Notes under the pieces: generated by a model
Databases searched by the model: none
What the model was told of the DNA's origin: nothing
The model's input: only the letters and a program-made list of their open reading frames with translations
Shown here: positions 1-64,000 of the stretch, piece after piece
How positions within the stretch are numbered: the first letter of the stretch is position 1
Layout: each line of letters opens with the position of its first letter
DNA from: Ignavibacteriota bacterium
Lineage (GTDB): Bacteria; Bacteroidota; Ignavibacteria; UBA10030; UBA6906
Length of the DNA stretch: 64,000 nt
Assembly: GCA_003158475.1 (NCBI GenBank)
Contig: PMJR01000078.1
Span: forward strand, 15,459-79,458
Reading direction: 5' to 3'
Position numbers and translations under genes: made by a program

Positions 1-1005
1 CAGCGCAAAAAGACGCAGGATAGGAACCGCCTGGCGAAAGTCATCCCCTCCGTACAGGATCGCAATGATCTGGTCCGGACACACAAACAGGATTATGCAA
101 ATCGGCAGACCCACAAGAGAGAGCATTTTATTCAGCAACCTCCCCAGTATTGCCCAGCGTTCGTCCCCCTCCGCATGCAAACGGGCCAGGACCGGGATAA
201 TCGTGTTTATGGCGATATCCGGCACGATCAACGATAACCCGACGATCTTGAATGCCGCCTGGTAGATGCCCACGTCACGGTCTCCCCGCCAGAAAGAGAG
301 GAGAATCGTGTCGAGTACAAAAAAAAGGCTGCCAAACAGGAAATGGCCCCCGAAAACAGCCACCGACCGCCACGTCTCGCGCCATCGGTCGAATGTCAAA
401 CGCATGACACTACCACCGGCCAGCCTTGAGGCGATCCCCGATGACATGAATAAGCCCATCAGCCGGGTGACGACAAAAGCCAGGGCAATGAATTGAATGG
501 GGACATGCACGATGCCCAGGAGTATAAGCAATCCCAGGAGACCGCCATTGATCCAGAAGGATATCCGCGTCTCATGATGAAATTCCTCGAAGCCCTTGAA
601 AAAGGCGAAGAAGAAATTATTGAGCGAGGCCCCGAAGACATACACTGCGAAAATCTGTACAAGTGTCCGCGTTTGCCAGGAGAAATGCTGGACAAGCGAG
701 AGACCCAGCATTCCCAGCGCAGCCGCTCCCGCAAAGACGACTTTCTGGGAAAAATAGCGCCGGGCAATCTGCCTTGCCTGCGGCCGGTTCCGTGCAATCT
801 CCATCGCCACCAGCGTATCGAACCCGAAATCGGCCAGCAGAAGAAATACGGTCGACAGTGTGTGGGCAGTCGTGAATTGTCCGAACGCTTCAATCCCGTA
901 GAGGCGCGCGACTCCGACGAAAAGAAGAAAATTCGTCGACAGCCGGATGAGCTGCGAAAGGAATGCGAAGAAAGAGTTTCGCCAAACGCGTCGAACCCGA
1001 GCCAT
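1..1005 (-). CDS. Wzx-type polysaccharide flippase (MOP/Polysacc_synt family), C-terminus cut by window edge
   Basis: Not in the ORF track because it runs off base 1. Manual reverse translation from ATG (cat at 1003-1005) is stop-free to base 1: MARVRRVWRNSFFAFLSQLIRLSTNFLLFVGVARLYGIEAFGQFTTAHTLSTVFLLLADFGFDTLVAMEIARNRP...RDVGIYQAAFKIVGLSLIVPDIAINTIIPVLARL... Multi-helix hydrophobic pattern typical of Wzx flippases. The + strand ORFs listed here are antisense artefacts. Confidence 0.75.
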   Translation of the reverse strand, partial: MARVRRVWRNSFFAFLSQLIRLSTNFLLFVGVARLYGIEAFGQFTTAHTLSTVFLLLADFGFDTLVAMEIARNRPQARQIARRYFSQKVVFAGAAALGMLGLSLVQHFSWQTRTLVQIFAVYVFGASLNNFFFAFFKGFEEFHHETRISFWINGGLLGLLILLGIVHVPIQFIALAFVVTRLMGLFMSSGIASRLAGGSVMRLTFDRWRETWRSVAVFGGHFLFGSLFFVLDTILLSFWRGDRDVGIYQAAFKIVGLSLIVPDIAINTIIPVLARLHAEGDERWAILGRLLNKMLSLVGLPICIILFVCPDQIIAILYGGDDFRQAVPILRLFAL

Positions 1006-1144
1006 GGGACTTAGGAGTCCGTCCGAGTGATAATTCGTCTTGCGTGAACCTCGCGGGCCCTGGAGGAAGAGGCGAAAACGGGAGAGCCATCCGCGCTCGA
1101 CGCCAGGCGATTGTCGAACCGGTCTTTGGACAGAGAAGAGCAGA

Positions 1145-2425
1145 TCACAAGGATTTCCGCTGAATCCTGAGACCCAGCCAATCCCGGCGCATCGTGGAGA
1201 CAATTGCATCGAACCGGTCCGGATGGGACGCCCGCAGGCGAATGATCATCTCCCATACGAACACCAGGAAAAGCGCCGTCAGCGCCGAGAAAACGAGCGC
1301 AAGCAAGGCGTACAGGGAGATCTGTGGTTTTGCCTTGCGTTCGGCCGGTCCCGCCCGATCAAGGACGATCACGGACGGCGTCTGGCGATGTTCCTCCACC
1401 TTGGCCTGCTCGTAGACCGGGGTGAGGATCTGCAGAATCTTGTACTGGATTTCAACATCGCGGTACCGGCGGACGTATTCGCTCCCGAGATCCGGGACCT
1501 TGCTGAATGGGACCAGCACACTCATTCCGGAGCCCGTGTGTTCGGTGCCGGTCGTCATCTCATTCATTTTCTTGCGAATCTCCTGCACCTCGATCTCTGC
1601 GGCGATCACATCGGGGCTTTCCGAGGACTGGGTACGACGGAGAATGTTGGATTCCACCTCCTTGACAGTCAACCGCCCGTAAATTTCTCCCAGGGCCTTG
1701 ATGGACGCTTCGGTCTGCTCCGGCAATGCGATTATCCCGTACTTCTTTTGAAAGGCCCGGAGAGAATCCTCTGCGGCCGTGAGATCGCTGATGTTCTTCC
1801 GATATCGTTCTTCGATGAATTGGCGGTTCCCGCGGGCATTCTGGACCTGAAGTTCAGAATTGGTTTTGTTTAGCCGCTCGACGAAATAATTGGCCATATC
1901 CGCCGCCCGTTGCGGATCCTTGTCGTACACCGTGATCGTAAGGTATCCTTCCGGCTCGACGACGAACTCCACGTTTTCCAGGAGAGCCTTCATCGTCTTC
2001 TCTCCCGGATAGGACGTAATGTCGTAGACATGGACGAGGTCAAACCTGGTGATAACCTCCGTGAGAACCGTCCCGCTTTTGAGGATGGCGAGATACCGAT
2101 CCATCTCCGTGTTTCCCCCGAGTGCGCTGAGCGCCCGCGCGGGAGCAAGCGCTTTTGCCACTGAGGCGATCCCCTCCAGGCCGCCCAGAAGGTCGGCCTT
2201 TTCTGCGGGAAACACCGACGCGCCAGACTTATACCACCTGGGCAGGAAGAGCGTGATGATGGTGACGAGGGCGGTCACCCCCAGGACGAACCAGGAGATG
2301 AACCGCCGATACCTCGTGACGATGGCCAGGAAGTTGAGGACCGTCGCAGATGACGTATGCGATCCATCGGATTCAGGCACTTGACGAGTAGTCTCCCCGG
2401 GACGGGATGATTGTTGTTCTTGCAT
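1145..2425 (-). CDS. Polysaccharide co-polymerase / chain-length determinant (Wzz/PCP family, no kinase domain)
   Basis: ATG verified at 2423-2425. N-terminal TM (FISWFVLGVTALVTIITLFL) followed by PRWYKSGASV, a long coiled-coil-like periplasmic region and a second C-terminal TM (ISLYALLALVFSALTALFLVFVW). This is the PCP topology. No Walker ATPase domain. Confidence 0.8.
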   Translation of the reverse strand: MQEQQSSRPGETTRQVPESDGSHTSSATVLNFLAIVTRYRRFISWFVLGVTALVTIITLFLPRWYKSGASVFPAEKADLLGGLEGIASVAKALAPARALSALGGNTEMDRYLAILKSGTVLTEVITRFDLVHVYDITSYPGEKTMKALLENVEFVVEPEGYLTITVYDKDPQRAADMANYFVERLNKTNSELQVQNARGNRQFIEERYRKNISDLTAAEDSLRAFQKKYGIIALPEQTEASIKALGEIYGRLTVKEVESNILRRTQSSESPDVIAAEIEVQEIRKKMNEMTTGTEHTGSGMSVLVPFSKVPDLGSEYVRRYRDVEIQYKILQILTPVYEQAKVEEHRQTPSVIVLDRAGPAERKAKPQISLYALLALVFSALTALFLVFVWEMIIRLRASHPDRFDAIVSTMRRDWLGLRIQRKSL

Positions 2426-2493
2426 GGTAGTCTAAAGGAACAGATCTGGTGGTGGAATGCCACATGGCCCGAGTCTGCAAAGACCGGTGGCGG

Positions 2494-4185
2494 TTATTTC
2501 AGGTTGCGCACTACTAGGATGACTGTTGCGAGGGAGGCAACAATCCCCGCAAACTGAGTGAATGTTGTCAGGTAATAGGCAAAGGGATAATGGACTACTT
2601 TCGGAACGAAAACGCAGTCGCCATCCTCGATGGATGTTTCACCCGGGTCAAGCCAGGTACGCGTGGTTCCTTTGATGATCTTGACATCCCCCGACCGTGC
2701 TTCGTCGGCAAACCCTCCCGCCAGGTCGAGGTAATAGCCGACCCGCTTTCCCTCCACGTAGGGAATGTGACCTGGTTTTATGACCTGACCAAACACATAC
2801 ACCGTCCGGGTCAGATTCGGCACGACGATCCGGTCATAGTTCCGTAACGTCACATCCTGCGTTGAATCTCCCTCGACGAAGAGCCTGTGGAAATCGACCG
2901 AGACGACCTCTCCTTTCAGCCTCAATTCTGTTTCCATGAGGAAGTAGAGTGAATCAGAGGGGATGCTCGAACGTGCGGTGAGCAATCGTTCTTCCTCGAG
3001 CGCCTGCGGGATCTCTGCATCGACGACTTTGGAGCGGAACATGGTTGCCTGGCGAATGTTAGCCTCTCCGGTAAATCCACCGGCCTCCCGGATCACAGAG
3101 GAGAGCTTTGTTGTATTGCGCGTGATAGGGTATTTGCCGGGACGGGGCACCTCCCCCTCAATCGAGACGATGCTCCCGACTCGCTCGTCGTGCCCCCGGG
3201 GAACCAGAAGCCGGTCTCCGGGTTGCAGGGCGATGTTCGGCAATCGTCGCTCAGCAAGAGCCCGCAGGTTGACGGCGACGGAGTCCATCACCCGTCCGTC
3301 GAGGGATTGCCGCATGAGTGTTGCCGTTTCAGGTACGGCCAGCGGAGAAAGTCCGAGACCAAGTTGGACGAGGTCGGTAATGCTGTCGCCGGCGGCATAT
3401 TCAACACTGATGTTTTTCACCACCCCGCCGAAGACACCAATCCGGTTGTCAACGTCCTGGCGGCCGGGCACATAAACGTTATCGCCTTCTCTCAGATAGG
3501 GATTGTACGCGCCGTTTCCGGTGAGGGCGTATTTGACGAGGTCCACGCGCTGGGATGATCCATCCCGGTGTCGTACCACGATAAACCGTTGTGAGGCAAG
3601 CCGGCGAAGCTCCTGCTTGTCCTGGTCGTAGAATTTTCTGGTAAGCTGCGTCGAAGGAAGAGTGTTTGCCTGTTCTATCAGTGCACTGATGCGCTGCACA
3701 GAATATACATCCTGCATCCCTTCATTCATCACCTGTCCGGTGATCTCCACCGACACTTTGCGCGGGCTTACGAGAGTCAGGGTGATAGTGGCGCCCGGGT
3801 ACCGTTTGGCTCCGAGCGCAACAATTTTCTCCCTGACCTCCTTCAGTGTGAGGTCCTGGACAGCCACGGCGCCAACGCTCGGAATGAGCAGATACCCTTC
3901 GGGGGTGACTCTCAACTGGTGTTCCACGGGAGCGCTTGACCAGACATCGAGAACCAACCCGTCACCCGGGCCGACGTGGTATTCATCCGGATTCACGGGG
4001 CCGTCGGTCGGAATATCCTTGAAATCGAGCTGCGACTTTGTCGCCGCTTTCACGTCTGTCTTTCCAAACAGCAGTTCCGGAAGCTGCATATCCTGCTTCG
4101 TTTGCCCCACGAGCCGTGACGCGCCGCTCAGAAAAACCAAGCCGCTCAGCAACACATTGAGAGAGCGGTGACTAGGAAACTTCAT
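2494..4185 (-). CDS. Outer-membrane polysaccharide export protein (Wza/OPX family, Poly_export plus several SLBB repeats)
   Basis: Signal peptide MKFPSHRSLNVLLSGLVFLSGAS. Export motif YHVGPGDGLVLDVWS. Repeated SLBB-like segments ending GDNVYVP, GDRLLVP, GDCVFVP. C-terminal hydrophobic helix. ATG verified at 4183-4185. Confidence 0.85.
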   Translation of the reverse strand: MKFPSHRSLNVLLSGLVFLSGASRLVGQTKQDMQLPELLFGKTDVKAATKSQLDFKDIPTDGPVNPDEYHVGPGDGLVLDVWSSAPVEHQLRVTPEGYLLIPSVGAVAVQDLTLKEVREKIVALGAKRYPGATITLTLVSPRKVSVEITGQVMNEGMQDVYSVQRISALIEQANTLPSTQLTRKFYDQDKQELRRLASQRFIVVRHRDGSSQRVDLVKYALTGNGAYNPYLREGDNVYVPGRQDVDNRIGVFGGVVKNISVEYAAGDSITDLVQLGLGLSPLAVPETATLMRQSLDGRVMDSVAVNLRALAERRLPNIALQPGDRLLVPRGHDERVGSIVSIEGEVPRPGKYPITRNTTKLSSVIREAGGFTGEANIRQATMFRSKVVDAEIPQALEEERLLTARSSIPSDSLYFLMETELRLKGEVVSVDFHRLFVEGDSTQDVTLRNYDRIVVPNLTRTVYVFGQVIKPGHIPYVEGKRVGYYLDLAGGFADEARSGDVKIIKGTTRTWLDPGETSIEDGDCVFVPKVVHYPFAYYLTTFTQFAGIVASLATVILVVRNLK

Positions 4186-4350
4186 TGGGGAGCCTCGTCA
4201 TCCTGGCATTTACGATTCGTGACTGGATCATCCGTTTCTCTATTTGATCTGGTCGATCTGGCAAAAGGCAGTAAGCGTAGCAGGCGGGACTTCGATATTG
4301 GAAACCCGGCGGTAGCAAAGAGGTGAGCGGTTTCTCCTTAAGAGTTCTTT

Positions 4351-4379
4351 AAATTAACGCTTTTCGCCTGGAATGTCAA
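4351..4379 (-). promoter_or_regulatory. Candidate sigma70-type promoter for the wza-wzz-wzx unit
   Basis: Minus strand reads TTGACA (4379-4374), then a 17-nt spacer, then TAATTT (4356-4351). It lies 25 nt downstream of the prfA stop and about 165 nt upstream of the wza ATG. Confidence 0.35.
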
Positions 4380-4403
4380 TTTCTTCGCCCCGGGGGGCAT
4401 ACC

Positions 4404-5465
4404 TTACGCCTTCAGTTTTTCCGCCCTATCGGCGATCTTCAATGCCTCGAGAAGCTCATCCAGCTTCCCTTCAATGATTTCCGCGAGATTGTACAGCGTC
4501 AGGCCGATCCGGTGATCGGTGACCCGGTTCTGGGGGAAATTATAGGTCCTGATCTTGTCGCTCCTGTCGCCGCTCTTGACCATCATTTTCCGCTGTGCAG
4601 CCACATCCCCCACCTGCTGTTCCACCATCCTCTCATAGAGCCTGGCCCGGAGCATTTTCATCGCCCGCTCGCGGTTCTGGAACTGTGACCGTTCCTGGCG
4701 GCAGACAACAATGATGCCGCTCGGACGGTGCGTGATCCGGACGGCGGTCTCGACCTTGTTGACGTTCTGTCCACCCTTCCCTCCCGAACGGAACGTGTCC
4801 ATTTCCAGGTCCGCAGGGTTGATCTCCACCTCAACCGGTTCCACTTCAGGCAGGACCGCGACAGTCGCCGCGGAGGTGTGCACGCGACCCTGGGTCTCGG
4901 TCTCCGGAACCCTCTGGACGCGGTGAACGCCGCTCTCGAACTTCATGGTGCCGAAGACGTCCTCGCCGGAGAGCGCAAACGAGATCTCCTTTATCCCTCC
5001 TTTCCCCATGTCGTTGAGGTCCAGAACCTCCACCTTCCATCCCTGCTTTTCCGCAAACCTCGAGTACATCCGGTACAGGTCAGCACCGAACAGGGCCGCT
5101 TCCTCACCCCCGGTTCCCGCCCGGATCTCCAGGATCACGTCTCTGCTGTCATTGGGATCCCTGGGGATCAGGAGGGATTTCAGCTCCTCCTCGAGACGGG
5201 AGACTTTCCCTCTGGCTTCCTCAAGCTCTCCGTAGGCAAGCTGTTTCATCTCAGGATCGGACGACGTTTCTGTGATCTCCTTCACCCCTGCCAGGTTCTG
5301 CTTCTCTTTCCGGTACATGTTGTACACCCGGATGAGAGGCGCCAGATCGCTGTGCTCCTTGCTTAACTGGCGGGTTCTCTCCTGGTTTGACAGGACGGCG
5401 GGATCGCTGAGCAGGCTTGTCAGCTCATCGTAGCGTTCACGTACTTTTTCCAATCGGTCGAGCAT
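4404..5465 (-). CDS. prfA: Peptide chain release factor 1
   Basis: GGQ motif ([20 protein letters not shown]) and RF1-type recognition loop [26 protein letters not shown]. The track start at 5495 is a TTG. I prefer ATG at 5463-5465 ([15 protein letters not shown]), 4 nt after the upstream stop. Confidence 0.95.
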
Positions 5466-5469
5466 GGCG

Positions 5470-6474
5470 TCAGCTGGCGGCGGCCTGGTGTGCAAATGGG
5501 ACGGGCACCGCGGCTTCCTCCCCCAGGGCCAACCGAAGAGCTTCCAGGGCTACCTCAAGCTCACTTTCGTCGGGTTCCCGTGTGGTAATTCTCTGCAGCC
5601 AGAGCCCCGGAGCGACGACAAGACGTCCGAGGAGGGCGTCGGATTTCCGTGCCGATATCTTAATGAATTCGTACGAGACTCCCCCCAGGATGGGGATCAG
5701 GGGGAGATGTGTCGCGATCCGGATCGGAAGCGACAAAGCCCCCAACCAGTACATCAGAAGCGTATCGAAGAGCCCGAAGAGGAGGATCGCCACAAGCATC
5801 ACGACAAGCAGGAAGCTCGTCCCGCACCTCGGATGGAACCGCGTATGCCTCGCAGCGGAATCAACCGACAGCTTCTCCCCCCGTTCAAACGTGAAGACCA
5901 CCTTGTGTTCCGCCCCGTGATACTCGAAAAGACGCCGGACATCTTTCATCATCGAGATCGCGAGGAGGTAGCCGAGGAACAGTGTGAGACGGATGGCACC
6001 GGCGATCAGGTTGAAGGCCAGGGGCTGCTGGTCGACGTGGAACCAGGCCGTTGTGATGACAAGCGGGGTCAGGAAGAATATGGCGGCACCCGCCAGAAGC
6101 GCGGCTGCGAGCGTCAGGCCGAGGCGCAGGGTATCACCGGGTCGGCTCTTCCCCGGGACGTTCCCGGTTCCGTTCCCGGGAGTCTCCTCCGACCCGAGGG
6201 CCGCCTCAGCGGAGAAGTTGAGCGCGCGGAGTCCGACGACCAGCATCTCGATCAGGCCGACGGCGCCACGGAGAACGGGAAGCCTGAAAAACTTCCTCTT
6301 CTCGGAGAGAGTGATGTACGGTTCTTTCCACACCGCAATGGACCCGTCCGGTCTCCGAACCGCCGTGGCGACCATTCCGGGGGCACGCATCATCACCCCT
6401 TCGATCACCGCCTGCCCCCCGACCATCATCGGGTTTTGCGCGTCGTATCTGTATTTCAACGGTTGAGAATCCAT
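5470..6474 (-). CDS. DUF1385 family membrane protein (YqhQ-like), commonly linked to prfA
   Basis: [20 protein letters not shown] motif and several TM helices. The track start at 6495 is a TTG. The first ATG is at 6472-6474 ([10 protein letters not shown]). Confidence 0.8.
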
Positions 6475-6578
6475 TCCATCCTGTAAAATATTCAAAGATA
6501 CAGATTTTTCCGGCGATATGCTACGGGGGCGCGCCTATGCCCCAGGGGAGAGATTGCCGGCCTGCCCCCCGGCACCCG

Positions 6579-8051
6579 TCAGCGAGAATCGGAACGGGAA
6601 CCGGTATGAATCAACCGCCGGAGGGCCTGAAGCTCCTCGGGGAGAAAGAACCCCGTCACATACAGCGTGACGCAGAAGAGGAGGAGGAGGAGGAATTTCC
6701 ATGCGATGTGATACGGCCCGGCGTCCACGAAACGGAAGAGCATGTATGTCACGCCGGCAACCGCGGCAATGTGCGCGATCCGTCCCCATTCATAGCGGAC
6801 AGGATAGAATTTCCGCACTTCGAGGTAGAGGACAAGCGCCATGACCGCGTAGGCAAGCAACGTCGCGACAGCCCCCCCCATCATCCCCATCGTCGGGATC
6901 AGGAGAAAATTGGCCCCGATGTTCACAACGGCGCCTGCCAGCGTGATAGCAGGCAGCCGCTGCGTCTTTTTCTCGATATAAATTCCGGCCACGAGATTGT
7001 TGTACACGCCCAGAAACATGTACGCGAGGAGCACCACCGGAACGATCGAAAGACCTCCCCAGTAATCGGGGTGGATGATATACCTGCCGAATATCCGGAT
7101 CATGATGACGTCGCCGATAAACATTGATACCGCGAGAAATATCGCCGTCATCGCCGCGACGGAGTACGTGAGCGCTCGCGCAAAGAGCTCTTTCGCACCG
7201 GGCTCTGCGGCGTGGGAAAGAAAGAACGGCCGCCAGGCGTAGTCGTACATTGACACGACGAGCATCATGAATATGCCCAGCCTGTAGTTCGCCTGGTACA
7301 CCCCCACCACCGCGAGATTCGTGAGAAGGAGCATGATCGGTCGGTCTATAACCTGAACAACGATCGAGGCGAGTCCCGCGGGGACGTAGGGAAGCCCGAA
7401 CTTCATAAGCGCCCTGTAGAGGGGAATCGAGAAATCACCCGTCAGCTGGCGCGCGATCGTCGGCACGAGCGCAACGAGGGTTACGGCGGAAGCGATAAGA
7501 CCGCTCAGGAATATCCCCTCCACCCCGGCGTGAAACACCAGCAGGAGAACAAGATTGCACCCCACGTTCACGGAGATGTTGAGCACTTTGAGAGATGCAA
7601 AGAGCAGAGGCTTCCGCTCCATCCGGAGCGAGGCGAACGGCACGATCGCGAGCGTGTCAAGCAGGAGGATTCCCGCGGTGTAAGGGACGATCTGCCCGTG
7701 TCCCGGCGGGATCGCCATCCATGAAGTGACTGAGGAAGAAAGCGCGACCATCACCCCTGACAAAAGAACCGAGGTCGCACACAGGGAAAAGAACGGTGTG
7801 CTGAAATTCTGCCGCGGCGTGCCAATCTCCCCTGTCGAGGAGTACTTAAAATACGCCGACTCCATCCCGTACACCCAGATCACATTGAGGAACGCGATGA
7901 TGGAATAGACATTGGCGACGATCCCGTATTCGCCGGGGCGGATGACGTTCGTGTAGAAGGGGACAAGGAGGAAGCTGAGGAAACGCCCGATGACGGTGCT
8001 GATCCCGTAGATCGCGGTGTCCGTCCCCAGGCGTCTGATCTGAGCGAGCAT
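6579..8051 (-). CDS. Oligosaccharide flippase family protein (Polysacc_synt / MOP superfamily)
   Basis: MLAQIRRLGTDTAIYGISTVIGRFLSFLLVPFYTN followed by about 12 or more hydrophobic helices. The track ORF (to 8177) overlaps nadC. ATG at 8049-8051 lies 15 nt downstream of the nadC stop and gives a typical flippase N-terminus. Confidence 0.8.
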   Translation of the reverse strand: MLAQIRRLGTDTAIYGISTVIGRFLSFLLVPFYTNVIRPGEYGIVANVYSIIAFLNVIWVYGMESAYFKYSSTGEIGTPRQNFSTPFFSLCATSVLLSGVMVALSSSVTSWMAIPPGHGQIVPYTAGILLLDTLAIVPFASLRMERKPLLFASLKVLNISVNVGCNLVLLLVFHAGVEGIFLSGLIASAVTLVALVPTIARQLTGDFSIPLYRALMKFGLPYVPAGLASIVVQVIDRPIMLLLTNLAVVGVYQANYRLGIFMMLVVSMYDYAWRPFFLSHAAEPGAKELFARALTYSVAAMTAIFLAVSMFIGDVIMIRIFGRYIIHPDYWGGLSIVPVVLLAYMFLGVYNNLVAGIYIEKKTQRLPAITLAGAVVNIGANFLLIPTMGMMGGAVATLLAYAVMALVLYLEVRKFYPVRYEWGRIAHIAAVAGVTYMLFRFVDAGPYHIAWKFLLLLLFCVTLYVTGFFLPEELQALRRLIHTGSRSDSR

Positions 8052-8065
8052 GGCTGTTCCCGGGA

Positions 8066-8950
8066 TCAGTGCGCGCGGCCGCGCGCTGTCTGAGAGAGCT
8101 CGAGAGAAATATCCAGCGCCTTCACCGAATGGGTGAGTGCGCCGATGGAGATGAAATCGACACCGGTCTCTGCACATGCCCTGACCGTGGCAAGAGTGAT
8201 GCCTCCCGACGCTTCCACCTCCACACGGCGGCCGATCCTCTCCACGGCTTTCTTCATGGCGGCGGGAGCGAAGTTATCGAGCATGATTCTTCCGACGCCC
8301 GTGCAGGAGAGCGCCTCATCGACTTCCGCCAGATTCCCGGTCTCCACTTCGATCCGGGCGTCGATCCGGTGCTCCGCCAGATAGGTCCTGCAGCGCGTCA
8401 CGGCGGCGGCGATTCCCCCCGCCGCGACGATGTGGTTGTCCTTGATCAGCACCATGTCGTCGAGGCCGAACCTGTGATTCTCGCCTCCGCCCAGGCGGAC
8501 CGCCATCTTGTCGAGTGCGCGGAGACCGGGTGCGGTCTTCCGCGTGTCGGTGATCTTCGCCCCTGTGCCTGCCACCGCACGGACGAACTCGCCCGTCAGC
8601 GTCGCTATGCCGCTCATGCGCTGAAGGAAGTTGAGCGCCGTTCGTTCCCCGCGGAGTATCCCTTTCGCGTTGCCGTCGATCCTTGCGAGCACCAGACCCG
8701 GCTTCACGGGACTCCCGTCCTCCACCAGGGGGTGAAGGGTGATGCTGTGGTCGCAGTAGCTGAAGACGATCGCCGCAACTTCAATGCCGGCGACGATCCC
8801 TTCCCCCTTGCAGAGGAACTCCGCCGCGCCGAGGTCGGTCTCTTCCAGGATCGCTTCTCCGGTGATGTCGCCGAGGCCGATATCCTCCATCAGCGCAAGC
8901 TCCACCATCCTGCTGATGCGGCTGTCGTTCAGAGAATCACTTGTGCTCAT
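8066..8950 (-). CDS. nadC: Nicotinate-nucleotide pyrophosphorylase (carboxylating) / quinolinate phosphoribosyltransferase
   Basis: Family motifs ALMEDIGLGDITGEAI, ERTALNFLQRMSGIAT, DTRKTAPGLR, LIKDNHI and C-terminal GALTHS. ATG verified at 8948-8950. Confidence 0.95.
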   Translation of the reverse strand: MSTSDSLNDSRISRMVELALMEDIGLGDITGEAILEETDLGAAEFLCKGEGIVAGIEVAAIVFSYCDHSITLHPLVEDGSPVKPGLVLARIDGNAKGILRGERTALNFLQRMSGIATLTGEFVRAVAGTGAKITDTRKTAPGLRALDKMAVRLGGGENHRFGLDDMVLIKDNHIVAAGGIAAAVTRCRTYLAEHRIDARIEVETGNLAEVDEALSCTGVGRIMLDNFAPAAMKKAVERIGRRVEVEASGGITLATVRACAETGVDFISIGALTHSVKALDISLELSQTARGRAH

Positions 8951-9098
8951 CGTTTGCCAGCATGATCGGAATGTCGTTCCGGACCTGGTAGACAGTCCCG
9001 CATTTCCTGCAGGTCAGAGTCTCTTCTTCCGGCTTGTAGGAGAGCTCCCCCTTGCACTTCGGGCAGCAGAGAATATCCAGCAGTTCCTTTCTGAGCAT
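8937..9098 (-). CDS. Trm112/UPF0434 family zinc-ribbon protein (53 aa)
   Basis: Below the ORF-track size cut-off and found by manual translation: MLRKELLDILCCPKCKGELSYKPEEETLTCRKCGTVYQVRNDIPIMLANDEHK. CPxC...CxxC plus the IPIML motif is the Trm112 signature. Its 3' end overlaps the nadC start by 14 nt. It starts 3 nt after the thioesterase stop. Confidence 0.7.
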   Translation of the reverse strand: MLRKELLDILCCPKCKGELSYKPEEETLTCRKCGTVYQVRNDIPIMLANDEHK

Positions 9099-9101
9099 GG
9101 C

Positions 9102-9527
9102 TCATCCTTTCGGGGCTTTTGCGATCGCCTTTTCGATGGCTTCCAAGAATTGTGCCGGAGCGCGGGTCGGCTTTCCGGTCTCTGCATTCACGAAACTGTG
9201 TATCGTGTACCCGTCCGCCAGCAGTTCTTTTTCCCCCTCCCTGTAGACTTCGTAGTCGAGGCGGACGCGGGCGACCGGAACATCGCGCAGAATGGTCACG
9301 ACCTGGAGGAGATCGTCATACCGGGCAGCCTTCTTGTACGTCGCGTGGGCTTCGATCACGGGGAGGAAGAGCCCCATCTCCTCCACGCGCGCGTACGGCA
9401 GTCCGACGCTCCTCAGAAGGTCCGAACGCCCCTCTTCAAAGTATTCGAAGAATTTTCCGTAGTACGCGTACTTCATCTGGTCGGTATCCGCGTATCTGAT
9501 CCGGATGCTGGATGTGTGCTTCACCAT
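9102..9527 (-). CDS. Acyl-CoA thioesterase, YbgC/4HBT hotdog family
   Basis: IRIRYADTDQMKYAYYGKFFEYFEEGRSDLLRSVGLPY...LPVIEAHATYKKAARYDD matches the YbgC-type hotdog thioesterase pattern (catalytic Asp in the DTD segment). Confidence 0.85.
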   Translation of the reverse strand: MVKHTSSIRIRYADTDQMKYAYYGKFFEYFEEGRSDLLRSVGLPYARVEEMGLFLPVIEAHATYKKAARYDDLLQVVTILRDVPVARVRLDYEVYREGEKELLADGYTIHSFVNAETGKPTRAPAQFLEAIEKAIAKAPKG

Positions 9528-9542
9528 TGCCTTTTCCTTTGC

Positions 9543-10493
9543 TTAGCCGACCCAGACGCCCATCGCACTGAACTTCTCGATGCGGCGTTCCAGGAGTTTT
9601 TCGGGTTTGATTTTCGCCAGCTGCTTGAGTTCCTGCACGATCGTGTCCTTCAGGACACGCGCCGCCTGCTCGGGGTTCCGGTGCGCTCCTCCAAGCGGCT
9701 CGGGCATGATCTCGTCGATGATCCCCTGCTTCTTCAGGTCGGGTGCCGTGAGCTGCAGGGCCTCGGCTGCCTGCTCCTTGTAGTCCCAGCTCCGCCAGAG
9801 GATGCTCGAGCAGGACTCGGGCGAGATCACCGAGTACCAGGAGTTCTCCATCATGAGAATCCTGTCCCCGACACCGATCCCCAGGGCTCCGCCGGAGGCT
9901 CCCTCGCCGATGATCGCGACGACAATGGGGACGCGGAGGCGGGACATTTCCATGAGGTTCCGCGCGATCGCCTCCGCCTGCCCCCGTTCCTCCGCCTCCA
10001 GTCCGGGATAGGCGCCGGGCGTATCCAGGAGCGTGACGACGGGGAGCTTGAACTTTTCCGCCAGCTTCATGAGCCGGAGTGCCTTGCGATACCCCTCGGG
10101 GTTCGGCATGCCGAAATTCCGGTACACGTTCGACTTCGTATCGCGTCCCTTCTGGTGCCCGATGAGCATCACCTTCCGGTCTTCGATGGTCGCCAGACCG
10201 CCCACGATCGCCTTGTCGTCCCTGTAGTACCGGTCGCCGTGGAGCTCGACGAAATCCTTCGTGATCATGCCGATGTAATCGAGCGTGTAGGGCCGGTCCG
10301 GATGGCGCGCAAGCTGGACTTTCTGCCAGCGCGTGAGACCCGCGTAGATCGTAAGCTGCAGCTGGCCCACGCGCTTTTCAATCTTGGCGATCTCCAGGGC
10401 GATGTCGGGATTGTCGGCATACCGGCGCATCTCCTCCATTTTCTGTTCCAGCTCGAGGATGGGCTTCTCGAACTCCAGTACCGTTTTGGCCAT
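9543..10493 (-). CDS. accA: Acetyl-CoA carboxylase carboxyltransferase subunit alpha
   Basis: N-terminal [61 protein letters not shown] and [11 protein letters not shown] are classic AccA motifs. Confidence 0.95.
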
Positions 10494-10521
10494 AGGATAC
10501 CTCCTGTCGGGGGGTGAGCAG

Positions 10522-12504
10522 TCAGCGGCGGTTGAAGAGCGATTTCGCGATGATCTGCATGTCGAGCATCAACGACTGGTTCTTTGCGTAGTACAGTTTG
10601 TACCGTTCACGCTCTTCGGGGTCCAGGTCTTCGCGCGAATGGATCTGCAGGAGTCCGGTGAGCCCCTCCGGCCCGAGGTAGCCCGTATTCCCGGGTCCCT
10701 TCCCTGCCCGTCCGCTGTCTCCCACCGGGAGTCCCACGAGGCTGAGACGCCCCCGCAGGACGTCCGGGATCAGGAGGATCGGGGAATCATGCGGGTCCCG
10801 GCTCTTCCGGAAGAGACGCCTGACGGGATACACCGTGACAAGGAGCAATGAGGCAACCGCGATATCCGTCAGCCGTTTCACCAGCCGGTTCACCGGGTGG
10901 TGGATGTTGTACTCGATGTCAACAAGTGGAAGCGTGTCAAGCTCGTCGATGCTTGTCTTGCCGATGATAGATTCGAGACTCCCGGGCACAAGCCGGAAAT
11001 TAATGCTGCGGTTCCTGCTCCTGGCGATCACCGACAGGATATTCTCGTACGAGAGTCCATCGGTCGAAAATATCACTTCTCCGACCCGGTATTCATCGAT
11101 CACCTTCCCGACGTTGTCGACGCTCCCGATGATCTCCACACCGGCCACCTTTTCGCCGACCCGCCGGAGGCTGGTGTCGATGAACCCCAGGACATCATAT
11201 CCGTCGTCGACACGGGCACGGAGCTTGCGCAGGACCTGCTGTGCCGAAGACCCCGTCCCCACGATGACCGTTCTCCTCCCGAACACCGACGTCCGCGAAC
11301 CCGCTCTCCCGAATAGTCGGACGGCGAGCCGCCACCCCGGAAGCAGAGCCAGGCTGAGGAGTCCCGCGATGATGACCACGGCACGGCTGAACGCAAATGC
11401 CTTCACAAAGAACACCGTCGCCGAGATGATGACGTACGCAGAAGCGACCGCCGTAAATGACCGGCTGGCCGAAAACCGGGCTGTCGTGTACAATCCCGCC
11501 GACGCGGAGAGAACCACTATCAGCGCCGTCGGCACGATCCAGACCATCGGAAATGCGTAGGCGGGAAACCGGGAAAGCCCCCCCCAGTACAGGTACTCTC
11601 CCGCGATCAGGGCACCGACGGCAAGAACCGCGTCCGGGAGCGCAATCTGGACCGGCCGCGCCAGACGCGCCATCGACGCAGCGGATGCCCGGGTCAGTAT
11701 CCCCAGGTTCAGGAACAGAAGGAGAGCCCGGGAACGGCCGAAATGTTTCCGCACGAAGAGCTGCATCGCCTGGTAGAAGAGCCTGATTTCGTCGATATCG
11801 CTCCTCTTCGTGCTCTCCCCTTTGAAGTGGATGATCTTCGTCGCGTGGACGTAGTAGACCCTGTACCCGGCCATGCCGATCCGGTAACACCAATCCAGGT
11901 CCTCACCGTACATGAAGAAGCTCTCGTCGAGCCCCCCGACTTTCCCGTAGGCCTCCCGCCTCACCATCATAAACGAACCGCTGACGGCATCGACCGGATA
12001 GGTCTCGTCTTCACTGAGGTACGTCAGATTGTACCTGCCGAAGAGCTTGGACTTCGGGAACAGCGCCGCCAGGCCGAATATCTTTGTAAACGCCACCCAG
12101 GGAGTCGGGAAGGTCCGGCGGCAGGGGAGCTGGAAGGACCCGTCCGGATTGAGGATCCTGCACCCCGCGATTCCGGCAAGGGGGACATCCCTGAAGAACT
12201 GCAGCATGACCCTGAAAGTGTCCTCCTGAACGACCGTGTCGGGGTTGATCAGGAGGATAAACTCCCCCCGCGCCTTGCGCAGGGCAATATTGTTTGCCCT
12301 GGCGAATCCCACATTCTCGGCGCTCTCGATCAGGCAAACGCGGGGGAATTTTGTCTTCACCATATCCGCGCTTCCGTCGCCGGAAGCGTTGTCGACGACA
12401 AACACCTCCCCTTCGATCCCTTCCATGGCCCGCTCAATCGACGCCAGCGCGTTTTCCAGGAACTGCCGCACATTGTAATTGACGATTATAACGGAGAGGG
12501 TCAT
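10522..12504 (-). CDS. Fusion protein: N-terminal GT2 glycosyltransferase, then TM block, Rossmann-like domain and a degenerate (core-deleted) phosphoglycosyl-transferase C-terminus
   Basis: GT2: [24 protein letters not shown]...[10 protein letters not shown]...LINPDT. Middle: 4-5 TM helices, then [17 protein letters not shown]...GYDVLGFID as in large WcaJ-type PGTs. C-terminus keeps [35 protein letters not shown] and [18 protein letters not shown]. It lacks the KFRSM and DE(I/L)PQ core that is present in the bona fide PGT at 14412-15806. Confidence 0.8.
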
Positions 12505-12511
12505 GCCGGGG

Positions 12512-13249
12512 TCAGAGTCGGTTCAGCATGCTCCGGAACCGGAGCTTCCAGAGCATGAAGAATGCTTCGTAGACAATGTGCTTTGACATCTTGGAGGTCC
12601 CGGCGTGCCTGTCCGCGAAGACGATCGGGATCTCCCCGAGACGGAAACCCTTGCGCCAGGCCTTGTAACTCATTTCGATCTGGAACGCGTATCCGTTCGA
12701 ACGGATGCTGCCCAGATCGATCCCCCTGAGGACGGCGATCCTGTAACACTTGAACCCTCCCGTCGCGTCGTTGAGCGGCAGTCCGGTCATGAAGCGTGTC
12801 CAGATGTTTGCGGTCCAGCTGAGGAGCAGCCTCTCCATGGGCCAGTTCAGCACCCGCACCCCGTTGGTGTACCGTGAACCCACCACGAGATCCACGTCGC
12901 GCGCCTTCTCGAGGAATACGGGGATCTCGTTCGGGTTATGGGAAAAATCGGCGTCCATCTCGAACACGAAGTCGTAGCTCCCCCCCAGTGCATACTTGAA
13001 TCCCGCAACATATGCCGTGCCCAGACCCATTTTCGCGGACCGGGCCAGGAGGTGGACCCGCGGGTCGGCCTCCGCCATCGTGCGAACCATGGTTCCCGTC
13101 CCGTCGGGTGAGCCGTCATCGACGACGAGCACTTCGACTCCCGCGGCCTGTTCGAGAACGAGTGGAATGAGACGCAGGATGTTCTCCGATTCGTTGAATG
13201 TCGGTATGACGACAAGGATCTTTGGCACGCCGGGTCTCACCTCTGTCAT
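12512..13249 (-). CDS. Polyprenol-phosphate glycosyltransferase (GT2, Dpm1/Ppm1-like)
   Basis: ILVVIPTFNESENI, VLVVDDGSPDGTG, DPRVHLLARSAKMGLGTAYVAGF and EMDADFSHNP are typical of dolichyl/polyprenyl-phosphate mannose (or glucose) synthases. Confidence 0.85.
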   Translation of the reverse strand: MTEVRPGVPKILVVIPTFNESENILRLIPLVLEQAAGVEVLVVDDGSPDGTGTMVRTMAEADPRVHLLARSAKMGLGTAYVAGFKYALGGSYDFVFEMDADFSHNPNEIPVFLEKARDVDLVVGSRYTNGVRVLNWPMERLLLSWTANIWTRFMTGLPLNDATGGFKCYRIAVLRGIDLGSIRSNGYAFQIEMSYKAWRKGFRLGEIPIVFADRHAGTSKMSKHIVYEAFFMLWKLRFRSMLNRL

Positions 13250-13258
13250 GGAGTTGCG

Positions 13259-14359
13259 TCAGGCGTAAAATTCTCTTACTGAACCTGTGATGAACTTCAG
13301 ATGCTCATCCGTCAGTTCCGTGTGGATGGGGAGCGAGATGACCTCCTCCGTGGCCCGTTCCGTTACCGGGAAGTCCCCTTTCTTTCCCCCCGACATCGCG
13401 AACGCCTTCTGGAGATGGAGCGGGACGGGATAATAGATCCCGTGAGGGATCCCCTTCTCCCTGAGAAAAGCGGCAAGACCATCGCGTTTCGGCACCCTGA
13501 GCGTGTACTGGTGAAAAATATGGTCCGCCCCCGGCGCGACAAACGGGACAGTCACGGGAAGCCCCGTCAGCAGTTCGTTGTAGCGGGAGGCAGCCTTGCG
13601 CCGGGCGCAATTGTACTCTTCGAGGTGCGGGAGCTTCACCCTCAGAATCGCGGCCTGGAGCGTGTCCAGCCGGCTGTTCAACCCGAGGACCTCGTGATAA
13701 TACCGGACCCTGGATCCGTGGGCGGCGATCACGCGCATCGATTCGGCAAGGGCCGCGTCGTTCGTCACGACCATGCCGCCGTCGCCGAAGCATCCCAGGT
13801 TCTTGCTCGGGAAGAAACTGATGCATCCGACGGTGCCGAGAGAGCAGACCTTGCGCCCATTGCAGGAGGCCCCCATGGCCTGCGCCGCGTCTTCTATGAC
13901 GGGCACCGAGCGACTGCGGGCGACCGCAAGGAGCGGATCCATGTCGGCAGGCTGGCCGTACAAATGAACGGGGATGATCGCCCTGGTGCGCGGCGTGATC
14001 GCCGCTTCAATGAGCGCGGGGTCGATATTGAACGTCCTGGGATCGATGTCGACGTAGACGGGCTTCGCCCCGAGGATCCCTATCGTCTCGGCCGTGGCCA
14101 CGAATGTGAACGGGGTCGTGATGACCTCATCCCCCGGCCCTATGCCGAGAGCCATCATCGCTATCTGGAGGGCATCAGTTCCCGATGCACACGCGACGGC
14201 GGATTTCACGCCGAGGTACCCCGCAACCTCGCACTCGAATTCACCCACCTCCTTCCCCTGGATGAACATCCCCGAATCGAGCACCGAGCGAATTGCGTCA
14301 TCGACCTCCCGCTTGATATGCCGGTATTGGCCGACAACATCCACCATCTGTAGTTTCAT
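13259..14359 (-). CDS. DegT/DnrJ/EryC1/StrS family PLP-dependent sugar aminotransferase (1 of 3)
   Basis: [47 protein letters not shown], and FSFFPSKNLG containing the PLP lysine. Confidence 0.9.
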   Translation of the reverse strand: MKLQMVDVVGQYRHIKREVDDAIRSVLDSGMFIQGKEVGEFECEVAGYLGVKSAVACASGTDALQIAMMALGIGPGDEVITTPFTFVATAETIGILGAKPVYVDIDPRTFNIDPALIEAAITPRTRAIIPVHLYGQPADMDPLLAVARSRSVPVIEDAAQAMGASCNGRKVCSLGTVGCISFFPSKNLGCFGDGGMVVTNDAALAESMRVIAAHGSRVRYYHEVLGLNSRLDTLQAAILRVKLPHLEEYNCARRKAASRYNELLTGLPVTVPFVAPGADHIFHQYTLRVPKRDGLAAFLREKGIPHGIYYPVPLHLQKAFAMSGGKKGDFPVTERATEEVISLPIHTELTDEHLKFITGSVREFYA

Positions 14360-14411
14360 GTCGCATTCCTCACATCGTCGTTGTGCGTTTTCATCGTACC
14401 CGGGAGGGGGA

Positions 14412-15806
14412 TCAGCGCCCGCGTCCCAGGAGTACGTGGTATGCCGTGCTCAGGAGAATCTTGAAATCCATCCGGAGGGACATGTTCTCGATGTAGAAAA
14501 GGTCGTACTGGACTTTCTTCTTCACGTCGTCGATCGTCTCGTCGTATTTCTGTTTCACCTGAGCCCAGCCGGTGATGCCGGGCCTGACCTTCAGCCGGCG
14601 CTGGTACAGGGGGATCTCCTGTGACAGCCGCTGGACGAATACAGGCCGTTCGGGTCTCGGTCCGATCAGGCTCATGTCTCCCTTGAGCACGTTGATCATC
14701 TGCGGGATCTCATCGAGATGGAGTTGGCGGAGTATTTTCCCGCACCTGGTGACGCGTGGGTCGCGGTGGCCCGCCCACTGGGGACCCTTCAACTCGGCGT
14801 CCTTCTGCATGGAGCGGAACTTGACGATATTGAAAGGCGCACCATCCTTGCCGACACGGTCCTGCCGATAGAGCACGGGTCCCCGGGAGTCGAGCTTGAT
14901 GATGACCGCAACGAGGACCCAGAGCGGAAATCCGGCGATGAGAACAAGCGCAGAGACCGCGACGTCGATCAGCCTCTTGGTCGCTTCCTCCCAGGGGGGC
15001 ATCAGCTGGGGCGTGATTTCTATCAGCGGGAAACCGTAGATCTGGTTTGTCCTTGCCTGGCCGCTGATGATGTCGTACAGGTCGGGCATGATCTTGATGC
15101 TGACCTTATGGCCGTTGCATTTCCCGATGATGTCGAGCAGGCGGTCATGATCGGCGGAGTCGAGGGCGACAAGCACCTCCCGCACATCCTCCCGCTCGAT
15201 CACCCCGGTCAGGTCGTCGATCCCTCCCATCACCGGGATCTTGCGGTAACGCTGGCCCGCACGGCGGCGGTCGAGCCCGACGAACCCCACGATCCTGTAC
15301 CCGAGGGCCGGATACTTCTCCACCTCTCCGCACAGATCCCGCGACCGCGCGCTGCTCCCGACGATGAGCGTGTTGTGCACGCCGATCCCGGCGATCAACA
15401 TGCGCCGCTGCACGCTGCGGAGGACCATCCTCCCCGCGGAGACCATGATGAGGACGTCCGCCCAGTACACCGCAATCAGGAGCCGCGAATTCGTTCCCGT
15501 GGGTTTTCCGGCGTCATCGAGGAAGACGGCGAAAAAGAGTATCATCGAGCCCACCAGGACGGTCTTGAAAAGGAGTGCCAGCTCGTCGAACCGGGAGGCC
15601 GCGTACCAGGGACGGTAGAGTCCGACCACAAAGAAGAGGAGAAGCCAGAAAGCACTCACCGCCACCATCGGCGCCCAGAAATCGGGTTCGGCGCTGAGAT
15701 CGAACAGGCCGCTGCTGATCCTGAACATGAAATACAGCGTCCACCCGGCTGATACCGTGATAAGGTCCGCGATACACAGGACGAGGATTTCGCGGCGGTT
15801 GGACAT
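14412..15806 (-). CDS. Large (WcaJ/WbaP-type) undecaprenyl-phosphate sugar phosphotransferase, initiating enzyme
   Basis: N-terminal TM bundle, Rossmann-like LIVGSSARSRDL...GYRIVGFVG, then an intact catalytic domain: KRLIDVAVSALVLIAGFPL, GPVLYRQDRVGKDGAPFNIVKFRSM, DPRVTRCGKILRQLHLDEIPQMINVLKGDMSLIGPRPE, RPGITGWAQV. Confidence 0.9.
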   Translation of the reverse strand: MSNRREILVLCIADLITVSAGWTLYFMFRISSGLFDLSAEPDFWAPMVAVSAFWLLLFFVVGLYRPWYAASRFDELALLFKTVLVGSMILFFAVFLDDAGKPTGTNSRLLIAVYWADVLIMVSAGRMVLRSVQRRMLIAGIGVHNTLIVGSSARSRDLCGEVEKYPALGYRIVGFVGLDRRRAGQRYRKIPVMGGIDDLTGVIEREDVREVLVALDSADHDRLLDIIGKCNGHKVSIKIMPDLYDIISGQARTNQIYGFPLIEITPQLMPPWEEATKRLIDVAVSALVLIAGFPLWVLVAVIIKLDSRGPVLYRQDRVGKDGAPFNIVKFRSMQKDAELKGPQWAGHRDPRVTRCGKILRQLHLDEIPQMINVLKGDMSLIGPRPERPVFVQRLSQEIPLYQRRLKVRPGITGWAQVKQKYDETIDDVKKKVQYDLFYIENMSLRMDFKILLSTAYHVLLGRGR

Positions 15807-15936
15807 TCTACCCGAGGACCTCGCAGGTTGTTCGATGGCAATGACCCTTCACGACGGTGTTCAGCGGGATCAGGAAATCGCCGGTGACCGACGTGTGTTC
15901 CGGCAGGGGAGACGGAAGTTGTGCGTACCGCGCCGA

Positions 15937-16950
15937 CTACCGTTCTTCATACATTTCCCTGTAGTACTCCTTGTATGCTCCGCTCATGATACCCCGCCAC
16001 CAGGGCTCATGTTTGACGTACCACTCCACGGTCCGCTGCAGACCCTGCTCGAACGTCACCGCAGGCGCCCAGCCCAGCTCCTTCATGATTTTCGAGGCAT
16101 CGATCGCATAACGGAGGTCATGTCCCGGACGGTCCTTCACGAACGTGATCAGACTCTCCGGTTTCCGGACAATCCCGAGCAGGAGCCGCACGATGTCGAT
16201 GTTGCTGCGTTCGCTGTTGCCGCCGATATTGTACACCTCGCCGTCGCGCCCGCGCTCCAGGACCGCGTCCAGGGCTGTACAGTGATCACGGACAAAGAGC
16301 CAGTCACGAATGTTCAGCCCTTTCCCGTAGACGGGGAGCGGCTTGTCATCCGTCGCATTGGCGATGATCAGGGGGATGAGCTTCTCCGGAAACTGGTAGG
16401 GCCCGTAGTTGTTGGAACATCGCGTGATGACGGCGGGAAACCCGAACGTATGTGCGGCGGCCAGGACAAGCAGGTCCGATCCCGCCTTGCTCGCGGCGTA
16501 CGGGCTGTTCGGGTGGAGAGGCGTGGATTCAGTGAATTTCCCCGTCGCTCCAAGAGACCCGTACACTTCGTCGGTGGAAACATGGAGGAACCTCCCGACC
16601 TTCTGTTCGCGCGCCGCATCCAGGAGGACCTGCGTACCGAGCACGTTTGTCGTCACGAAGACGGCCGCACCGTGGATGCTCCTGTCGACGTGGGATTCCG
16701 CCGCAAAATGCACCACCGCATCAATGTCGTGTTTCTTCATCGTCCCCCGGAGGGCATCCCTGTCGCAGATGTCCCCCCGCACGAATGTGTACCGGTCGTG
16801 GTCCTGGACGTCCCGCAGATTGTCCAGGTTTCCCGCGTACGTCAGCTTGTCGAAATTGACAACGCGGACCCCGGGGTGTGACTCAAGGTGATAGCGGACG
16901 AAATTGCTGCCGATGAACCCGGCTCCGCCGGTGACGAGGAGAGAGCGCAT
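15937..16950 (-). CDS. rfbB: dTDP-glucose 4,6-dehydratase
   Basis: LLVTGGAGFIGSNFV, HFAAESHVDRSI, STDEVYG, SPYAASKAGSDLLV and RCSNNYGPYQFPEKLIP are RmlB signatures. The track ORF starts at 17034 and overlaps the cupin gene. ATG at 16948-16950 (MRSLLVTGG) lies 4 nt after the upstream stop. Confidence 0.93.
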   Translation of the reverse strand: MRSLLVTGGAGFIGSNFVRYHLESHPGVRVVNFDKLTYAGNLDNLRDVQDHDRYTFVRGDICDRDALRGTMKKHDIDAVVHFAAESHVDRSIHGAAVFVTTNVLGTQVLLDAAREQKVGRFLHVSTDEVYGSLGATGKFTESTPLHPNSPYAASKAGSDLLVLAAAHTFGFPAVITRCSNNYGPYQFPEKLIPLIIANATDDKPLPVYGKGLNIRDWLFVRDHCTALDAVLERGRDGEVYNIGGNSERSNIDIVRLLLGIVRKPESLITFVKDRPGHDLRYAIDASKIMKELGWAPAVTFEQGLQRTVEWYVKHEPWWRGIMSGAYKEYYREMYEER

Positions 16951-16954
16951 CGTA

Positions 16955-17428
16955 TCACTCCATGAGGAAAATATTCGTGGGATCGGTTTCATGCCGGATC
17001 TCATCCACGGGATTTTTCTTCCCCTCCCCGGCATAGAGCCGGTTGGGGAAGTTCAGCACCATCCCCTGCCGGTCTCCGATGTTCCTGTATGCATGGACGA
17101 TACCCCGGGGGATGATCAGCGACCTGGGCGCATCCTCCCCGCCAAAGACGATCTGGCGGGTCAGGTACGTCGGGGAGGGTTTCCGGTTGTCCCAGAGATA
17201 TATTTTGAAATTGGAGGGACCGAGGAATGCGAAGCAGTCGGCCTGGTCGGCGTGCTCATGAGGACCCCGCGTCACCCCGGGCGCCGTCATTGAAACATAC
17301 CCCATGGCCGGATACAGATCCGCGGAGATCTCATCCTCCCGGAAGAGCTCTGCCAGCCACCCCCGGTCGTCGATGAATTTCGAGAGGTTGCGCACAATGA
17401 CATCCCGAATCGTCCCATTCCTGAACAT
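16955..17428 (-). CDS. RmlC-like cupin (dTDP-4-dehydrorhamnose 3,5-epimerase family, short form); epimerase versus ketoisomerase not resolvable by eye
   Basis: FIDDRGWLAELF, GVTRGPHEH (compare GVLRGLHYQ of RmlC), LIIPRGIVHAY. 157 aa, which is shorter than canonical RmlC. Confidence 0.65.
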   Translation of the reverse strand: MFRNGTIRDVIVRNLSKFIDDRGWLAELFREDEISADLYPAMGYVSMTAPGVTRGPHEHADQADCFAFLGPSNFKIYLWDNRKPSPTYLTRQIVFGGEDAPRSLIIPRGIVHAYRNIGDRQGMVLNFPNRLYAGEGKKNPVDEIRHETDPTNIFLME

Positions 17429-17616
17429 GAGTCACCTTTCAAAAGCTGCTGTATATCAGACTCGCCGGCGCATCACCAGAGTGATGCGACGTTTGCCTGA
17501 GACCATGGTTTCGCACGGCGCCAACCGGTGTGGAGGGAACCAATTGTAGCAAAGGGGAGGGTTACTCTTCCTTTCCGGAAAGAGTCAGCAGTACACGGTT
17601 CAACGGTCCGACACAA

Positions 17617-17645
17617 AATTTATCGATTTCGGGGGGGAAAGTCAA
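17617..17645 (-). promoter_or_regulatory. Candidate sigma70-type promoter upstream of the cupin/rfbB/PGT genes, with a C7 tract in the spacer
   Basis: Minus strand reads TTGACT (17645-17640), then the 17-nt spacer TTCCCCCCCGAAATCGA, then TAAATT (17622-17617). It begins 15 nt after the response-regulator stop. A leader of about 185 nt follows before the ATG at 17428. Confidence 0.35.
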
Positions 17646-17660
17646 CGGCGGGGACTGCTT

Positions 17661-18020
17661 TCACACAGGCAAGGCTGCCTTGATTCTCCTGACGAAATCA
17701 GCATAATCGACCGGTTTGCGGACAAAATCGCACGCACCATACCGCAGCGCGACCTCCGCTGATTCGTCGGACCCCGATCCTGTCACCACGATCACCTTCG
17801 CCTTCTCGTCAAGGTGCCGGATCCTCCGGAGCACTTCCAAGCCGTTCATGCCGGGGAGGGCGAGGTCCAGGAGAACAATGTCCGGGTTCCGTTCCTTAAA
17901 GAGCGCCAGCCCCTGCGGGCCATCGGCCGTCGTCAGGGTTTCGAACCCTTCCAGGCTCAAAATGCGCTGGACGAGCGCGAGCACCATCTCGTCGTCGTCG
18001 ATGACAAGTACCCTCGGCAT
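17661..18020 (-). CDS. Stand-alone response-regulator receiver domain (CheY-like)
   Basis: VLVIDDDEMVLALV, phospho-acceptor context VLLDLALPGMNGLEVL, VIVVTGSG and DFVRKP. 119 aa with no output domain. Confidence 0.9.
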   Translation of the reverse strand: MPRVLVIDDDEMVLALVQRILSLEGFETLTTADGPQGLALFKERNPDIVLLDLALPGMNGLEVLRRIRHLDEKAKVIVVTGSGSDESAEVALRYGACDFVRKPVDYADFVRRIKAALPV

Positions 18021-18079
18021 GCACAGAAGATACGGCCATCGGGGTTGAATTGCAAGAGGGCGACGGCACCGTCCCTCCC

Positions 18080-20092
18080 TCAGGACTTGATGTTGAGGGA
18101 GGCGCTCTGGCCGCTCATCCGGGCGATCGCCTCATCGGCGTCGGCAGCACTGTCAGGCGTCCGGAATTGCGGAACCAGCTTCGAGAAGAGCCGGGAGACG
18201 ATGTTCTCCGAACCCTGATGGGCAGCTTCGATGATCGTGGTGACGTCCATGGCCAGGGAATCCTCGTAGCCGGGGATCCCGCTCACGATATGCTGGTGGA
18301 TGCTCACTGTTCCATCACCCATGGAGACCGGGACATCGTGATCCATTCTGCCGTACGAGACCATGATCTTGTCGTGGCTGGTGCGTTCGATCCTGTCCTC
18401 CTTATAGAAGAGCTCTTCAAACATCTTTTCGCCCGGCCTCAGACCCGTAAACACAATATCGATGTCGCGCCCTTCCTCGAGCCCGTTAAGACGGATCATG
18501 TCCCGCGCGAGCTCGACCACGGGGATCTGCTCGCCCATATCCAGAACGAACGTCTCTCCCCCCGTCCCCATCGTGGCCGCCTGGAGCACCAGCTGGACCG
18601 CCTCGGGGATTGTCATGAAATAGCGCTTCACTTCCGGGTGCGTGACCGTGATCGGTCCACCCATTTCGATCTGGCGTTTGAACACCGGAACAACGCTGCC
18701 GCTGCTTCCCAGGACGTTGCCGAACCTGACAACGACGAACGTTTTCCCCACGCGCTTGGCGGCATCCTGCACGATGAGCTCCGCGATGCGCTTTGAGACA
18801 CCCATCACGCTTGTCGGATTGACGGCCTTGTCGCTGGAGATCATCACGAACCTCTGGACCGCGTGGCGTTCCGACAGCTCGACGAGATTGCGCGTTCCAA
18901 GGACGTTGTTTGTCACCGCCTCCGAAATGTTGACCTCCATCAGCGGGACATGCTTGTGCGCCGCCGCGTGAAAGATCACGTTCGGTTTGTACTGAGCGAA
19001 GACGCTGTCCATCCTCTCCTTGTCCCTGATATCGGCAATGACCGTGCGGATGGACACGCCCCTCTTGGAGTGTTCCGTGAGCTCCTGTGCAATCCTGAAG
19101 ATCGAATTCTCGCCGTGACCGACAAGAATAAGTTCCCCCGGGCCGAACTCCTTGATCTGTCTGCAGATTTCGGACCCGATCGATCCCCCCGCACCGGTGA
19201 CCATCACATGCGCTTCGTGGAGCAGCGCGACGACACTCTTGGTGTCGGTCTTCACGGGGCCGCGGCGCAGAAGGTCTTCGAGCTGAATATTCCGGAACTG
19301 ATCGACGCGCGCCGTGCCGCGGAGGATCTCGAACAGAGCGGGGACGATCTTGCTCGTCACGCCGTGTTCCTTGCACACCTGGACGACCTCACGCACCTTC
19401 TTCCCCGATGCCGCCGGCATCGCGATGATCACCTGCTGTGCATGGTGCAGCTTCAGCAGCGCCGGGAACTCCTTCAGCGTCCCGAGCACGGGGACGCCAT
19501 GGATGCTCTTCCCCACCTTCTCGAGGTTGTCGTCGATGTACCCGACGGGGAGAAGGCCGAGATGCCGGTTGACCTGCAGCTCTTTGACGATCATGGCACC
19601 TGCGACGCCGGCGCCGACGATCAGGGCGGGCTTCATCGAAACACCTTCCTCCGATCGGGTCTGCCACGACTGTACGAGGCGGATGCTGAAGCGCATCGCC
19701 CCGACGAGGAGCATGCTGACAAGGCCGTCAAGCACGGGGAGCGAGCGGGGGAATCCGTAGGGGATGATCCCGACGGGAGTGAAGACCACAAAGAAGAGGA
19801 TGACCTCGACGATGGCGGCCAGAATCGTGGCGCGGAGGAGCGTAGTGAGTTCCTGTACGCTCGCATACCGCCAGTACTGGGCATACAGGCCCGTCACATA
19901 GAATATGGCGAGCTTGCACATCCCGTCCAGCACCATGAAGGCCACCAGAGTGCTGATATACAGACGAAGTTCGTGAAGGCTCTCAGTACGGATGAAAAAA
20001 GAGATCCAGGGTGCAAGAGAGATCAACAGGATATCAACGACCAGCAGGTCGCGGTTTCTCAGCCTGGAGAGCATCTCTAATCGCTTCTTCAT
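18080..20092 (-). CDS. Membrane-anchored nucleotide-sugar 4,6-dehydratase (CapD/WbpM/PglF family)
   Basis: Four N-terminal TM helices, first Rossmann LIVGAGVAGAMIV, second VMVTGAGGSIGSEICRQI, then SSDKAVNPTSVMGVSKR. The start is either GTG at 20095 or ATG at 20092, and both overlap the upstream stop (GTGATG). Confidence 0.9.
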   Translation of the reverse strand: MKKRLEMLSRLRNRDLLVVDILLISLAPWISFFIRTESLHELRLYISTLVAFMVLDGMCKLAIFYVTGLYAQYWRYASVQELTTLLRATILAAIVEVILFFVVFTPVGIIPYGFPRSLPVLDGLVSMLLVGAMRFSIRLVQSWQTRSEEGVSMKPALIVGAGVAGAMIVKELQVNRHLGLLPVGYIDDNLEKVGKSIHGVPVLGTLKEFPALLKLHHAQQVIIAMPAASGKKVREVVQVCKEHGVTSKIVPALFEILRGTARVDQFRNIQLEDLLRRGPVKTDTKSVVALLHEAHVMVTGAGGSIGSEICRQIKEFGPGELILVGHGENSIFRIAQELTEHSKRGVSIRTVIADIRDKERMDSVFAQYKPNVIFHAAAHKHVPLMEVNISEAVTNNVLGTRNLVELSERHAVQRFVMISSDKAVNPTSVMGVSKRIAELIVQDAAKRVGKTFVVVRFGNVLGSSGSVVPVFKRQIEMGGPITVTHPEVKRYFMTIPEAVQLVLQAATMGTGGETFVLDMGEQIPVVELARDMIRLNGLEEGRDIDIVFTGLRPGEKMFEELFYKEDRIERTSHDKIMVSYGRMDHDVPVSMGDGTVSIHQHIVSGIPGYEDSLAMDVTTIIEAAHQGSENIVSRLFSKLVPQFRTPDSAADADEAIARMSGQSASLNIKS

Positions 20093-20763
20093 CACCGGAT
20101 TCCCCCGATAGTTCGTAGAATGACGACCAGGTCCGACCGCACCGTCCGCCGGGTGAGGTAGGCAAGGTCCATCGTCAGTTTGTGCGGTAGAATCTTCTCG
20201 AGATAGAGCGTTTCCGTGTCCCCTCCCCCCAGCAACTCCTCTTCGTTCCTGTAACGAAGGGATGCGGGGCTGGTGATGCCGGGACGAAATCTAAGGATCT
20301 CCCGCTGTTCAGGAGTATACCGTGCAACGAACGCGGGGTTCTCCGGCCGCGCCCCCACGAGGCTCATGTCTCCCTTAACTACATTCAGGAGCTGAGGAAG
20401 TTCGTCAAGTTTGTATGCACGGAGAATGCGACCCGCGGGCGTGACGCGCTGATCCCCCCTGACCGTCAATCCGCCCCCCATCGTGTCGGCTCCCTGCACC
20501 ATGCTCCGGAACTTGTATATGGAAAAGAGCCTTCCCCCGACCCCCACTCGCATCGACCGGTAGAACACCGGTCCACCATCCTGGAGCTTCACCGCAGCCC
20601 CGATGACAAGAAAAACCGGGGTCAACAGAAGAAGTCCCAGGCTCGCGGCCAGGATATCGACAATGCGCTGCGAGAACGCACGTTGGACAGTATACGGAAT
20701 TCGGCCGCCTCCCCCAGAGATATGCTCAAACATCGCCATTTTCGCCGGAGGAAATTGTGACAT
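20092..20763 (-). CDS. Small (PglC/WecA-unrelated, Bac_transf) phosphoglycosyl transferase, second initiating enzyme
   Basis: QRIVDILAASLGLLLLTPVFLVIGAAVKL, GGPVFYRSMRVGVGGRLFSIYKFRSM, GDQRVTPAGRILRAYKLDELPQLLNVVKGDMSLVGARPE, RPGITSPASL. The track start at 20793 is a GTG. The first ATG is at 20763, so the start is uncertain. Confidence 0.9.
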   Translation of the reverse strand: MSQFPPAKMAMFEHISGGGGRIPYTVQRAFSQRIVDILAASLGLLLLTPVFLVIGAAVKLQDGGPVFYRSMRVGVGGRLFSIYKFRSMVQGADTMGGGLTVRGDQRVTPAGRILRAYKLDELPQLLNVVKGDMSLVGARPENPAFVARYTPEQREILRFRPGITSPASLRYRNEEELLGGGDTETLYLEKILPHKLTMDLAYLTRRTVRSDLVVILRTIGGIR

Positions 20764-20799
20764 GCGGCACCATGCAGCGCCCCGAAAACTCACAGGAAA

Positions 20800-21774
20800 T
20801 CAAAGATTTTGCTCTTCCTTCGACGGGCCGAGGAGTTCTTTGTACCATTCGACGGTCTTCCGGAGGCCGGCCCTGAAATCCACGGATGGAGCATAGCCCA
20901 GTTCGCTCGTTGCCAGACCGATCGCTGCAAACGAGTGCTTGATGTCCCCTGCGCGCGGTCCCTCGTACACCGGCTTCTGCGAGGTCCCCAGAATGCCGTT
21001 AATCTCGGCGACAAGCTGGTTCAAGGAGATCCTGTCATGGCAGGCGCAGTTCATTGCAAGCCCCTTCCTGCAGGGGGCACTGGCAGCCCGCAGATTCGCA
21101 TCGACGACATTGGCGACAAACGTAAAATCACGCGTCTGTTCACCGTCACCGTAGATCACGGGCTGCCGGTCGCTCAGAATCGCCTTTATGAATTTCGGGA
21201 TCACGGCGGAATACTGGGACGCGGGATCCTGCCGCGGACCGAATACATTGAAGTACCTGAGCGCCACCGTTTCGAGGCCGTAGAGGGTCGCAAACACCCT
21301 GCAGTAGTGCTCCGCTGCCAGCTTTGACACAGCGTAGGGTGACTGGGGGTTAGGGGTCATCCCTTCATGTTTCGGGAGTTCCGGCGTATCCCCGTAGACA
21401 GACGATGAGGAGGCGTACACGACACGTTTCACGCCGGCCTGCTTCGCCGCATACAGGATGTTCAACGTCCCGTCGACGTTGACGGCATTGGATGAGATGG
21501 GATCGCGCACGGACCGGGGCACGGAGGGGAGCGCAGCCTCGTGAAACACCACGTCAATTCCTTCGACCGCCTCGCGCACCGTGTGATAACTTCTGATGTC
21601 GCCTTCGACAAGCTCGATCTCCCCCCCGAGACCGCTGAGATTGTCCCGCTTCCCCGTGGAGAGGTTGTCGATCACGCGGACGCGATGCGCGCCTTTTACA
21701 AGTGCTTCGACAAGATTGGATCCGATAAACCCGGCGCCTCCCGAAACCAGTGCGTGCATGTGATTTCCCCGCAT
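20800..21774 (-). CDS. SDR-family NAD-dependent nucleotide-sugar epimerase (WbpP/TviC-like)
   Basis: ALVSGGAGFIGSNLVEAL, VIDNLSTGKRDNL, ASSSSVYGD, SPYAVSKLAAEHY and RYFNVFGPRQDP are typical of the UDP-GlcNAc(A)/UDP-GlcA 4-epimerase clade. Confidence 0.85.
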   Translation of the reverse strand: MRGNHMHALVSGGAGFIGSNLVEALVKGAHRVRVIDNLSTGKRDNLSGLGGEIELVEGDIRSYHTVREAVEGIDVVFHEAALPSVPRSVRDPISSNAVNVDGTLNILYAAKQAGVKRVVYASSSSVYGDTPELPKHEGMTPNPQSPYAVSKLAAEHYCRVFATLYGLETVALRYFNVFGPRQDPASQYSAVIPKFIKAILSDRQPVIYGDGEQTRDFTFVANVVDANLRAASAPCRKGLAMNCACHDRISLNQLVAEINGILGTSQKPVYEGPRAGDIKHSFAAIGLATSELGYAPSVDFRAGLRKTVEWYKELLGPSKEEQNL

Positions 21775-21812
21775 TCGTGATTGAACTGCCCGATACTCCG
21801 TCGATGCCCCGC

Positions 21813-22973
21813 CTAGCGGCGGCTCGACACAACAATCGCCCTGACGGCATCGACGACACTCTGAACGTCGTCACCGCTCATCTTCGAAAAAATGGGGAGA
21901 GAGACCTCGCGCATATACTCCCGGTATGCGACAGGCAGATCCTCAGGCCGGTACCCGAACGTGTCGCGGTAATACGGGTGAATGTGGAGCGGAATGAAGT
22001 GGACGCTCGCCCCGATGTTCCTTTTTTTCAGCTCCTCCATGAACTCCGCACGGTTGATCCGCAGCCGGTCCAGGTTCAGCCTGAGCATGTAGAGGTGCCA
22101 CGCGTGTTGCGCATCGTCCCGGTCACCCGGGATCTGGAGCTCCCCGGCACCGGAAAATGCGGCATTGTAGGCCTGTGCGATCTCACGGCGCCGTTCGTAC
22201 ATGGTGCGGGCTTTCCGGAGCTGGGCAATTCCCATCGCGGCCGCAACGTCGGTCATGTTGTATTTGTAGCCCGGCGCGATGATCTCGTAGTACCAGGACC
22301 CTTCCGCCGTGTAGCGTTTCCACGCGTCCTTGCTGATCCCGTGGAGGGCCATGATCCTGCAGCGTTCCGCGAGCGTGTCGGTCTCGGTGCAGATCATTCC
22401 CCCTTCGCCCGTCGTGATTGTCTTTGTCGCGTAAAAACTGAAACAGGTGACGTCGCTGAGCGTACCGACGAGCCGCCCCCTGTAGGTCGACGGAAATGCA
22501 TGCGCCGCATCCTCGATCACCGGGATGCCGCGGCGCCGGGCTATCTCGTGCAGCGGATCCAGGTCCGCCGGCAGCCCCGCAATGTGCACCGGCATGATGG
22601 CCCTGGTCCGGGCCGTTACGGCCGCTTCGATGAGCGACGGATCGATGTTGAAGAACCGGGGTTCGATATCGACAAGCACGGGACGGGCGTCGAAATACCT
22701 GATCACCTCCGCCGTGGCCGCAAACGTGTACGGGGTAGTGATCACCTCGTCCCCCTGTTTCAACCCGATGGCCTCCAGGGCGAGATGCATGGCCGCGGTG
22801 CACGAATTGACGGCAATGGCGTGTTTCGCCCCGACAACCGCGGCGAATGCGGATTCGAACTGCTTCGTCTTCGGACCCGTTGTCACCCAGCCGGAGTTCA
22901 GCGCCTCGCGGATTTCAGCCAGCTCGGACTCGTCCAGGTCGGGAAGCGCGAAGGGAAGAAAATTCTCTCTCAT
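21813..22973 (-). CDS. DegT/DnrJ/EryC1/StrS family sugar aminotransferase (2 of 3; PglE/PseC/ArnB-like)
   Basis: [50 protein letters not shown], and [15 protein letters not shown] containing the PLP lysine. Confidence 0.9.
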
Positions 22974-22979
22974 CGTCAG

Positions 22980-24035
22980 TCAGGTGATGTGTGGGGAAAA
23001 GGATTGAACGGACTCTCCGCCCCTCCAGCGGTTGCGGAACTTCGCCAGCCCTGAGAGGAAACCCAGCCCGTATGACACGTGGAGGGTGGCGAATGCCACC
23101 ACGAGAAGCGGCACCATCGAGAGGCTTTCCTTCCGGGCCGTCAGGAATCCTGCGCAGAGGTTGGCCGCACAGTACGATCCGGCCACGAACCCCAGCGCCC
23201 ACACCCCCCCCGGTCCCCACGGGGCGGCAAGGAGCGCGAGAGCCAGCAAGGCAACAAATGCCGCCGGGACAAACTGGCGCAACTTCATCTGGCGGGGATG
23301 CTTCTGCAAGACGCGGACCTTCCAGTAACCGTACTGGAAGTACTGCCGCCACAGCGACCCGATCGAGCTCCTGCTGTAGTACTCAGACCTGACATCGGCA
23401 GCCAGGAGGAGCCTCGCGCCAAGTTTCCGGAGCCTGTAGTTGTATTCGTCGTCCTGGTTGCGGACCAGCTCTTCGTCATAGGGACCGGCCCGTTCGACGA
23501 TCGAGCGCGTGTACGCAGGGAAGGGGACCGTGTCGGCGAGCATTGTCCTGTCACTCATCGTCCTGAACGCGGAACCCCCGACGCCGAAGGGAGAGCTCAT
23601 CGCAAGCGCTATCACGCGGGCCGTCCTGGTCCCCCCCATTGTCCGGACGGGCCCGCCGACGCCGTCGACATGGTCCGTGCGTATATGGTCGACGCAGCGC
23701 CTGACATAATCCGGCGCAATCTTGCAATGGCCGTCAACGCGGACGATGATCTCCCCCTTTGTTTCTGCAAGAGCGACATTCATTCCTTTCGGGACGATCT
23801 TTCCCGGGTTCTCCAGCAGGCGCAGGGGGATTCGCCGTCCCTGATACGACCGGATGATACCGGGGGTCGAATCGGTCGACATCCCGTCCACGATGAATAC
23901 CTCCAGGCGGTCGGGGGGATAGTCCTGCTCCATGACGGCGTCGAGGCACTCCGTGATGAACTTCCCCTCGTTCCGGACCGGCATGATGACGCTCACGAAG
24001 GGAAGGAGCGCATCGGGATCCGCAGTCCGGCTCAT
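22980..24035 (-). CDS. GT2 glycosyltransferase with C-terminal TM helices
   Basis: FVSVIMPVRNEGKFITECLDAVMEQDYP, VFIVDGMSTDST, VRVDGH and QDDEYNYRL, followed by 3 TM helices. The track ORF runs to 24227. ATG at 24033-24035 forms an ATGA overlap with the upstream stop. Confidence 0.85.
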   Translation of the reverse strand: MSRTADPDALLPFVSVIMPVRNEGKFITECLDAVMEQDYPPDRLEVFIVDGMSTDSTPGIIRSYQGRRIPLRLLENPGKIVPKGMNVALAETKGEIIVRVDGHCKIAPDYVRRCVDHIRTDHVDGVGGPVRTMGGTRTARVIALAMSSPFGVGGSAFRTMSDRTMLADTVPFPAYTRSIVERAGPYDEELVRNQDDEYNYRLRKLGARLLLAADVRSEYYSRSSIGSLWRQYFQYGYWKVRVLQKHPRQMKLRQFVPAAFVALLALALLAAPWGPGGVWALGFVAGSYCAANLCAGFLTARKESLSMVPLLVVAFATLHVSYGLGFLSGLAKFRNRWRGGESVQSFSPHIT

Positions 24036-24832
24036 GACTGTCCTCCCCGCGCGATGATAAATCTCCTGACTTTCAGGTAGCTCTCGCCGCCGACAAACTT
24101 GGCGGTCTTCTTCGCGTTCCAGAGGAGCGTCTGCCGCAGCCGCGGAGGGAACCTGCCGGACGCGATGGCGGCGACAGCAGAAGGAGACGTCCCCCGCAAA
24201 ACAGAATACCGGCCGACGACAAGGCATCCGTCCACATCGTGCAGCCGCGACGTGGGCTCCGAGGTAAACAGCGTGCGGATCCCCGACGCCGACGCCGTCC
24301 GGGCGACGACGGGGGAATAATACCCGCCGGGAACCGATGCCACGTCCACCTGTTCGCCGAGCATATCAGAGAGTATGAGGACGCTCTTCGTCCACTCATC
24401 CCTCTGCGCCTCCGGTGTGAGGAGGGACATCCGCTCCGGATGAGTGCAGGAATGACTTCCGACGACATGACCGCGCCGCCTCAATTCGCGCACTCCCTCC
24501 TTGTCCAGAAACCCGTTCGTCCCGATGCGGCCGACGGTAATCAGAAAATGTCCCCCCCAGCCGTACCGGCCGAGGAGGTCGGCGGCCGCAAGCGCGCCGG
24601 CTCCTCCGTCGTCAAAGGTCAGGATAAGGGGGATCGGGCCGGAGGATTTCGCCCCGAGTGTCCGCGCGTCCGCGAGCACCGGCGCGTGCACCTCGGCGAT
24701 CGCACTCAGGTGGCGGCCGAACTCTTCGGCGTCGAGCTTGTAGCGGGCCGCCGTCGGGCCCGGGAACCCGCTCGCGTCCGGCGGCGAGCCGGCCCCGATC
24801 ACGTCATGATAGCCGAGCGCAATCGTTTTCAC
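24032..24832 (-). CDS. Polysaccharide deacetylase (NodB homology domain) 1 of 3
   Basis: LTFDDGGAGAL and GHVVGSHSCTHP (NodB metal/catalytic motifs). The GTG start forms a GTGA overlap with the CapK-like stop. Confidence 0.8.
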   Translation of the reverse strand: MKTIALGYHDVIGAGSPPDASGFPGPTAARYKLDAEEFGRHLSAIAEVHAPVLADARTLGAKSSGPIPLILTFDDGGAGALAAADLLGRYGWGGHFLITVGRIGTNGFLDKEGVRELRRRGHVVGSHSCTHPERMSLLTPEAQRDEWTKSVLILSDMLGEQVDVASVPGGYYSPVVARTASASGIRTLFTSEPTSRLHDVDGCLVVGRYSVLRGTSPSAVAAIASGRFPPRLRQTLLWNAKKTAKFVGGESYLKVRRFIIARGGQS

Positions 24833-26148
24833 GGGTTCAACTCGGAATGGAAATGCTTGATCTTCCCGGAGGCCGGTCGCTCGATCGCCGGAACGCGCCT
24901 GATGGTGAGGTTGAGACCGGGCTCCAGGTAGCGATCCAGAATGCCGTGGATCAGATCCTCATCGTGCCGTTCCAGCGGTCGGTCGGTAACGACATCGAAC
25001 ACAAAATCCGCGAGGCCGGTCTGGTGAATCACGAATTCCTTGAGCACTCCCGAGGATTCCAGCACCCTCCGGGAGATGTAGTAGAACGTCATTCCCGCGG
25101 CACGTTTCCCGCTCGGGAGGAGTATCGTATCGTTGAGACGCCCCTCCAGTGATCCGAGCCGTTTTCTGACGTCCGGGCTGCCGGGAAGCGGGGAAACGAG
25201 CGTCCCCATGTCGCCGATCCTGTACCGTATGAACGGCATGGCCCTGTTCCGCAGGTCCGTGATCAGTATCGATCCCGGGCGTCCGTCCTCGAGCGGAGCC
25301 CCATCGTCACCCACGATCTCCAGCAGCAGGTTCTCCTCCGAGACGATCAGTTCCCCAGCGGGGTTCTCAAAGGCAATGACACCGACCTCCGAGGCGCCGT
25401 ACTCAACGGCCACCCTCACGCCCAGCCCCTGCGTCAGGATGGCGCGGTCTTCGGGAGTGCACATCTCGGAGGTCGCGATGCACAGGTGCAGCGACGGGCA
25501 CCATGCCTTCAGATCGATCCCGTTCCGGAGAAGATACCGGGCGAATATCACCAGCGAGTTCGTATAGCCGTACAGGTACTCAAACGAGGTATGTCTGAAC
25601 CTGCGGGCGAACCGCCCGAGCGCCTCGTCGGACAGGTCGAACACCGCCAGCCGTACCCTGTTCATCAGGACGTCCTTCAGCCGTTCCGCCAGATATTGAC
25701 GGCGATCCAGCGGTATCCCGTAGACGCGGGCCTGCCGGGATGCCAGCGTGATTCCGTGCCAGCCGAAGCGCTCCTTGATCAACGCCCAGCTGCAGGCATG
25801 AGAGAACTTGTCTTTCGCAAACGAAAACGGATGCCCCGAGGAGCCCGACGTGCTGGAGAGATACAGATCCCGGATGTTCATCCCGTCTGTGAGGATCGTG
25901 TGCATTGCCGCCTGGAAATCCGCCTTGGTCATTATCGGAAGGTCCTCCCATCTTTGCGGGAGGGATCCATGCAGTTTCGAGCGGTAGAGCGGATTGTTCG
26001 TATGATGAAACCGGGCAATTTCCCAGGCGGCCGCCCCCAGCCGGCGGCCGAACTCCTCGGGCGAGCAACCCGAGAGATCTCCGAGGACGCGGGAGGCGCC
26101 CCGGATATCGTATCCCCTGAACTGCATGTATCGCTCAAATCGGGACAT
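24829..26148 (-). CDS. Adenylate-forming enzyme, PaaK / coenzyme F390 synthetase-like (CapK-type)
   Basis: P-loop-like SSTSGSSGHPFSF, YGASEVGVIAFE, RYRIGDMG and a C-terminal GKIKHF-type lysine. This is the family pattern of phenylacetate-CoA-ligase-like enzymes found in capsule loci. Confidence 0.8.
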   Translation of the reverse strand: MSRFERYMQFRGYDIRGASRVLGDLSGCSPEEFGRRLGAAAWEIARFHHTNNPLYRSKLHGSLPQRWEDLPIMTKADFQAAMHTILTDGMNIRDLYLSSTSGSSGHPFSFAKDKFSHACSWALIKERFGWHGITLASRQARVYGIPLDRRQYLAERLKDVLMNRVRLAVFDLSDEALGRFARRFRHTSFEYLYGYTNSLVIFARYLLRNGIDLKAWCPSLHLCIATSEMCTPEDRAILTQGLGVRVAVEYGASEVGVIAFENPAGELIVSEENLLLEIVGDDGAPLEDGRPGSILITDLRNRAMPFIRYRIGDMGTLVSPLPGSPDVRKRLGSLEGRLNDTILLPSGKRAAGMTFYYISRRVLESSGVLKEFVIHQTGLADFVFDVVTDRPLERHDEDLIHGILDRYLEPGLNLTIRRVPAIERPASGKIKHFHSELNP

Positions 26149-28717
26149 GCGATCCCCGTACGGTTGACGACAGCTCCCGGGCCAGCGCGCGGCCGTTCAC
26201 CCAGAGATCAAACCGTTCCTCGGCGTATGCCCGGGCGGCGACGGCATAGTCGGTACGAAGCGCTTTGTTCTTCAGGTAGGTCTCCATCGCATCCGCCAGC
26301 GCCGTCACATCACGCGGCGGGACGAGGATCCCGCATCGTCCCTGGTCCAGGAGTTCGGGGATTCCCGCAACCCGGGTCGCGATCACAGGCAGACCGAGTG
26401 CCGCCGCCTCCTTGATCACGGTCGGCACCGCATCGCCGATGTCGGGGGAGGGGTGGACAAGCATGGTCGCGTTTCTCATGGCGGACTGCACACCGGAGAA
26501 CGGAAGCCAGCCGGGAAACCGGACCCGTTCCCCCATGCCGCATTTGACGGCGAGGGCCTTCAACGCCGCCGCTTCATCGCCGTCTCCCACCATCTCGATC
26601 TCAAGGTCGATGCCACGGCGGCGCAGCTTCTCCGCGGCGAGGAGCACGTAGTCGAAACCCTTCAGTTTGTCGAACCTTCCGACACACAGGACGGTCTCCT
26701 CCTTCCTCCCCGCCAGGGTGAACGGGTGCTCGGAAAAATCGAGGCCGAGATGATGGAGCCGGATCTTGTGTTCGATCAGGGGATAGATCCGCGGGAACCG
26801 CCTGTGAATAAACTCCCTGTTGAATTCGCACGCGACAAATATGTTGTCGGCATACAGGAGCTTTTCTTCCATGTAGACCTGGTTGCGGTACAGATCGGTC
26901 CCCGCGTGCAACAGGATCGAATAGGGAATGTCCCTGCCCCCCAGGCGGTGCGCGAGATATGCGCAGGTCGCCGCATAATTCCCCCAGTACGACATGATGT
27001 GATCGTACGCCATGCCGTACCGCCTGCTCCAGGCCCAGGCGAGGGGGAGCGTGTACAATGACCTCACGAGGCGCGCGGGGCCGAACCTCAGGGCGGAGGC
27101 GCTGATGGAGGCGGCCTCCCCCAGGAAACGCGGCACAAGGCGCAGGGAGGAGAGGCTGAGTTCCCTCAGCGGATCCGCGGGATTTAATCCGTGTACATGC
27201 TCACGGGGAAATGAGCGCTCATCGAGTATATCCGGGATCCACGGCCAGAGGCGCGGATCAATCCTGTGCATGGGGAAGATGTCGACCGATACTCCCGCTT
27301 CGACCAGGCTTCGCACGTCGCGCGCAAAGAACGTATCCCCCTTGATCGGAAACTTGTTCGTGAACAATGCCAGGCGCAGGGGGGCCTTCCCTTGACCGTC
27401 GCCCGAGTCCTGATCTGCACGGCGGGCGACCTCATCGGGTGCGAGGTCCCCCTTCTGCCGCCGGCCGGTCATGCTCCCTCCCTGTGAACTCATTGTCGCC
27501 TTTACGTTGCGAGACATTCCGATTATTTTACGCGATTGTTCATCCACCGGCTCCAATCCTCCTTCAGGCAGGGCTGCGTGTCTGACCCGAGCCTCTGCTT
27601 CGGGAGGCCGCTCAGCGACTCTCGTGAGCAATGCCTCCCACCGCGGGAGTATCAGCCCCCAGTCAAGATCTTCCGCGGTCCGACGAGCGCAACTGGACAG
27701 GCGCTCGGCAAGGCGATGGTCATGAAGGATCCTGCGGAGGGCCGTCGCCATGGCCGCCGGATCGGCAGGAGGGACCAGGAGCGCATTCTGCTCATTCGTC
27801 AGCATATACGGTATCCCGCCGACGTTCGTGCTCACGACACAGAGACCGCATGCGAGGGCTTCGAGCACGCTGACCGGCGTGTTGTCGACGTTTGTGGTGT
27901 TGATCAGGATGTCCTCTTTTGCGAGCCAGGCCGGGACCTCCGATTTTGGCACGCCACCAGGGAGGTCAATTCGGTCCGATACGCCGAGCCGCGCCGCGAG
28001 ATCCTTCACCGCTGCAAGGGATCCTGCGCCGCGCTCCGGACCGAGCATCGTCAGGTGGATGTCGGGAAATTCCCCGGCCAGCAGGGCGACAACGTCGACG
28101 GCAAGGCACGGATTGTAAATGGCGTGGAGCGCCCGTACCCAGATCAGCCGGGGCCGGGGGGAGGAACGGACCCGGAAATGGTACCGCCCGAGGTCAAGCG
28201 CGTTCGGAAGAAGGATGATTCCCTCCCGGTAGCGCGACATCTCTTCGAAGAGGTAGCGGGAGGGGGTGACGACCGCAACCGCGGAGCGGAGCAGCCGGCG
28301 CACCGGGCGGGGGAATCGCCCCGAGAAGTAGGGAAGATTCCCTCCGTGCAGCGTCAGGACATACGGTTTCCTCAGAAGCCTCAGCACGGCGCAGACGGCG
28401 TCGGCCCAGATGAACGCGCGCCCGCTGAAAACGTCCACCGCCGCGACGGCATACTCTTTCCGTTTCCGTATGACCGTGTCCAGCATGTTCATCAGGCGGT
28501 CGAACCTCTGCGGCCTGTCGGATGCGGTCAAGACCTTCCATCCCGAAGCAGACAGACGGGCTGCAAGTTCCTCCGACACGGAGACTGTCCACCCTGAGGC
28601 GGAGAGAAAATTTCCGACGATAAGTATCGGCACACGTGGATCCACGTCGTATCCTTCGTGACGTTCGACAGTGCACCACCTGCGCAGGACGAGCCCCGCG
28701 CCGGGGGATCGCATCAT
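26135..28717 (-). CDS. Tandem GT4-GT4 fusion glycosyltransferase (860 aa)
   Basis: Domain 1: ILIVGNFLSASGWTVSVSEELAARL...INTTNVDNTPVSVLEALACGLCVVSTNVGGIPY. A low-complexity charged linker of about 70 aa follows. Domain 2: LRLALFTNKFPIKGDTFFARDVRSLVEAG...LVHPSPDIGDAVPTVIKEAAALGLPVIATRVAGIPE. It is one uninterrupted frame. There is an ATGA overlap upstream and a 14-nt overlap downstream. Confidence 0.8.
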   Translation of the reverse strand: MMRSPGAGLVLRRWCTVERHEGYDVDPRVPILIVGNFLSASGWTVSVSEELAARLSASGWKVLTASDRPQRFDRLMNMLDTVIRKRKEYAVAAVDVFSGRAFIWADAVCAVLRLLRKPYVLTLHGGNLPYFSGRFPRPVRRLLRSAVAVVTPSRYLFEEMSRYREGIILLPNALDLGRYHFRVRSSPRPRLIWVRALHAIYNPCLAVDVVALLAGEFPDIHLTMLGPERGAGSLAAVKDLAARLGVSDRIDLPGGVPKSEVPAWLAKEDILINTTNVDNTPVSVLEALACGLCVVSTNVGGIPYMLTNEQNALLVPPADPAAMATALRRILHDHRLAERLSSCARRTAEDLDWGLILPRWEALLTRVAERPPEAEARVRHAALPEGGLEPVDEQSRKIIGMSRNVKATMSSQGGSMTGRRQKGDLAPDEVARRADQDSGDGQGKAPLRLALFTNKFPIKGDTFFARDVRSLVEAGVSVDIFPMHRIDPRLWPWIPDILDERSFPREHVHGLNPADPLRELSLSSLRLVPRFLGEAASISASALRFGPARLVRSLYTLPLAWAWSRRYGMAYDHIMSYWGNYAATCAYLAHRLGGRDIPYSILLHAGTDLYRNQVYMEEKLLYADNIFVACEFNREFIHRRFPRIYPLIEHKIRLHHLGLDFSEHPFTLAGRKEETVLCVGRFDKLKGFDYVLLAAEKLRRRGIDLEIEMVGDGDEAAALKALAVKCGMGERVRFPGWLPFSGVQSAMRNATMLVHPSPDIGDAVPTVIKEAAALGLPVIATRVAGIPELLDQGRCGILVPPRDVTALADAMETYLKNKALRTDYAVAARAYAEERFDLWVNGRALARELSSTVRGSHVPI

Positions 28718-29628
28718 CCAACCGAGAAACCCAGACGTCTCATTAGAGGCACGACGCCGAATGCCTTCAGGCGGAGCTTGTAGAGCGCGGGAGAATACAC
28801 GCCGATCCGCTCAATTTCGAACTTCCCATCCTCCCCCAGGTTCCTGGGAATCGTGCAAAAGGCGGCTTCATAGCCCGCCTGTCTGATGAGGCCGAGCGTC
28901 CGGGGAGTGTAGTCCCCTCCCGGATATGCAAAGTAACGGACGGGCCTGCCGGCCACCGTGCCGAGGAGGTCCTTGCATGCCACCACTTCGCCCGCATGCC
29001 GGTCTTCGTCCAGCTGACCGAGCAGCGGATGGCTCAGCGTATGCGCACCAATTTCGATCAGGTCATCCAGGCCGCATGCCCTGAGCTGTTCGTGCGTCAT
29101 CCCTTCGTACTCCTTTTTGACCGCCGCCGGCAGCGGATTCGAGGCTGCGAGCGATGCGCCGAAGGCGCGCACATCCCCGCTCCCGACCGCCATGCGCCCC
29201 AGCGCATGCCGTGCCTCCCGCCTCTTTTCCAGCGACCGGAGAGAGAACACGCTGCTCCCCACATGCAGCTCTTCATAGGCCCCTTCGAAACAGAGGGCAT
29301 TGATCACATTGAACCAGAGCAGCGGGCCGTGCTCCAGGTGGGACGTCGCAACAAAGAACGTCGCCGGCGTGCGGTGCTCGGCCAGCACCGGGTACACGCA
29401 CCTGAATGTAACATCCAGCCCGTCGTCGAACGTCAGCGCGATGCACTTCCCCGCGCCTCCATCCCCCCGGAATCGGAGCGCGAGCCACTCGTGGAGCGGG
29501 ACGATGCGGAAATGACGGCGCAGCCACTTCAGGTGTCGCTCGAAACTCTGGACGGGGATCGCCTGGCCGACACACCACCTGTCGACCGGCCTGAGGCTCC
29601 TGACTATGCCGTGGTAGAGGAGTATCAC
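28714..29628 (-). CDS. Polysaccharide deacetylase (NodB domain) 2 of 3
   Basis: ILLYHGI, ALTFDDGLDVTF, PATFFV and IGAHTLSHP. The GTG start forms a GTGA overlap with the upstream GT4 stop. Confidence 0.8.
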   Translation of the reverse strand: MILLYHGIVRSLRPVDRWCVGQAIPVQSFERHLKWLRRHFRIVPLHEWLALRFRGDGGAGKCIALTFDDGLDVTFRCVYPVLAEHRTPATFFVATSHLEHGPLLWFNVINALCFEGAYEELHVGSSVFSLRSLEKRREARHALGRMAVGSGDVRAFGASLAASNPLPAAVKKEYEGMTHEQLRACGLDDLIEIGAHTLSHPLLGQLDEDRHAGEVVACKDLLGTVAGRPVRYFAYPGGDYTPRTLGLIRQAGYEAAFCTIPRNLGEDGKFEIERIGVYSPALYKLRLKAFGVVPLMRRLGFSVG

Positions 29629-30791
29629 AGCCCCCTCCTCCCCTGCGCCGCGCCGTCGAGCAACGCCATGTACGCTCCCGTCATCCGCTCCAGGAAACGC
29701 GCGACGCTGTACTGACGGAGCATGTCCGTCCGGGCTCTGCCGCCGAGCTTCCCCCTGGTCGCCCCGTCGTGAACGAGCTCCAGCACAGCCTGCTCGAGCT
29801 GGCGGACATCCCCCGGGGGGGCGAGCAGGGCCGAGACGCGATGCTCAAGCAGCTCCGAGAGAAACGGGGTTTTCCATGAGACGATCGCGACGCCGGCGGC
29901 CGCCGCTTCCATGACCACGTTGGGCAGCCCTTCGTCGAGCGAGGCGAAGCAGAAGATATCCAGGACGTTCAGCCACGTCCGGGCCCCGGGATCCGCCCCC
30001 GCGAACACGACCGCGTTGCCGAGATGGAGCTGTTCGGCCTGCACACGCAGGGAGGCGAGCGCCGGTCCCTCCCCGATGAGCAGGAGACGCACCCGCTCAC
30101 CACGGCGGAGGAGCGACGCCAGGAGATCCAGCAGCAGATCGAATCGCTTTCCCTTTTCAATTCTTCCCATCGAACCGATCCAGATCTCTCCTTCGTCCAG
30201 ACCGAAGCGGCCGCCGAGCTCCCTGCGGGCGGCGGAGCGGTCCCCGACATGATTCTCCACCGCGTTGGGGACCACAAAGATTTTCGTCTTCCTGGTCCGG
30301 CGCGCGGACGCGACACGGTCGCCTGCAGCCTGCGAATTGACAAGCAATCCGTCGACAAGAGCCAGCGTCAGCCGGGCCTGAAGAGGGTTCTTCCGGAACG
30401 ACTCAAAGCTCCCGCGCAACGATCCCAGGCAGGCGTCGGCGCCGAGTAGTTTCGCCGCCACACCTCCGTAGGGGCTGGCAAAGAGATGCCACGCATGAAC
30501 CAGCCGCGGGCGGAACGGGCGCAGGCTCCGGACAATGTCAAGAACCCGGGCGGCGCGGTTGGCCCGGCGCCGGACCCTGAGCAGGGGTATCCCGAGTGAT
30601 TCGACACGCGGCTCCCAGAAGTCTCCTTCGTCGGGATGGAGCGTGACAACGACAGGACTGAACTGCGTCCGGTCCAGTCCGGAGAGCCAGAAAGAGAGCT
30701 GACGCTCGGCTCCCCCCATGACCAGTTGCCCGGCGATGATCGCAATACTCCGAGGTTCCGTCGCTTTCACAGTGTCAGTTCGCCGGTTCAC
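29625..30791 (-). CDS. GT4 glycosyltransferase
   Basis: IAIIAGQLVMGGAERQL and C-terminal FCFASLDEGLPNVVMEAAAAGVAIVS (EX7E-type motif). The start is uncertain: GTG at 30791 (17-nt overlap) or GTG at 30770. Confidence 0.85.
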   Translation of the reverse strand: MNRRTDTVKATEPRSIAIIAGQLVMGGAERQLSFWLSGLDRTQFSPVVVTLHPDEGDFWEPRVESLGIPLLRVRRRANRAARVLDIVRSLRPFRPRLVHAWHLFASPYGGVAAKLLGADACLGSLRGSFESFRKNPLQARLTLALVDGLLVNSQAAGDRVASARRTRKTKIFVVPNAVENHVGDRSAARRELGGRFGLDEGEIWIGSMGRIEKGKRFDLLLDLLASLLRRGERVRLLLIGEGPALASLRVQAEQLHLGNAVVFAGADPGARTWLNVLDIFCFASLDEGLPNVVMEAAAAGVAIVSWKTPFLSELLEHRVSALLAPPGDVRQLEQAVLELVHDGATRGKLGGRARTDMLRQYSVARFLERMTGAYMALLDGAAQGRRGL

Positions 30792-31983
30792 GCAGCTTCC
30801 CGTCCGAGAGGGACCAGTTCCACTGGCTGGCGGAGATCCGGCCGATCGTGTCGGCCCATGATTCCAGTGTCCTCCCCTCGACGAACACCCTGCATTGCCG
30901 CCTCAGGGAAGGCCAGTCGAGCTGAGCCGTGAGGACATATCTGAGCTTGTCCGCAAGCGCCCTGACATCCCCGGGTGGGACCAGCCAGCCCCTTACGCCA
31001 TCCCCTCCTATCACACCCCGCGCAGCCCCCACGTCAGAGGCAAGGACGGGAAGACCCATGGAGAAAGCGTCCAGCCAGGCCTTGCTGAAACCCTCGGAGA
31101 GGGAAGGCTGGACGCACAGATCGACGCCTCCCAGCTTCATCACCAGGGCACTCCTGTCAAGCTGCCCGGTGAAGCGGATGTTGCCCTGATGCCCATCCCG
31201 GGCCGCCATCTGTTCAAGCATCTCCCGGTCAGGCCCCTCGCCGATGATCGTGATGGTCGGGAGCGGGGAGAATCCCTCCCGGGAGAGGAGGTCAAAGGCT
31301 TTGATGAGGTTCGCCACACCCTTGATCTCGTGCAGCCTCCCTATGTAGACAAGGCGGGGAGGGACGCCGAGCGCACGATCGCAATCCGGGCTGGTGTTCC
31401 GGAGCTCCGCCGCCGAAAGCGCAGTGGAGAATATCCATGAAATTCCCCGCCCCGGCGGCTCATCCCCGTCGCCTGTGGCTAACATGACATTCCGCCCCCC
31501 CGCAAATATCCGAATGAGGGCCCTGGTGAACCGGTTGGTGAGCGTGGTCTGCCGGGTAACGGTCCAGGACCCGCAGTACCGTATGATCTGTCGCTTGCGC
31601 ATCGCCAATGCCACGATCATCCCGATGAGCGGAATGTCTCCCGGCGGGGGGACATGGACGACATCCGCATCCCTGCACTGGCGGGCGATCACGCGTATGT
31701 AGTACGCCAGGTGCGCCATGACCCAGAACTTGCGCCACGGATCCCTGCCAACGGGTCTGCGTATCAGGACAATCTCGGCATTCCCGGGGAGGGGGATGGA
31801 GCCCCCTCCGGGAGTCTCACCGAATGTCACCAGCAACGTCATCGAATCGAAGAGCGATGCAATACCCGCCATCTGCAGGGGGAAACCGCCGTTGGAACAC
31901 CATCGTCCGTTCCCATCCTGCCAGCATTCCTTGAATGAGATCGCGCACACCCTGGTTTTTTTCACCTGTCGTTCCTCTCCCAT
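30775..31983 (-). CDS. GT4 glycosyltransferase
   Basis: LVYIGRLHEIKGV and CVQPSLSEGFSKAWLDAFSMGLPVLASDVGAARG. I prefer ATG at 31981-31983 (MGEERQVKKTRVCAISF), 1 nt after the Wzy stop, over the track start at 32031. Confidence 0.8.
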   Translation of the reverse strand: MGEERQVKKTRVCAISFKECWQDGNGRWCSNGGFPLQMAGIASLFDSMTLLVTFGETPGGGSIPLPGNAEIVLIRRPVGRDPWRKFWVMAHLAYYIRVIARQCRDADVVHVPPPGDIPLIGMIVALAMRKRQIIRYCGSWTVTRQTTLTNRFTRALIRIFAGGRNVMLATGDGDEPPGRGISWIFSTALSAAELRNTSPDCDRALGVPPRLVYIGRLHEIKGVANLIKAFDLLSREGFSPLPTITIIGEGPDREMLEQMAARDGHQGNIRFTGQLDRSALVMKLGGVDLCVQPSLSEGFSKAWLDAFSMGLPVLASDVGAARGVIGGDGVRGWLVPPGDVRALADKLRYVLTAQLDWPSLRRQCRVFVEGRTLESWADTIGRISASQWNWSLSDGKLREPAN

Positions 31984-31984
31984 G

Positions 31985-33394
31985 TCAGGGGGCCGCTTCG
32001 GGGCGTGAATGGCCCGCTCGCGGAGGGGCATGCGGGCTGGCGGGGGGAACCTTCATGTGAAGCAGGGCCGTCGCCCCCGCCGTCAGAAACCAGAGTCCCT
32101 TGGAGCCAAACTCGGTAGAAAGCCACCCGATTGAAAGGACGAGAGTAGTGAAGAGCCCGAGGGGGAAGAGGCCCCGGCGCCTTCGCTCCCACCCCGCAAA
32201 AGCAAACGACCCCGCAAAGAGGGCGATCACGATGAGACCCAGGAATCCGTTTTCCGCCAGCGCCTTGATCCAACCCGAGTGCGCTTCCTTGCTCACGCCA
32301 TAGTCGAAGCCCGTAAGTTCCTGCCTGAACCCTATCCTCGCCCACGCTGTCGCGAACCCTCCGGTTCCTATGCCCAACGGATGGTCAAGGAATATGTACC
32401 AGCCTCCGAGGGCGAGTTCCGAACGTCCGCTCGTCCTGCCGACGAGCGACACATCGGAATTAAACAGTTTGTCGAGTCGGCGGAATGCAATGTCGTTCTG
32501 CTGGTTGAACTTGAACGTCACGAAAAGAGCAAGAAGCGCTCCGGCAACGACGTATGCGAACCTGTGCGAATTCTTCCGCATGCTGAACACCAGGAAGACC
32601 ATGCAGATGACCCCGGTGAGGAGTGTCCCCCTGCTCCCGCTCAGGAAAATCCAGACGAGGTTGAGCACGGCTATCAACCCCAGGAAAAGTTGTCCGCTCC
32701 CGCGCCGCGGGGCTGAGCGGATGCCGAGGCAGATCGCAAAGATCGCTGTCAGGGGGAAGTATGCCCAGGTATTGGCGTTGACAGGGGGGAGGTGCACCGA
32801 CTCGATGTAATACACGAGGCCGCCGGCAGCCCCCAGCGTCCCCGCCACCAGCGCCTGCCAGTACCAGACAGACTCGTTCCTGTTGTTCCGCGAGAAGTAA
32901 TAGAGAATGCCGAAGAAGGAAATCACGTTGAGGATCGTCTCTATCCCCTCCTTCAATTGCGGCGTAAACAGGAGACCGAACCCCATAAGGAGAACGAAGA
33001 GCTGCAGTATCCTCGACTGCGGATCATTCAGCTTCAGCAGAAAGCTGATAGAGATGAACAACACGATCAGCAGCCAGTAATTGAACGTGTTCCATGGAAA
33101 CGGCCCGGATGTGAAGAGGAGGGCGCGGGAAAGCGGATCCATGGTGCACAGCATACTGATTCCCAGCAGACCGACCGACGGCTCCATCAGCCCGTAGATT
33201 GCGGCAGCAAACCCCAGGGCAGTCAGAACTGCCAGCGCCGCCTTGAGGCCGACGAGGAGGCCTGCCATGGGACACAGGAGACTGCAGACGAGCAGGAACG
33301 GGCCCCACCGTTCAGGCCGCGTGACAGGAGTCCTGCGTACCAGTCCCTGCACACCGGCAAAGGGAATGCGTTCTGTCGCAGTCGCTGTGGTCAT
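31985..33394 (-). CDS. O-antigen ligase / Wzy-family polymerase (Wzy_C)
   Basis: About 11 TM helices. LSGSRGTLLTGVICMVFLVF and a large loop with GRTSGRSELALGGWYIF...KEAHSGWIKALAENG, typical of O-antigen polymerase/ligase proteins. Confidence 0.8.
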   Translation of the reverse strand: MTTATATERIPFAGVQGLVRRTPVTRPERWGPFLLVCSLLCPMAGLLVGLKAALAVLTALGFAAAIYGLMEPSVGLLGISMLCTMDPLSRALLFTSGPFPWNTFNYWLLIVLFISISFLLKLNDPQSRILQLFVLLMGFGLLFTPQLKEGIETILNVISFFGILYYFSRNNRNESVWYWQALVAGTLGAAGGLVYYIESVHLPPVNANTWAYFPLTAIFAICLGIRSAPRRGSGQLFLGLIAVLNLVWIFLSGSRGTLLTGVICMVFLVFSMRKNSHRFAYVVAGALLALFVTFKFNQQNDIAFRRLDKLFNSDVSLVGRTSGRSELALGGWYIFLDHPLGIGTGGFATAWARIGFRQELTGFDYGVSKEAHSGWIKALAENGFLGLIVIALFAGSFAFAGWERRRRGLFPLGLFTTLVLSIGWLSTEFGSKGLWFLTAGATALLHMKVPPASPHAPPRAGHSRPEAAP

Positions 33395-33450
33395 GACCCG
33401 ATCCTCATAAGGAATGTATCATCAGTCCGCCGGCACATGCACGCCCCTCA

Positions 33451-34308
33451 TCACTGGTCCGATCCGCCGTTCTCGCTGAGAAGGTCGCGGGGAAGGCAAA
33501 GCCGGAGGAGGCCTTCCCGGTGCAGCCGGCGCGCGTGTTCGAGAAATGGGACCAGTCTTCGTTCATCCTGCGTGTTCCCGGAACGAAGGGAATGCGGGTG
33601 CCCGCCGACGACGACGACCCCTCCCCGCAGGGCGCACAGGTCCATGACCCTGTGCGCCTGCTCGTTAAACCCTCCCGGAGCGTTCATCCGGAGACAATAC
33701 ACGCCCTTGATCATTTCGGCGTGTCCGGGAGTATCCGGCCCCCTGCGCCGTACCCTCGTCAGTATATGCTCCATGACCGAGCGATAGGTCACACGGCAGA
33801 ATTTGTAGCCTGTTTCGTGAAGAGACGCGCACAATGTTCCCAGATCGGTGCGACGAGCGCCGGCTTCCCTTCTCTCTGAGAGGCTGAAGGCCCAACGCTG
33901 CGGATAGTCGAACGGCTGGTTGTAGGGAGGAACAAACGATACCACGGGAGCGCCGATGCACTGTTCGAGAGCATCCTTGCTCGCGCGGAGCGTCTCGAGC
34001 AGCTCCTCCCGCCCCAGGGCGGGGAGCCATTCGTGGCGGAAGGAATGGCTCGCCACCTCGTGCCCCGCCTCATGGATGCGCCTGACCTGATCCGGGTCGT
34101 GATACGGCCTTTCCCCCTGAAGCGCGGCAGAGCCGACGACCGCGAAACAGGCGGGGACCCCGTGGTCCGCATGCAGTTCCAGCAGCCGTTCGGTGTTCAC
34201 GAATTCCAGATGTCCCCACTCTTTGCGTCCCCCGGGCATACGCGAACGATCTCCGCCCCATTGAGTGTCGTAGTCCCAGAAAAGCAGCAACGTCCCCCGC
34301 GGTTTCAC
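33451..34308 (-). CDS. Polysaccharide deacetylase family protein (NodB-like) 3 of 3
   Basis: LLFWDYDTQWG, GVPACFAVVG, GHEVASHSFRHEW and GGHPHS. GTG start. Confidence 0.75.
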   Translation of the reverse strand: MKPRGTLLLFWDYDTQWGGDRSRMPGGRKEWGHLEFVNTERLLELHADHGVPACFAVVGSAALQGERPYHDPDQVRRIHEAGHEVASHSFRHEWLPALGREELLETLRASKDALEQCIGAPVVSFVPPYNQPFDYPQRWAFSLSERREAGARRTDLGTLCASLHETGYKFCRVTYRSVMEHILTRVRRRGPDTPGHAEMIKGVYCLRMNAPGGFNEQAHRVMDLCALRGGVVVVGGHPHSLRSGNTQDERRLVPFLEHARRLHREGLLRLCLPRDLLSENGGSDQ

Positions 34309-34313
34309 GCCGT

Positions 34314-35339
34314 TCAGTCCCCTTTCATCAGATCGAATGTCGCCTTGAGCCGCCCCCCCATGTGCCGCAATGTCGGCAGAATCCTTTGCGGAAACAAGAG
34401 ATGCCTCGCCAGCATGACGGTGTCAAGACCCCAGGCATACGCGAACCAGACGACGTCACGCCAAGTGCGGCCCTGGAGGCCGCGCCGCTGTATTTGAAAG
34501 CGATTGTAGATAGCCATGTATCCAAGTTTGAACTGATCAGGCCGCCCGCTCTCTTCGAACCGGTGCAGGAACCTCGCGGCACCGGCCATGACCAGCCTTC
34601 CCTTCCGGCGCGCCCTCAGTGAAAAATCGAGATCTTCGCCCTGCGCATATCCTTCAAATGATTCTCCAAAGCCGATCTCACGAAGGACATGAGTGCTCCA
34701 CATCATCGCACATCCCGGGAGCCAGTCCACATCCACCACATGATCCGTCGGGGGAAGGAACCACCAGGGAACGGACATCCCGGACCTCTGGTAGCTCCCC
34801 GGCCGGAGGTCGGCAACGACACCGAGGAGCCGCCGCGTCCGCCAGAGGCGATCGGGCAACTCATAGCTCCCTTCCGTGCAGCCGCCGACCCCGACGATGC
34901 CGCCCCCCCCCTCCCGGTGGGCACGATCCATGGCCGAGAGGCATCCCGGTCTCAGCACAACATCGTCATCGAAGAATGCGACGAGATCAGTATCCACCCA
35001 GCGAATCCCGAAGTTCCGCTGGCGGGTCAGTCCCTTCAGCGGCCCCGTGACCCGGAAATACAGAAGAACATCGGCGAATCGATCACCCTCCCCCCTCCCC
35101 GCGACCATTCGTTCTGTTTCGTCGTCCGGGCTCGCGTCGACGATGATGAGGCGCCTGGCGCGTGGCTCCTGAAGAAGGAGCGAATCGAGAAATTCCTTCA
35201 GACTCGCTGCACGCCTGTACGTGCACATGACCACGGACACTCCGCAGATGAGCCTGTCTCCCGCCGCAGGAGGCTCGATCGGCCACGGGTGGTCCCCCCC
35301 CCGGACAATGCCGGTCACGATATGGGATTCCTCCCCCAC
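34314..35339 (-). CDS. GT2 glycosyltransferase carrying two G9 homopolymers
   Basis: VSVVMCTYRRAASLKEFLDSLLLQ, LIIVDASPDDETE, FFDDDV and QGEDLDFSLR. The start is GTG at 35339 or an alternative GTG at 35240 (VSVVMCTYRR). Confidence 0.85.
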   Translation of the reverse strand: MGEESHIVTGIVRGGDHPWPIEPPAAGDRLICGVSVVMCTYRRAASLKEFLDSLLLQEPRARRLIIVDASPDDETERMVAGRGEGDRFADVLLYFRVTGPLKGLTRQRNFGIRWVDTDLVAFFDDDVVLRPGCLSAMDRAHREGGGGIVGVGGCTEGSYELPDRLWRTRRLLGVVADLRPGSYQRSGMSVPWWFLPPTDHVVDVDWLPGCAMMWSTHVLREIGFGESFEGYAQGEDLDFSLRARRKGRLVMAGAARFLHRFEESGRPDQFKLGYMAIYNRFQIQRRGLQGRTWRDVVWFAYAWGLDTVMLARHLLFPQRILPTLRHMGGRLKATFDLMKGD

Positions 35340-35343
35340 GCCG

Positions 35344-36495
35344 TCAGGTCCCCACCAGTTTCTGCACGGCGGTGATGACGTCCTGCACGTCCGTCTCCGT
35401 GAGCTTGGGGGAGATCGGGAGACTGACCGTCTGCTGGCCGATCCTGTACGCCTGGGGATATTCTTCGCATTTCCAGCCGAATGTCTTCCGGTAGAAGGGA
35501 TGCTCGGGGATGCTCCGGTAATGGACCCCCACGCCGATCTTCTCGCGTGTCATGGCGTCCAGAAACTCATCGCGGCGTATCCCCGTCCGTGCCCCGTCGA
35601 CCAAGAGCGTGTACAGGTGGTAGGCATGCCGGGTGCCGGCCTCCACGGGAGCGGGCGTCCCGACGGGAAGCCGCGCGAACGCTTCCTGATATTTCCCCCA
35701 GACAGCCTCCCGCTTCTTCCAGTACTTCTCGACTCGCGCAAGCTGGTGGATGCCGATCGCCGCCTGGAGATCCATCATGTTGTACTTGAATCCCGCTTCC
35801 ACGACGTCATAGTGCTTGAAGCCGGCATCGCTGAACCGTTTCCACGCATCTTTGCTCATCCCGTGAAGCCCGAGCACCTTGATGCGGTCCGCGTGCTCCG
35901 CTCTCCTGGTGATCACGAGCCCCCCCTCCCCGGTCACGACGTTCTTGGTCGAATAGAAGCTGAAGCAGCCGAAATCGCCCATCGTTCCGGCCTTCTGTCC
36001 CTTGTACTCGGTCTCGATGGCGTGCGCACAGTCCTCGATGACGGCCAGATTGTGTTCACGCGCGATCGCCATGACGGCGTCCATGGCGCATGCACGTCCT
36101 GCGAAATGGACAGGGAGGATGGCCCTCGTCCTCCGCGTGATTTTTTTCAGGATTTCCGCAGGGTCAATGTTCATTGTCCCCGGCTCGACGTCTGCGAGCA
36201 CGGGAGTGCCCCCCGCGTGTATGATCGTGTTCACCGTCGCACAGAACGTCATCGGACTGGTGATCACCTCGTCTCCCGGTTTGAGCTCGAGCACCAGCAG
36301 CGAGAGGTGCAATGCCGCCGTGCAGGAGTTGAGCGCGGCAGCGTATGTGGCCCCCTTGTACGCCGCAAAGTCACGCTCGAACCTCGCCACCTTCGGTCCA
36401 GTCCCCAGCCATGCCTTTGCCATGGAATCAAGGACCTCTTCCTTCTCCTCCTCTTCGATCAGCGGCTGCCCGAAAACGAGAAATTCGTTCCTCAT
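35344..36495 (-). CDS. DegT/DnrJ/EryC1/StrS family sugar aminotransferase (3 of 3; ArnB/PseC-like)
   Basis: AKAWLGTGPKVARFE, NSCTAALHLSLLVLELKPGDEVITSPMTFCATVN, and FSFYSTKNVVTGEGG containing the PLP lysine. Confidence 0.9.
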   Translation of the reverse strand: MRNEFLVFGQPLIEEEEKEEVLDSMAKAWLGTGPKVARFERDFAAYKGATYAAALNSCTAALHLSLLVLELKPGDEVITSPMTFCATVNTIIHAGGTPVLADVEPGTMNIDPAEILKKITRRTRAILPVHFAGRACAMDAVMAIAREHNLAVIEDCAHAIETEYKGQKAGTMGDFGCFSFYSTKNVVTGEGGLVITRRAEHADRIKVLGLHGMSKDAWKRFSDAGFKHYDVVEAGFKYNMMDLQAAIGIHQLARVEKYWKKREAVWGKYQEAFARLPVGTPAPVEAGTRHAYHLYTLLVDGARTGIRRDEFLDAMTREKIGVGVHYRSIPEHPFYRKTFGWKCEEYPQAYRIGQQTVSLPISPKLTETDVQDVITAVQKLVGT

Positions 36496-36507
36496 GGGTG
36501 TTCCCTC

Positions 36508-37668
36508 TCAGTCATGGTGTCCGCGCTTCCGGAAATCCCCGACACAGCGGCGATAGAACTCTTCATTCTGCGCGAGGATCACCTCGCGGGAGAAATTCCG
36601 CTCGACATGGGACCGTCCCTCGGCCCCCAGACGGCGGGCCAGTGGTGCATCATGGAGCAGACTCAGAATTGAACCGGCGATCTGATCCGGCCGGTCGGGG
36701 TCCACCAGCAGACCGGTGCGACCATGCTCGATCAGTTCGGGGCCGCTCCCTCTGGTCGTGTATATCGTGGGACAACCGGCGGCCATGGCGTGCAGGGGCG
36801 TGAGCGCAAAGCCTTCCGCATAGGAAGGGAGGACCGCCATCCCCGCCGTGCGGAAGCCCTCGAGAAGTTCCCCCAGCGGAACATGGCCGTGGAAACGGAC
36901 GCTCTCCGCCATGTCATCCGGGATGATGGAGCGCAGGAACTCCTCCATGGAGCCCCCCTCGTCGGTCTGGCCGTCCTTCCCCCAGATGTGCAATTCGGCA
37001 GCGGGACTCTCTTCCTTCACCCGGGGCCAGGAGCGCACAAGCGAGATGATTCCTTTCTTCCTCGTGAGTGTCCCCGCGAACATGACATACTGCGGCACCC
37101 TCCGTGCGTCCGGCAGGAGCTCGGGCACTTCCACGGGATTATAGATCACCGTGTCGGGACCGGCCTCACGGGCGAAGAGCTCCCGCGTCCTTTTCGCGAG
37201 ATACCGGCTCTCGGAACAAATGTAGTCGCCGCGCCGGAGCGATGCGCGTTCCAGCAGGAATGCGGACCGCCGGGGCTTTCCCCCCATCTCATTCCTGAAG
37301 AAGCTCGCAGAACCGCTCAAGCGGACGACGACGGGAACAGGCAATCCGGGCCACCCCGCCGCAGGCGCCCCATAGTCCGGAACTTCAATCAACTCGGTGT
37401 CACGGGCTTCGCACCAGCGCTTCACTAGTCTGAAGAGCCTCCACCGCGCAGTCAGCCAGCCTGTTCTGTATGGGGGGAGCCGGAGACGCCACACGCGCAC
37501 ACCCTGGTCCTCCTCGATATCCGGCGCGGGATAGTCCCCGGGATATATCCCGACAACGCGAACCTGGTGCCCGGCGTTCGCCAGCGCGCGGGCCTGGATC
37601 TGAACGAGACTTCCGATTCCGCCGTGGGGCCCCGGGGGGTACTCCGAGCATTCGAAACAGATTTTCAT
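36508..37668 (-). CDS. GT4 glycosyltransferase
   Basis: MKICFECSEYPPGPHGGIGSLVQIQARALANAGHQVRVVG and C-terminal AVLPSYAEGFALTPLHAMAAGCPTIYTTRGSGPE. ATG at 37666-37668 forms an ATGA overlap with the upstream stop. The track extension to 37773 is rejected. Confidence 0.85.
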   Translation of the reverse strand: MKICFECSEYPPGPHGGIGSLVQIQARALANAGHQVRVVGIYPGDYPAPDIEEDQGVRVWRLRLPPYRTGWLTARWRLFRLVKRWCEARDTELIEVPDYGAPAAGWPGLPVPVVVRLSGSASFFRNEMGGKPRRSAFLLERASLRRGDYICSESRYLAKRTRELFAREAGPDTVIYNPVEVPELLPDARRVPQYVMFAGTLTRKKGIISLVRSWPRVKEESPAAELHIWGKDGQTDEGGSMEEFLRSIIPDDMAESVRFHGHVPLGELLEGFRTAGMAVLPSYAEGFALTPLHAMAAGCPTIYTTRGSGPELIEHGRTGLLVDPDRPDQIAGSILSLLHDAPLARRLGAEGRSHVERNFSREVILAQNEEFYRRCVGDFRKRGHHD

Positions 37669-39086
37669 TGTGCGTGCACCGGGGTTCCGCCGTTTCGAGC
37701 CATCCGCTCCAGCTCTGCTGCAAAACGCTCGGACGCCTGATCCAGCGGCGCCTGCACGATCATCTCCAGCCACGCCCTGCGCGCTTCCTTCTTTGCCTCC
37801 GGATTGCGGAGGGCATCCATGACCACTGTTCCGAGCTCCTCCTGCGAGGTGGCCCAGAAGACCGGCTGCAGCTGATGGACGGAAGCAAAATGCGGCAGCA
37901 GGTACACGTCATGGATGTTCCAGATTTCCTCCTTGCCGGCGGGGTTATAGTCGATGTAGATTGCCGGTTTGTCAAAAATCGCAAAATCCATCCCCATCGT
38001 CGATCCTACGTTGACGACCGCGTCCGAGTGACAGACGACGTTCACCAGCAGCGCCCCGTCTTCCTCCGTCGGCACGAGCTGCGACCATGCACCCTCCTGT
38101 ACGCGCTGCCACCGTGGATCCGAGACGGCGATCTCAGGATGCCGGCCGAGGACGCCGTTAAACCGGTCTGTCGTGTCGACCGGTGAGCGGCGGAACAGGA
38201 TCTGCGGGCGCTCCGGGAGCGGCACGGAGAGGAGCGCAGAGGCAAGATCCTCCAGAAACACAGGATCGAAGGGTGAAGTGATGTCATTTCCGGAGAAGCA
38301 GACCACCGGACGGCTCACGTCGAGTCCGAGTCCGGCGAAGAATTCCTCTTTCGGGACCCGGAGCGAGTCGTTGAAGTAGTTCTCGAACTGCGGTGTGCCG
38401 ACCACGCGGACCCGTTCCGTAGCAACATCCGGATAGAATCCCATCAGTTCGCGTTTCATGTGATCGCTCCAGACGATATAGGTGTCCGCATAGACAGCCA
38501 TTCTCCCCTTGGGAAGGTTGTCCCATGAATAGATGAACACTGCCGACGGAATCCCGAGCTTCTTCGCCGCAAGCATCGCGGGAACCGCCGCGAGGGCCCG
38601 CTGATGCGTGCAGAACACCACATCCGGTCGTTCCGCTTCAAGGAAGGAGAGGAACGCACCCATGTGAGGCGCCCGGGACGCCTGCCTCCGGTGCATCCGA
38701 TCGAGCCAGACGATCCGCCGCGGTCCCGCACAGCAGAGTCCGAGAAACCGGGCGGCGAAATAGATGAGGCGCGCCTTCACTGCCGACGGGGGACGGCGCC
38801 GCCTGAGTTGAACATCCGGGCCCCGTTTCATCTGCCAGTAGAGCTGCGCCATGATCTTCGCCTGCCGGAAGAGCCGCTCGGTCACACCGTCCCGGCCCGG
38901 CGGGAGCTCCTCCCAGCGAACCCGGTCCCCCCAGCGCTTCCTGAACGGTGCGATGCTCGACTGAGGAAGCGCATGCCATACGAGGACACTCCCGGTTTCA
39001 AGGAGACGCTCGACCATGCGCGTACAAAAGAAATTGCGGATTCCGACACCGTCGGGAACCACCAGCAGGTACTTGTGCATTCTCAT
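37665..39086 (-). CDS. Uncharacterised 473-aa protein, possibly a GT-B-fold transferase (family not recognisable by eye)
   Basis: N-terminal KYLLVVPDGVGIRNFFCTRMVERLLETG resembles a Rossmann beta-alpha start. VFCTHQRALAAVPAMLAAKKLGIPSAVFIYSWDNLPKG and RVRVVGTPQFENYF resemble the inter-domain region of GT-B enzymes. ATGA overlaps at both ends (with the kinase-like ORF upstream and the GT4 downstream) argue that it is a real, co-translated gene. Confidence 0.5.
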   Translation of the reverse strand: MRMHKYLLVVPDGVGIRNFFCTRMVERLLETGSVLVWHALPQSSIAPFRKRWGDRVRWEELPPGRDGVTERLFRQAKIMAQLYWQMKRGPDVQLRRRRPPSAVKARLIYFAARFLGLCCAGPRRIVWLDRMHRRQASRAPHMGAFLSFLEAERPDVVFCTHQRALAAVPAMLAAKKLGIPSAVFIYSWDNLPKGRMAVYADTYIVWSDHMKRELMGFYPDVATERVRVVGTPQFENYFNDSLRVPKEEFFAGLGLDVSRPVVCFSGNDITSPFDPVFLEDLASALLSVPLPERPQILFRRSPVDTTDRFNGVLGRHPEIAVSDPRWQRVQEGAWSQLVPTEEDGALLVNVVCHSDAVVNVGSTMGMDFAIFDKPAIYIDYNPAGKEEIWNIHDVYLLPHFASVHQLQPVFWATSQEELGTVVMDALRNPEAKKEARRAWLEMIVQAPLDQASERFAAELERMARNGGTPVHAQ

Positions 39087-40144
39087 CTCTTTTTGATGCC
39101 CTTCCCCCCGCCCGCGCGGCGGAGGGCATAGCGAAGGGCGCGCCGTGGCAATTTCGACACCCAGAACCAGTCAAACGCCGCACTCCACCAGAGACCTTCA
39201 AGTAAACGAATCGACCGTGACGTTCCGATGATCCCGAGCACAGTTCTTCTCCGGATGCGATTCATGCCGTTTTCGACATTCATTTTCCACGAAAACTGGC
39301 CGGCGTTCGCCACAAGGAAGAAGAGGGAGTAGAACAGGAGCAGAAATTCAAAATAGGCCGGGTCGTCGAGACGATTGTCCCGGACCCGGTTCTGATAGAC
39401 GTTCCTGATCGCCATGTAATCCTCCCGGCGGCAATACTCCCCGATATTCGAGTACAGTTTTGCCAGCGAGACGCCCTGAGGACCCGGATAGAGGTGCTTC
39501 GAATCGACGCATATCAGCCTCCTCTTCCCGGCATACACAAAGTTCTTCGGGACAGCGTCCAGGTATTCGAGATCCCACCTGACGGGCTTCACGAGCGAAG
39601 CGGCAATGTACCGCCGGAGAGTCCCGATTGTCCTCCTGAGAAAGATCCCCTTCTCCGCCAGCGTGCGGGACCAGGCCTCAAAATCCGGCTCATGCATCGG
39701 CTCAACTGCAAAGCCGGCAAGATCGGCCAGGAAGCTCCCGATGTCGTCCCCAAGACGAGAGTTCCCCACTTCGCCGGATCCCTCGACAAACTCATGGACC
39801 AGACAATTCTCCACGCGTCCGAGACAGGCAGCGAAAAGATCCCCCGTCCGGCCGAGCAGTGTGAACCTTTGGTGGGCCGCCGCCGCACTGGCGTAGGCAA
39901 GGACCTTGTACTTCCGCCCGGAGTGTTCAACGAAGGCCATCGCTGACTGCCTGGCGGGATCGGGCAGTCTGCCGGCCAGACCGGCCAGGGCGACGATCTG
40001 CTCGATGTCCGCGTGCGACAGCCCCGAGCCCGGACCCAGCTCGCAATGCACGGGAGCCCCCGCGGGTGAGGTCCCTGATTCTGCCGTCTCATCCGCCCCA
40101 CGGAACCGGATCCGACCGATTTCATCCCTGACGCTGAATGTCAT
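39083..40144 (-). CDS. Protein-kinase-like (PKL) fold phosphotransferase candidate (LPS-kinase/APH-like) with hydrophobic C-terminus
   Basis: Hinge-like CLVHEFVEGS. Catalytic-loop-like LDAVPKNFVY followed by LICVDSKHL (hxDxxxxN...D pattern of APH/Kdo-kinase/ePK folds). The C-terminus FEFLLLFYSLFFLVANAG and LLEGLWWSAAFDWFWV is hydrophobic. The track ORF (to 40534) overlaps neuA out of frame. ATG at 40142-40144 (MTFSVRDEIG) forms an ATGA overlap with the neuA stop. Confidence 0.5.
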   Translation of the reverse strand: MTFSVRDEIGRIRFRGADETAESGTSPAGAPVHCELGPGSGLSHADIEQIVALAGLAGRLPDPARQSAMAFVEHSGRKYKVLAYASAAAAHQRFTLLGRTGDLFAACLGRVENCLVHEFVEGSGEVGNSRLGDDIGSFLADLAGFAVEPMHEPDFEAWSRTLAEKGIFLRRTIGTLRRYIAASLVKPVRWDLEYLDAVPKNFVYAGKRRLICVDSKHLYPGPQGVSLAKLYSNIGEYCRREDYMAIRNVYQNRVRDNRLDDPAYFEFLLLFYSLFFLVANAGQFSWKMNVENGMNRIRRRTVLGIIGTSRSIRLLEGLWWSAAFDWFWVSKLPRRALRYALRRAGGGKGIKKR

Positions 40145-40839
40145 CGTGCTCTTTCTCGCATCTGTTGCTCCGCCCTCAACCAATCCTCCGGCCGATCGAG
40201 ATTCACGCTCGCCGACGGGTCGATCATGTAGCCCACCAGCCTCTCCCCGATCATTGAATTCCCTTCCACGATGACGTCCCGGCGCGTCACGTAGACGGAC
40301 CCCTCCCTGTGGAACGCGGAGGGAAGGTCCTGGCGCCTGGGGATCAGACGCTTCTCCCCCGTGCTCAGGCGAAGGTACCCGTCGTCGCCTCTGAAGAACA
40401 CCCAGTGCGGGTTGTGTTCCGGAGGGACGGGGAGGACGGTGATCACCGTCTCCGCGCCGCTCTCTTCCAGCAACGTGATGCACGCGTCGATGTCCGCCTC
40501 CCGACGGAACGGCGTCGTCGGCTGCAGGAGACACACCGCGTCATAGCTTTCCCCCGCCGCTTCCAGGGACCGGAGCGCATGCTGTACCACCGGCAGTGTC
40601 GGGGTCTCATCCCTCGCCAGATCCTCCGGTCGGAGGAACGGGACATCCAGCCCGCATCTCCTGCCAACCTCCGCAATCTCACTGTCGTCAGTGGACAGGA
40701 TGACCCGTGAGAGCAGCCTGGCTCTCAGGGCGGCTTCAGCGGTATACTGCAGAAGGGGTTTGCCCCCCAGCATCCGGATGTTCTTCCGGGGAATTCCCTT
40801 CGAACCTCCGCGCGCAGGTACAAGGCCCAGAACTCGCAT
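40141..40839 (-). CDS. neuA: CMP-nonulosonic acid synthetase (acylneuraminate cytidylyltransferase family)
   Basis: LGLVPARGGSKGIPRKNIRMLGGKPLLQYT, ILSTDD, LLQPTTPFR and REGSVYV are CTP_transf_3 signatures. Confidence 0.9.
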   Translation of the reverse strand: MRVLGLVPARGGSKGIPRKNIRMLGGKPLLQYTAEAALRARLLSRVILSTDDSEIAEVGRRCGLDVPFLRPEDLARDETPTLPVVQHALRSLEAAGESYDAVCLLQPTTPFRREADIDACITLLEESGAETVITVLPVPPEHNPHWVFFRGDDGYLRLSTGEKRLIPRRQDLPSAFHREGSVYVTRRDVIVEGNSMIGERLVGYMIDPSASVNLDRPEDWLRAEQQMRERAR

Positions 40840-40996
40840 CGTGTGCTCACCTACCTCAAGGTTTATTCTGGAACGTCTTTAGCATCGATCCGCCCGACGA
40901 CAAGTCCCTCTTCACGCACATCGCCGAAAAAGAGGTAGCGGAAGCACAAGCGACCGTATCGTTCCGTCCTCATTGCCGAATCCCCCGAATTGCCGG

Positions 40997-42184
40997 TCAA
41001 ATCGGCCGTTCATTCCGGCTCTCCCCCTGATCGTGGATGTAGAATAGCCGTTTCTGAATGTACGGCGTGAGGAGCGCCACGGCCTCGGAGATCCGTTCCG
41101 ACACATGACCATTGCCGTAGAGTGCGCTCGGAGCGTAGCGTCCATGTTTGAGCTGAGCGCGCACGCACTGGACCACCCGGTCGGCGACAGGCGGGACGTG
41201 GGTCACATGGACATCGGTCTCCCTCCCTTCCTGCCGGTTCCCCACAAGGGTCACAGGAGTGCCGAAGTAACTCGCATCCCGCACGAAGCTGCTCGAATTC
41301 CCGACCGCACAGGCCGCTCCTGCAAGGACCTTCAGGTAGACCTCGGGGGGGAGGTTGATCAGCGTCCTGAGCCAGGTCGGTCTTTCATGATCCCTGAATA
41401 CCCGGATGGCCTTCGTGACATGGTCCGAACCGGCATCGATGTTCGGCCAGAGCAGGACTGTCTGCATCGCCATCGTCCTGAGGGCTTCGAGGATCTCCGC
41501 CATCTGTTTCTGTTCCCCTCCGAACTCCGTCGTCGTGGGGTGGAACAGAACCAGGAGAAAGGGCGCCGAGACATCGATTGTCGCCCCGCTCCCCCGGCCG
41601 TTGATGTATTCCGACTTGAGCGAACGATCCATCGTGCGCGCGATGTCGCTGCCGGGGCACCCCACGCCGAGCACCGTATCAGGACGTTCCCCCATGCGGA
41701 TCAGATAGTCCGCGGATCGCTTCGTGCTCGGGAAATGAAAATGGGCGAACTTTGACATCGCGTGGCGGGCGCTCTCATCGATGGACCCCGACACTTCCCC
41801 CCCCTGGATATGGACGATGCAGATGTTCATATATGCCGCCGCGATGGCCGCCGCCAGGGCCTCGTACCGGTCGCCGATCAGGAGTACGATATCAGGCTTC
41901 AGGCGCTGGAACTCGCTTGCGAACTCCATCATCGCGAACCCGACGGACTTCGCCATCGTCGCGGGCGTCGAGCCCTCGAGCTCGATGTAGACCTCGCCGT
42001 CCACGGAAAAGCCGTCCTCCCTGACCACGTGCACCGGCTGGTCGAACCGCTCGAGGACCATCGTTCCCGTGGCCAGGACCTGGAGCTCGAGCGCGGGATG
42101 CGCGCGCAGAGAGCCCATCACCGGCTTCAGACGTCCATAGTTTGCGCGATCGACAAGGACAACACAGACCTTTCGCTTTTTCAT
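40997..42184 (-). CDS. neuC: UDP-N-acetylglucosamine 2-epimerase (hydrolysing), NeuC/LegG-type
   Basis: KVCVVLVDRANYGRLKPVM, LLIGDRYEALAAAIAAAY, and HIQGGEVSGSIDESARHAMSKFAHFHF (signature of the hydrolysing clade). ATG at 42182-42184. The track start at 42193 is a TTG. Confidence 0.9.
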   Translation of the reverse strand: MKKRKVCVVLVDRANYGRLKPVMGSLRAHPALELQVLATGTMVLERFDQPVHVVREDGFSVDGEVYIELEGSTPATMAKSVGFAMMEFASEFQRLKPDIVLLIGDRYEALAAAIAAAYMNICIVHIQGGEVSGSIDESARHAMSKFAHFHFPSTKRSADYLIRMGERPDTVLGVGCPGSDIARTMDRSLKSEYINGRGSGATIDVSAPFLLVLFHPTTTEFGGEQKQMAEILEALRTMAMQTVLLWPNIDAGSDHVTKAIRVFRDHERPTWLRTLINLPPEVYLKVLAGAACAVGNSSSFVRDASYFGTPVTLVGNRQEGRETDVHVTHVPPVADRVVQCVRAQLKHGRYAPSALYGNGHVSERISEAVALLTPYIQKRLFYIHDQGESRNERPI

Positions 42185-42185
42185 G

Positions 42186-43232
42186 TCACTCAAGATATTC
42201 CTCCAGGATCAGCGTGTTGGCGGCAATTGGCTTCTTCAGTATGCGGTGCAGGACGCGTTCCATGTGGTCCTCCGGAATCCCCGTCCCGGGCTTCCGGAAG
42301 GCAAGGTGCTCCTCCGCGAGCACGGTTCCCGCGGGAAGATCCATCCGGGCCACGATGCTTTTCGTGAAGAGCGAGCGGACCTCACCGAGCCCCTTCGCGA
42401 CGGCGTCCTTGTCGACCGGGTGCGACTTCATCCGCTCGATGAACCTGACTCCTTCGACAAGATGCTTCAGCTCGGCGGCGGTGACCGAAGCGGGAACGTC
42501 CGGACCGAACATCTCCCTGCTCAACACGACATGCACCTCCAGGAGGGAAATGCCCATCGTCGCCGCCGCAAGGCCGGGATACACGGTGCCGGAGTGGTCG
42601 GAGAGGCCCACCGCGCAGTTGTAGCGATCGCGAAGGACAGGAATCATGTTCAGTCCGACGGACTCGGGAGGGCAGGGGTACGCCGTCGTACACTGCAGGA
42701 CGACAAAAGGAAGCCGATGAGACCTGATGCGATCGACAGCAGCATCGATCTCGGCCAGCGGGCTCATGCCGGTCGAGAGGAACACGGGGAGGCCCGTCCG
42801 GGCGAGGTGGTCGAACATTCTTGATCCACACACTTCGCCTGAAGCGATTTTCCACGCGGTGACGCCGACACGGACGAGAAGCTCTACCGCCTCGACGGAG
42901 AACGGCGAGCTCAGGAACAGCAGTCCCCGCTCGTCCGCGTGTCGCTTCAGGCCGATCCACTGCTCCTCTGTGAACTCCATGCGCTTCCAGTAGTCAAACC
43001 GGGTCTTGTCCTGCCTGCTGAATTTCACCCGCCAGGTCTCACTCGGCGTGCTCTCAGCCGCGGCGATGTGCGTCTGAAACTTGACCGCGTCGGCACCGGC
43101 AGCCGCAATGGCATCAATGTAGGCGTGGGCGAGCCCCAGGCTTCCGTCATGCGCCTGCGCCACCTCCCCGATGAGGAGGCAACGCCCGCTCACCGGTGTG
43201 TATTCCATGGTCCTGAAGTCCAGCATGTTCAC
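42186..43232 (-). CDS. neuB: Nonulosonic acid synthase (NeuB/LegI/PseI family) with C-terminal SAF domain
   Basis: LLIGEVAQAHDGSLGLAHAYIDAIAAAGADAVKFQTH, WKIASGE, LSTGMS and GLSDHSG, with C-terminal SAF-like SIVARMDLPAGTVLAEEHLAFRKPGTGI. Start uncertain: GTG at 43232, or ATG at 43226 or 43208. The sugar identity (Neu5Ac, Leg or Pse) cannot be read by eye. Confidence 0.9.
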   Translation of the reverse strand: MNMLDFRTMEYTPVSGRCLLIGEVAQAHDGSLGLAHAYIDAIAAAGADAVKFQTHIAAAESTPSETWRVKFSRQDKTRFDYWKRMEFTEEQWIGLKRHADERGLLFLSSPFSVEAVELLVRVGVTAWKIASGEVCGSRMFDHLARTGLPVFLSTGMSPLAEIDAAVDRIRSHRLPFVVLQCTTAYPCPPESVGLNMIPVLRDRYNCAVGLSDHSGTVYPGLAAATMGISLLEVHVVLSREMFGPDVPASVTAAELKHLVEGVRFIERMKSHPVDKDAVAKGLGEVRSLFTKSIVARMDLPAGTVLAEEHLAFRKPGTGIPEDHMERVLHRILKKPIAANTLILEEYLE

Positions 43233-43245
43233 CGTCTTCCGATTG

Positions 43246-44232
43246 TCAGGAATCCCTCAGCCACAACTTGTTGACGATCCGGAGAATCAACAGACGCACT
43301 GCGTACGGCAACCTCGAGATCCAGGGCCGGCGGACCTGCGGGACGTCACAACCGTCCCCGCAGGGAGCGTTGCCGGCCTGCCGGCATCGTTCGAGCTCTT
43401 CATACATCCAGGGCTCCGTCACATTCCCCAGGTGGTAGACGTAGCCCCGCGCGGGGGACAGACGCCAGAACCCGAGCCTGTCCGGCGGCAGGTCAAACCA
43501 GTTCTTGTCCGATTCCGGGGAGATCGCGCTCAGCGCGGGGACAGGAGGCACCCCGGCGAGGACTTCCCTCCGCATCGTAAACACAAAGTGTCTCCCCCCC
43601 ACGACCGCTGTTTCGCCGTCGCGCCTGAGGATCACCTGCATATTCCGGCGCTTCGCCTTAAAGAAATCCGGATTTCCGACGCTGTGCGCAAATGCATCCA
43701 GGTCCTCGTCCGGTACCACCTTGGCCCTTGTCAATTCCCCCTTCAGCATCCCCCCCAGAACCGTCGCCGAGGTGTAGCGGAGGGGATTGTTGGGGTTGGG
43801 AAACGGGCACGCAAAGCCGCACTCCGGAAACGTCCGAAACAGCCGCTCGATGGTCTCGATCCATCCCGGTTTGAACAACACATCGCAATCGGCGACCGTG
43901 ATCAACGGCTCAAAGGAGCCGCGCGCCACCGACACCGCCGCATCCACCTTCCCCCGGTTGGTCCCGTTGAGCAGAAGCTGGTCGATCCACCCCGACCTCC
44001 GCTGGCGCTCAAGCTCTTCGATGACTTCCGGCGCGCTGCCGTTTGAAACGATCGTCACACTCGCCTTTCCCCCCGCCGTCAGGCGCAGGGATTCGAGGCA
44101 GAGTTTCAGCACGTCGAGTGATCGCTCAAAATAGCCATCAGAATTGGGGATGAAGACGGGCATGATGATCCGGTGCCGCGCATACCCGCCGAGTTGATGA
44201 GATGTCTTTGACGGATTCTCTCCGGTACGCAT
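43246..44232 (-). CDS. GT-A fold (GT2-like) glycosyltransferase
   Basis: IIMPVFIPNSDGYFERSLDVLKLCLESL, TIVSNGSAPEV and a DxD-like ADCDVLF. The family call is weaker than for the other GT2 genes. Confidence 0.6.
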   Translation of the reverse strand: MRTGENPSKTSHQLGGYARHRIIMPVFIPNSDGYFERSLDVLKLCLESLRLTAGGKASVTIVSNGSAPEVIEELERQRRSGWIDQLLLNGTNRGKVDAAVSVARGSFEPLITVADCDVLFKPGWIETIERLFRTFPECGFACPFPNPNNPLRYTSATVLGGMLKGELTRAKVVPDEDLDAFAHSVGNPDFFKAKRRNMQVILRRDGETAVVGGRHFVFTMRREVLAGVPPVPALSAISPESDKNWFDLPPDRLGFWRLSPARGYVYHLGNVTEPWMYEELERCRQAGNAPCGDGCDVPQVRRPWISRLPYAVRLLILRIVNKLWLRDS

Positions 44233-44277
44233 ACTCTCGTGCTTTCTTCCGTGACCGCAATCCCCGCCGGGGAGACT

Positions 44278-45597
44278 CTATGCTCCCGGGGGCAGGGCCG
44301 GTGACTCGATATTTGCGGGGGGTGGCATGCATTCCATCGCACGCGATCCCACGAACCACTCATGAGGGATGAGGGCCGCTCCATGTTTCCGTATGAGTGG
44401 CTCGGCCCCCGTGCCGAAGTAGTCGGCGGTGACGACCTGCATCTCCGCGGCGCGCGGCACAAAGTCGGACATCCCCCCGCGGTAGGCGAGCCACAGGTCG
44501 ATCCCGTACACTTCAGCGGCCAGCGAGAGACTCTCGACTTTGCACACCATGAGCCCGTCGCTCTCCACCTTTCCCCGCGGGACCGGAGAACTGAACCGTG
44601 TCGAGAGCGTGGAGATCGGGTGCCCCATGACATCGGTGAACCGCATGTCCAGGACGAAGTCAAGGGGCTCCAGCCCCTTGAGCTTGGTCGTGTACCCGAC
44701 GCTGAAATAGACCGGATCGCCCGTCCCCACGCTTGTGACTTTTCTCCCCTGTGCGTCGAAGCATGCAAACGACTTCAAACGGATGACGCCGTCTCCCCGC
44801 CTGTCCGTCCGCAGCTCGAGGTCCTCTTCGCTCGATTGATGCTCCTTGACGTACATGCCGATGGCGTCACTGGTGTCGCCGAGGTACGCCACACGGCCCC
44901 CCTCCAGGACCACGGTTCTTGAGGCGAGTCGGGAAATGGCCGTCATGTCATGACTGACGAACAACACCGTCCGCCCCTGCTGCGCCACTTCCCCCATCTT
45001 GCCAAGGCATTTTCTCTGAAAGGCGGCATCACCGACAGCCAGCACCTCATCGATGAGCAGCACATCGGGTTCGAGGTGGGCGGCGACCGCAAACGCCAGA
45101 CGCAGGTACATCCCCGACGAGTAGTGTTTCACGGGAGTGTCAATGAATTTCTCGACCTCAGAGAACGCCACGATATCGTCGAACCTGCGCCCGATGTCCT
45201 TCCTTCTCATGCCGAGGATCGCAGCGTTCAGATAGATATTCTCCCTCCCCGTGAGCTCGGCGTGAAAGCCGGTCCCGACCTCGAGCAGGGAGCTGAGCCT
45301 GCCGCGGATCTCCGCGTACCCGGTCGTCGGTTCGGTGATCCTGGAGAGCACCTTGAGCAGCGTGCTCTTGCCCGCCCCGTTGCGGCCGATGATCCCGATG
45401 ACTTCTCCCTGACCGACCTCGAATGAAACGTCCTGGAGCGCCCAGATCGTCCCCGACTTCCGGCCGGACTTTGAGCGGCGGAACATGGATTTCGCGGCGT
45501 CGGTCAGCTTGTCGCGAAACGTCTGATATCCGGCCTGCTTCTCCCCGATCCGGAATTGCTTGGAGAGACCCACGACCCTGACGGCCTGCTCAGTCAT
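44278..45597 (-). CDS. wzt: ABC-2 glycan exporter ATP-binding protein Wzt/TagH-type with a C-terminal extension (putative Wzt_C carbohydrate-binding domain) of about 190 aa
   Basis: Walker A GIIGRNGAGKSTLL, signature YSSGMYLRLAFA and Walker B LLIDEVLAVGD. A beta-rich extension follows (GDGVIRLKSFACFDAQGRKVTSVGTGDPVYFSVGY...). ATG at 45595-45597 (MTEQAVRVVGLSKQF). The track extension to 45843 overlaps wzm and is rejected. Confidence 0.9.
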   Translation of the reverse strand: MTEQAVRVVGLSKQFRIGEKQAGYQTFRDKLTDAAKSMFRRSKSGRKSGTIWALQDVSFEVGQGEVIGIIGRNGAGKSTLLKVLSRITEPTTGYAEIRGRLSSLLEVGTGFHAELTGRENIYLNAAILGMRRKDIGRRFDDIVAFSEVEKFIDTPVKHYSSGMYLRLAFAVAAHLEPDVLLIDEVLAVGDAAFQRKCLGKMGEVAQQGRTVLFVSHDMTAISRLASRTVVLEGGRVAYLGDTSDAIGMYVKEHQSSEEDLELRTDRRGDGVIRLKSFACFDAQGRKVTSVGTGDPVYFSVGYTTKLKGLEPLDFVLDMRFTDVMGHPISTLSTRFSSPVPRGKVESDGLMVCKVESLSLAAEVYGIDLWLAYRGGMSDFVPRAAEMQVVTADYFGTGAEPLIRKHGAALIPHEWFVGSRAMECMPPPANIESPALPPGA

Positions 45598-45656
45598 GGG
45601 AGCTCCTCCCCGGCGCCGCGCATGGCGGGGCGGACGCGGCCACGACGGACACGCGG

Positions 45657-46514
45657 TTAGACAACATCGGCAAAATTCCTTTCCATCCTTTTGAAATAGT
45701 ATGCTCCGCTCACCATCATGATCACTGCGACGCCGGAGGAGGCCAGGATGATGGGTCCCGGCTGCGTGTGCGAGCCAAGCAGCGACCAGCGAAATCCTTC
45801 CACCACGCCGGCCATCGGGTTCAAACCATACAGCGTGCGCCACGGTTCAGGCAGCATGCTGCTCGGGTACGCGATGGGAGTGGCGTACATCCAGAACTGC
45901 GTCAGAAACGGGACGGCGAACCTTACGTCGCGGTATTCGACATTCAGCGCGGAAAGCCAGAAGCCGACGCCGAGAGAGGTCACCAGCGTCAGCAGGAAGA
46001 AGAAGGGAAGCCAGACCATGTTCATCGAGGGTGTCACCGCGTAGTACACCATCATGATCACCAGAATGGCCAGGGCGATCAGGAAGTCCACGATCCCCGC
46101 GAAGAGGCTTGCGATCGGTATGGTCAGGCGGGGGAAATAGACCTTCTTGATGAGATTCTGGCTCCCCACCAGGCTGTTCGATGACTGGGCCAGGCCGTAG
46201 ACGAAGAGGGTCCACGGGACGAGCCCGGTAAAACTGAATATCGGATACGGAATGCCGTCGGAGGGAATTTTTCCCAGGCGACCGAAGAATATGCTGAACA
46301 CGACCACAGTAAGCAACGGCTGTATGATCGCCCAGGTCGCTCCGAGGACGGTCTGCTTGTAGCGGATTTTGATATCCCGCCACGTCAGGAAATAGAGGAG
46401 TTCACGGTACTCCCAGAGCTCACCGAGCCGGAGGGACACCCATCCTTTTGAGGGTTCGATGCGCTGCACGCGGAGATCCTGAATGTCCGCGGATATCTGA
46501 GCCGAGTTCATCAT
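45657..46514 (-). CDS. wzm: ABC-2 type glycan exporter permease
   Basis: LWEYRELLYFLTWRDIKIRYKQTVLGATWAIIQPLL is the canonical Wzm/TagG N-terminal motif, followed by 6 TM helices. Confidence 0.9.
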   Translation of the reverse strand: MMNSAQISADIQDLRVQRIEPSKGWVSLRLGELWEYRELLYFLTWRDIKIRYKQTVLGATWAIIQPLLTVVVFSIFFGRLGKIPSDGIPYPIFSFTGLVPWTLFVYGLAQSSNSLVGSQNLIKKVYFPRLTIPIASLFAGIVDFLIALAILVIMMVYYAVTPSMNMVWLPFFFLLTLVTSLGVGFWLSALNVEYRDVRFAVPFLTQFWMYATPIAYPSSMLPEPWRTLYGLNPMAGVVEGFRWSLLGSHTQPGPIILASSGVAVIMMVSGAYYFKRMERNFADVV

Positions 46515-46533
46515 ACGTCTTCCCCGATTGAAT

Positions 46534-47274
46534 TCACCACGTTACCATTGCGCTGACCGGATCGATGCTGTCGAACATCGAAATTCGCCCGACCGGTCCG
46601 TCGGCCGCCAGCGCCCCCCTGTACCCCCGCGGGAGCGGGAGATCGAGGAGATGCCAGCGGCGCTCCTGCACCGACGGAGCCGAGGAAACATCGATGGCCC
46701 GCAGATCGAGTGAAATCCCTCCTCCAAGCGCCTTGACATAGGCCTCTTTTCTCGACCAGATCGAGTAGAACAAGTCTTCCATGACCGCGCCCGTACGCTC
46801 ATCAAGCATGCGCAGTTCGGCCGGACAGAAACATTTCCCGGCTATGGCCCGGACGTCCAGATCAGTCCTGATCCGTTCGATGTCCACCCCGACCTCCCGG
46901 CCGGCTGCAACGGCGACCAAGACGAGGTCACCGGAGTGCGACATATTGAACCGGATGGCCCCTGCCGAGTGCGGGCTTCTCAACGAGGGCTTGCCGGATC
47001 CCGGTGCATACATGAGACCGGCGGGGCGGGATCCCGTATACGACGCGAGGAGACGCCTCAATCCGCCGTGCGCCGACACGAAACGATCCTTATCGTCACG
47101 GGAGCGGAATGCGCGTCCCCGTGCCCGTTCGCCTGCGGAGAGCTCAGGCTCGTACTCCGCGAGAAGGGGGGCATCCACGAGCCCCGGCAATCGCCAGAGG
47201 TGCACTTCTCCCTCCCCGGGGAGCAGCGTTATCCCAACGGATGGGGAGGTCACAGGGCCCCCCTTCACTGTCAT
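46534..47274 (-). CDS. Sfp-type 4'-phosphopantetheinyl transferase
   Basis: DKDRFVSAHGGLRRLLASYTG, FNMSHSGDLVLVAVAAGREVGVDIERI and FYSIWSRKEAYVKALG (PPTase motifs 1-3). The track start at 47328 is a TTG inside the NRPS. ATG at 47272-47274 lies 4 nt after the NRPS stop, and ATG at 47295 is also possible. Confidence 0.85.
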   Translation of the reverse strand: MTVKGGPVTSPSVGITLLPGEGEVHLWRLPGLVDAPLLAEYEPELSAGERARGRAFRSRDDKDRFVSAHGGLRRLLASYTGSRPAGLMYAPGSGKPSLRSPHSAGAIRFNMSHSGDLVLVAVAAGREVGVDIERIRTDLDVRAIAGKCFCPAELRMLDERTGAVMEDLFYSIWSRKEAYVKALGGGISLDLRAIDVSSAPSVQERRWHLLDLPLPRGYRGALAADGPVGRISMFDSIDPVSAMVTW

Positions 47275-47278
47275 CTCT

Positions 47279-50200
47279 TCAGTCGGGATGCGCATGCCGT
47301 TCGAACGCGCGTTCAAGACATTCCGCAAGTTTTTGTGCGACGACAGAGACGTACGGCATCTGGAACATCGTCAGATGGTCCCCCGTGACGTCGTGTATTT
47401 CCACCCCTCCGAGGGCGAGTTTCCCCCATCCCTGTTCGCGATCGTGGAATTCGCCGACGGACCTTGTGCTCGCAGGGAAGAGCGTGATCCGCCCGGTGTA
47501 AGGCCGGGGGATATAGTTCCGTATCGCCACGATATTCAATTGTTCCACCTTCCGTAGCGCGGGGGGAAGCCGCAGCTTTTTGTTCGCGTACCTTTTGTAC
47601 TGCAGCCCCCAGACCTGCGTGCCGATCCTCCTCCTGAGCGTCCTGGACTTCCTGCGGATGTAGTCGAGCCGTCCAGGGTGGACCAGGAGATTCCGGACGT
47701 GATAGTGCATACGCTCCACCGAGCTTTCCCATTTGAACCGGGAAATTTCGCTCTTTGTCAATGTTCTGATGTGGCTGTGGGCGAATGTATCGAACATCGC
47801 CAGCATGCCGATCTTCTGGCCGGCCGCATGCAGCTGCTGCGCGATTTCATATGCCACGATGCCGCCCGTGCACGCGCCACCGAGGTAGTACGGTCCTTCG
47901 GGTTGGAACGCCCGTATCTCCCGAACGTAACGGGAAGCCATATCCTCCACGCGGTCCAGGGGGAATTCCTTGCCGTCCAACCCCACCGCCTGGAGACCGA
48001 ATACCGGTTGGTCGGGACCCAGCCGGGGAGCGAGCTCAGAGTACCCGATCACGTTTCCCCCTGCGGCGTGAACGCAGTAGAACGGGGGCCGGGATCCTCC
48101 GGGTTTGATCGCCACAAGAGACGACCATGATGAGGTCTTTTCTTCTCGGCGCAGAAGAGCCGATATGCCCTCGATCGTCGGTGCTTGAAAGAGAGTCGCC
48201 AGCGGGAGGTTCTTTCCGGTCAGTTTTTCAATCTGAGCGAAGAGCCTCGCCGCGAGCAGCGAGTGCCCCCCCAGCTCGAAGAAGTTATCGTGCACTCCGA
48301 TCGGCTTCTTTCCGAGGAGCGACTCCCAGAGATTCGCGAGCCGGATCTCGAGGGGATCCCGCGGGGCCACGTAACTACCGGCAGGTCGTCCGGGAGCCAC
48401 CGGGGGAGGAGGGAGGGCACCCCGGTCGATCTTGCCGTTCGGCATGATCGGTAACCGCTCCAGGAAGACGATGGCAGAAGGAAGCATATACCCCGGCAGT
48501 TTTTTCGCCCCATGTTCGACGAGATCTTCGACAGGAACTGATCCTCCCTTTGCACACACACAGTAGGCAACAAGCTGCTTCTCGCCGGACGGAGCGTCAC
48601 GGACCACCACGGCGACATCCTCCACTCCACGGTGCTCCCTGAGCACCGACTCGATTTCACCGGGCTCGACACGGTACCCCCGTATTTTCTCCTGCCTGTC
48701 CACCCGTCCCAGAAACTCGATGTTGCCGTCGGGACAGAAGCGAACGAGGTCTCCAGTCTTGTATAGTAAGGATCCTCCACGCGAATCGATGTGATTTCGG
48801 ACAAACCTCTCTGCCGTCAAACCGGGTTGGTTCAGGTACCCCTGTGCCAGCGTCGGCCCGCCGATGTGCAATTCTCCCGGGAACCCTGTCGGGGAAGGGG
48901 CGCCGTAGCGGTCAAGAACATACACGACGCGGTTGCGCAAAGGACGACCGATCGGGATTCTTGTCACGACCGCCAGCTTCTCATCGGGGAGTTCCCCGCA
49001 GTCATAGACCAGCGCGGTGACCGTTGTTTCTGTCGGGCCGTATGCGTTCAGGAGACGGACATGGCCAAACGAACTCCTCCTCCATCGCCTGAGCGCCTCC
49101 GGCATCATCGCCTCGCCGCCTATGATCATGAGCCTAAGAGAGTGATCCACCGGGGGATGATCGGAATCAGGAGGATCCATGGCAACCGCGTGCCAGTACC
49201 CTGTCGGAAGATTCACGACGGTCAGCCCCTGTGCAACGATCTGTTCCCACAGTTCCTTTGCACTCCAGAGTTCCTCACCACGGAGGACAAGGCGCGCGCC
49301 GCCGGTCAACGTCGTAAAGATCTGCTCGACGGAGGGATCGAAGCTCAGAGACGCGAATTGAAGGACCCTGTCACGGGGACCGATCCCGTACATCTCCCTG
49401 CACGCCGAGCAATGGCTCGCAATCGCCTGATGAGTAATGACCACCCCCTTCGGCTTTCCGGTCGAGCCGGAGGTGAACATTATGTAGGCCGGATGTGACC
49501 CCATGGACCTGTGTCGCGGATCAGTCCCGTCGCAGCGGTCGATTATCTCACGGTCGGTGTCACACAACACGCGCCGAACTCCGGAGCCATCCAGAATGTC
49601 GTCGAGCGGCGACTGGGTCACCACCAGTGGCATTCCCGTATCGGCAATCATCCCTCTCAGGCGTTCCCGCGGGTACCCCGGATCGAGGGGGACAAATGCT
49701 CCGCCGGCCTTGAGGATACCCAGCAGCGCGACGATCATTTCAACGGAGCGCTCCATGCACACCCCTACCGCCACCCCCGGTCCCACTCCAAGCGACATGA
49801 GATGGTGTGCCAGCCTGTTGGCTCTCAGATTCAGCTCACGATACACAAGTTGTTGTCCGCTCGAGGAAACCGCGACGGACTCCGGATGTTGCGCGGCCTG
49901 CTCTTCAAACCCCACGTCGATGCACTGATCGGGCCCGGTGCCTGGCGGGATGTTGTTCCACTCGACGAGCACCCTGTGCGATTCACCTGAAGTCATCAAC
50001 GGGAGTTCGGAGATCCGGCGGGAGGGATCCTTGACGATTCCTTCCAGCAGTACGTGAAATCGTTCGGCCATCCGACCAATTGCGGCCGGCTCAAAAAGGC
50101 CCGCATTATATTCGAATGACGCTCCCAGTCCCCCCGGCGAATCCGTCATCGTGAGCGTGAGATCGAATTTCGAGGTCCCATTGGAGATTTCAAGTCCCGC

Positions 50201-51454
50201 CACGGCGAGGCCGGGGAATTCAAGCGCGGACGTCGGCGCGTTCTGGAGCGCAAACATGACCTGTATGAGCGGGGATCGGCCAAGAACCCGTTCAGGATGG
50301 AATTCTTCAACAAGCCGCTCGAACGGGAGATCCTGGCTGGCAAACGCGCCGAGCGCGGTCTCCCGCACGCGCTGGAGGAGATCCAGGAACCGGGGGTCGC
50401 CGGAGAGGTCCGTGCGCAACACGAGAGTATTCACAAAGAACCCTATGACACTTTCCAGACCGGGACGGGCCCGGCCGGCCACAGGAGTCCCCAGGAGGAT
50501 ATCATCCTGACCTGTCATTCGATGCAGGAATACTCCAAAGGCAGCCGCCAACGTCATAAACAGGGTTACACCATTGCCGCGGCTCATTTGCCGCAGCTCT
50601 TCCGAGAGTGCCGCCGGGTATGCCACCCGCCAATCCCCGCCTCGACGGGGTTGTGCGTCACCCTGGAGGCGATCCCCCGGCAATTCCAGGACCCCTGCAT
50701 GTCCTGCCAGCCGGGACTTCCAGTAACCAAGCTGCCGCTCGAGCACCGTGTCGCTCAAATACCCGCGTTGCCAGACCGCGTAGTCTCCGTACTGGATCGG
50801 CGGCTCCGGAAGCGGCGACGGGAGCGACTGCACATACGCACCGTACAGCAATCGAAGTTCGTCGAGGAAAACCCCAACAGACCATCCGTCAAAGATGCTA
50901 TGATGGATGATTATGACGAGGATATGCTCATCCGGGTTCAGCCGGAGGAGATGGACCCTGAAGAGAGGCCCCCGCTCAAGGTCAAACGGCGTAGAGGCTT
51001 CACGGACGGTGAGTGCCATGGCACTCGCTTCCCGGTCAGGTTCGTCCGATCCCGGCATGTCCAGCGCCTGAAGCGCAAGAGGAACCAGCGGCGCGATGAT
51101 CTGCACCGGCCCATCATTCACTACTTCGAATGTGGTTCTAAGGACCTCATGGCGGCGCAGGATTTCGTTGAAGGAATGTTCCAGCGCAAGGATATCCAGC
51201 TTACCTATGCATCGGAAGGCCATGGGGATATTGTAACTGGCGCTCCCGGGGTCCAGGCGCTGGAGAAACCACAATCGTTGCTGAGCGAAGGAGAGGGGAA
51301 TCCGGTCATGGTGCAGCCGCCGCGGGATCTCCCGGTCCCCCGCAGGACCGGCAGCCCCCTCGGTCAGGATCCTGTCAAGGAGTGACTGTCTGGCCGGCGA
51401 TAGTTTTGAGCGGCGCGTTGCCGGGTCCTCGAATTCTTGCATCGATCCCTTCAT
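47279..51454 (-). CDS. NRPS module 3: C-A-T-TE, with GxCxG (Cys) thioesterase
   Basis: C: LSFAQQRLWFLQRLDPGS, HHSIFDGWS. A: YIMFTSGSTGKPKGV, NAYGPTE, YKTGDL, GRVDRQEKIRGYRVEPGEIE, NGKIDR. By-eye Stachelhaus code DPENIGAVTK. T: FFELGGHSLLA. TE: PFYCVHAAGGN, YYLGGACTGG (Cys codon TGC at 47870-47872), FDT and GDH. Start uncertain: ATG at 51454 or 51442 after the upstream stop, or ATG at 51517 with a 29-nt overlap. Confidence 0.93.
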   Translation of the reverse strand: MKGSMQEFEDPATRRSKLSPARQSLLDRILTEGAAGPAGDREIPRRLHHDRIPLSFAQQRLWFLQRLDPGSASYNIPMAFRCIGKLDILALEHSFNEILRRHEVLRTTFEVVNDGPVQIIAPLVPLALQALDMPGSDEPDREASAMALTVREASTPFDLERGPLFRVHLLRLNPDEHILVIIIHHSIFDGWSVGVFLDELRLLYGAYVQSLPSPLPEPPIQYGDYAVWQRGYLSDTVLERQLGYWKSRLAGHAGVLELPGDRLQGDAQPRRGGDWRVAYPAALSEELRQMSRGNGVTLFMTLAAAFGVFLHRMTGQDDILLGTPVAGRARPGLESVIGFFVNTLVLRTDLSGDPRFLDLLQRVRETALGAFASQDLPFERLVEEFHPERVLGRSPLIQVMFALQNAPTSALEFPGLAVAGLEISNGTSKFDLTLTMTDSPGGLGASFEYNAGLFEPAAIGRMAERFHVLLEGIVKDPSRRISELPLMTSGESHRVLVEWNNIPPGTGPDQCIDVGFEEQAAQHPESVAVSSSGQQLVYRELNLRANRLAHHLMSLGVGPGVAVGVCMERSVEMIVALLGILKAGGAFVPLDPGYPRERLRGMIADTGMPLVVTQSPLDDILDGSGVRRVLCDTDREIIDRCDGTDPRHRSMGSHPAYIMFTSGSTGKPKGVVITHQAIASHCSACREMYGIGPRDRVLQFASLSFDPSVEQIFTTLTGGARLVLRGEELWSAKELWEQIVAQGLTVVNLPTGYWHAVAMDPPDSDHPPVDHSLRLMIIGGEAMMPEALRRWRRSSFGHVRLLNAYGPTETTVTALVYDCGELPDEKLAVVTRIPIGRPLRNRVVYVLDRYGAPSPTGFPGELHIGGPTLAQGYLNQPGLTAERFVRNHIDSRGGSLLYKTGDLVRFCPDGNIEFLGRVDRQEKIRGYRVEPGEIESVLREHRGVEDVAVVVRDAPSGEKQLVAYCVCAKGGSVPVEDLVEHGAKKLPGYMLPSAIVFLERLPIMPNGKIDRGALPPPPVAPGRPAGSYVAPRDPLEIRLANLWESLLGKKPIGVHDNFFELGGHSLLAARLFAQIEKLTGKNLPLATLFQAPTIEGISALLRREEKTSSWSSLVAIKPGGSRPPFYCVHAAGGNVIGYSELAPRLGPDQPVFGLQAVGLDGKEFPLDRVEDMASRYVREIRAFQPEGPYYLGGACTGGIVAYEIAQQLHAAGQKIGMLAMFDTFAHSHIRTLTKSEISRFKWESSVERMHYHVRNLLVHPGRLDYIRRKSRTLRRRIGTQVWGLQYKRYANKKLRLPPALRKVEQLNIVAIRNYIPRPYTGRITLFPASTRSVGEFHDREQGWGKLALGGVEIHDVTGDHLTMFQMPYVSVVAQKLAECLERAFERHAHPD

Positions 51455-51488
51455 CAGTGACACTCGGCTTTCACCGCAGGCCTCACCA

Positions 51489-54400
51489 TCACTTTGTCCG
51501 CCCCGACACTTCATCATCGCTTAAATTCTCGATGTGATCGAGGAGCTTCTCCTCGATCGCCAGAGCCAGCGCACCGACCGTGGGGTATTCAAAAACACTC
51601 ACCAGCGAGAGATCAATCTGCCATCGGTCACGGATGCGCGAGACGACCTGCATTGCGAGAAGCGAATGTCCGCCCAGCGAGAAAAAATTGTCATTGATGC
51701 CCACACGCTCGACACCAAGGGTACGGGCGATGATTCCTGCCAGGGCCTTCTCGGTCGGCGACATCTCCTCCCCCGTCACATCCCCCCCGTCCACTGCCCC
51801 CCGTGGTGCCGGGACGGAAAGAAGCATGCGATCGACTTTGCCGTTGGAATTGCGGGGGAGCGCATCACAAAAGACGAATGCGGACGGGATCATGTATTCG
51901 GGCAGTTTCAGCTTCAGAAACTCCCGCAACGCGATGGCACGGTCGGCGGATCCCCCGTCCATGGCACAGTGTGCAACCAATCGTCTGTCGCCCGGCGCAA
52001 CCTCGGTGACGGTGACCACCGCCTCGCGAATGCCCGGATGCCCGGCGAGAACCGCCTCGATTTCCTCGAGCTCGACCCGGAAGCCCCGGATCTTTACCTG
52101 GTTGTCGACCCGGCCGATGAATTCGATGTTCCCGTCAGGGGAGAACCGGCCAAGATCGCCCGTCCTGTACAGGCGCTCCGGGAAGTCGGAACCGGCGGGA
52201 CCCGTCACGAAATTTCGCGCAGTCAGATCCGGACGGTTGAGATATCCTCGGGCGAGACCATCGCCTGCAACGAACAGCTCTCCGGGAATCCCGACAGGGA
52301 CAGGCTGCATAAACCTGTCCAGTATGTATACCCGGGTATTCCGGATGGGATGTCCGATCGGAACGGAGGTCGTAATCCGGGTCTTATCGGCGACGGTGTA
52401 ACAACAGGTGAACGTTGTATTCTCTGTCGGTCCGTAACCGTTGATCAACCTGCACCGGGGGTGCCGTTCCAGGAATTTCCTCACCTGCGGAACCGAGAGA
52501 ACTTCCCCGCCGGTGAGCAATTGCCGCACGCCCCCCAGGAGGTCCAGCGGTCCATCAACCATCTGGTGGAACAGGGAAGCCGTCAACCAGAGCGTCGTCA
52601 CACCCCTGTCCCTGATAACGCGGCCGAGCTCGTCGAGAGAGGGAAGGTGTCGGGGGAAAATGACGAGCCGGGCTCCGTTCAACAGGCTCCCCCAGAGCTC
52701 AAATGTGGACGCGTCGAACGAAATGGATGAAAACAGGAGGAAGACTTCGCCGGAGTTCAATGTCGCATAATCATTTGATCTGACCAGACGCACGACCCCG
52801 CGATGAGGGACGCACACGCCCTTCGGGACACCCGTCGAGCCGGAGGTATACATCACATATGCCAGCGCGTCCGGCGAACCCGCGGGGGGAAGGTCTTCAT
52901 CGCTTTCGCGCGCGATATCTTGCCATTCCGCGTCCAGCAAGATCACCTCCGCAGACCCGGGAGGAAGTTCATCCTTATGCGACCGGTGTGAGAGGATGAT
53001 GCTCACATGGGCATCATCGAGAATAAACGAGACCCGTTCGCGGGGGTACGAAATCTCCAGGGGAACGTATGTTCCTCCGGTCTTCAGAATGGCGAGCAGG
53101 CCGACGATCAAGTCGGCCGATCGGTCCAGGGCAACACCGACGCAGGATTCCGGCCCCACTCCCCGGGCACGAAGGAAACGCGCAAGCCTGTTCGCCCGCG
53201 AATTCAAGTCCCGGTACGTGACCTGATGGAGATCATCGTGCAGGGCAACCGCGTCGGGCGATTTCCGGGCCTGCTCCTCGAAGAGAGCGGAAATTGTCAT
53301 TCCCGAGGGATAGTCGGACTGCGTGGCGTTCCACGTGGTCGTCACCTTGCGCCTTTCCGCCTCGGTCATCATCGGGATCTGCCAGAGACGCCGGCCGGGA
53401 TCTGCCACAATCCCTTGGAGGAGAGCGATGAAATTCCCGGCCATGCGCCTGACGGTCTCCGGTTCGAACAGGTCCGCACTGCACTGGAGCCATCCCACCA
53501 ACTCACCACTTCGTTCCATCATTGAAAGCGTCACATCAAACTTCGCCGTATCTGTGCCGACGTCGAGCTTGTTCGCGAGGTTCCGCCCCAGCGTGATTCG
53601 CCCTTCAGGGGCGCTCTGCAGCACAAACATCACCTGAAAGAGGGGAGAATGCGTGAGACTTCGTTGCGGGTGGAGTTCCTCTACAATCCTCTCGAATGGG
53701 ACTTCCTGATGTTCGAGTGCCCCCAGACAGACTTCGCGCGTGCGTTTCAACAACTCCCGGAATGTCGGGTTTCCCTCCATGTTCGTCCGCAAAACGAGTG
53801 TGTTCACGAAAAACCCGGTCAGGCCCTCAATTTCCATGCGCGTGCGCCCGGCAATGGGTGTTCCGACGATCAGATCATCCTGACCGCTGCACCGGGAAAG
53901 CAGGACGTCGAATGCCGAAAGCAGGGTCATGAACAGTGTCACCCCCTCCTCCCTGCTGAGCTGCGTCAACCCGGCATAGAAAGAAACCGGGACGGTGAAA
54001 AATTCAGTCACCCCCGTTTGGGTCTGTACCGCAGGGCGCATCCTGTCCGCCGGCAGTTCCAGCACCGGCAGGGTCCCTCCCAGCTTTTTCCTCCAGTAGG
54101 CAAGTTGTTGTTCGAGGACCTCTCCCTGCAGCCATTCCCGCTGCCAGAGCACGTAATCCCCGTACTGGATGGGCAGATCCGGCAGCACGTGTTCCCCCCC
54201 GCGGGGAGTCGCTTCATAAAGGGCGGACAACTCCCCGAAGAATACGTTTTCGGACCACCCGTCGAAGACGATGTGGTGGAACACGAGCACCAGCAAATAT
54301 TCTTGCTTGCCCAACGTGATGAGTGCCACCCTCATCAACGGGCCCCGTTCCAGATCAAACCCCCTGTGCGCTTCCTCATGAACGAGGAGCATGGCCGCAG

Positions 54401-54812
54401 ACTCACGATCTCCTTCCGCCACAGAACGGAGGTCCCGGATGTCCACGCTCACGCCCGTTGCGGGGCCGACTTTCTGGAGAGGGTCTCCGTCCACGGAGGT
54501 GAACGTCGTCCGCAACACCTCGTGCCGGCGCACGATCTCCGTCAATGCGCTCTCCAGGGCTTCCACGGACACCTCCCCGTGCAACCTGTAGGCGTACGGG
54601 ACGTTGTAGGTTGACCTGCCGGGCGTCAAACGGTCCAGAATCCACAAACGCTGCTGTGCGAATGAAAGGGGGAAGGGGCCCTTCCTCTCGCGGCGGCCGA
54701 TGACGACGGAGTGCCCCGGCGCCCCTGCACCTGCAAGTCGCTTCGCCAGCAACTCCCGCTTCGACGCAGAGAGCGTCGACCGACGTCCTGTCACACCGTC
54801 CGGATCAGCCAT
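51489..54812 (-). CDS. NRPS module 2: C-A-T (predicted Val)
   Basis: C: LSFAQQRLWILDRLTPGR, HHIVFDGWS. A: YVMYTSGSTGVPKGV, NGYGPTE, YRTGDL, GRVDNQVKIRGFRVELEEIE, NGKVDR. By-eye Stachelhaus code DAFWLGGTFK, the canonical Val-type code. T: FFSLGGHSLLA. ATG at 54810-54812 overlaps the upstream stop by 8 nt. Confidence 0.93.
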   Translation of the reverse strand: MADPDGVTGRRSTLSASKRELLAKRLAGAGAPGHSVVIGRRERKGPFPLSFAQQRLWILDRLTPGRSTYNVPYAYRLHGEVSVEALESALTEIVRRHEVLRTTFTSVDGDPLQKVGPATGVSVDIRDLRSVAEGDRESAAMLLVHEEAHRGFDLERGPLMRVALITLGKQEYLLVLVFHHIVFDGWSENVFFGELSALYEATPRGGEHVLPDLPIQYGDYVLWQREWLQGEVLEQQLAYWRKKLGGTLPVLELPADRMRPAVQTQTGVTEFFTVPVSFYAGLTQLSREEGVTLFMTLLSAFDVLLSRCSGQDDLIVGTPIAGRTRMEIEGLTGFFVNTLVLRTNMEGNPTFRELLKRTREVCLGALEHQEVPFERIVEELHPQRSLTHSPLFQVMFVLQSAPEGRITLGRNLANKLDVGTDTAKFDVTLSMMERSGELVGWLQCSADLFEPETVRRMAGNFIALLQGIVADPGRRLWQIPMMTEAERRKVTTTWNATQSDYPSGMTISALFEEQARKSPDAVALHDDLHQVTYRDLNSRANRLARFLRARGVGPESCVGVALDRSADLIVGLLAILKTGGTYVPLEISYPRERVSFILDDAHVSIILSHRSHKDELPPGSAEVILLDAEWQDIARESDEDLPPAGSPDALAYVMYTSGSTGVPKGVCVPHRGVVRLVRSNDYATLNSGEVFLLFSSISFDASTFELWGSLLNGARLVIFPRHLPSLDELGRVIRDRGVTTLWLTASLFHQMVDGPLDLLGGVRQLLTGGEVLSVPQVRKFLERHPRCRLINGYGPTENTTFTCCYTVADKTRITTSVPIGHPIRNTRVYILDRFMQPVPVGIPGELFVAGDGLARGYLNRPDLTARNFVTGPAGSDFPERLYRTGDLGRFSPDGNIEFIGRVDNQVKIRGFRVELEEIEAVLAGHPGIREAVVTVTEVAPGDRRLVAHCAMDGGSADRAIALREFLKLKLPEYMIPSAFVFCDALPRNSNGKVDRMLLSVPAPRGAVDGGDVTGEEMSPTEKALAGIIARTLGVERVGINDNFFSLGGHSLLAMQVVSRIRDRWQIDLSLVSVFEYPTVGALALAIEEKLLDHIENLSDDEVSGRTK

Positions 54813-57800
54813 GGGGTTTTTCCCCGGCAGTAAAAAGATGTGCATTTCGTTCACGGACCGTCTCCTCATCCGACAGTCTCTCGACTTCTTCCAGCAACCT
54901 CCGCTCGATGGTGGAAGCCATGGCAGAAAGCGACGGCGCGTCGAACACGTCCGGAAATCGCAGATCAATGCTCCACCGGGCATGGATGCGCGACACAAGC
55001 TGCATCACGAGCAGGGAATGGCCGCCGATGTCGAAGAAATTGTCGGCGGCTTTTATCCCCTTCACGCCGAGCAACTCCTCCCAGAGTTGGCTCAGGGACT
55101 CCTCGATCGGCGTCAAAGGCGTCTCCAGGACCTCCTGTTCATGGATCAAATGACTGCCATGCGCGGAAAGGGCGTGCCGGTCCACCTTCCCTCTTGAATT
55201 CAACGGCATGAAGTCGACCCGGGCAAAAACCGCCGGCACCATGTACTCAGGAAGCAGCCTTCTGGCGTGAGCTCGCAGCTCGTCTCCCGCAAGGGGTGAT
55301 TCACCTCCGGGGACGAAATACGCCTCCAGCCGCTGCTCACCATTGGGTCCTCTTCGCACGATCACCGCGGTTTCACGCACCCCGTCATGCTCGAGCAACA
55401 CTGATTCTATTTCGCCGAGTTCGATCCGGTACCCGCGGATTTTCACCTGGTCATCGGTGCGACCGAGGAACTCCAGGGTCCCGTCCGGAAGATACCTGGC
55501 AAAGTCCCCGGACCGGTACAGCCGGGATGCAGGATCACCGGAGAATGGATCCCGCACAAACCGTTCCGCCGTAAGTTCAGGACGATTCAGATACCCGCGG
55601 GCCACACCGGCCCCCCCGATACAGAGCTCGCCTGGAACGCCGACGGGCAGAGGCCGCATTTCGCGATCGAGCACGTAAAGACGCGTATTCGCGATCGGCC
55701 TCCCTATGGGGATCGAGCCTGCAGGCGGGATACCTGCTGGAACCCGGTAGACGGAGCAGCCGACAACGGTTTCCGTCGGACCGTATTCATTAAAAAGAGC
55801 TGCTGCGGGAGCTATCTTTTGCCAACGGACGGCGAGGTCCGCCTTCAGATTCTCCCCCCCTATGACAAATGTCACCTTCAGAGCCGCGCCCGCTCCCGGA
55901 GGAATGAGCGCTGCGAGCAGCTCCAGATGAGCGGGGGTGATTTTTACAAGGCTGCAATCAGCGTGCGCCAGGAGCACTGCGGAGAGATCCTCGGGTCGTG
56001 ACGATTCCGGCAGAAGATGAACGGTGCGACCACACAGAAGAGGCGAATACAATCCAGTGACGGTCAGATCAAAGGCCAGAGGACTGTGCACGAGCGAGCC
56101 CCCCCCCCGGCGCACATCGTACGCCTCCGTGCACCAGAGAAGGTAATTCGACAGTCCACGATGCAGAACAACGGTCCCTTTAGGCCTCCCTGTCGATCCC
56201 GACGTGTAAATGACGTAGGCGGCATTCTCGGGCCCCGCACGGCCCGGCATGTTTGCCGCCTTCATTGCGTCACCAGCGTGATCCGCCCCAGGCATTTCCT
56301 CCGGAAATACGAGGGGTACCCCCTGCCTGCTGAAGAGACCGGCCAGATTCCTCGAAGCAATGACGAACGACGGACGGGCATCATCCTGAATGAATCGCCG
56401 ACGATCTTCAGGGAGCGCCGGGTCAAGGGGGAGGTATGCGCCTCCGGCTTTGAGAATTGCAAGGAGACACATCACCATTTCGCACGACCTCTCCAGGGCG
56501 ATCCCCACTACAACTTCCGGCCCAACCCCGAGCGCCGAAAGATGGCGAGCGAACAGGTTTGCGCGATGGTTCAGCTCCCCGTAAGTCCACTGGTCTTTCC
56601 CGCAGGAGACCGCCACGGCTTCCGGGGACAGGTCTGCCTGAACTTCGATGAGCTCGTGAACACACGGAGGCGGGCTGCCGGCGACGTCTGTGGCGTTCCA
56701 TTCCCACAGGATCTGCCGTTCTTCTTTCTCCGTAAGCAGAGGGATTTCGCCCACGCGTTGATCGTGGCGTGCCGCCATGGAGGTCAAGAGAGTCTGCAGG
56801 TGCCCCAGCATCCGTTCGACAGTCGGGGGAGTGAAACGGGCCCTGGAGTAGGTCAATCGCAACACACCTTCCTCACCGTGGATCTCGAACACCAGCGGAA
56901 AGTGTGTCTGGGAAAGCACGGAGAACTCGCGTTCGCCCCGGGCGGCCCTCCGGGATCGCATCTGCGCCTTCAGGCCCAGGTGATCATAGACAAGGAGCGT
57001 CTCAAAGAGAGCCCTGCCTCCGGCCACCCGGCTCCATCCCCGAATCCGTCCGAGCGGTGTTTGCTCGTGCTGGCGGACAGCCGAATGGTCCCGTCGCAAT
57101 TGTCGTAGCAACTCCATCAGCGGCGTCTCCGGCGGGACGCGGACCCTGAGCGGGACGGTATTGATGCAGCAGCCGAGGATCCTCTCCGCACCGTTCACCG
57201 TCGACCTGCGACAGGCCCTCGTCTCCCCGAAGACGACGTCCGTGACTCCGCTGTAGCGACTCAGCAGCAGCCCCCAGGCCGCGTGGAACACGGTGCTCAA
57301 TGGTACCTGTGATGCAGCGACCAGCTCGCGGAGCCCTGAGAGCACCGGGGGGGGAAGCTGCAGAGCGCATCTGCCGACGGCAAGGCCCTCCCCCCCCGGG
57401 GACCCGGGCTCCGGAGGAAGCGGTGTCGGGTCCGTGAACCCCCGGAGATAGTCCGTCCAGAACGATTCAGAGCGGTCGTGATTCCTTTCACGTGCCCAAT
57501 CGATGTATGCGCGGAACGGGACCCGCTCTTCCACCACCGGTACCGTCCCGGCGCACAGGCATTCATATGTCAGGAAGAGTTCTTCGAGCAGGAGCGGAAA
57601 TGCATGGCCATCGAGGAGCATGTGGTGCAGCGTCACGACCAGGAATGACTGATCAGCGTCCATTATGAACGCCGCCAACCGGACGAGGGGAGGGCTGCCG
57701 GGGTCGAATCCCCTCCTGCGGTCTTCTTCCAGGTGGACGTCGAGGAGTTCCCTCCCCTCCCCCGAAGACATCATGCTCCAGTCACTGATGAGGATGGCGG

Positions 57801-58050
57801 CATCGACCGAGCGGTGCACATGCTGCAGCGGCGCTCCGTCACCGCCCCAGCGAAAGGAAGTCCTGAGGACCGGGTTCCGATCGACAACCGATCGCCATGC
57901 CTTCTCCAGCAGAGCCGGCTCGATATGCTCATGGAGCAGACAGACGATCTGGACGATATTCACCCCGCTCCCGGGGGCAAACTCGTGATTGAAGAGCATC
58001 CCCTCCTGCATGGGCGAAAGCGGGTATGCGTCGATGATCTCCCGTGTCAT
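54805..58050 (-). CDS. NRPS module 1: N-terminal (starter-position) C domain-A-T (predicted Asn)
   Basis: C: DAYPLSPMQEGMLFNHEF, HHMLLDGHAF. A: YVIYTSGSTGRPKGT, NEYGPTE, YRSGDF, GRTDDQVKIRGYRIELGEIE, RGKVDR. By-eye Stachelhaus code DLTKVGEVGK, an Asn-type code. T: FFDIGGHSLLV. I prefer ATG at 58048-58050 (MTREIIDAYPL). The track start at 58185 would read through the strong hairpin at 58096-58128 and overlap the dehydrogenase gene. Confidence 0.93.
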   Translation of the reverse strand: MTREIIDAYPLSPMQEGMLFNHEFAPGSGVNIVQIVCLLHEHIEPALLEKAWRSVVDRNPVLRTSFRWGGDGAPLQHVHRSVDAAILISDWSMMSSGEGRELLDVHLEEDRRRGFDPGSPPLVRLAAFIMDADQSFLVVTLHHMLLDGHAFPLLLEELFLTYECLCAGTVPVVEERVPFRAYIDWARERNHDRSESFWTDYLRGFTDPTPLPPEPGSPGGEGLAVGRCALQLPPPVLSGLRELVAASQVPLSTVFHAAWGLLLSRYSGVTDVVFGETRACRRSTVNGAERILGCCINTVPLRVRVPPETPLMELLRQLRRDHSAVRQHEQTPLGRIRGWSRVAGGRALFETLLVYDHLGLKAQMRSRRAARGEREFSVLSQTHFPLVFEIHGEEGVLRLTYSRARFTPPTVERMLGHLQTLLTSMAARHDQRVGEIPLLTEKEERQILWEWNATDVAGSPPPCVHELIEVQADLSPEAVAVSCGKDQWTYGELNHRANLFARHLSALGVGPEVVVGIALERSCEMVMCLLAILKAGGAYLPLDPALPEDRRRFIQDDARPSFVIASRNLAGLFSRQGVPLVFPEEMPGADHAGDAMKAANMPGRAGPENAAYVIYTSGSTGRPKGTVVLHRGLSNYLLWCTEAYDVRRGGGSLVHSPLAFDLTVTGLYSPLLCGRTVHLLPESSRPEDLSAVLLAHADCSLVKITPAHLELLAALIPPGAGAALKVTFVIGGENLKADLAVRWQKIAPAAALFNEYGPTETVVGCSVYRVPAGIPPAGSIPIGRPIANTRLYVLDREMRPLPVGVPGELCIGGAGVARGYLNRPELTAERFVRDPFSGDPASRLYRSGDFARYLPDGTLEFLGRTDDQVKIRGYRIELGEIESVLLEHDGVRETAVIVRRGPNGEQRLEAYFVPGGESPLAGDELRAHARRLLPEYMVPAVFARVDFMPLNSRGKVDRHALSAHGSHLIHEQEVLETPLTPIEESLSQLWEELLGVKGIKAADNFFDIGGHSLLVMQLVSRIHARWSIDLRFPDVFDAPSLSAMASTIERRLLEEVERLSDEETVRERNAHLFTAGEKPHG

Positions 58051-58095
58051 ATCTTTGCCGAGCTTCCCCCCGGAGGGGGGTGTGAGAACAAAATC

Positions 58096-58128
58096 GGGCA
58101 GGACATTTGCATGAACAATGTCCTGCCC
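58096..58128 (-). terminator. Strong hairpin (11-bp perfect stem, 11-nt loop) followed by a U-rich run; putative intrinsic terminator or attenuator between the dehydrogenase gene and the NRPS operon
   Basis: GGGCAGGACAT (58096-58106) pairs with ATGTCCTGCCC (58118-58128). On the minus strand the hairpin is followed by GATTTTGTTCTC. It lies 17 nt after the stop at 58145 and 46 nt before the NRPS1 ATG. Confidence 0.45.
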
Positions 58129-58144
58129 GCGGAGAAACCATGAG

Positions 58145-59446
58145 TTACGCCCTGAAGATGATCCCGTCCCTGTCCGGTGCGACATGCCGTGTGTCGACGA
58201 CCGGGGTTTTGAACACCGTGAGATCCATCTTCCTGTACTCGTCGTGCGCCGTGGCTACGAGGATGAGGTCGTACCCCGCGGCAACCGGCACCGATTTTCT
58301 CCCTGCATATTTTGCGAACTCGCGGGAAGGTCTGATCACCGGAATGTACGGATCATTATAGCTGACGGTTGCCCCCTTCTCCTCGAGCTTTTCCATCAGA
58401 TGGTAGGACGGCGATTCCCTGTCATCGTCCACATTCGCCTTGTACGCGAGACCGAGCATCAGGATCTTCGCGCCCTTCAGCGCCCGTCCGAACTCGTTGA
58501 GCACCTCCATCACCCGCTGGACCACGAATTCGGGCATCCCAGAGTTGATCTCTCCCGCGAGCTCGATGAACTTCGTCGGCGCGCCGTATTCGCGCGCCTT
58601 CCAGGTGAGATAGAACGGGTCGATCGGAATACAGTGCCCGCCAAGGCCCGGGCCGGGATAGAACGGCATGTAGCCGAACGGCTTCGTCTTCGCCGCTTCG
58701 ATGACCTCCCAGATATCGATCCCCATGCGCATGAATGTCATCTTCAGCTCGTTCACGAGCGCGATGTTTACCGCGCGGAACGTGTTCTCCACAAGCTTTG
58801 CCGCTTCCGCTGCTTGCGTCGAGGAGACCGGGACGGTCCGGACCACGATCTGCTGGTAGATCTTCTCGGCGACCGCCAGCCCCTCCGGCGTGGTCGAGCC
58901 GACCACCTTGGGAATGGTCTCCGTCGTGTAATCGGTACGGCTCGGATCCTCCCGCTCGGGCGAAAACGCAACGTAGAAGTCCCTGTCCACCTTCAGTCCG
59001 TTCCGCTCGAGAATCGGGATCATGACTTCCACGGTCGTCCCCGGATACGTCGTCGACTCGAGAACGATCATCTGATCCCTGCGCACATGGGGAGCAATGC
59101 TCTCGCACGTGGAAACAATGTACGACATGTCGGGTTCGCGGTTCTTGTTGAGCGGCGTAGGCACCGCGATCAGAAGCACATCGCATTCCTTTGCCTTTGC
59201 AAAGTCGGTCGTGGTCGTCAGTAAACCGGAGGACGCCGCCCCGGCGACCCGTGTCGCCGGTATGTGTTTGATGTAGGACTGGCCCCTGGCGAGGGCTTCA
59301 GTTTTCTTGCCGTCGATATCGAGCCCGATGACATGGAACCCCTTCTCAACGAAGCAGAGGAGCAACGGCAACCCGACATAGCCGAGGCCGACGACGCCGA
59401 CCACGGACTGTTTTTTATCGATCTTGGAGAGGAGTGTGGAATTCAT
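58145..59446 (-). CDS. Nucleotide-sugar dehydrogenase (UDP-N-acetyl-hexosamine dehydrogenase clade: WbpO/TviB/WecC-like)
   Basis: VVGLGYVGLPLLLCFVEKGFHVIGLDID, ESTTYPGTT, FSPEREDP and the catalytic-Cys context GGHCIPIDPFYL. Confidence 0.9.
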   Translation of the reverse strand: MNSTLLSKIDKKQSVVGVVGLGYVGLPLLLCFVEKGFHVIGLDIDGKKTEALARGQSYIKHIPATRVAGAASSGLLTTTTDFAKAKECDVLLIAVPTPLNKNREPDMSYIVSTCESIAPHVRRDQMIVLESTTYPGTTVEVMIPILERNGLKVDRDFYVAFSPEREDPSRTDYTTETIPKVVGSTTPEGLAVAEKIYQQIVVRTVPVSSTQAAEAAKLVENTFRAVNIALVNELKMTFMRMGIDIWEVIEAAKTKPFGYMPFYPGPGLGGHCIPIDPFYLTWKAREYGAPTKFIELAGEINSGMPEFVVQRVMEVLNEFGRALKGAKILMLGLAYKANVDDDRESPSYHLMEKLEEKGATVSYNDPYIPVIRPSREFAKYAGRKSVPVAAGYDLILVATAHDEYRKMDLTVFKTPVVDTRHVAPDRDGIIFRA

Positions 59447-59513
59447 GGTAATGTTTTCTTGCGCCTGATTGTGACTTGATCTGTGAAGGATACAGCCCTA
59501 TTCGTGCCGCAGG

Positions 59514-61949
59514 TTACGCGCTCTCCTTCACTTCGTTCTCCGTCCCGTTCGGCGGCTTCATGTTTCCGTACGGCGCATTGTAGTACCCGTACCGGTCGCT
59601 GCCGTAGAAGCCGCCGTACGCTTCGCGCGCATTGAATTTGTTCAGCACAACGCCGACGACTTTGCCTCCTGCGCCGGCAAGATATTCAGAGGCCCGTTCC
59701 AGGGCGACAATGCGCGTCTCGCTACCCGCAACGACAAGCACCGCACCGTCGACCATCGCCGAGAGCGTGGCGGCATCGCTGACAGCGAGAACCGGGGACG
59801 CATCGATCAACACCCAATCGTATGCCTGATTAAGGTCCCGCAGGAATTTCGCCATATGCTTTGAACCGAGAATCTCCGGATCCTTCATCTGGAGGTGCCC
59901 CGCACAGAGGACATCGAGACCCGGGAGTATGTTCTTGTGAATTGCCTCCTGCGCGGTCGCGTGCCCTGTGAGCACTTCGCTGAGGCCCGGCGACACGTCA
60001 AAGCCGAACATCGCATGCACGGCCGGACGCCGGAGATCGGTGTCGACGATGAGCGCCCTCCGTTCCGCCTGTGCAAAGGCAAAGCCCAGGTTGGCCACCG
60101 TCGTCGTCTTCCCCTCGCCGGGGTTCGGACTCGTGATCACCACCTTCCGGGTCCTGTCCTCGGACAGGGCAAACTCGAGCCTGGATCTGAGGCGGCGATA
60201 GGCCTCCGCAGCGGGGGAAAAGGGCTCAAGGAGCGAGACAAGAGTCTGGTCGTACTCCCTGCCGTTGTAGGTGGTTTTCGAGTGCGGCGCCGGCGCGGAG
60301 GAAGGCGCGCTTTCCCCTTTCCCCGACACCGGCCCGAGCTTGTCGGCCCGTCCTTTGAAGCCGCTCAGACGAAACGGGAGAGACCCGTTGTTCTCCGGGC
60401 CCCCCATCTTCCCGACGAACGACAGAAGATGGTACCCGCGCCGTTTCAGGTCCTCCGGTGTGTTGATGCGAACGTCAAGATATTCCTGCACGAAGACGGT
60501 CACACCTCCCACTCCCAGGCCAAGAAAGACCCCCACCAGCAGGTTGAACAGGAGATTGGGCGAAACGGGGGAGGTCGACACGACCGCCCTGTCGATGATG
60601 TCGATATATCCGAAATCCGACTTCTCTCCGATCGCGGCGTCATTGTAGCGCTCCTCCACGATCAGGTACAGTTTTTCCGCGCTCAGCCGCGTGCGCTGGA
60701 GTTTCGCTAGTTCGATGCTCTTGCGCGGTATGCCCCCAAAGTCGTTTTCATACTGACGGATCACGTTGCCGAGAGCGGCCTTTTTCGCTTGCAGGGCCTG
60801 GATCTGCATCTGCGTCTCGAAGATCTTCTGCTTCGCCTGCACGAGGTACCCCGCGGGGTCCGCCTGTGCGGCTCCGGTCTCCCCCGCAGGCAACGCCTGG
60901 AGGTACGACATGGTCCTGTCATCCAGCTTCTTCTGGAGGTTGGCTATCCCCTGTTCTATCGACTTCTGCCTCTCGGCGTAGACCTCCTTCGAGACCCCGG
61001 TGTTGTTCGGGTTCGCCAGGACATCGCGCTGGATCTGAAGGTTGGCAAGCTGTTCCTGGATGAGCTTGATGTAAGGGTCGTTCGCTTGCTTCATCACCCT
61101 CACGAATTCCTTTTCCTGCTCGGGAAGGCGCTCCTGGTACGTCGTCAGGGTCTTCTGGAGCGATTCGAGGTCGATGTCGATGGCATCACGGCTTGCTTCC
61201 AGCTGCGAGAGCTGTGTCGTGACCCGCGTGGCCTGCGCGTCAAGCGAGACGACGCCGGAGGACTCCATGTACGATTTCAGGACGTTCTCACACGAATCCA
61301 GCGTGCGCCGCTTGGCGATCAGCTGGTCCTGCAGGAACTCACGGCGGGATTTCACGCGCGACTTGCCTGAGCTGATGCCGTAGCTCTGATACACTTCCGC
61401 ATAGCTGTTGGCCAGCACGGCCGCCTCGCGGGGGTCCGCGCTCGCCGCAGTGATCCTGATGACGTCGGATTCACGCTCGGGATTGAAGTCCATCGCCTTC
61501 TGAATGCGGAAGGCAACCTGAGCCACACCGCTGAGAATCCGCGAAGAGTCTTTCCCGGGATTTTTCGCCTGTACGACCGGCGCCAGGTCATGCCTCTGAT
61601 CGTCCAGATAGGGTTCCTGCAACATCTTTCTCGCGACAGCTTCCGCCATCGTCCGGGATCTCAGCTGCCCGAGTTCGTTTGCGATCTTGTTGTCAATCGG
61701 GTTCCTTGTCGCTTCGGTGATTGAATACGATGTCCCCAGCTCGCGGATGTTCAGCAGCACGAGGGAAGTCGACTCGTAGCTGGTTTTCGAGGCAATGGTG
61801 AAGATGATCATCCCAAGGACGAAGACACCAAGTGAACCCAGGATGATCCACTTGCCCCGGAGGACCGTGGAGATGTAATCCTGGATGGAGAACGAATGGG
61901 ACCCCTCTTCAGACGCCGCGTAGAGCGGATCCCCGTTAAACTGGTTCAT
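59514..61949 (-). CDS. Polysaccharide co-polymerase with bacterial tyrosine autokinase domain (Wzc/PCP-2a type)
   Basis: N-terminal TM plus Wzz-like coiled-coil periplasmic domain and a second TM (LLFNLLVGVFLGLGVGGVTVFV). Walker A SPNPGEGKTTTVANLG, Walker A' LIVDTDLRRP, Walker B VLIDASPVLAVSDA. Tyr-rich tail YGGFYGSDRYGYYNAPYG. Confidence 0.9.
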   Translation of the reverse strand: MNQFNGDPLYAASEEGSHSFSIQDYISTVLRGKWIILGSLGVFVLGMIIFTIASKTSYESTSLVLLNIRELGTSYSITEATRNPIDNKIANELGQLRSRTMAEAVARKMLQEPYLDDQRHDLAPVVQAKNPGKDSSRILSGVAQVAFRIQKAMDFNPERESDVIRITAASADPREAAVLANSYAEVYQSYGISSGKSRVKSRREFLQDQLIAKRRTLDSCENVLKSYMESSGVVSLDAQATRVTTQLSQLEASRDAIDIDLESLQKTLTTYQERLPEQEKEFVRVMKQANDPYIKLIQEQLANLQIQRDVLANPNNTGVSKEVYAERQKSIEQGIANLQKKLDDRTMSYLQALPAGETGAAQADPAGYLVQAKQKIFETQMQIQALQAKKAALGNVIRQYENDFGGIPRKSIELAKLQRTRLSAEKLYLIVEERYNDAAIGEKSDFGYIDIIDRAVVSTSPVSPNLLFNLLVGVFLGLGVGGVTVFVQEYLDVRINTPEDLKRRGYHLLSFVGKMGGPENNGSLPFRLSGFKGRADKLGPVSGKGESAPSSAPAPHSKTTYNGREYDQTLVSLLEPFSPAAEAYRRLRSRLEFALSEDRTRKVVITSPNPGEGKTTTVANLGFAFAQAERRALIVDTDLRRPAVHAMFGFDVSPGLSEVLTGHATAQEAIHKNILPGLDVLCAGHLQMKDPEILGSKHMAKFLRDLNQAYDWVLIDASPVLAVSDAATLSAMVDGAVLVVAGSETRIVALERASEYLAGAGGKVVGVVLNKFNAREAYGGFYGSDRYGYYNAPYGNMKPPNGTENEVKESA

Positions 61950-61988
61950 GGTGGAATCTCTTGGTTGTGTGAGTATTTCTGGATTTCA

Positions 61989-62519
61989 TCAGTGGCCGCG
62001 GGTGGTCACGATGACCGTGGTCACGGTCGCCGTGACGATCGCGGCGCTCGTCACCACGGAAATCAGGTCTCTGATATTCGCCCAGCTCGACCGATCGAAG
62101 ACGATGGTATCTCCCGGCTGCAGGATCAGGGACGCATCGTTCACACGGTACAGTTTGTCGAGATCGACAAGCAGTTCCGACTTTGTGACTCCGCCTTCGG
62201 TCTTCAGGAAGCGCGTGAGCCTGATCGCACTGAGATCCGCATCCGCGGCGGGTCCCCCGGCGTAGGACACGAGCTGGACGAGGTCGGTCGCGATCGAGAC
62301 CTCGTACCGGCCCGGATGGTTCACAAGGCCCCAGATGTTGACCTGCATGGTGAGCTCACCCGGTTTCGCAATGGAATAATTGGCCGGGGTTGCGTACGCG
62401 GGTTGATTGAGCGAGACCCCGCTCTCCCGTCCCTGCGCCCGGACCCATGATGTCTGGAGACAGAGGACACAGAGGCAGAGGGGAGCAATCAGCCGCACGA
62501 GTGGGGTCTTCATAGTCAT
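61989..62519 (-). CDS. Small periplasmic/outer-membrane polysaccharide export protein (single SLBB/OPX-like domain)
   Basis: Signal peptide MTMKTPLVRLIAPLCLCVLCLQTSWVRAQ. VNIWGLVNHPGRYEV, LVQLVSYAGGP and LQPGDTIVFDRS resemble the Wza Poly_export/SLBB core. I prefer ATG at 62519 over the track start at 62546. Confidence 0.65.
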   Translation of the reverse strand: MTMKTPLVRLIAPLCLCVLCLQTSWVRAQGRESGVSLNQPAYATPANYSIAKPGELTMQVNIWGLVNHPGRYEVSIATDLVQLVSYAGGPAADADLSAIRLTRFLKTEGGVTKSELLVDLDKLYRVNDASLILQPGDTIVFDRSSWANIRDLISVVTSAAIVTATVTTVIVTTRGH

Positions 62520-62577
62520 CTTTCCCGATAGTTTGTCATCACACATCGTACATGCAGGATCGGCGTCACTCCACCGG

Positions 62578-64000
62578 TTACCGCACCAGAGACAGTTTGT
62601 GCACGAACGTCAGTCCCGTGGAAGTTACGAGACGGACAAAATAAACCCCCGAGGCAACGGTGTTGCCGTGATCGCTTCTGCCGTCCCATCTGAACCAATA
62701 CCTTCCGCCGGTAATCTGCCCGTCGTACAGCGTGCGAATTTCCGCGCCGAGGATATTGTACACCTTGAGGCGTATCTCCGATGAGAACGGTACGGAGACG
62801 GGAATCGTGGTCTCGGGATTGAACGGGTTCGGGAAATTGTTTTCCAGCACAAAGGCCTTCGGTATCATGGCATCGAGCTGACTCCGCACCGCGGCGGCGG
62901 TCCCGACGACGACCTTGAATTTCGACACATCGGTGGACGGCGTGAATGCATAGCCGGACGATGCTCGCAGATCCGCCGGGCGGGCCCGATCCTCGTCGAT
63001 GAGGTACACCTGGAACTGCGCCGGGACCGTGCCGACGTCCCTGAACCCCAGTTGCACGGGGGTGCGGAGCGCGGTCCTGACCTCGAACTCCCATGTCTCT
63101 CCATCCTTGAACAGCGGGCGGATGTCCGTTGCAAACGCACTATTGCGACGATCCCATTCGGGACGGTTGAACAACGTCGCGGGGATCCCCGGCAGAAGCC
63201 TGGGCCGATGGAAGTCCAGCGAATCGAGCCCGGTCTTCGCCCCGGGAGCAACGCCCAGCGCACTCACACGTTCCACGGATCCCGCCGCATACAGATCGAT
63301 GCCCACGGTCCATGAGCCCGTGCCCGCCACGGCCGCCATCTTTGGAGCGGGTGTTCCCAGTTTGAACGGCACCCTCAGCACGAACATGTCGTCCGTGTTC
63401 TCAAAATAGTATCCGAGATAGGGTGCCAGGACGGTCGATGTTCCGTCATAGTTGCCCATGAAGCTGAAGATCTTGTGGGCCGGGTCCATCGGGGGATTGT
63501 TTGCGGTGACGCTCGACCAGGTCACTGTATCCTTGTACGGATTCGTGATGATGTTCCACCCGGTATGGAGCGGGATCATTGCCATGCCTCCCGCATCAAG
63601 CGGTGATGATGCAACGGTATCCTTGACGATCCAGGTGCTCCGCTTGATGAGCCAGAACCCCCTCCCCGTCGTGAACGTGAATGTCGGACCCGGGGAATAC
63701 CACAGAAGGCTTGAGGTGGTATCCGCGTTCCCGTTGTCCCACGTCATATCCCAGTCCGTGTGCGGCGCACCCGTCATGTAGTTCGTCACGGGCGTCGGGA
63801 CCGTCGCCCCTGCGGCGTTCAGTGTGCCTGCTCCGGGAATGCCGACCAGCCGCCAGTCGGCGGACTTGTACTCCGTCGGACCGCTGTGCACCGGGAATGA
63901 CACCGAATCGAGAATAGCGATCGTCCCCGCATACGCCGCCACGAAATTCCAGGGGGAGGAGAATGAACTCGATGACGTGGAGTTCGTCGAAGCAACCCGC
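62578..64000 (-). CDS. Secreted protein with T9SS-type C-terminal sorting domain, N-terminus beyond the window
   Basis: C-terminal FPNPFNPETTIPVSVPFSSEIRLKVYNILGAEIRTLYDG...GVYFVRLVTSTGLTFVHKLSLVR matches the Por/T9SS type A CTD pattern (NPFNP...VYD/N..G..V). The track start at 63942 is a GTG. The frame stays open to base 64000 (…SSSSFSSPWNFVAAYAG), so the gene is 5'-truncated. Confidence 0.75.
   Translation of the reverse strand, partial: RVASTNSTSSSSFSSPWNFVAAYAGTIAILDSVSFPVHSGPTEYKSADWRLVGIPGAGTLNAAGATVPTPVTNYMTGAPHTDWDMTWDNGNADTTSSLLWYSPGPTFTFTTGRGFWLIKRSTWIVKDTVASSPLDAGGMAMIPLHTGWNIITNPYKDTVTWSSVTANNPPMDPAHKIFSFMGNYDGTSTVLAPYLGYYFENTDDMFVLRVPFKLGTPAPKMAAVAGTGSWTVGIDLYAAGSVERVSALGVAPGAKTGLDSLDFHRPRLLPGIPATLFNRPEWDRRNSAFATDIRPLFKDGETWEFEVRTALRTPVQLGFRDVGTVPAQFQVYLIDEDRARPADLRASSGYAFTPSTDVSKFKVVVGTAAAVRSQLDAMIPKAFVLENNFPNPFNPETTIPVSVPFSSEIRLKVYNILGAEIRTLYDGQITGGRYWFRWDGRSDHGNTVASGVYFVRLVTSTGLTFVHKLSLVR

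Follow-up and report, generated by a model that had tools for sequence, protein, structure and literature searches.

What does a three-module peptide synthetase (NRPS) line make when it lies, together with its own PPTase, inside a locus for the assembly and export of a surface glycan? The question is raised by a stretch of 64,000 nucleotides, here called the window, from a host that, judged from its genes, is an uncultured, Ignavibacteria-like Bacteroidota of soil. RF1 is 97% identical to that of a 'Bacteroidota bacterium' MAG and 82% identical to that of an 'Ignavibacteriae bacterium', and a match to TIGR04183 agrees with the original prediction of an FCB-type, T9SS-bearing organism. From the gene context, we tentatively regard a surface glycoconjugate as the most likely place for the NRPS product, in which case a small peptide would be built into the surface sugar coat of a Bacteroidota. 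The main rival, which we take to be possible but on the unlikely side, is a free (lipo)tripeptide.

The peptide synthetase genes and their PPTase

Three co-directional NRPS genes lie on the minus strand, and their predicted organisation, C-A-T, C-A-T, C-A-T-TE, is confirmed by Pfam and by the coordinates. NRPS1 (54805..58050, 1081 aa) consists of an N-terminal, DCL-type C domain with the motif HHMLLDG, an A domain with the Asn code DLTKVGEVGK and a T domain; NRPS2 (51489..54812, 1107 aa) of an LCL-type C domain, an A domain with the Val code DAFWLGGTFK and a T domain; and NRPS3 (47279..51454, 1391 aa) of an LCL-type C domain, an A domain with the code DPENIGAVTK for a residue X, a T domain and a TE. 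The corresponding open reading frames (54805-58185, 51489-54998 and 47279-51517) all match Condensation, AMP-binding, AMP-binding_C and PP-binding in Pfam, and the last of them also Thioesterase. NRPS1 starts, as read from the sequence, at ATG 58050. The junctions are those that had been claimed: NRPS2 begins at ATG 54812, with an 8-nt overlap at the NRPS1 stop (ATGGCTGA), and NRPS3 starts at ATG 51454, after a short gap of 34 nt past the NRPS2 stop, with other in-frame starts possible at 51442, 51463 and 51517. Each of the three C domains has HHxxxDG and each T domain GGHS, and with A3/A8/A10 and the TE His motif also present, the set of catalytic motifs is intact; there are no E domains in the three-module line.

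The Sfp/HetI-type 4'-phosphopantetheinyl transferase (PPTase; 46534..47274, minus strand, 246 aa) begins at ATG 47274, 4 nt past the NRPS3 stop as predicted, within an ORF that extends over 46534-47328. It matches Pfam ACPS and has the motif WxxKEAYxKA; its top NCBIfam model is HetI, with a score under the equivalog cut-off. Apart from the T domains of the three NRPSs, the window has no carrier domain, and a six-frame motif scan of it gave no further carrier-protein motif, which leaves these three T domains as the only clients of the PPTase in the window. Positions 46534-58050 encode a complete and apparently active three-module peptide line with its own PPTase. That the NRPS and PPTase genes alone, three C-A-T modules with a TE and a PPTase, make up a self-sufficient minimal cluster was counted against a glycoconjugate and in favour of a free peptide.

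The order Asn-Val-X, proposed originally, is borne out by the Stachelhaus codes, the third of which could be matched to no residue. Across the orthologues the Val code does not vary and the Asn-type code hardly varies. An acidic residue at A3 code position 239 hints at an amine-bearing residue 3, and we infer that its side chain is an amine or cationic. When a DCL-type C domain with intact HHxxxDG stands first, as C1 does here, the peptide is probably N-capped, so that Asn would receive its cap from a donor provided in trans. The HHxLLDG of C1 is present in every orthologue, at an identity of only 41-47% in the divergent ones. Lines for free lipopeptides usually combine a DCL-type or starter-position C domain with a TE, and an N-terminal C domain with its motif intact fits lipopeptide logic.

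The TE (about 47282-48112) has a Cys nucleophile (codon 47870-47872, motif GGACTGG), which is invariant across seven orthologues and is not special, since of the 150 nearest relatives of this TE, 34 have Cys there as well. T3-TE is the best-conserved region among the divergent NRPS types, with identities of 60-79% compared with 41-58% for the C and A domains, and of 60-93% over all orthologues. A recombination breakpoint at the T3|TE boundary places TE, PPTase, wzm and wzt together in one co-inherited block. Both this block and the conservation of T3-TE were counted in favour of a glycoconjugate.

The surrounding glycan locus

Upstream of NRPS1, and also on the minus strand, the outermost gene encodes a giant Ig-repeat surface protein, of which the C-terminal part of about 470 aa is present (62578..64000); the frame leaves the window at its end, with no stop codon up to 63999. 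This part contains a T9SS type A sorting domain (TIGR04183, 25.9 bits with a cut-off of 23) and FlgD_ig, and is 48-56% identical to the C-termini of products of 2,547-2,922 aa in the same position in three orthologous loci (L080, L082 and L084). A short Wza-like polysaccharide export protein follows (61989..62546, 185 aa; SLBB and SLBB_2 in Pfam), found in the same position in L080-L084, and then a Wzc-type polysaccharide co-polymerase with a tyrosine autokinase domain (59514..61949; Wzz, GNVR, AAA_31), which scores 149.7 bits in TIGR01007 (cut-off 108) and has 64-72% identity in the orthologous loci. Last comes an NDP-sugar 6-dehydrogenase (58145..59446; UDPG_MGDP), which scores 428.9 bits in TIGR03026 (cut-off 189.8), with UDP-ManNAc dehydrogenase and TviB as runners-up, 4r16 and Cap5O as closest PDB matches, and 83-87% identity across the orthologous loci. 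A UDP-sugar dehydrogenase and Wzc had been placed directly upstream of the NRPS genes, and both are there, the former now refined to the UDP-N-acetylhexosamine (ManNAc/GlcNAc) type. UDP-glucose dehydrogenase is a poorer match to this gene than are the UDP-ManNAc and HexNAc dehydrogenases.

The dehydrogenase and NRPS1 are 94 nt apart, and in this gap there is a terminator-like hairpin (58087..58128, minus strand), with a perfect stem of 11 bp (GGGCAGGACAU...AUGUCCUGCCC) followed by GAUUUUGUU; the predicted fold has 14-15 pairs, and the folding z is -4.3. Hairpin and U-rich tail occur in the same place in L079-L083, as three sequence versions, with z between -4.2 and -5.4 in four of these five loci. 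A simple terminator scanner did not detect the hairpin at 58087..58128, and no promoter was recognised. Conserved and just upstream of NRPS1, the hairpin was counted against a glycoconjugate; for a free peptide, it would mark the start of a separate unit.

Downstream, wzm begins at ATG 46514, 19 nt past the PPTase stop, and is followed by wzt, as had been predicted. Wzm (45657..46514, minus strand; ABC2_membrane, best NCBIfam models Wzm/RfbD and KpsM) is an ABC-2 glycan-export permease, 70-78% identical to Wzm of Verrucomicrobiae and Acidobacteria, the glycan loci of which have no NRPS. From this we take Wzm to be a generic glycan permease and not a peptide-adapted one, a point in favour of a free peptide. 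Wzt (44278..45597, minus strand, 439 aa; ABC_tran and Wzt_C) is an ABC ATPase with a C-terminal carbohydrate-binding domain (31.8 bits with a Pfam cut-off of 30.4 for Wzt_C). Its start, ATG 45597 after GGGAGGAG in an ORF that extends over 44278-45843, was chosen from the sequence and from the L085 orthologue, which also has 439 aa and is 88% identical. The C-terminal glycan-recognition domain of Wzt was counted in favour of a glycoconjugate.

Next on the minus strand are a GT2-like gene and a nonulosonic-acid cassette (40141..44232; NeuB-like synthase, NeuC hydrolysing 2-epimerase and CMP-transferase), which have the same order in L085; the cassette adjoins wzm also in loci of Verrucomicrobiae and Pyrinomonadaceae. 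The remaining co-directional and almost gap-free glycan assembly array (18080..40144, minus strand) encodes GT4s, GT2s, DegT aminotransferases, three CE4 deacetylases, a Wzy_C protein, a PaaK/CapK-like ligase, an epimerase, an initiating sugar transferase and a PglF-like dehydratase. Neighbouring genes between NRPS1 and about 18080 overlap or are separated by at most about 60 nt, with a single exception of 157 nt. Since the NRPS genes come first in this array of about 40 kb with almost no intergenic gaps, they probably share transcription with the glycan genes.

The absences claimed originally (PKS, MbtH, tailoring oxidase and peptide exporter) were upheld by Pfam and motif scan: there is no MbtH motif in a six-frame scan of the window, and none of its ORFs of at least 200 aa encodes a PKS, an oxidase or a peptide-type exporter by Pfam. 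Nor was a tailoring enzyme or regulator found in the window.

Orthologous loci

The comparison set consists of eight metagenomic loci (L079-L086), and in all eight the orthologues are at the same place in a glycan locus; no orthologous NRPS was recovered away from glycan genes, and no known free-peptide product was found for a close homologue. The identity of the NRPS to its orthologues goes from 83% down to 45%; where it drops to 43-55%, that of the dehydrogenase remains at 83-87%. The genes upstream of NRPS1, from the giant T9SS cargo protein to the HexNAc dehydrogenase, form a conserved head that ends with the hairpin and its U tract, and those after the PPTase form a variable body for glycan assembly and export. 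The order T9SS giant protein, Wza-like protein, Wzc, HexNAc dehydrogenase, hairpin (in L079-L083), NRPS1-3, PPTase is kept as far as the contigs reach in L079-L084, with the full head visible in L080-L084, and L085 and L086 keep the NRPS-PPTase-wzm portion. These comparisons support the view that NRPS/PPTase belongs stably to the glycan locus, in the same orientation and at tight spacing, and is not a chance neighbour.

The genes 3' of the PPTase differ among the loci. The next gene, which is wzm, a KpsF-like gene or another NRPS, is 0-40 nt away or overlapping, and in L082-L084 what comes after the PPTase is either a further NRPS or a KpsF-like gene together with a MATE/Wzx-like one, so that wzm/wzt is not a constant partner of the NRPS. 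The tie between peptide and glycan is strengthened by the fixed place of NRPS/PPTase in a glycan locus and weakened by the inconstant wzm/wzt partner, the generic Wzm and the hairpin that separates the dehydrogenase. Other phyla have this head-body architecture, and a Wzm of the same family, without any NRPS (neuB-neuC-neuA adjoining in two of three examples), and from this NRPS/PPTase looks like a lineage-specific addition to a standard glycan locus. The syntenic loci are confined to one fairly narrow clade (RF1 93-97% and dehydrogenase 83-87% identical), and the conserved order may therefore reflect inheritance and not selection.

The fate of the peptide

Consider how a peptide could be attached covalently to a glycan, as the gene context suggests. 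C1 would cap Asn with an acyl group or another thioester donor from trans, and the TE would pass the capped Asn-Val-X to a nucleophile on a cytoplasmic, lipid-linked glycan intermediate; candidate nucleophiles are a free sugar amine, from the CE4 deacetylases or the DegT aminotransferases, and a hydroxyl. Glycans that depend on ABC transporters are finished on the cytoplasmic face, which means that a cytoplasmic TE could reach them. Alternatively, a lipopeptide would be released first and then glycosylated, and by either route the peptide would exit the cell within a surface glycoconjugate. A precedent exists in Bacteroidota, where uronic sugars bearing amino acids join T9SS cargo to LPS (PMC7468200).

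Suppose instead that the genes are a small secondary-metabolite cluster of the ordinary kind, which just happens to lie in the polysaccharide operon and perhaps shares its expression. The TE would then set N-acyl-Asn-Val-X free by hydrolysis or, if X is Orn- or Lys-like, by closing a side-chain lactam, and the product could act as a surfactant, as a signal or within the matrix, and so aid biofilm or surface colonisation. Outside the syntenic loci, the nearest homologues belong to ordinary NRPS lines of several proteins (L169), 78 genome loci have homologues without glycan synteny, and the TE is closely related to the TEs of thousands of ordinary NRPSs, all of which argues for a free peptide. 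However, in none of the orthologous loci do an exporter, regulator, MbtH, FAAL or ACP accompany NRPS/PPTase, the PPTase is translationally near or overlapping glycan genes in several downstream contexts, and the place in a long co-directional glycan array is kept despite NRPS divergence to 45%.

It is improbable that an acylated tripeptide is the aglycone to which glycosyltransferases of the locus add a short glycan, giving an outer-membrane glycolipopeptide akin to the mycobacterial glycopeptidolipids (GPLs). The original prediction drew this analogy, and the GPL locus (mps1/mps2, gtf1-3, rml, mmpL4a/b, gap) does share with the present one a short-peptide NRPS clustered with glycosyltransferase and deoxyhexose genes (here GT2, GT4 and rmlB-, rmlC-like genes, with the N-terminal C domain in the same window) and a likely envelope destination. 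The analogy breaks down at defining features: the present line has three modules and no E domains, a TE replaces the terminal reductase, and there is no MbtH, FAAL/PKS lipid loader or MmpL/Gap-type exporter. Asn-Val-X also lacks the Thr or alaninol hydroxyl that is glycosylated in GPLs, the host phylum is Bacteroidota, and the polymer-type glycan genes (Wzc, Wzy_C, Wzx, Wzm/Wzt) are hallmarks of undecaprenyl-carried polymer pathways. By its gene content, the NRPS locus is not of the glycopeptidolipid type.

We give very little credence to a T9SS attachment point, in which the peptide, on an N-acetylhexosaminuronic linking sugar, takes the place that one Ser or Gly has in the Wbp/Vim pathway and a peptide amine (e.g., that of residue 3, at which position 239 may hint) accepts the giant adhesin via sortase: cargo gene, HexNAc dehydrogenase, DegT aminotransferases and CE4 deacetylases are in the same locus, the cargo gene heads the orthologous loci where the full head is visible, and 2-N-seryl and 2-N-glycyl uronic linking sugars are a precedent (PMC7468200), but homologues of WbpB (GFO/IDH/MocA), WbpD (hexapeptide) and VimA were not found in the window, the conserved C1 probably blocks the peptide N-terminus, and the adjacency of the cargo gene may be coincidence.

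Comparison with other known systems

The Wbp/Vim pathway of Porphyromonas gingivalis and Tannerella forsythia belongs to Bacteroidota, is linked to T9SS cargo and has uronic-acid dehydrogenase, DegT-type aminotransferase and CE4 deacetylase genes; its linking sugars are made by WbpA/B/E/D, VimE (a CE4 enzyme) and VimA (PMC7468200). The amino-acid substituent on an N-acetylated uronic sugar is like the product proposed here, whereas the Wbp/Vim pathway adds one Ser or Gly via VimA and not an NRPS tripeptide.

The Dlt system D-alanylates teichoic acids by means of the adenylation enzyme DltA, the carrier protein DltC, DltB and DltD. The thiotemplate chemistry, adenylation with a phosphopantetheinyl carrier, is the same and in Dlt decorates a surface glycopolymer, but Dlt moves a single amino acid, without C or TE, outside the membrane through an MBOAT protein, and no DltB- or DltD-like genes were seen here. 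Wzm, Wzt with Wzt_C and the adjoining NeuB/NeuC/CMP-transferase genes resemble the O-polysaccharide export by ABC transporter of the E. coli O9a type, in which Wzt has a carbohydrate-binding domain, and the neu-type capsule cassettes of E. coli K1; those systems are without NRPS or PPTase, and no WbdD-like terminator was seen here. Two PDB entries match the TE best, and one of them, at a modest phmmer E = 1e-23, is AB3403 (PDB 4ZXH), a C-A-T-TE NRPS of Acinetobacter baumannii. Its TE likewise uses Cys as nucleophile, and the Asp of the triad is in the usual position (PMC11298585); it differs in being a single-module protein from another cluster, with a product not structurally defined.

The NRPS Genes and Their Predicted Product

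The locus is an NRPS-glycan hybrid with a conserved and testable arrangement. Its genes are all on the minus strand and belong to a single long array of common direction, which extends from the window end down to about 18080. The open reading frames of NRPS1 (54805-58185), NRPS2 (51489-54998) and NRPS3 (47279-51517) each match the Pfam domains Condensation, AMP-binding, AMP-binding_C and PP-binding, to which NRPS3 adds a Thioesterase. On the upstream side are a Wzc gene (59514-61949; Wzz, GNVR, AAA_31) and a dehydrogenase gene (58145-59446; UDPG/MGDP-type dehydrogenase), and on the downstream side are the reading frames of a PPTase (46534-47328; ACPS), wzm (45657-46514; ABC2_membrane) and wzt (44278-45843; ABC_tran and Wzt_C). 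The original prediction of C-A-T, C-A-T and C-A-T-TE genes with a PPTase and wzm/wzt is confirmed by these domains, and its coordinates and spacings turn out to be exact when the junctions are read from the sequence. NRPS1 starts at ATG 58050, with the C domain from residue 7; NRPS2 starts at ATG 54812, in an 8-nt overlap with the NRPS1 stop, ATGGCTGA; NRPS3 starts at ATG 51454, 34 nt past the NRPS2 stop and with other in-frame starts close by. The PPTase starts at ATG 47274, 4 nt past the NRPS3 stop, wzm at ATG 46514, 19 nt past the PPTase stop, and wzt at ATG 45597, preceded by GGGAGGAG. The GC content of the NRPS region (0.60-0.61, or 0.60-0.62 when taken more broadly) is like that of the flanks, for which reason a compositional island is rejected.

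The C, A, T and TE domains are collinear and carry the catalytic motifs of a modular type I NRPS. The C-domain motifs HHMLLDG, HHIVFDG and HHSIFDG are intact, as are the A3, A8 and A10 motifs of the A domains, SGxTGxPKG included; GGHS is present in all three T domains, and the TE has the nucleophile elbow GGACTGG together with the His motif GDH. Stachelhaus codes were read by alignment to a fragment of GrsA-PheA, with FDxS and YGPTE as anchors. The code of A1, DLTKVGEVGK, is the classical Asn code, and that of A2, DAFWLGGTFK, is a Val code, listed as such in a lipopeptide review (PMC9113097). No residue is assigned from the code of A3, DPENIGAVTK, where a Glu at position 239 hints that the third residue, X, has an amine or a cationic group in its side chain. 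The same code resembles the Orn code DMENLGLINK. The earlier reading of the product as Asn-Val-X agrees with this set of one Asn code, one Val code and one unassignable code. A literature search gave no match for the four unassigned or variant specificity codes.

Pfam finds no E domain in NRPS1-3, from which follows that the peptide should be all-L, and the closest solved relatives of C2 and C3, which are LCL-type domains (Txo1/2, TycC6), agree with this. Six-frame motif scans of the window find no carrier-protein motif beyond the three T domains and no MbtH motif, as had been predicted. The NRPS is complete, conserved and probably active, and would make a capped Asn-Val-X tripeptide with a dedicated PPTase.

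The position of C1, N-terminal in the first module in the window and in five orthologous loci (L079-L083), is that of a starter C domain. When C1 is ranked against domains of known structure, the highest scores are those of McyB C1 (282 bits), the first C domain of PvdL (234), TycB1 (171) and SrfA-C (149), and C1 does not group with the characterised starter C domains, which score far below (RzmA-Cs 54, CDA-C1 32). McyB C1, TycB1 and SrfA-C accept D-configured donors, and the PvdL domain a fatty acyl donor. By this ranking C1 is a DCL-clade domain, placed at the very N-terminus and with no upstream partner in the window. No FAAL that could provide an acyl donor for lipoinitiation is found among window ORFs of at least 200 aa, and with neither FAAL nor extra carrier protein in the window, primary metabolism must provide the donor if it is acyl. 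The idea of a vestigial C1 is rejected, since HHxLLDG is conserved in every orthologue.

An Sfp-type (group II) PPTase is here taken to have about 230-250 aa, an ACPS domain and the motif W/FxxKE(A/S)xxK. The PPTase of the locus belongs to this type, with a match to PF01648 at E = 8e-17, the motif WSRKEAYVKA and a position adjoining its carrier-protein clients, and an AASDHPPT_N domain is found in its orthologues. Since it scores 126 bits with the HetI equivalog model, for which the cut-off is 370, its membership is at the family level only.

The TE nucleophile is a Cys (codon 47870-47872, minus strand), invariant in seven orthologues. Among structurally characterised NRPS TEs, only ObiF, SulM and AB3403 have a Cys nucleophile, and the ObiF/SulM class is further marked by a Gln-Cys-Asn motif, a relocated triad Asp, and genes for Dap supply and a sulfotransferase (PMC11298585). 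The TE here has the Cys in common with this class, but the locus is not a member of it: the motif is Ala-Cys-Thr instead of the SulM signature Gln-Cys-Asn, and Pfam finds no sulfotransferase or SulG/H-like gene among window ORFs of at least 200 aa. In a 1.8-billion-protein library, the 150 nearest TE relatives, taken as 50% cluster representatives, carry Cys in 34 cases and Ser in 114, which means that exchange between the two is common in this TE subfamily. The Cys is therefore rejected as a mark of special chemistry (beta-lactone, beta-lactam or aminolysis), both because so many relatives have it and because the SulM/ObiF motif is absent.

Orthologous Loci and Their Variation

RF1 (4404-5495) is 97% identical to a protein from a 'Bacteroidota bacterium' MAG and 82% identical to one from an 'Ignavibacteriae bacterium', from which follows that the host is an uncultured Ignavibacteria-like member of the Bacteroidota. 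Going by the names of the samples and MAG series to which the matching contigs belong, its habitat is probably of soil type.

When NRPS3 is searched against one genome per GTDB species, the matches are generic NRPSs of many phyla with 37-48% identity, with no close orthologue among them and none with wzm, wzt or dehydrogenase synteny. Orthologues of NRPS1 are found in a set of 5.8 billion proteins, and there in metagenomes only. A search of metagenome contigs with a PPTase alignment gave no orthologues among the matches listed, which are generic Sfp-type PPTases with 32-41% identity; many of these adjoin the TE ends of NRPS genes, a commonplace arrangement.

In the orthologous metagenomic loci (L079-L086) the order of the block is invariant: a giant T9SS protein, a Wza-like SLBB protein, Wzc and the dehydrogenase, which together form the head, then a gap of 76-97 nt, NRPS1-3 and the PPTase. 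The full head is visible in L080-L084, and L079 shows the block from the dehydrogenase on. The window itself ends inside an ORF that attains the cut-off of the T9SS type A sorting domain model and encodes the C-terminus of a giant Ig-repeat protein, for which the recorded product lengths in relatives are 2,447-2,922 aa. Identities to the window are 83-87% for the dehydrogenase and 64-72% for Wzc, and they go from 83% down to 43% for the NRPS proteins. There are three types of specificity codes: Asn-Val-DPENIGAVTK in the window and L079-L081; DTEDLGGIVK-Val-DAETAGLVAK in L086, the A2 and A3 codes of which recur in L085, where the contig has no NRPS1; and an Asn-like code, Val and DAERVGLVAK in L082-L084. 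Like serotype genes, the NRPS types vary from one close relative to the next.

The PPTase is followed by wzm, wzt, GT2 and neuB-neuC in the window and L085, by wzm and then the contig end in L086, by wzm and an epimerase in L079, by wzm and a 1607-aa A-KR-T-TE protein in L081 (L081:19490-20332), by a further C-A-T-TE protein of 1372 aa in L082 (L082:21514-23243), and by a KpsF-like SIS/CBS gene and a MATE/Wzx-like gene in L083 and L084. The extra thiotemplate genes of L081 and L082 mean that the variable region includes more carrier-dependent enzymes. In all loci the next gene begins 0-40 nt past the PPTase, or overlaps it. The NRPS/PPTase genes are at a fixed position inside the surface-glycan super-locus of one uncultured clade, and are tightly coupled to whatever glycan genes follow.

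Across divergent NRPS types T3-TE is the best-conserved region, with 60-79% identity against 41-58% for the C and A domains. A sliding comparison places a recombination breakpoint at the boundary between T3 and TE, at NRPS3 residues about 1081-1111 (window about 48110-48210, minus strand). Upstream of the breakpoint, NRPS3 is mostly 77-90% identical to L079 and 40-67% identical to L085. For the TE the corresponding values are 48-77% and 67-90%, for the PPTase 46% and 63%, and for wzm 76% and 90%; wzt is 88% identical to L085 and is not on the L079 contig. Since TE, PPTase, wzm and wzt resemble L085, while the upstream part resembles L079, the TE travels with the downstream glycan cassette. As a single event, the breakpoint fits functional coupling and physical linkage alone equally well.

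A Conserved Hairpin and the Transcription Unit

In the 94-nt gap between the dehydrogenase and NRPS1, at 58087-58128 (minus strand), a perfect stem of 11 bp, for which the predicted fold has 14-15 pairs, precedes GAUUUUGUU; the folding z is -4.3. An equivalent strong hairpin with a U-rich tail is present in every orthologous gap (L079:1653-1736, L080:9918-10000, L081:7059-7134, L082:9917-10000 and L083:9904-10000), in three unrelated sequence versions and with z from -4.2 to -5.4 in four of the five loci. This conserved hairpin is probably an intrinsic terminator or an attenuator. Neither a sigma-70 scan nor inspection by eye finds a promoter consensus from there to the NRPS1 start, and no Bacteroidota-type TAnnTTTG motif is seen by eye in the gap. 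The scan for sigma-70 promoters and simple terminators gave counts at the level of shuffled sequence and missed the hairpin, which is bulged; Rfam has no family match in the whole window. From NRPS1 to about 18080 neighbouring genes either overlap or leave gaps of no more than about 60 nt, with one exception of 157 nt, and this makes the NRPS genes the leading genes of a unit of roughly 40 kb. We infer that they are co-transcribed with the downstream glycan genes, and the hairpin looks like a regulated or leaky stop that sets this unit apart from the head genes.

Directly before the NRPS1 start codon there is also a C6-UCC-G6 mini-hairpin (58062-58076, minus strand), with a similar element in L083 at about 9965-9985, which might block the start of translation. 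The array has a receiver-only response regulator (17661-18020, minus strand) and an RmlC-like epimerase (16955-17428, minus strand) at its lower end.

Glycan Genes and the Exporter

The dehydrogenase upstream of NRPS1 has its best matches among UDP-ManNAc and HexNAc dehydrogenases. Downstream of wzt follow a GT2-like gene, a NeuB-like gene, NeuC (over its equivalog cut-off) and a CMP-transferase, and further downstream many GT4 and GT2 genes, DegT aminotransferases, three CE4 deacetylases, a Wzy_C protein, a PaaK/CapK-like ligase, an initiating sugar transferase and a PglF-like dehydratase. Relaxed Pfam searches with two unannotated cassette proteins (39086-40144 and 37668-39086) were uninformative. 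A PaaK/CapK-like adenylating enzyme (24829-26148, minus strand), between CE4 deacetylase and glycosyltransferase genes, has weak NCBIfam matches and no Pfam match at E ≤ 0.001.

Components of two export routes are present. An SLBB protein, Wzc, Wzy_C (31985-33394) and Polysacc_synt (6579-8177) correspond to the Wza/Wzc (Wzx/Wzy-dependent) pathway, which takes an outer-membrane export protein, a PCP-2a tyrosine kinase, a Wzy-like protein and a Wzx flippase, and a PF01061 permease with a PF00005 ATPase corresponds to ABC-transporter-dependent glycan export; Wzt_C (PF14524) scores 31.8 bits with a cut-off of 30.4, and the best NCBIfam models for the exporter are Wzm/RfbD, KpsM, TagH and Wzt. A second export pair, consisting of a Wzz/GNVR protein without kinase (1145-2425) and a second Poly_export/SLBB (Wza) protein (2494-4185), is interleaved (1145-10493) with the housekeeping genes prfA, a DUF1385 gene, a Wzx flippase, nadC and accA, which means that the window holds more than one glycan system.

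Wzm has thousands of relatives, and many in Verrucomicrobiae and Pyrinomonadaceae MAGs are 70-78% identical. In three NRPS-free glycan loci of other phyla (L087, L170 and L171) wzm comes after Wzc, with neuB-neuC-neuA next to follow in two of them, L087 and L170. By this comparison, the architecture from Wzc to wzm, commonly with neuB-neuC-neuA, is widespread, and the wzm cassette is common to several phyla and has probably spread laterally. From its occurrence elsewhere without an NRPS follows that NRPS/PPTase would be a lineage-specific addition between the dehydrogenase and the body of downstream glycan assembly and export genes. On account of the identity of 70-78% to permeases of NRPS-free glycan loci, the idea of Wzm/Wzt as a dedicated peptide exporter is rejected.

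The Fate of the Peptide

We also infer what caps the N-terminus, which residue is third and, above all, what becomes of the peptide. That the peptide is coupled to a glycan had been predicted before; the fixed place of its genes in the surface-glycan super-locus supports this, and the ABC-2 exporter, which is generic and not adapted to peptides, does not. From functional links that are all contextual, we tentatively favour a peptide that is incorporated into a surface glycoconjugate. This reading draws on the operon-like embedding of the NRPS genes in several downstream contexts, on the absence of exporter, regulator and tailoring genes alike, on the serotype-like diversification of NRPS types, and on a conserved release domain that is inherited together with the glycan cassette. 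The topology would be feasible, since ABC-dependent glycans are finished in the cytoplasm, and there is a precedent in the aminoacylated uronic linking sugars known in Bacteroidota (PMC7468200). If the reading is true, thiotemplate chemistry would reach beyond secondary metabolism into Gram-negative surface-polymer biogenesis. To our knowledge, the precedents for surface parts made in this way are teichoic-acid D-alanylation and the mycobacterial glycopeptidolipids. Surface antigen diversity would gain a new layer that varies between strains, and there might be a connection to the tethering of T9SS cargo.

A free lipotripeptide, the genes of which are merely co-located or co-expressed with the glycan genes, is the default outcome for C-A-T...TE lines, and the phylogenetic narrowness of the syntenic loci also speaks for it. 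We consider a free product less likely than the glycoconjugate, of which it is the main rival; if true, it would define a modest new NRPS family in an uncultured Bacteroidota clade. Either way, the genes form a defined unit of 11.5 kb that can be expressed heterologously. In its workings the locus most resembles an ordinary small lipopeptide NRPS combined with a standard Wzc/ABC-transporter glycan locus. Literature searches gave no account of a trimodular NRPS integrated in a Bacteroidota polysaccharide operon and no comparable locus that combines an NRPS with Wzc, capsule or ABC-2 genes, which, as they were limited to open-access papers, is weak evidence of novelty.

A glycolipopeptide like the mycobacterial glycopeptidolipids (GPLs) is improbable. 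The GPL type has E domains, a terminal reductase, MbtH and an MmpL/Gap exporter, whereas the locus here is without all of these: E domains, R domains (none in NRPS1-3 by Pfam) and the MbtH motif are lacking, and no MMPL match is found by Pfam among the window ORFs scanned, so that the analogy originally drawn with the GPL locus fails. Very improbable is a T9SS cargo acceptor, in which a capped Asn-Val-(amine-bearing residue) on an N-acetylhexosaminuronic sugar of the surface glycan would be joined by the T9SS sortase to the giant adhesin encoded in the head, as an assembly-line-made, strain-variable substitute for the one Ser or Gly that the Porphyromonas/Tannerella linking sugar carries. More broadly, this would be the first case in which a non-ribosomal peptide is shown as an integral, exported component of a Gram-negative surface polysaccharide. 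Of the Wbp/Vim linking-sugar pathway (WbpA, WbpB, WbpE, WbpD, VimE, VimA) only some parts, a WbpA-like HexNAc dehydrogenase and DegT and CE4 genes, are in the window, and GFO/IDH/MocA, hexapeptide and VimA-like genes are not found within it.

Carrier-Dependent Genes in Other Glycan Loci

The Verrucomicrobiae locus L087 has its own Sfp-type PPTase, a protein of 454 aa with a weak PP-binding match and a MaoC dehydratase beside wzm-neuBCA (L087:6430-7167 and 17713-19544), and is, by its gene content, a case of carrier-protein chemistry in a glycan locus without an NRPS. In L168, a different glycan locus of Wzx type, there is a lone C-A-T protein with 44% identity to NRPS1 and a KS-AT-T-TE PKS (L168:10001-21442), with two cadherin/Big_9 proteins between them. 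In L171, an unrelated glycan locus, three small 23S_rRNA_IVP (four-helix-bundle) genes lie among Wzc and epimerase genes (L171:1187-5833).

Follow-up and report, generated by a model that had tools for sequence, protein, structure and literature searches.

A cysteine-type thioesterase closing a three-module peptide synthetase in a polysaccharide locus of Ignavibacteriota

The three-module nonribosomal peptide synthetase (NRPS) encoded in the window, by which we mean the whole 64,000-nucleotide stretch of Ignavibacteriota DNA that was analysed, ends in a domain that its sequence and a structure model identify as a genuine type I NRPS thioesterase (TE) with a Cys-Asp-His triad: Cys after beta5, Asp after beta6 and His after beta8. 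The domain belongs to the already known class of Cys TEs with a canonical triad, not to the makers of strained rings with which it had originally been compared. The best overall explanation we can offer, and we offer it tentatively, is that this type I Cys TE releases its peptide by forming an amide, possibly with an amine of the glycan pathway encoded around it.

Biocatalysts for amide-forming releases that are hard to achieve are sought among the Cys-dependent NRPS TEs, of which only about four have so far been characterised. To these we add a well-conserved clade of as yet uncharacterised TEs in which the Ala-Cys-Thr elbow never varies. Cys turns out to be present in about a quarter of the large AB3403-like TE subfamily, which corrects the assumption that Cys equals strained-ring chemistry. 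More interesting than the Cys, in our view, is where it is found: the three-module NRPS and its phosphopantetheinyl transferase (PPTase) are a fixed part of cell-surface polysaccharide loci in Ignavibacteriota.

The terminal thioesterase and its cysteine

The 1412-residue translation of the module 3 gene (ORF 47279-51517, minus strand; Table 1) contains the motifs PFYCVHAAGGN, GPYYLGGACTGGIVAYEIAQQL, MFDT and TGDHLTMF. In Pfam, the protein runs from Condensation through AMP-binding and PP-binding (residues 1059-1122) to Thioesterase (PF00975), which matches residues 1145-1386, directly after the carrier, at 82.6 bits against a cutoff of 26.4. The nucleophile elbow reads GGACTGG, its central codon being GCA on the forward strand and so TGC on the coding strand. 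When the domain is compared with the PDB by phmmer, its Cys pairs with that of AB3403 (GGWCFGG), MFDT with MIDT and GDHLTM with GDHSSI. The ORF, the Pfam match and this alignment agree with the original prediction that the protein ends in a type I TE whose nucleophile position is held by Cys, and the alignment bears out its reading that the Asp and His of the triad are retained.

In an AlphaFold2 model of the domain (mean pLDDT 92.9), Cys88 lies between strand 82-87 and helix 89-103, Asp115 sits immediately past strand 108-114, and His253 is in the loop preceding the final helix. Judged by topology, the placement of Cys, Asp and His on the secondary structure is canonical, and the modelled triad is arranged as in an alpha/beta-hydrolase. 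The best Foldseek matches are all type I TEs, each at probability 1.00: 7crn, AB3403 (4zxh), NocB, FAS, Vlm2 and Pks13. That Cys88 is the nucleophile we regard as very likely. The lid carries a net charge of +17, and this was considered as a sign of an anionic co-substrate, such as a UDP-sugar or an Und-PP-glycan. The idea was rejected: the subfamily mean already stands at +11.7 +/- 4.9 whether the nucleophile is Ser or Cys, and the charge does not set the clade apart.

Two other public assemblies, one from JGI and the other from ENA, contain the whole gene (4239 nt) without a single difference. Beyond these copies, 11 of 11 further distinct orthologous TEs, mostly from Ignavibacteriota MAGs, keep A-C-T-G-G together with the Asp and the His at TE DNA identities of 57-91%, making a clade of 12 distinct sequences in all; close homologues thus have Cys, not Ser, at the site. 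The codon is TGC in some orthologues and TGT in others. The Ala and Thr flanking the Cys are invariant across the clade, as are His253 and the canonical-site Asp115, and the family at large has Asp there in at least 90% of its members. Judged from these alignments, the Cys is under purifying selection across the 12-sequence clade. The orthologues were found via the TE-clade alignment; the full 1412-residue protein, searched against GTDB species genomes, gave generic NRPS relatives only (at most 47% identity).

Step outside the clade and the picture changes. The nearest relatives there (at most 51% identity) all carry Ser, which makes the Cys of the clade a fixed, lineage-specific Ser-to-Cys switch. 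The 150 nearest 50%-identity cluster representatives contain 178 TE domains, 46 of them (26%) with Cys, and a UPGMA tree read by Fitch parsimony, a crude reconstruction, gives about 21 Ser/Cys switches in 162 domains. Cys TEs had been called rare, and among known TEs they are (about 2%; PMC13288461), but in this subfamily they are not. Such frequent interchange means that Cys may not always mark special chemistry. Stronger conservation of the TE than of the rest of the protein was also considered, and discarded, as a sign of a conserved acceptor: it holds for the distant orthologues only (TE 61-64% against 40-48% for C/A), and the closest orthologue shows the opposite, with 66% for the TE and 76-79% for C/A. 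From these identities, the pattern looks like replacement of the C-A part.

Table 1. Coordinates, in the window, of the features discussed in the text
Feature	Position	Strand	Basis
DegT aminotransferase (35344-36495), GT2 (34314-35339), CE4 polysaccharide de-N-acetylase (33451-34308)	33451..36495	-	Pfam, NCBIfam
Nonulosonic-acid genes: NeuB (42186-43232), NeuC-type 2-epimerase (40997-42193), CMP-transferase NeuA (40141-40839)	40141..43232	-	Pfam
Glycan-export ABC transporter: Wzm (45657-46514), Wzt with Wzt_C domain (44278-45843)	44278..46514	-	Pfam
Sfp/HetI-type PPTase, directly downstream of TE	46534..47328	-	Pfam ACPS, NCBIfam HetI-like
NRPS module 3 gene, C-A-T-TE, 1412 aa	47279..51517, stop codon included	-	ORF list, translation, Pfam
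TE domain as analysed, residues 1129-1412	47282..48133; PF00975 envelope ~47360-48085	-	Pfam, AF2, Foldseek
His253 of TE (GDHLTM), triad base	47375..47377	-	Sequence, AB3403 alignment
TE lid, residues 119-207, three long helices	47513..47779	-	AF2 secondary structure, charge computation
Asp115 of TE (MFDT), triad acid, canonical position after beta6	47789..47791	-	Sequence, AB3403 alignment, AF2
Cys88 of TE (residue 1216 of protein), nucleophile position, G-A-C-T-G elbow	47870..47872	-	Sequence, AB3403 alignment, orthologues
Module 3 carrier (T/PCP) domain, GGHSL motif, residues 1059-1122	48152..48343	-	Pfam PP-binding, translation
Module 3 adenylation domain, code DPENIGAVTK, Glu at code position 3	48431..49909	-	Pfam, code extracted vs GrsA
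NRPS module 2, C-A-T, code DAFWLGGTFK (Val-type)	51489..54998	-	Pfam, code
NRPS module 1, C-A-T, code DLTKVGEVGK (Asn-type)	54805..58185	-	Pfam, code
UDP-HexNAc (ManNAc/GlcNAc-type) 6-dehydrogenase, directly upstream of NRPS module 1	58145..59446	-	Pfam, NCBIfam

The predicted peptide and the surrounding polysaccharide genes

The adenylation domains predict a peptide of Asn, Val and a diamino acid, a prediction made by setting 10-residue codes against reference codes. Recognition of a diamino acid in 'mode 1' is marked by Glu at code position 3 (PMC12042044), and the module 3 codes DPENIGAVTK and DAERVGLVAK both have that Glu, the class being kept where the C-A part has diverged. The N-terminal C domain of module 1 is DCL-like, not a classical starter C, and comes without a loading module; a search of the window, and of the 10 kb upstream in two orthologous genomes, turned up neither a loading module nor an acyl ligase that might serve it.

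It is the company this synthetase keeps that gives the system its interest. In every locus with enough flank the order Wzc, UDP-HexNAc dehydrogenase, NRPS1-3, PPTase is fixed, and after the PPTase come either Wzm, NeuB, NeuC and Wzt or a KpsF-like gene and a MOP flippase. The PPTase holds the same position in all orthologous loci, and the dehydrogenase is 83-87% identical and in the same position in two of them (L111 and L112); Wzm follows the PPTase in seven related loci, and the nonulosonic-acid genes are syntenic in L085/L096 and L091. NRPS-PPTase synteny within glycan loci extends over 11 related loci of two glycan-locus types. The cassette, in short, is constantly embedded in polysaccharide loci, which is circumstantial support for a glycan acceptor.

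Further downstream is a GT2 + CE4 pair. L088, L094 and L095 have this GT2 at about 60% identity, and the adjacent CE4 deacetylase (59%) occurs within the fetched range only in L087/L094; on these sequence identities, the pair is co-conserved with the NRPS. The Pfam scans found three DegT aminotransferases in the window, as had been predicted, and three CE4 deacetylases. An ArnB/C/D-like reading of the DegT, GT2 and CE4 trio was abandoned, the NCBIfam scores lying far below curated cutoffs; the CE4 at 33451-34308 gives a weak match to the NodB family (NCBIfam). Dedicated transferases of the NodA, AlmG or DltB/D type are absent from the Pfam scans of the window ORFs, so the TE would have to fill that role. 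Elsewhere in the window, the release factor ORF at 4404-5495, checked for an RF2 frameshift, is an ordinary RF1-like one.

Relatives of the TE are found in simpler enzymes too. In Bacteroidota, Ser TEs of this subfamily close stand-alone A(Gly code)-T-TE enzymes; the one in Mucilaginibacter pineti sits within an EPS locus and the one in Pedobacter has a PPTase downstream. A single Gly has no internal nucleophile, so productive release from such an enzyme can be only to an external acceptor.

How the peptide may be released

In the mechanism we propose, the three modules would build the predicted Asn-Val-diamino acid tripeptide, possibly with an N-cap introduced through the DCL-like first C domain. 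The peptide would then pass from the pantetheine of the T domain to Cys88, an energy-neutral transthioesterification, and an amine would resolve the more reactive thioester acyl-enzyme to give an amide product and not the free acid. We favour the surrounding glycan pathway as the source of that amine, for example an amino sugar or a de-N-acetylated sugar residue from the DegT or CE4 enzymes, in which case the outcome would be a surface polysaccharide decorated with peptide. That release forms an amide we consider probable. The characterised Cys TEs with a canonical triad work in this way: in BulbE-TE release is through an internal nitrogen (PMC11536411), in MacB-TE (MacB/PmxB-TE) the Dab side-chain amine attacks (PMC13288461), and the Cys-to-Ser variants of both only hydrolyse. 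These enzymes agree with the argument made at the outset that a thioester acyl-enzyme favours amine acceptors. Transfer to an amino sugar, which was suggested along with that argument, is a reasonable proposal; that the acceptor is a glycan or sugar amine is possible, and we would stop short of calling it probable.

The most specific form of the proposal, which we regard as rather doubtful, is that the Cys TE is a peptidyl transferase, not a hydrolase or a cyclase, and carries the tripeptide (Asn-Val-Lys/Orn-like) to a free sugar amine of the nascent surface polysaccharide. The GT2 + CE4 pair that is conserved along with the NRPS would unmask this amine, or a DegT aminotransferase would make it; in loci of the Wzm/Wzt type the peptide might be a non-reducing-end cap read by the C-terminal domain of Wzt; and the Ser TEs of the A(Gly)-T-TE enzymes in Bacteroidota would be the O-acylating counterpart. 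To our knowledge no NRPS TE is known to act as a transferase to the amine of a glycan, and our literature searches for NRPS-modified polysaccharides turned up no precedent. Coupling of peptide to glycan by the TE, should it occur, would give TEs a new function and open a new way of making peptide-decorated polysaccharides, and with a peptidyl transferase of this kind Ignavibacteriota would have a glycan that carries a non-ribosomally made peptide.

The predicted C-terminal diamino acid is itself an internal amine, so a Cys TE can be explained here without any glycan. Its side chain would attack the Cys88 thioester and leave the peptide with a caprolactam (Lys) or piperidinone (Orn) end, the product being a small molecule only loosely tied to the glycan genes. 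The position-3 Glu of both module 3 codes, which marks a diamino acid, fits such an intramolecular lactam release; so does MacB/PmxB-TE, which has an equal Cys-to-Asp spacing, uses the Dab side-chain amine and only hydrolyses once its Cys is Ser, and so does BulbE-TE with its own internal nitrogen. What a lactam leaves unexplained is that the cassette is always in polysaccharide loci, packed between the UDP-HexNAc dehydrogenase and PPTase-Wzm. Moreover, Orn or Dab thioesters cyclise readily, which would make the Cys needless, and related TEs of the subfamily serve single-Gly A-T-TE enzymes that have no internal nucleophile. We think this outcome unlikely.

Quite unlikely, too, is ordinary hydrolysis, by which the Cys would be functionally near-equivalent to Ser and the TE would free the linear tripeptide acid. 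A 26% share of Cys among the nearest TE domains, with frequent Ser/Cys switches on the crude tree, speaks for this reading, and thioesters and oxoesters hydrolyse at similar rates (PMC11536411). Yet the Cys never reverts in the 12 members of the clade, down to 57% DNA identity, while its codon varies synonymously, and the adjoining Ala and Thr do not vary either. All four characterised Cys TEs, moreover, need their Cys for non-hydrolytic release.

The original prediction looked to ObiF and SulM, whose Cys TEs form a beta-lactone and a beta-lactam. That analogy has failed, and we consider strained-ring formation very improbable. The Cys nucleophile is shared, and in ObiF and SulM it is essential for non-hydrolytic release; the diamino acid might, besides, be Dap. 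The ObiF and SulM TEs, however, are of a RifR-like lineage, and the Asp of their triad sits on a later strand: ObiF1 has Gly where that Asp would ordinarily be, and SulM has the motif Gln-Cys-Asn (PMC6668435, PMC11298585), whereas the present TE has its Asp at the canonical position I and an Ala-Cys-Thr motif. Sequence similarity is negligible: in a search with the clade profile, ObiF1 comes at E=0.024 (16.8 bits) and the SulM TE gives no match at E<=10, against 1e-23 for AB3403 and 1e-17 to 1e-20 for the FAS and Pks13 TEs, and neither ObiF1 nor SulM is among the Foldseek top 50. Unlike the SulM Dap (mode 3) code, DPENIGAVTK has no Asp at positions 8 and 9, and none of the window ORFs scanned with Pfam encodes a sulfotransferase or an enzyme of Dap synthesis. 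Asp position, motif, A-domain code and absent similarity together rule out membership of the ObiF/SulM group.

Last and least, TGC is one substitution away from the Ser codons AGC and TCC, but a sequencing or assembly error has a negligible chance of accounting for the Cys and is for practical purposes ruled out by the identical DNA in two other assemblies and by a Cys kept, with both TGC and TGT, in 11 further distinct orthologues.

Comparison with known systems

Amide-forming release, the reading we prefer, draws on a small set of enzymes. The TE resembles the canonical-triad Cys TEs AB3403, BulbE-TE and MacB/PmxB-TE, the comparison by sequence being with AB3403 only: it has the Cys in G-x-Nu-x-G, the Asp at position I and a Cys under selection. 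No Cys-type relative of solved structure comes closer than AB3403 (ABBFA_003403 of Acinetobacter baumannii, PDB 4ZXH/4ZXI), a Cys TE whose Asp has been placed at position I (PMC11298585): the TE profile finds it at E=1e-23 and a T-TE profile at 2.4e-80, and it ranks fourth in Foldseek. First in the phmmer-PDB, Foldseek and clade-profile comparisons is a Ser TE (7crn/7dxo). The C-A-T-TE architecture, the elbow Cys (GGWCFGG there, GGACTGG here) and the Asp after beta6 are common to AB3403 and the present enzyme. The differences are that their TEs are only about 24-30% identical, that the amino acid loaded by AB3403 is Gly and its donor comes on a stand-alone carrier protein, and that, going by the cited papers, it does not sit in a polysaccharide locus, as the present TE does. 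It gives no functional guidance.

BulbE-TE (bulbiferamide) and MacB/PmxB-TE (macolacin/polymyxin), likened here from published descriptions, have the same Cys-Asp-His triad with Asp after beta6. The spacing in MacB-TE (Cys89/Asp116) equals that of Cys88/Asp115, the Asp lying 27 residues past the Cys. Both enzymes macrocyclise hexa- to decapeptides, whereas the present TE would handle a peptide of three residues and is found among glycan genes.

For transfer to a carbohydrate we must look further afield. The best NCBIfam match of the TE is Pks13, with full-length coverage and 80 bits, and the TE of this mycolic acid condensase, like that of animal FAS, has a large helical lid similar to the one modelled here. 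Both TEs differ in having a Ser nucleophile, in carrying out O-acyl transfer or hydrolysis and in acting on lipid substrates, and identity is about 20%. Trehalose, a sugar, accepts the acyl chain from the Pks13 TE, and this gives a precedent for a type I TE as a transferase to carbohydrate.

Parallel to the proposal in its logic is the N-acylation of Nod factors, where NodB de-N-acetylates and NodA then transfers a carrier-bound acyl group. NodB and NodA, with NodF, do what we suggest here: a GT2 and a CE4 enzyme would expose a sugar amine, which would then be acylated from a carrier-protein thioester. In AlmEFG and Dlt, NRPS-like A and carrier proteins put Gly or D-Ala on glycolipids or teichoic acids and, as in the present system, are encoded with envelope genes. 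In all of these transfer is by NodA, AlmG or DltB/D, not by a TE, and what is transferred is a single acyl or aminoacyl group, not a tripeptide. What the Ignavibacteriota loci have in common with Nod-, Dlt- and AlmEFG-like decoration is a set of A-domain, carrier and PPTase genes conserved within a glycan locus.

The thioesterase and its assembly line

Three co-oriented NRPS ORFs make up the assembly line, which ends in a thioesterase (TE) whose nucleophile elbow translates as G-G-A-C-T-G-G. That a cysteine replaces the usual serine here, with the Asp and His of the triad retained, was the original prediction, and it holds. The peptides quoted for it all occur in the 1412-aa product of the module 3 ORF, the domain aligns to PF00975 (table), the codons can be read directly, and in a phmmer comparison with PDB sequences Cys, Asp and His pair with those of AB3403, an Acinetobacter baumannii termination-module TE (GGWCFGG, MIDT and GDHSSI). 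An AlphaFold2 model (116 homologues in the alignment, mean pLDDT 92.9) places them likewise: Cys88 (TE-domain numbering) is flanked by strand 82-87 and helix 89-103, Asp115 lies directly C-terminal of strand 108-114, and His253 is in the loop preceding the C-terminal helix. The lid is formed by three helices, over residues 127-206. The top Foldseek matches to the model were all type I thioesterases (7crn, AB3403 (4zxh), NocB, FAS, Vlm2, Pks13 and EntF), and the top NCBIfam match was Pks13, at 80 bits well under its whole-protein cutoff. Sequence and model together indicate a conserved type I thioesterase of canonical topology, with a predicted Cys-Asp-His triad, terminal to a three-module NRPS.

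Features of the NRPS cassette and its surroundings (window positions, or residues of the 1412-aa module 3 protein)
Feature	Position	Strand	Basis or remark
NRPS module 1, C-A-T	54805-58185	-	Pfam; code DLTKVGEVGK (Asn-type)
NRPS module 2, C-A-T	51489-54998	-	Pfam; code DAFWLGGTFK (Val-type)
NRPS module 3, C-A-T-TE (one gene)	47279-51517	-	Pfam, ORF list; code DPENIGAVTK; 4239 nt, 1412-aa product
Condensation domain	residues 71-513	-	Pfam
AMP-binding	residues 537-895, C-terminal subdomain 954-1029	-	Pfam
PP-binding	residues 1059-1122	-	Pfam
Thioesterase PF00975	residues 1145-1386	-	Pfam, 82.6 bits, cutoff 26.4
Elbow Cys codon	47870-47872	-	GCA on + strand, TGC on coding strand
Asp of MFDT	47789-47791	-	sequence
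His of GDHLTM	47375-47377	-	sequence
UDP-HexNAc dehydrogenase	58145-59446	-	flanks NRPS genes on one side, same strand
Sfp/HetI-type PPTase	46534-47328	-	flanks NRPS genes on other side; then Wzm
GT2 of GT2/CE4 pair	34314-35339	-	recurs about 60% identical in locus type 2
CE4 deacetylase of GT2/CE4 pair	33451-34308	-	present in fetched range of L087/L094

The lid (47513-47779, about 89 residues, helical) is strongly basic, with a net charge of +17. We dropped this charge as a clade-specific signal because the AB3403-like subfamily as a whole shares it, whether the nucleophile is Ser or Cys (mean +11.7, maximum +22). It could be explained by membrane association or by anionic substrates.

Specificity codes were read against a GrsA reference that gives DAWTIAAICK at the canonical positions. 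Orthologues keep the codes of modules 1 and 2, and in module 3 carry either DPENIGAVTK or DAERVGLVAK. These resemble the Lys-type code DAESIGSVCK, which we take as a lead. Both have Glu at code position 3, the characteristic feature of the 'mode 1' in which A domains recognise diamino acids, Dap to Lys (PMC12042044). The first C domain (module 1, about 56700-58050) is apparently DCL-like and active: its HHxxxDG motif is intact (HHMLLDG), its N-terminus reads LSPMQEGMLF, and in the PDB it matches best McyB C1, TycB C1 and the first C of PvdL (which accepts an acyl group) rather than the starter C domains of RzmA or CDA. A loading module, an acyl ligase or a free carrier protein was looked for and not found, either in the 64-kb window or, for two orthologous genomes, in 10 kb of upstream sequence.

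Conservation across module 3 is uneven. Its C-A region (window 48431-51307) is 40-48% identical to that of loci L086-L088, L093 and L094 (the L086 alignment is partial), which carry DAERVGLVAK and whose T-TE identity to the window is 61-67%. L096, the closest orthologue, has a TE that is 66% identical, below its C and A at 76-79%. The pattern looks to be one of mosaic evolution or exchanged modules, and because it is mosaic we dropped domain-wise conservation as a sign of a conserved acceptor.

Conservation and frequency of the cysteine

The module 3 gene is identical on contigs of two other public assemblies, JGI 3300050352 and ENA ERZ27254216. The JGI contig, L080, matches the window over the TE gene; about 170 nt upstream of it, within the 3' end of the gene for module 2, the register is lost (L080 ~1829, window ~51690) through an indel or a between-sample assembly variant. 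When an alignment of the nearest TE homologues was used for scanning, orthologues turned up in metagenomes (L085-L091) and in species-representative genomes (L092-L096, of which four are Ignavibacteriota MAGs and one carries a Bacteroidota label). Removing duplicates leaves 12 distinct sequences in the clade, window included, with TE DNA identity of 57-91%; L089 was handled separately from this comparison. A-C-T-G-G, LAMFDT and G(D/N)HL(T/S)M are kept in all clade sequences. Because the Cys persists in every member, written TGC in some and TGT in others, purifying selection acts on it. The polar Thr that follows is also invariant and is unusual, most relatives having Phe, Met, Leu, Ser or Ala. 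The Cys is a correct and robust observation.

Cys is found in about 2% of known TEs (PMC13288461). Searching 1.84 billion cluster representatives exhaustively with phmmer gave 6229 relatives at E<=1e-30; among the best 150 of these, 178 TE domains aligned through the elbow, 123 with Ser and 46 (26%) with Cys, and the Cys-Asp-His triad was complete in 23. About 21 Ser/Cys changes from a Ser root were needed by Fitch parsimony on a crude UPGMA tree, for which the nucleophile column had been masked. Rare among known TEs, Cys is thus common in the AB3403-like subfamily. Every non-clade neighbour of the window TE (all <=51% identity) has Ser, and the ACTGG clade is one independent, fixed switch.

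The polysaccharide locus

Pfam scans of the ORFs identify the window as a whole as a polysaccharide locus. It holds Wza, Wzz-like, Wzx, Wzy-like and Wzc genes, initiating transferases, many GT2 and GT4 enzymes, dehydratases, epimerases, three DegT aminotransferases, three CE4 de-N-acetylases, NeuB, NeuC and NeuA, and a Wzm/Wzt ABC transporter with a carbohydrate-binding Wzt_C domain on Wzt. The NRPS genes are tightly packed on one strand between the UDP-HexNAc dehydrogenase and the PPTase, in a conserved arrangement. Upstream, the order Wzc, dehydrogenase (83-87% identical), NRPS1 recurs in L111 and L112. On the 3' side of the PPTase, type 1 loci (L085/L096) have Wzm, epimerase, NeuB, NeuC, Wzt, GT4, GT4 and DegT, the initial part of which is seen on five shorter contigs (L082, L083, L089-L091); type 2 loci (L093-L095) have a KpsF-like SIS/CBS protein and a MOP-family flippase.

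Two pathways share the window's locus, one of Wzx/Wzy/Wza/Wzc type (2494-4185, 6579-8177, 31985-33394, 59514-61949) and one Wzm/Wzt (44278-46514). Between orthologous loci the NRPS is kept and Wzm/Wzt with NeuABC is exchanged for the KpsF-like gene and MOP flippase. L089 carries, 3' of Wzm (5633-9550), a 1306-aa hybrid of AMP-binding, ketosynthase-N-like stretch and KR that is absent from the window. A huge protein with a C-terminal FlgD-Ig-like domain (>1800 aa in orthologues) is kept immediately upstream of Wzc (window 62578-63942, L111 2-5422, L112 1-5580); near the window's end the ORF caller gave only a 454-aa ORF for it.

Ser-TE relatives with Gly-type codes occur too. In L093, an Ignavibacteriota locus, an extra C-A-T-TE gene (11480-15772) lies right 3' of the PPTase, so that Cys-TE and Ser-TE NRPSs adjoin each other; its elbow is GGSSFGG, its C domain lacks HHxxxDG and its A code is DILQLGMIWK. 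Stand-alone A-T-TE proteins with Ser TEs, outside the clade but in the same subfamily, are encoded in Mucilaginibacter pineti 47C3B (L100 8171-10828, DILQLGMVWK) and Pedobacter sp. MC2016-24 (L103 8186-10819, DILQLGVIWK). The former sits inside an EPS locus (Wzc, Wzy-like, Wzx, hexapeptide acetyltransferase, GT4, GT2s, Acyl_transf_3); for the latter, the region covered is the gene and a downstream PPTase. Since a lone Gly carries no nucleophile of its own for ring closure, productive release by A(Gly)-T-TE implies an external acceptor, and these enzymes suggest glycine transfer to polysaccharide in cultured Bacteroidota.

Release chemistry and known cysteine thioesterases

The original prediction, half right in its interpretation, was correct about a real Cys TE and wrong in likening it to ObiF and SulM, with strained-ring release. 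Both of those enzymes carry the triad Asp on a later strand; in ObiF1 the canonical Asp site is taken by Gly, and SulM combines a Gln-Cys-Asn motif with a last A domain specific for Dap (PMC6668435, PMC11298585, PMC12042044). None of these features recurs in the window TE and its module: Asp115 is canonical and invariant, and the motif is Ala-Cys-Thr. A clade profile matched AB3403 at 1e-23, the FAS, Pks13 and NocB TEs at 1e-17 to 1e-20 and ObiF1 at E=0.024, with SulM unmatched at E<=10. Membership of the ObiF/SulM group is rejected on these grounds. The SulM paper names AB3403 as the sole further Cys TE whose structure has been characterised, and places its Asp at position I (PMC11298585). 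The canonical triad arrangement is shared with BulbE-TE, an indolylamide macrolactam former with Asp after beta6 (PMC11536411), and MacB/PmxB-TE, which forms a Dab-amine macrolactam (Cys89/Asp116/His218; PMC13288461). It is to this AB3403/BulbE/MacB type that the window TE belongs.

The second idea, of amine acceptors, gains support by analogy because Cys-to-Ser variants of BulbE-TE and MacB-TE keep acylation and hydrolysis and lose amide formation, which their authors explain by acyl-thioesters being far more reactive to aminolysis than oxoesters, with similar hydrolysis (PMC11536411, PMC13288461). The peptide would pass from pantetheine to Cys88 by transthioesterification, and the thioester would be resolved by an amine, supplied either by a sugar or glycan of the locus or by the side chain of a C-terminal diamino acid. 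We tentatively favour the sugar or glycan amine, because the genomic setting is invariant, because DegT and CE4 enzymes generate amines, and because of the A-T-TE analogues; in the literature searched we found no described NRPS-modified polysaccharide. Attack by the side-chain amine, giving a lactam, comes second and seems rather unlikely, and plain hydrolysis, with the Cys a near-neutral variant, is only slightly less probable than that.

The thioesterase is a further member of an already known Cys-TE type. What raises its interest is that the NRPS-PPTase cassette keeps its place within Ignavibacteriota surface-polysaccharide loci, which makes TE-mediated peptide-to-glycan transfer a concrete, testable hypothesis. 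There are functional analogues for such a transfer: in Nod factor synthesis NodC/NodB expose an amine, which NodA then acylates from the carrier NodF; Dlt and AlmEFG aminoacylate envelope polymers; and the Pks13 TE transfers its product to trehalose.
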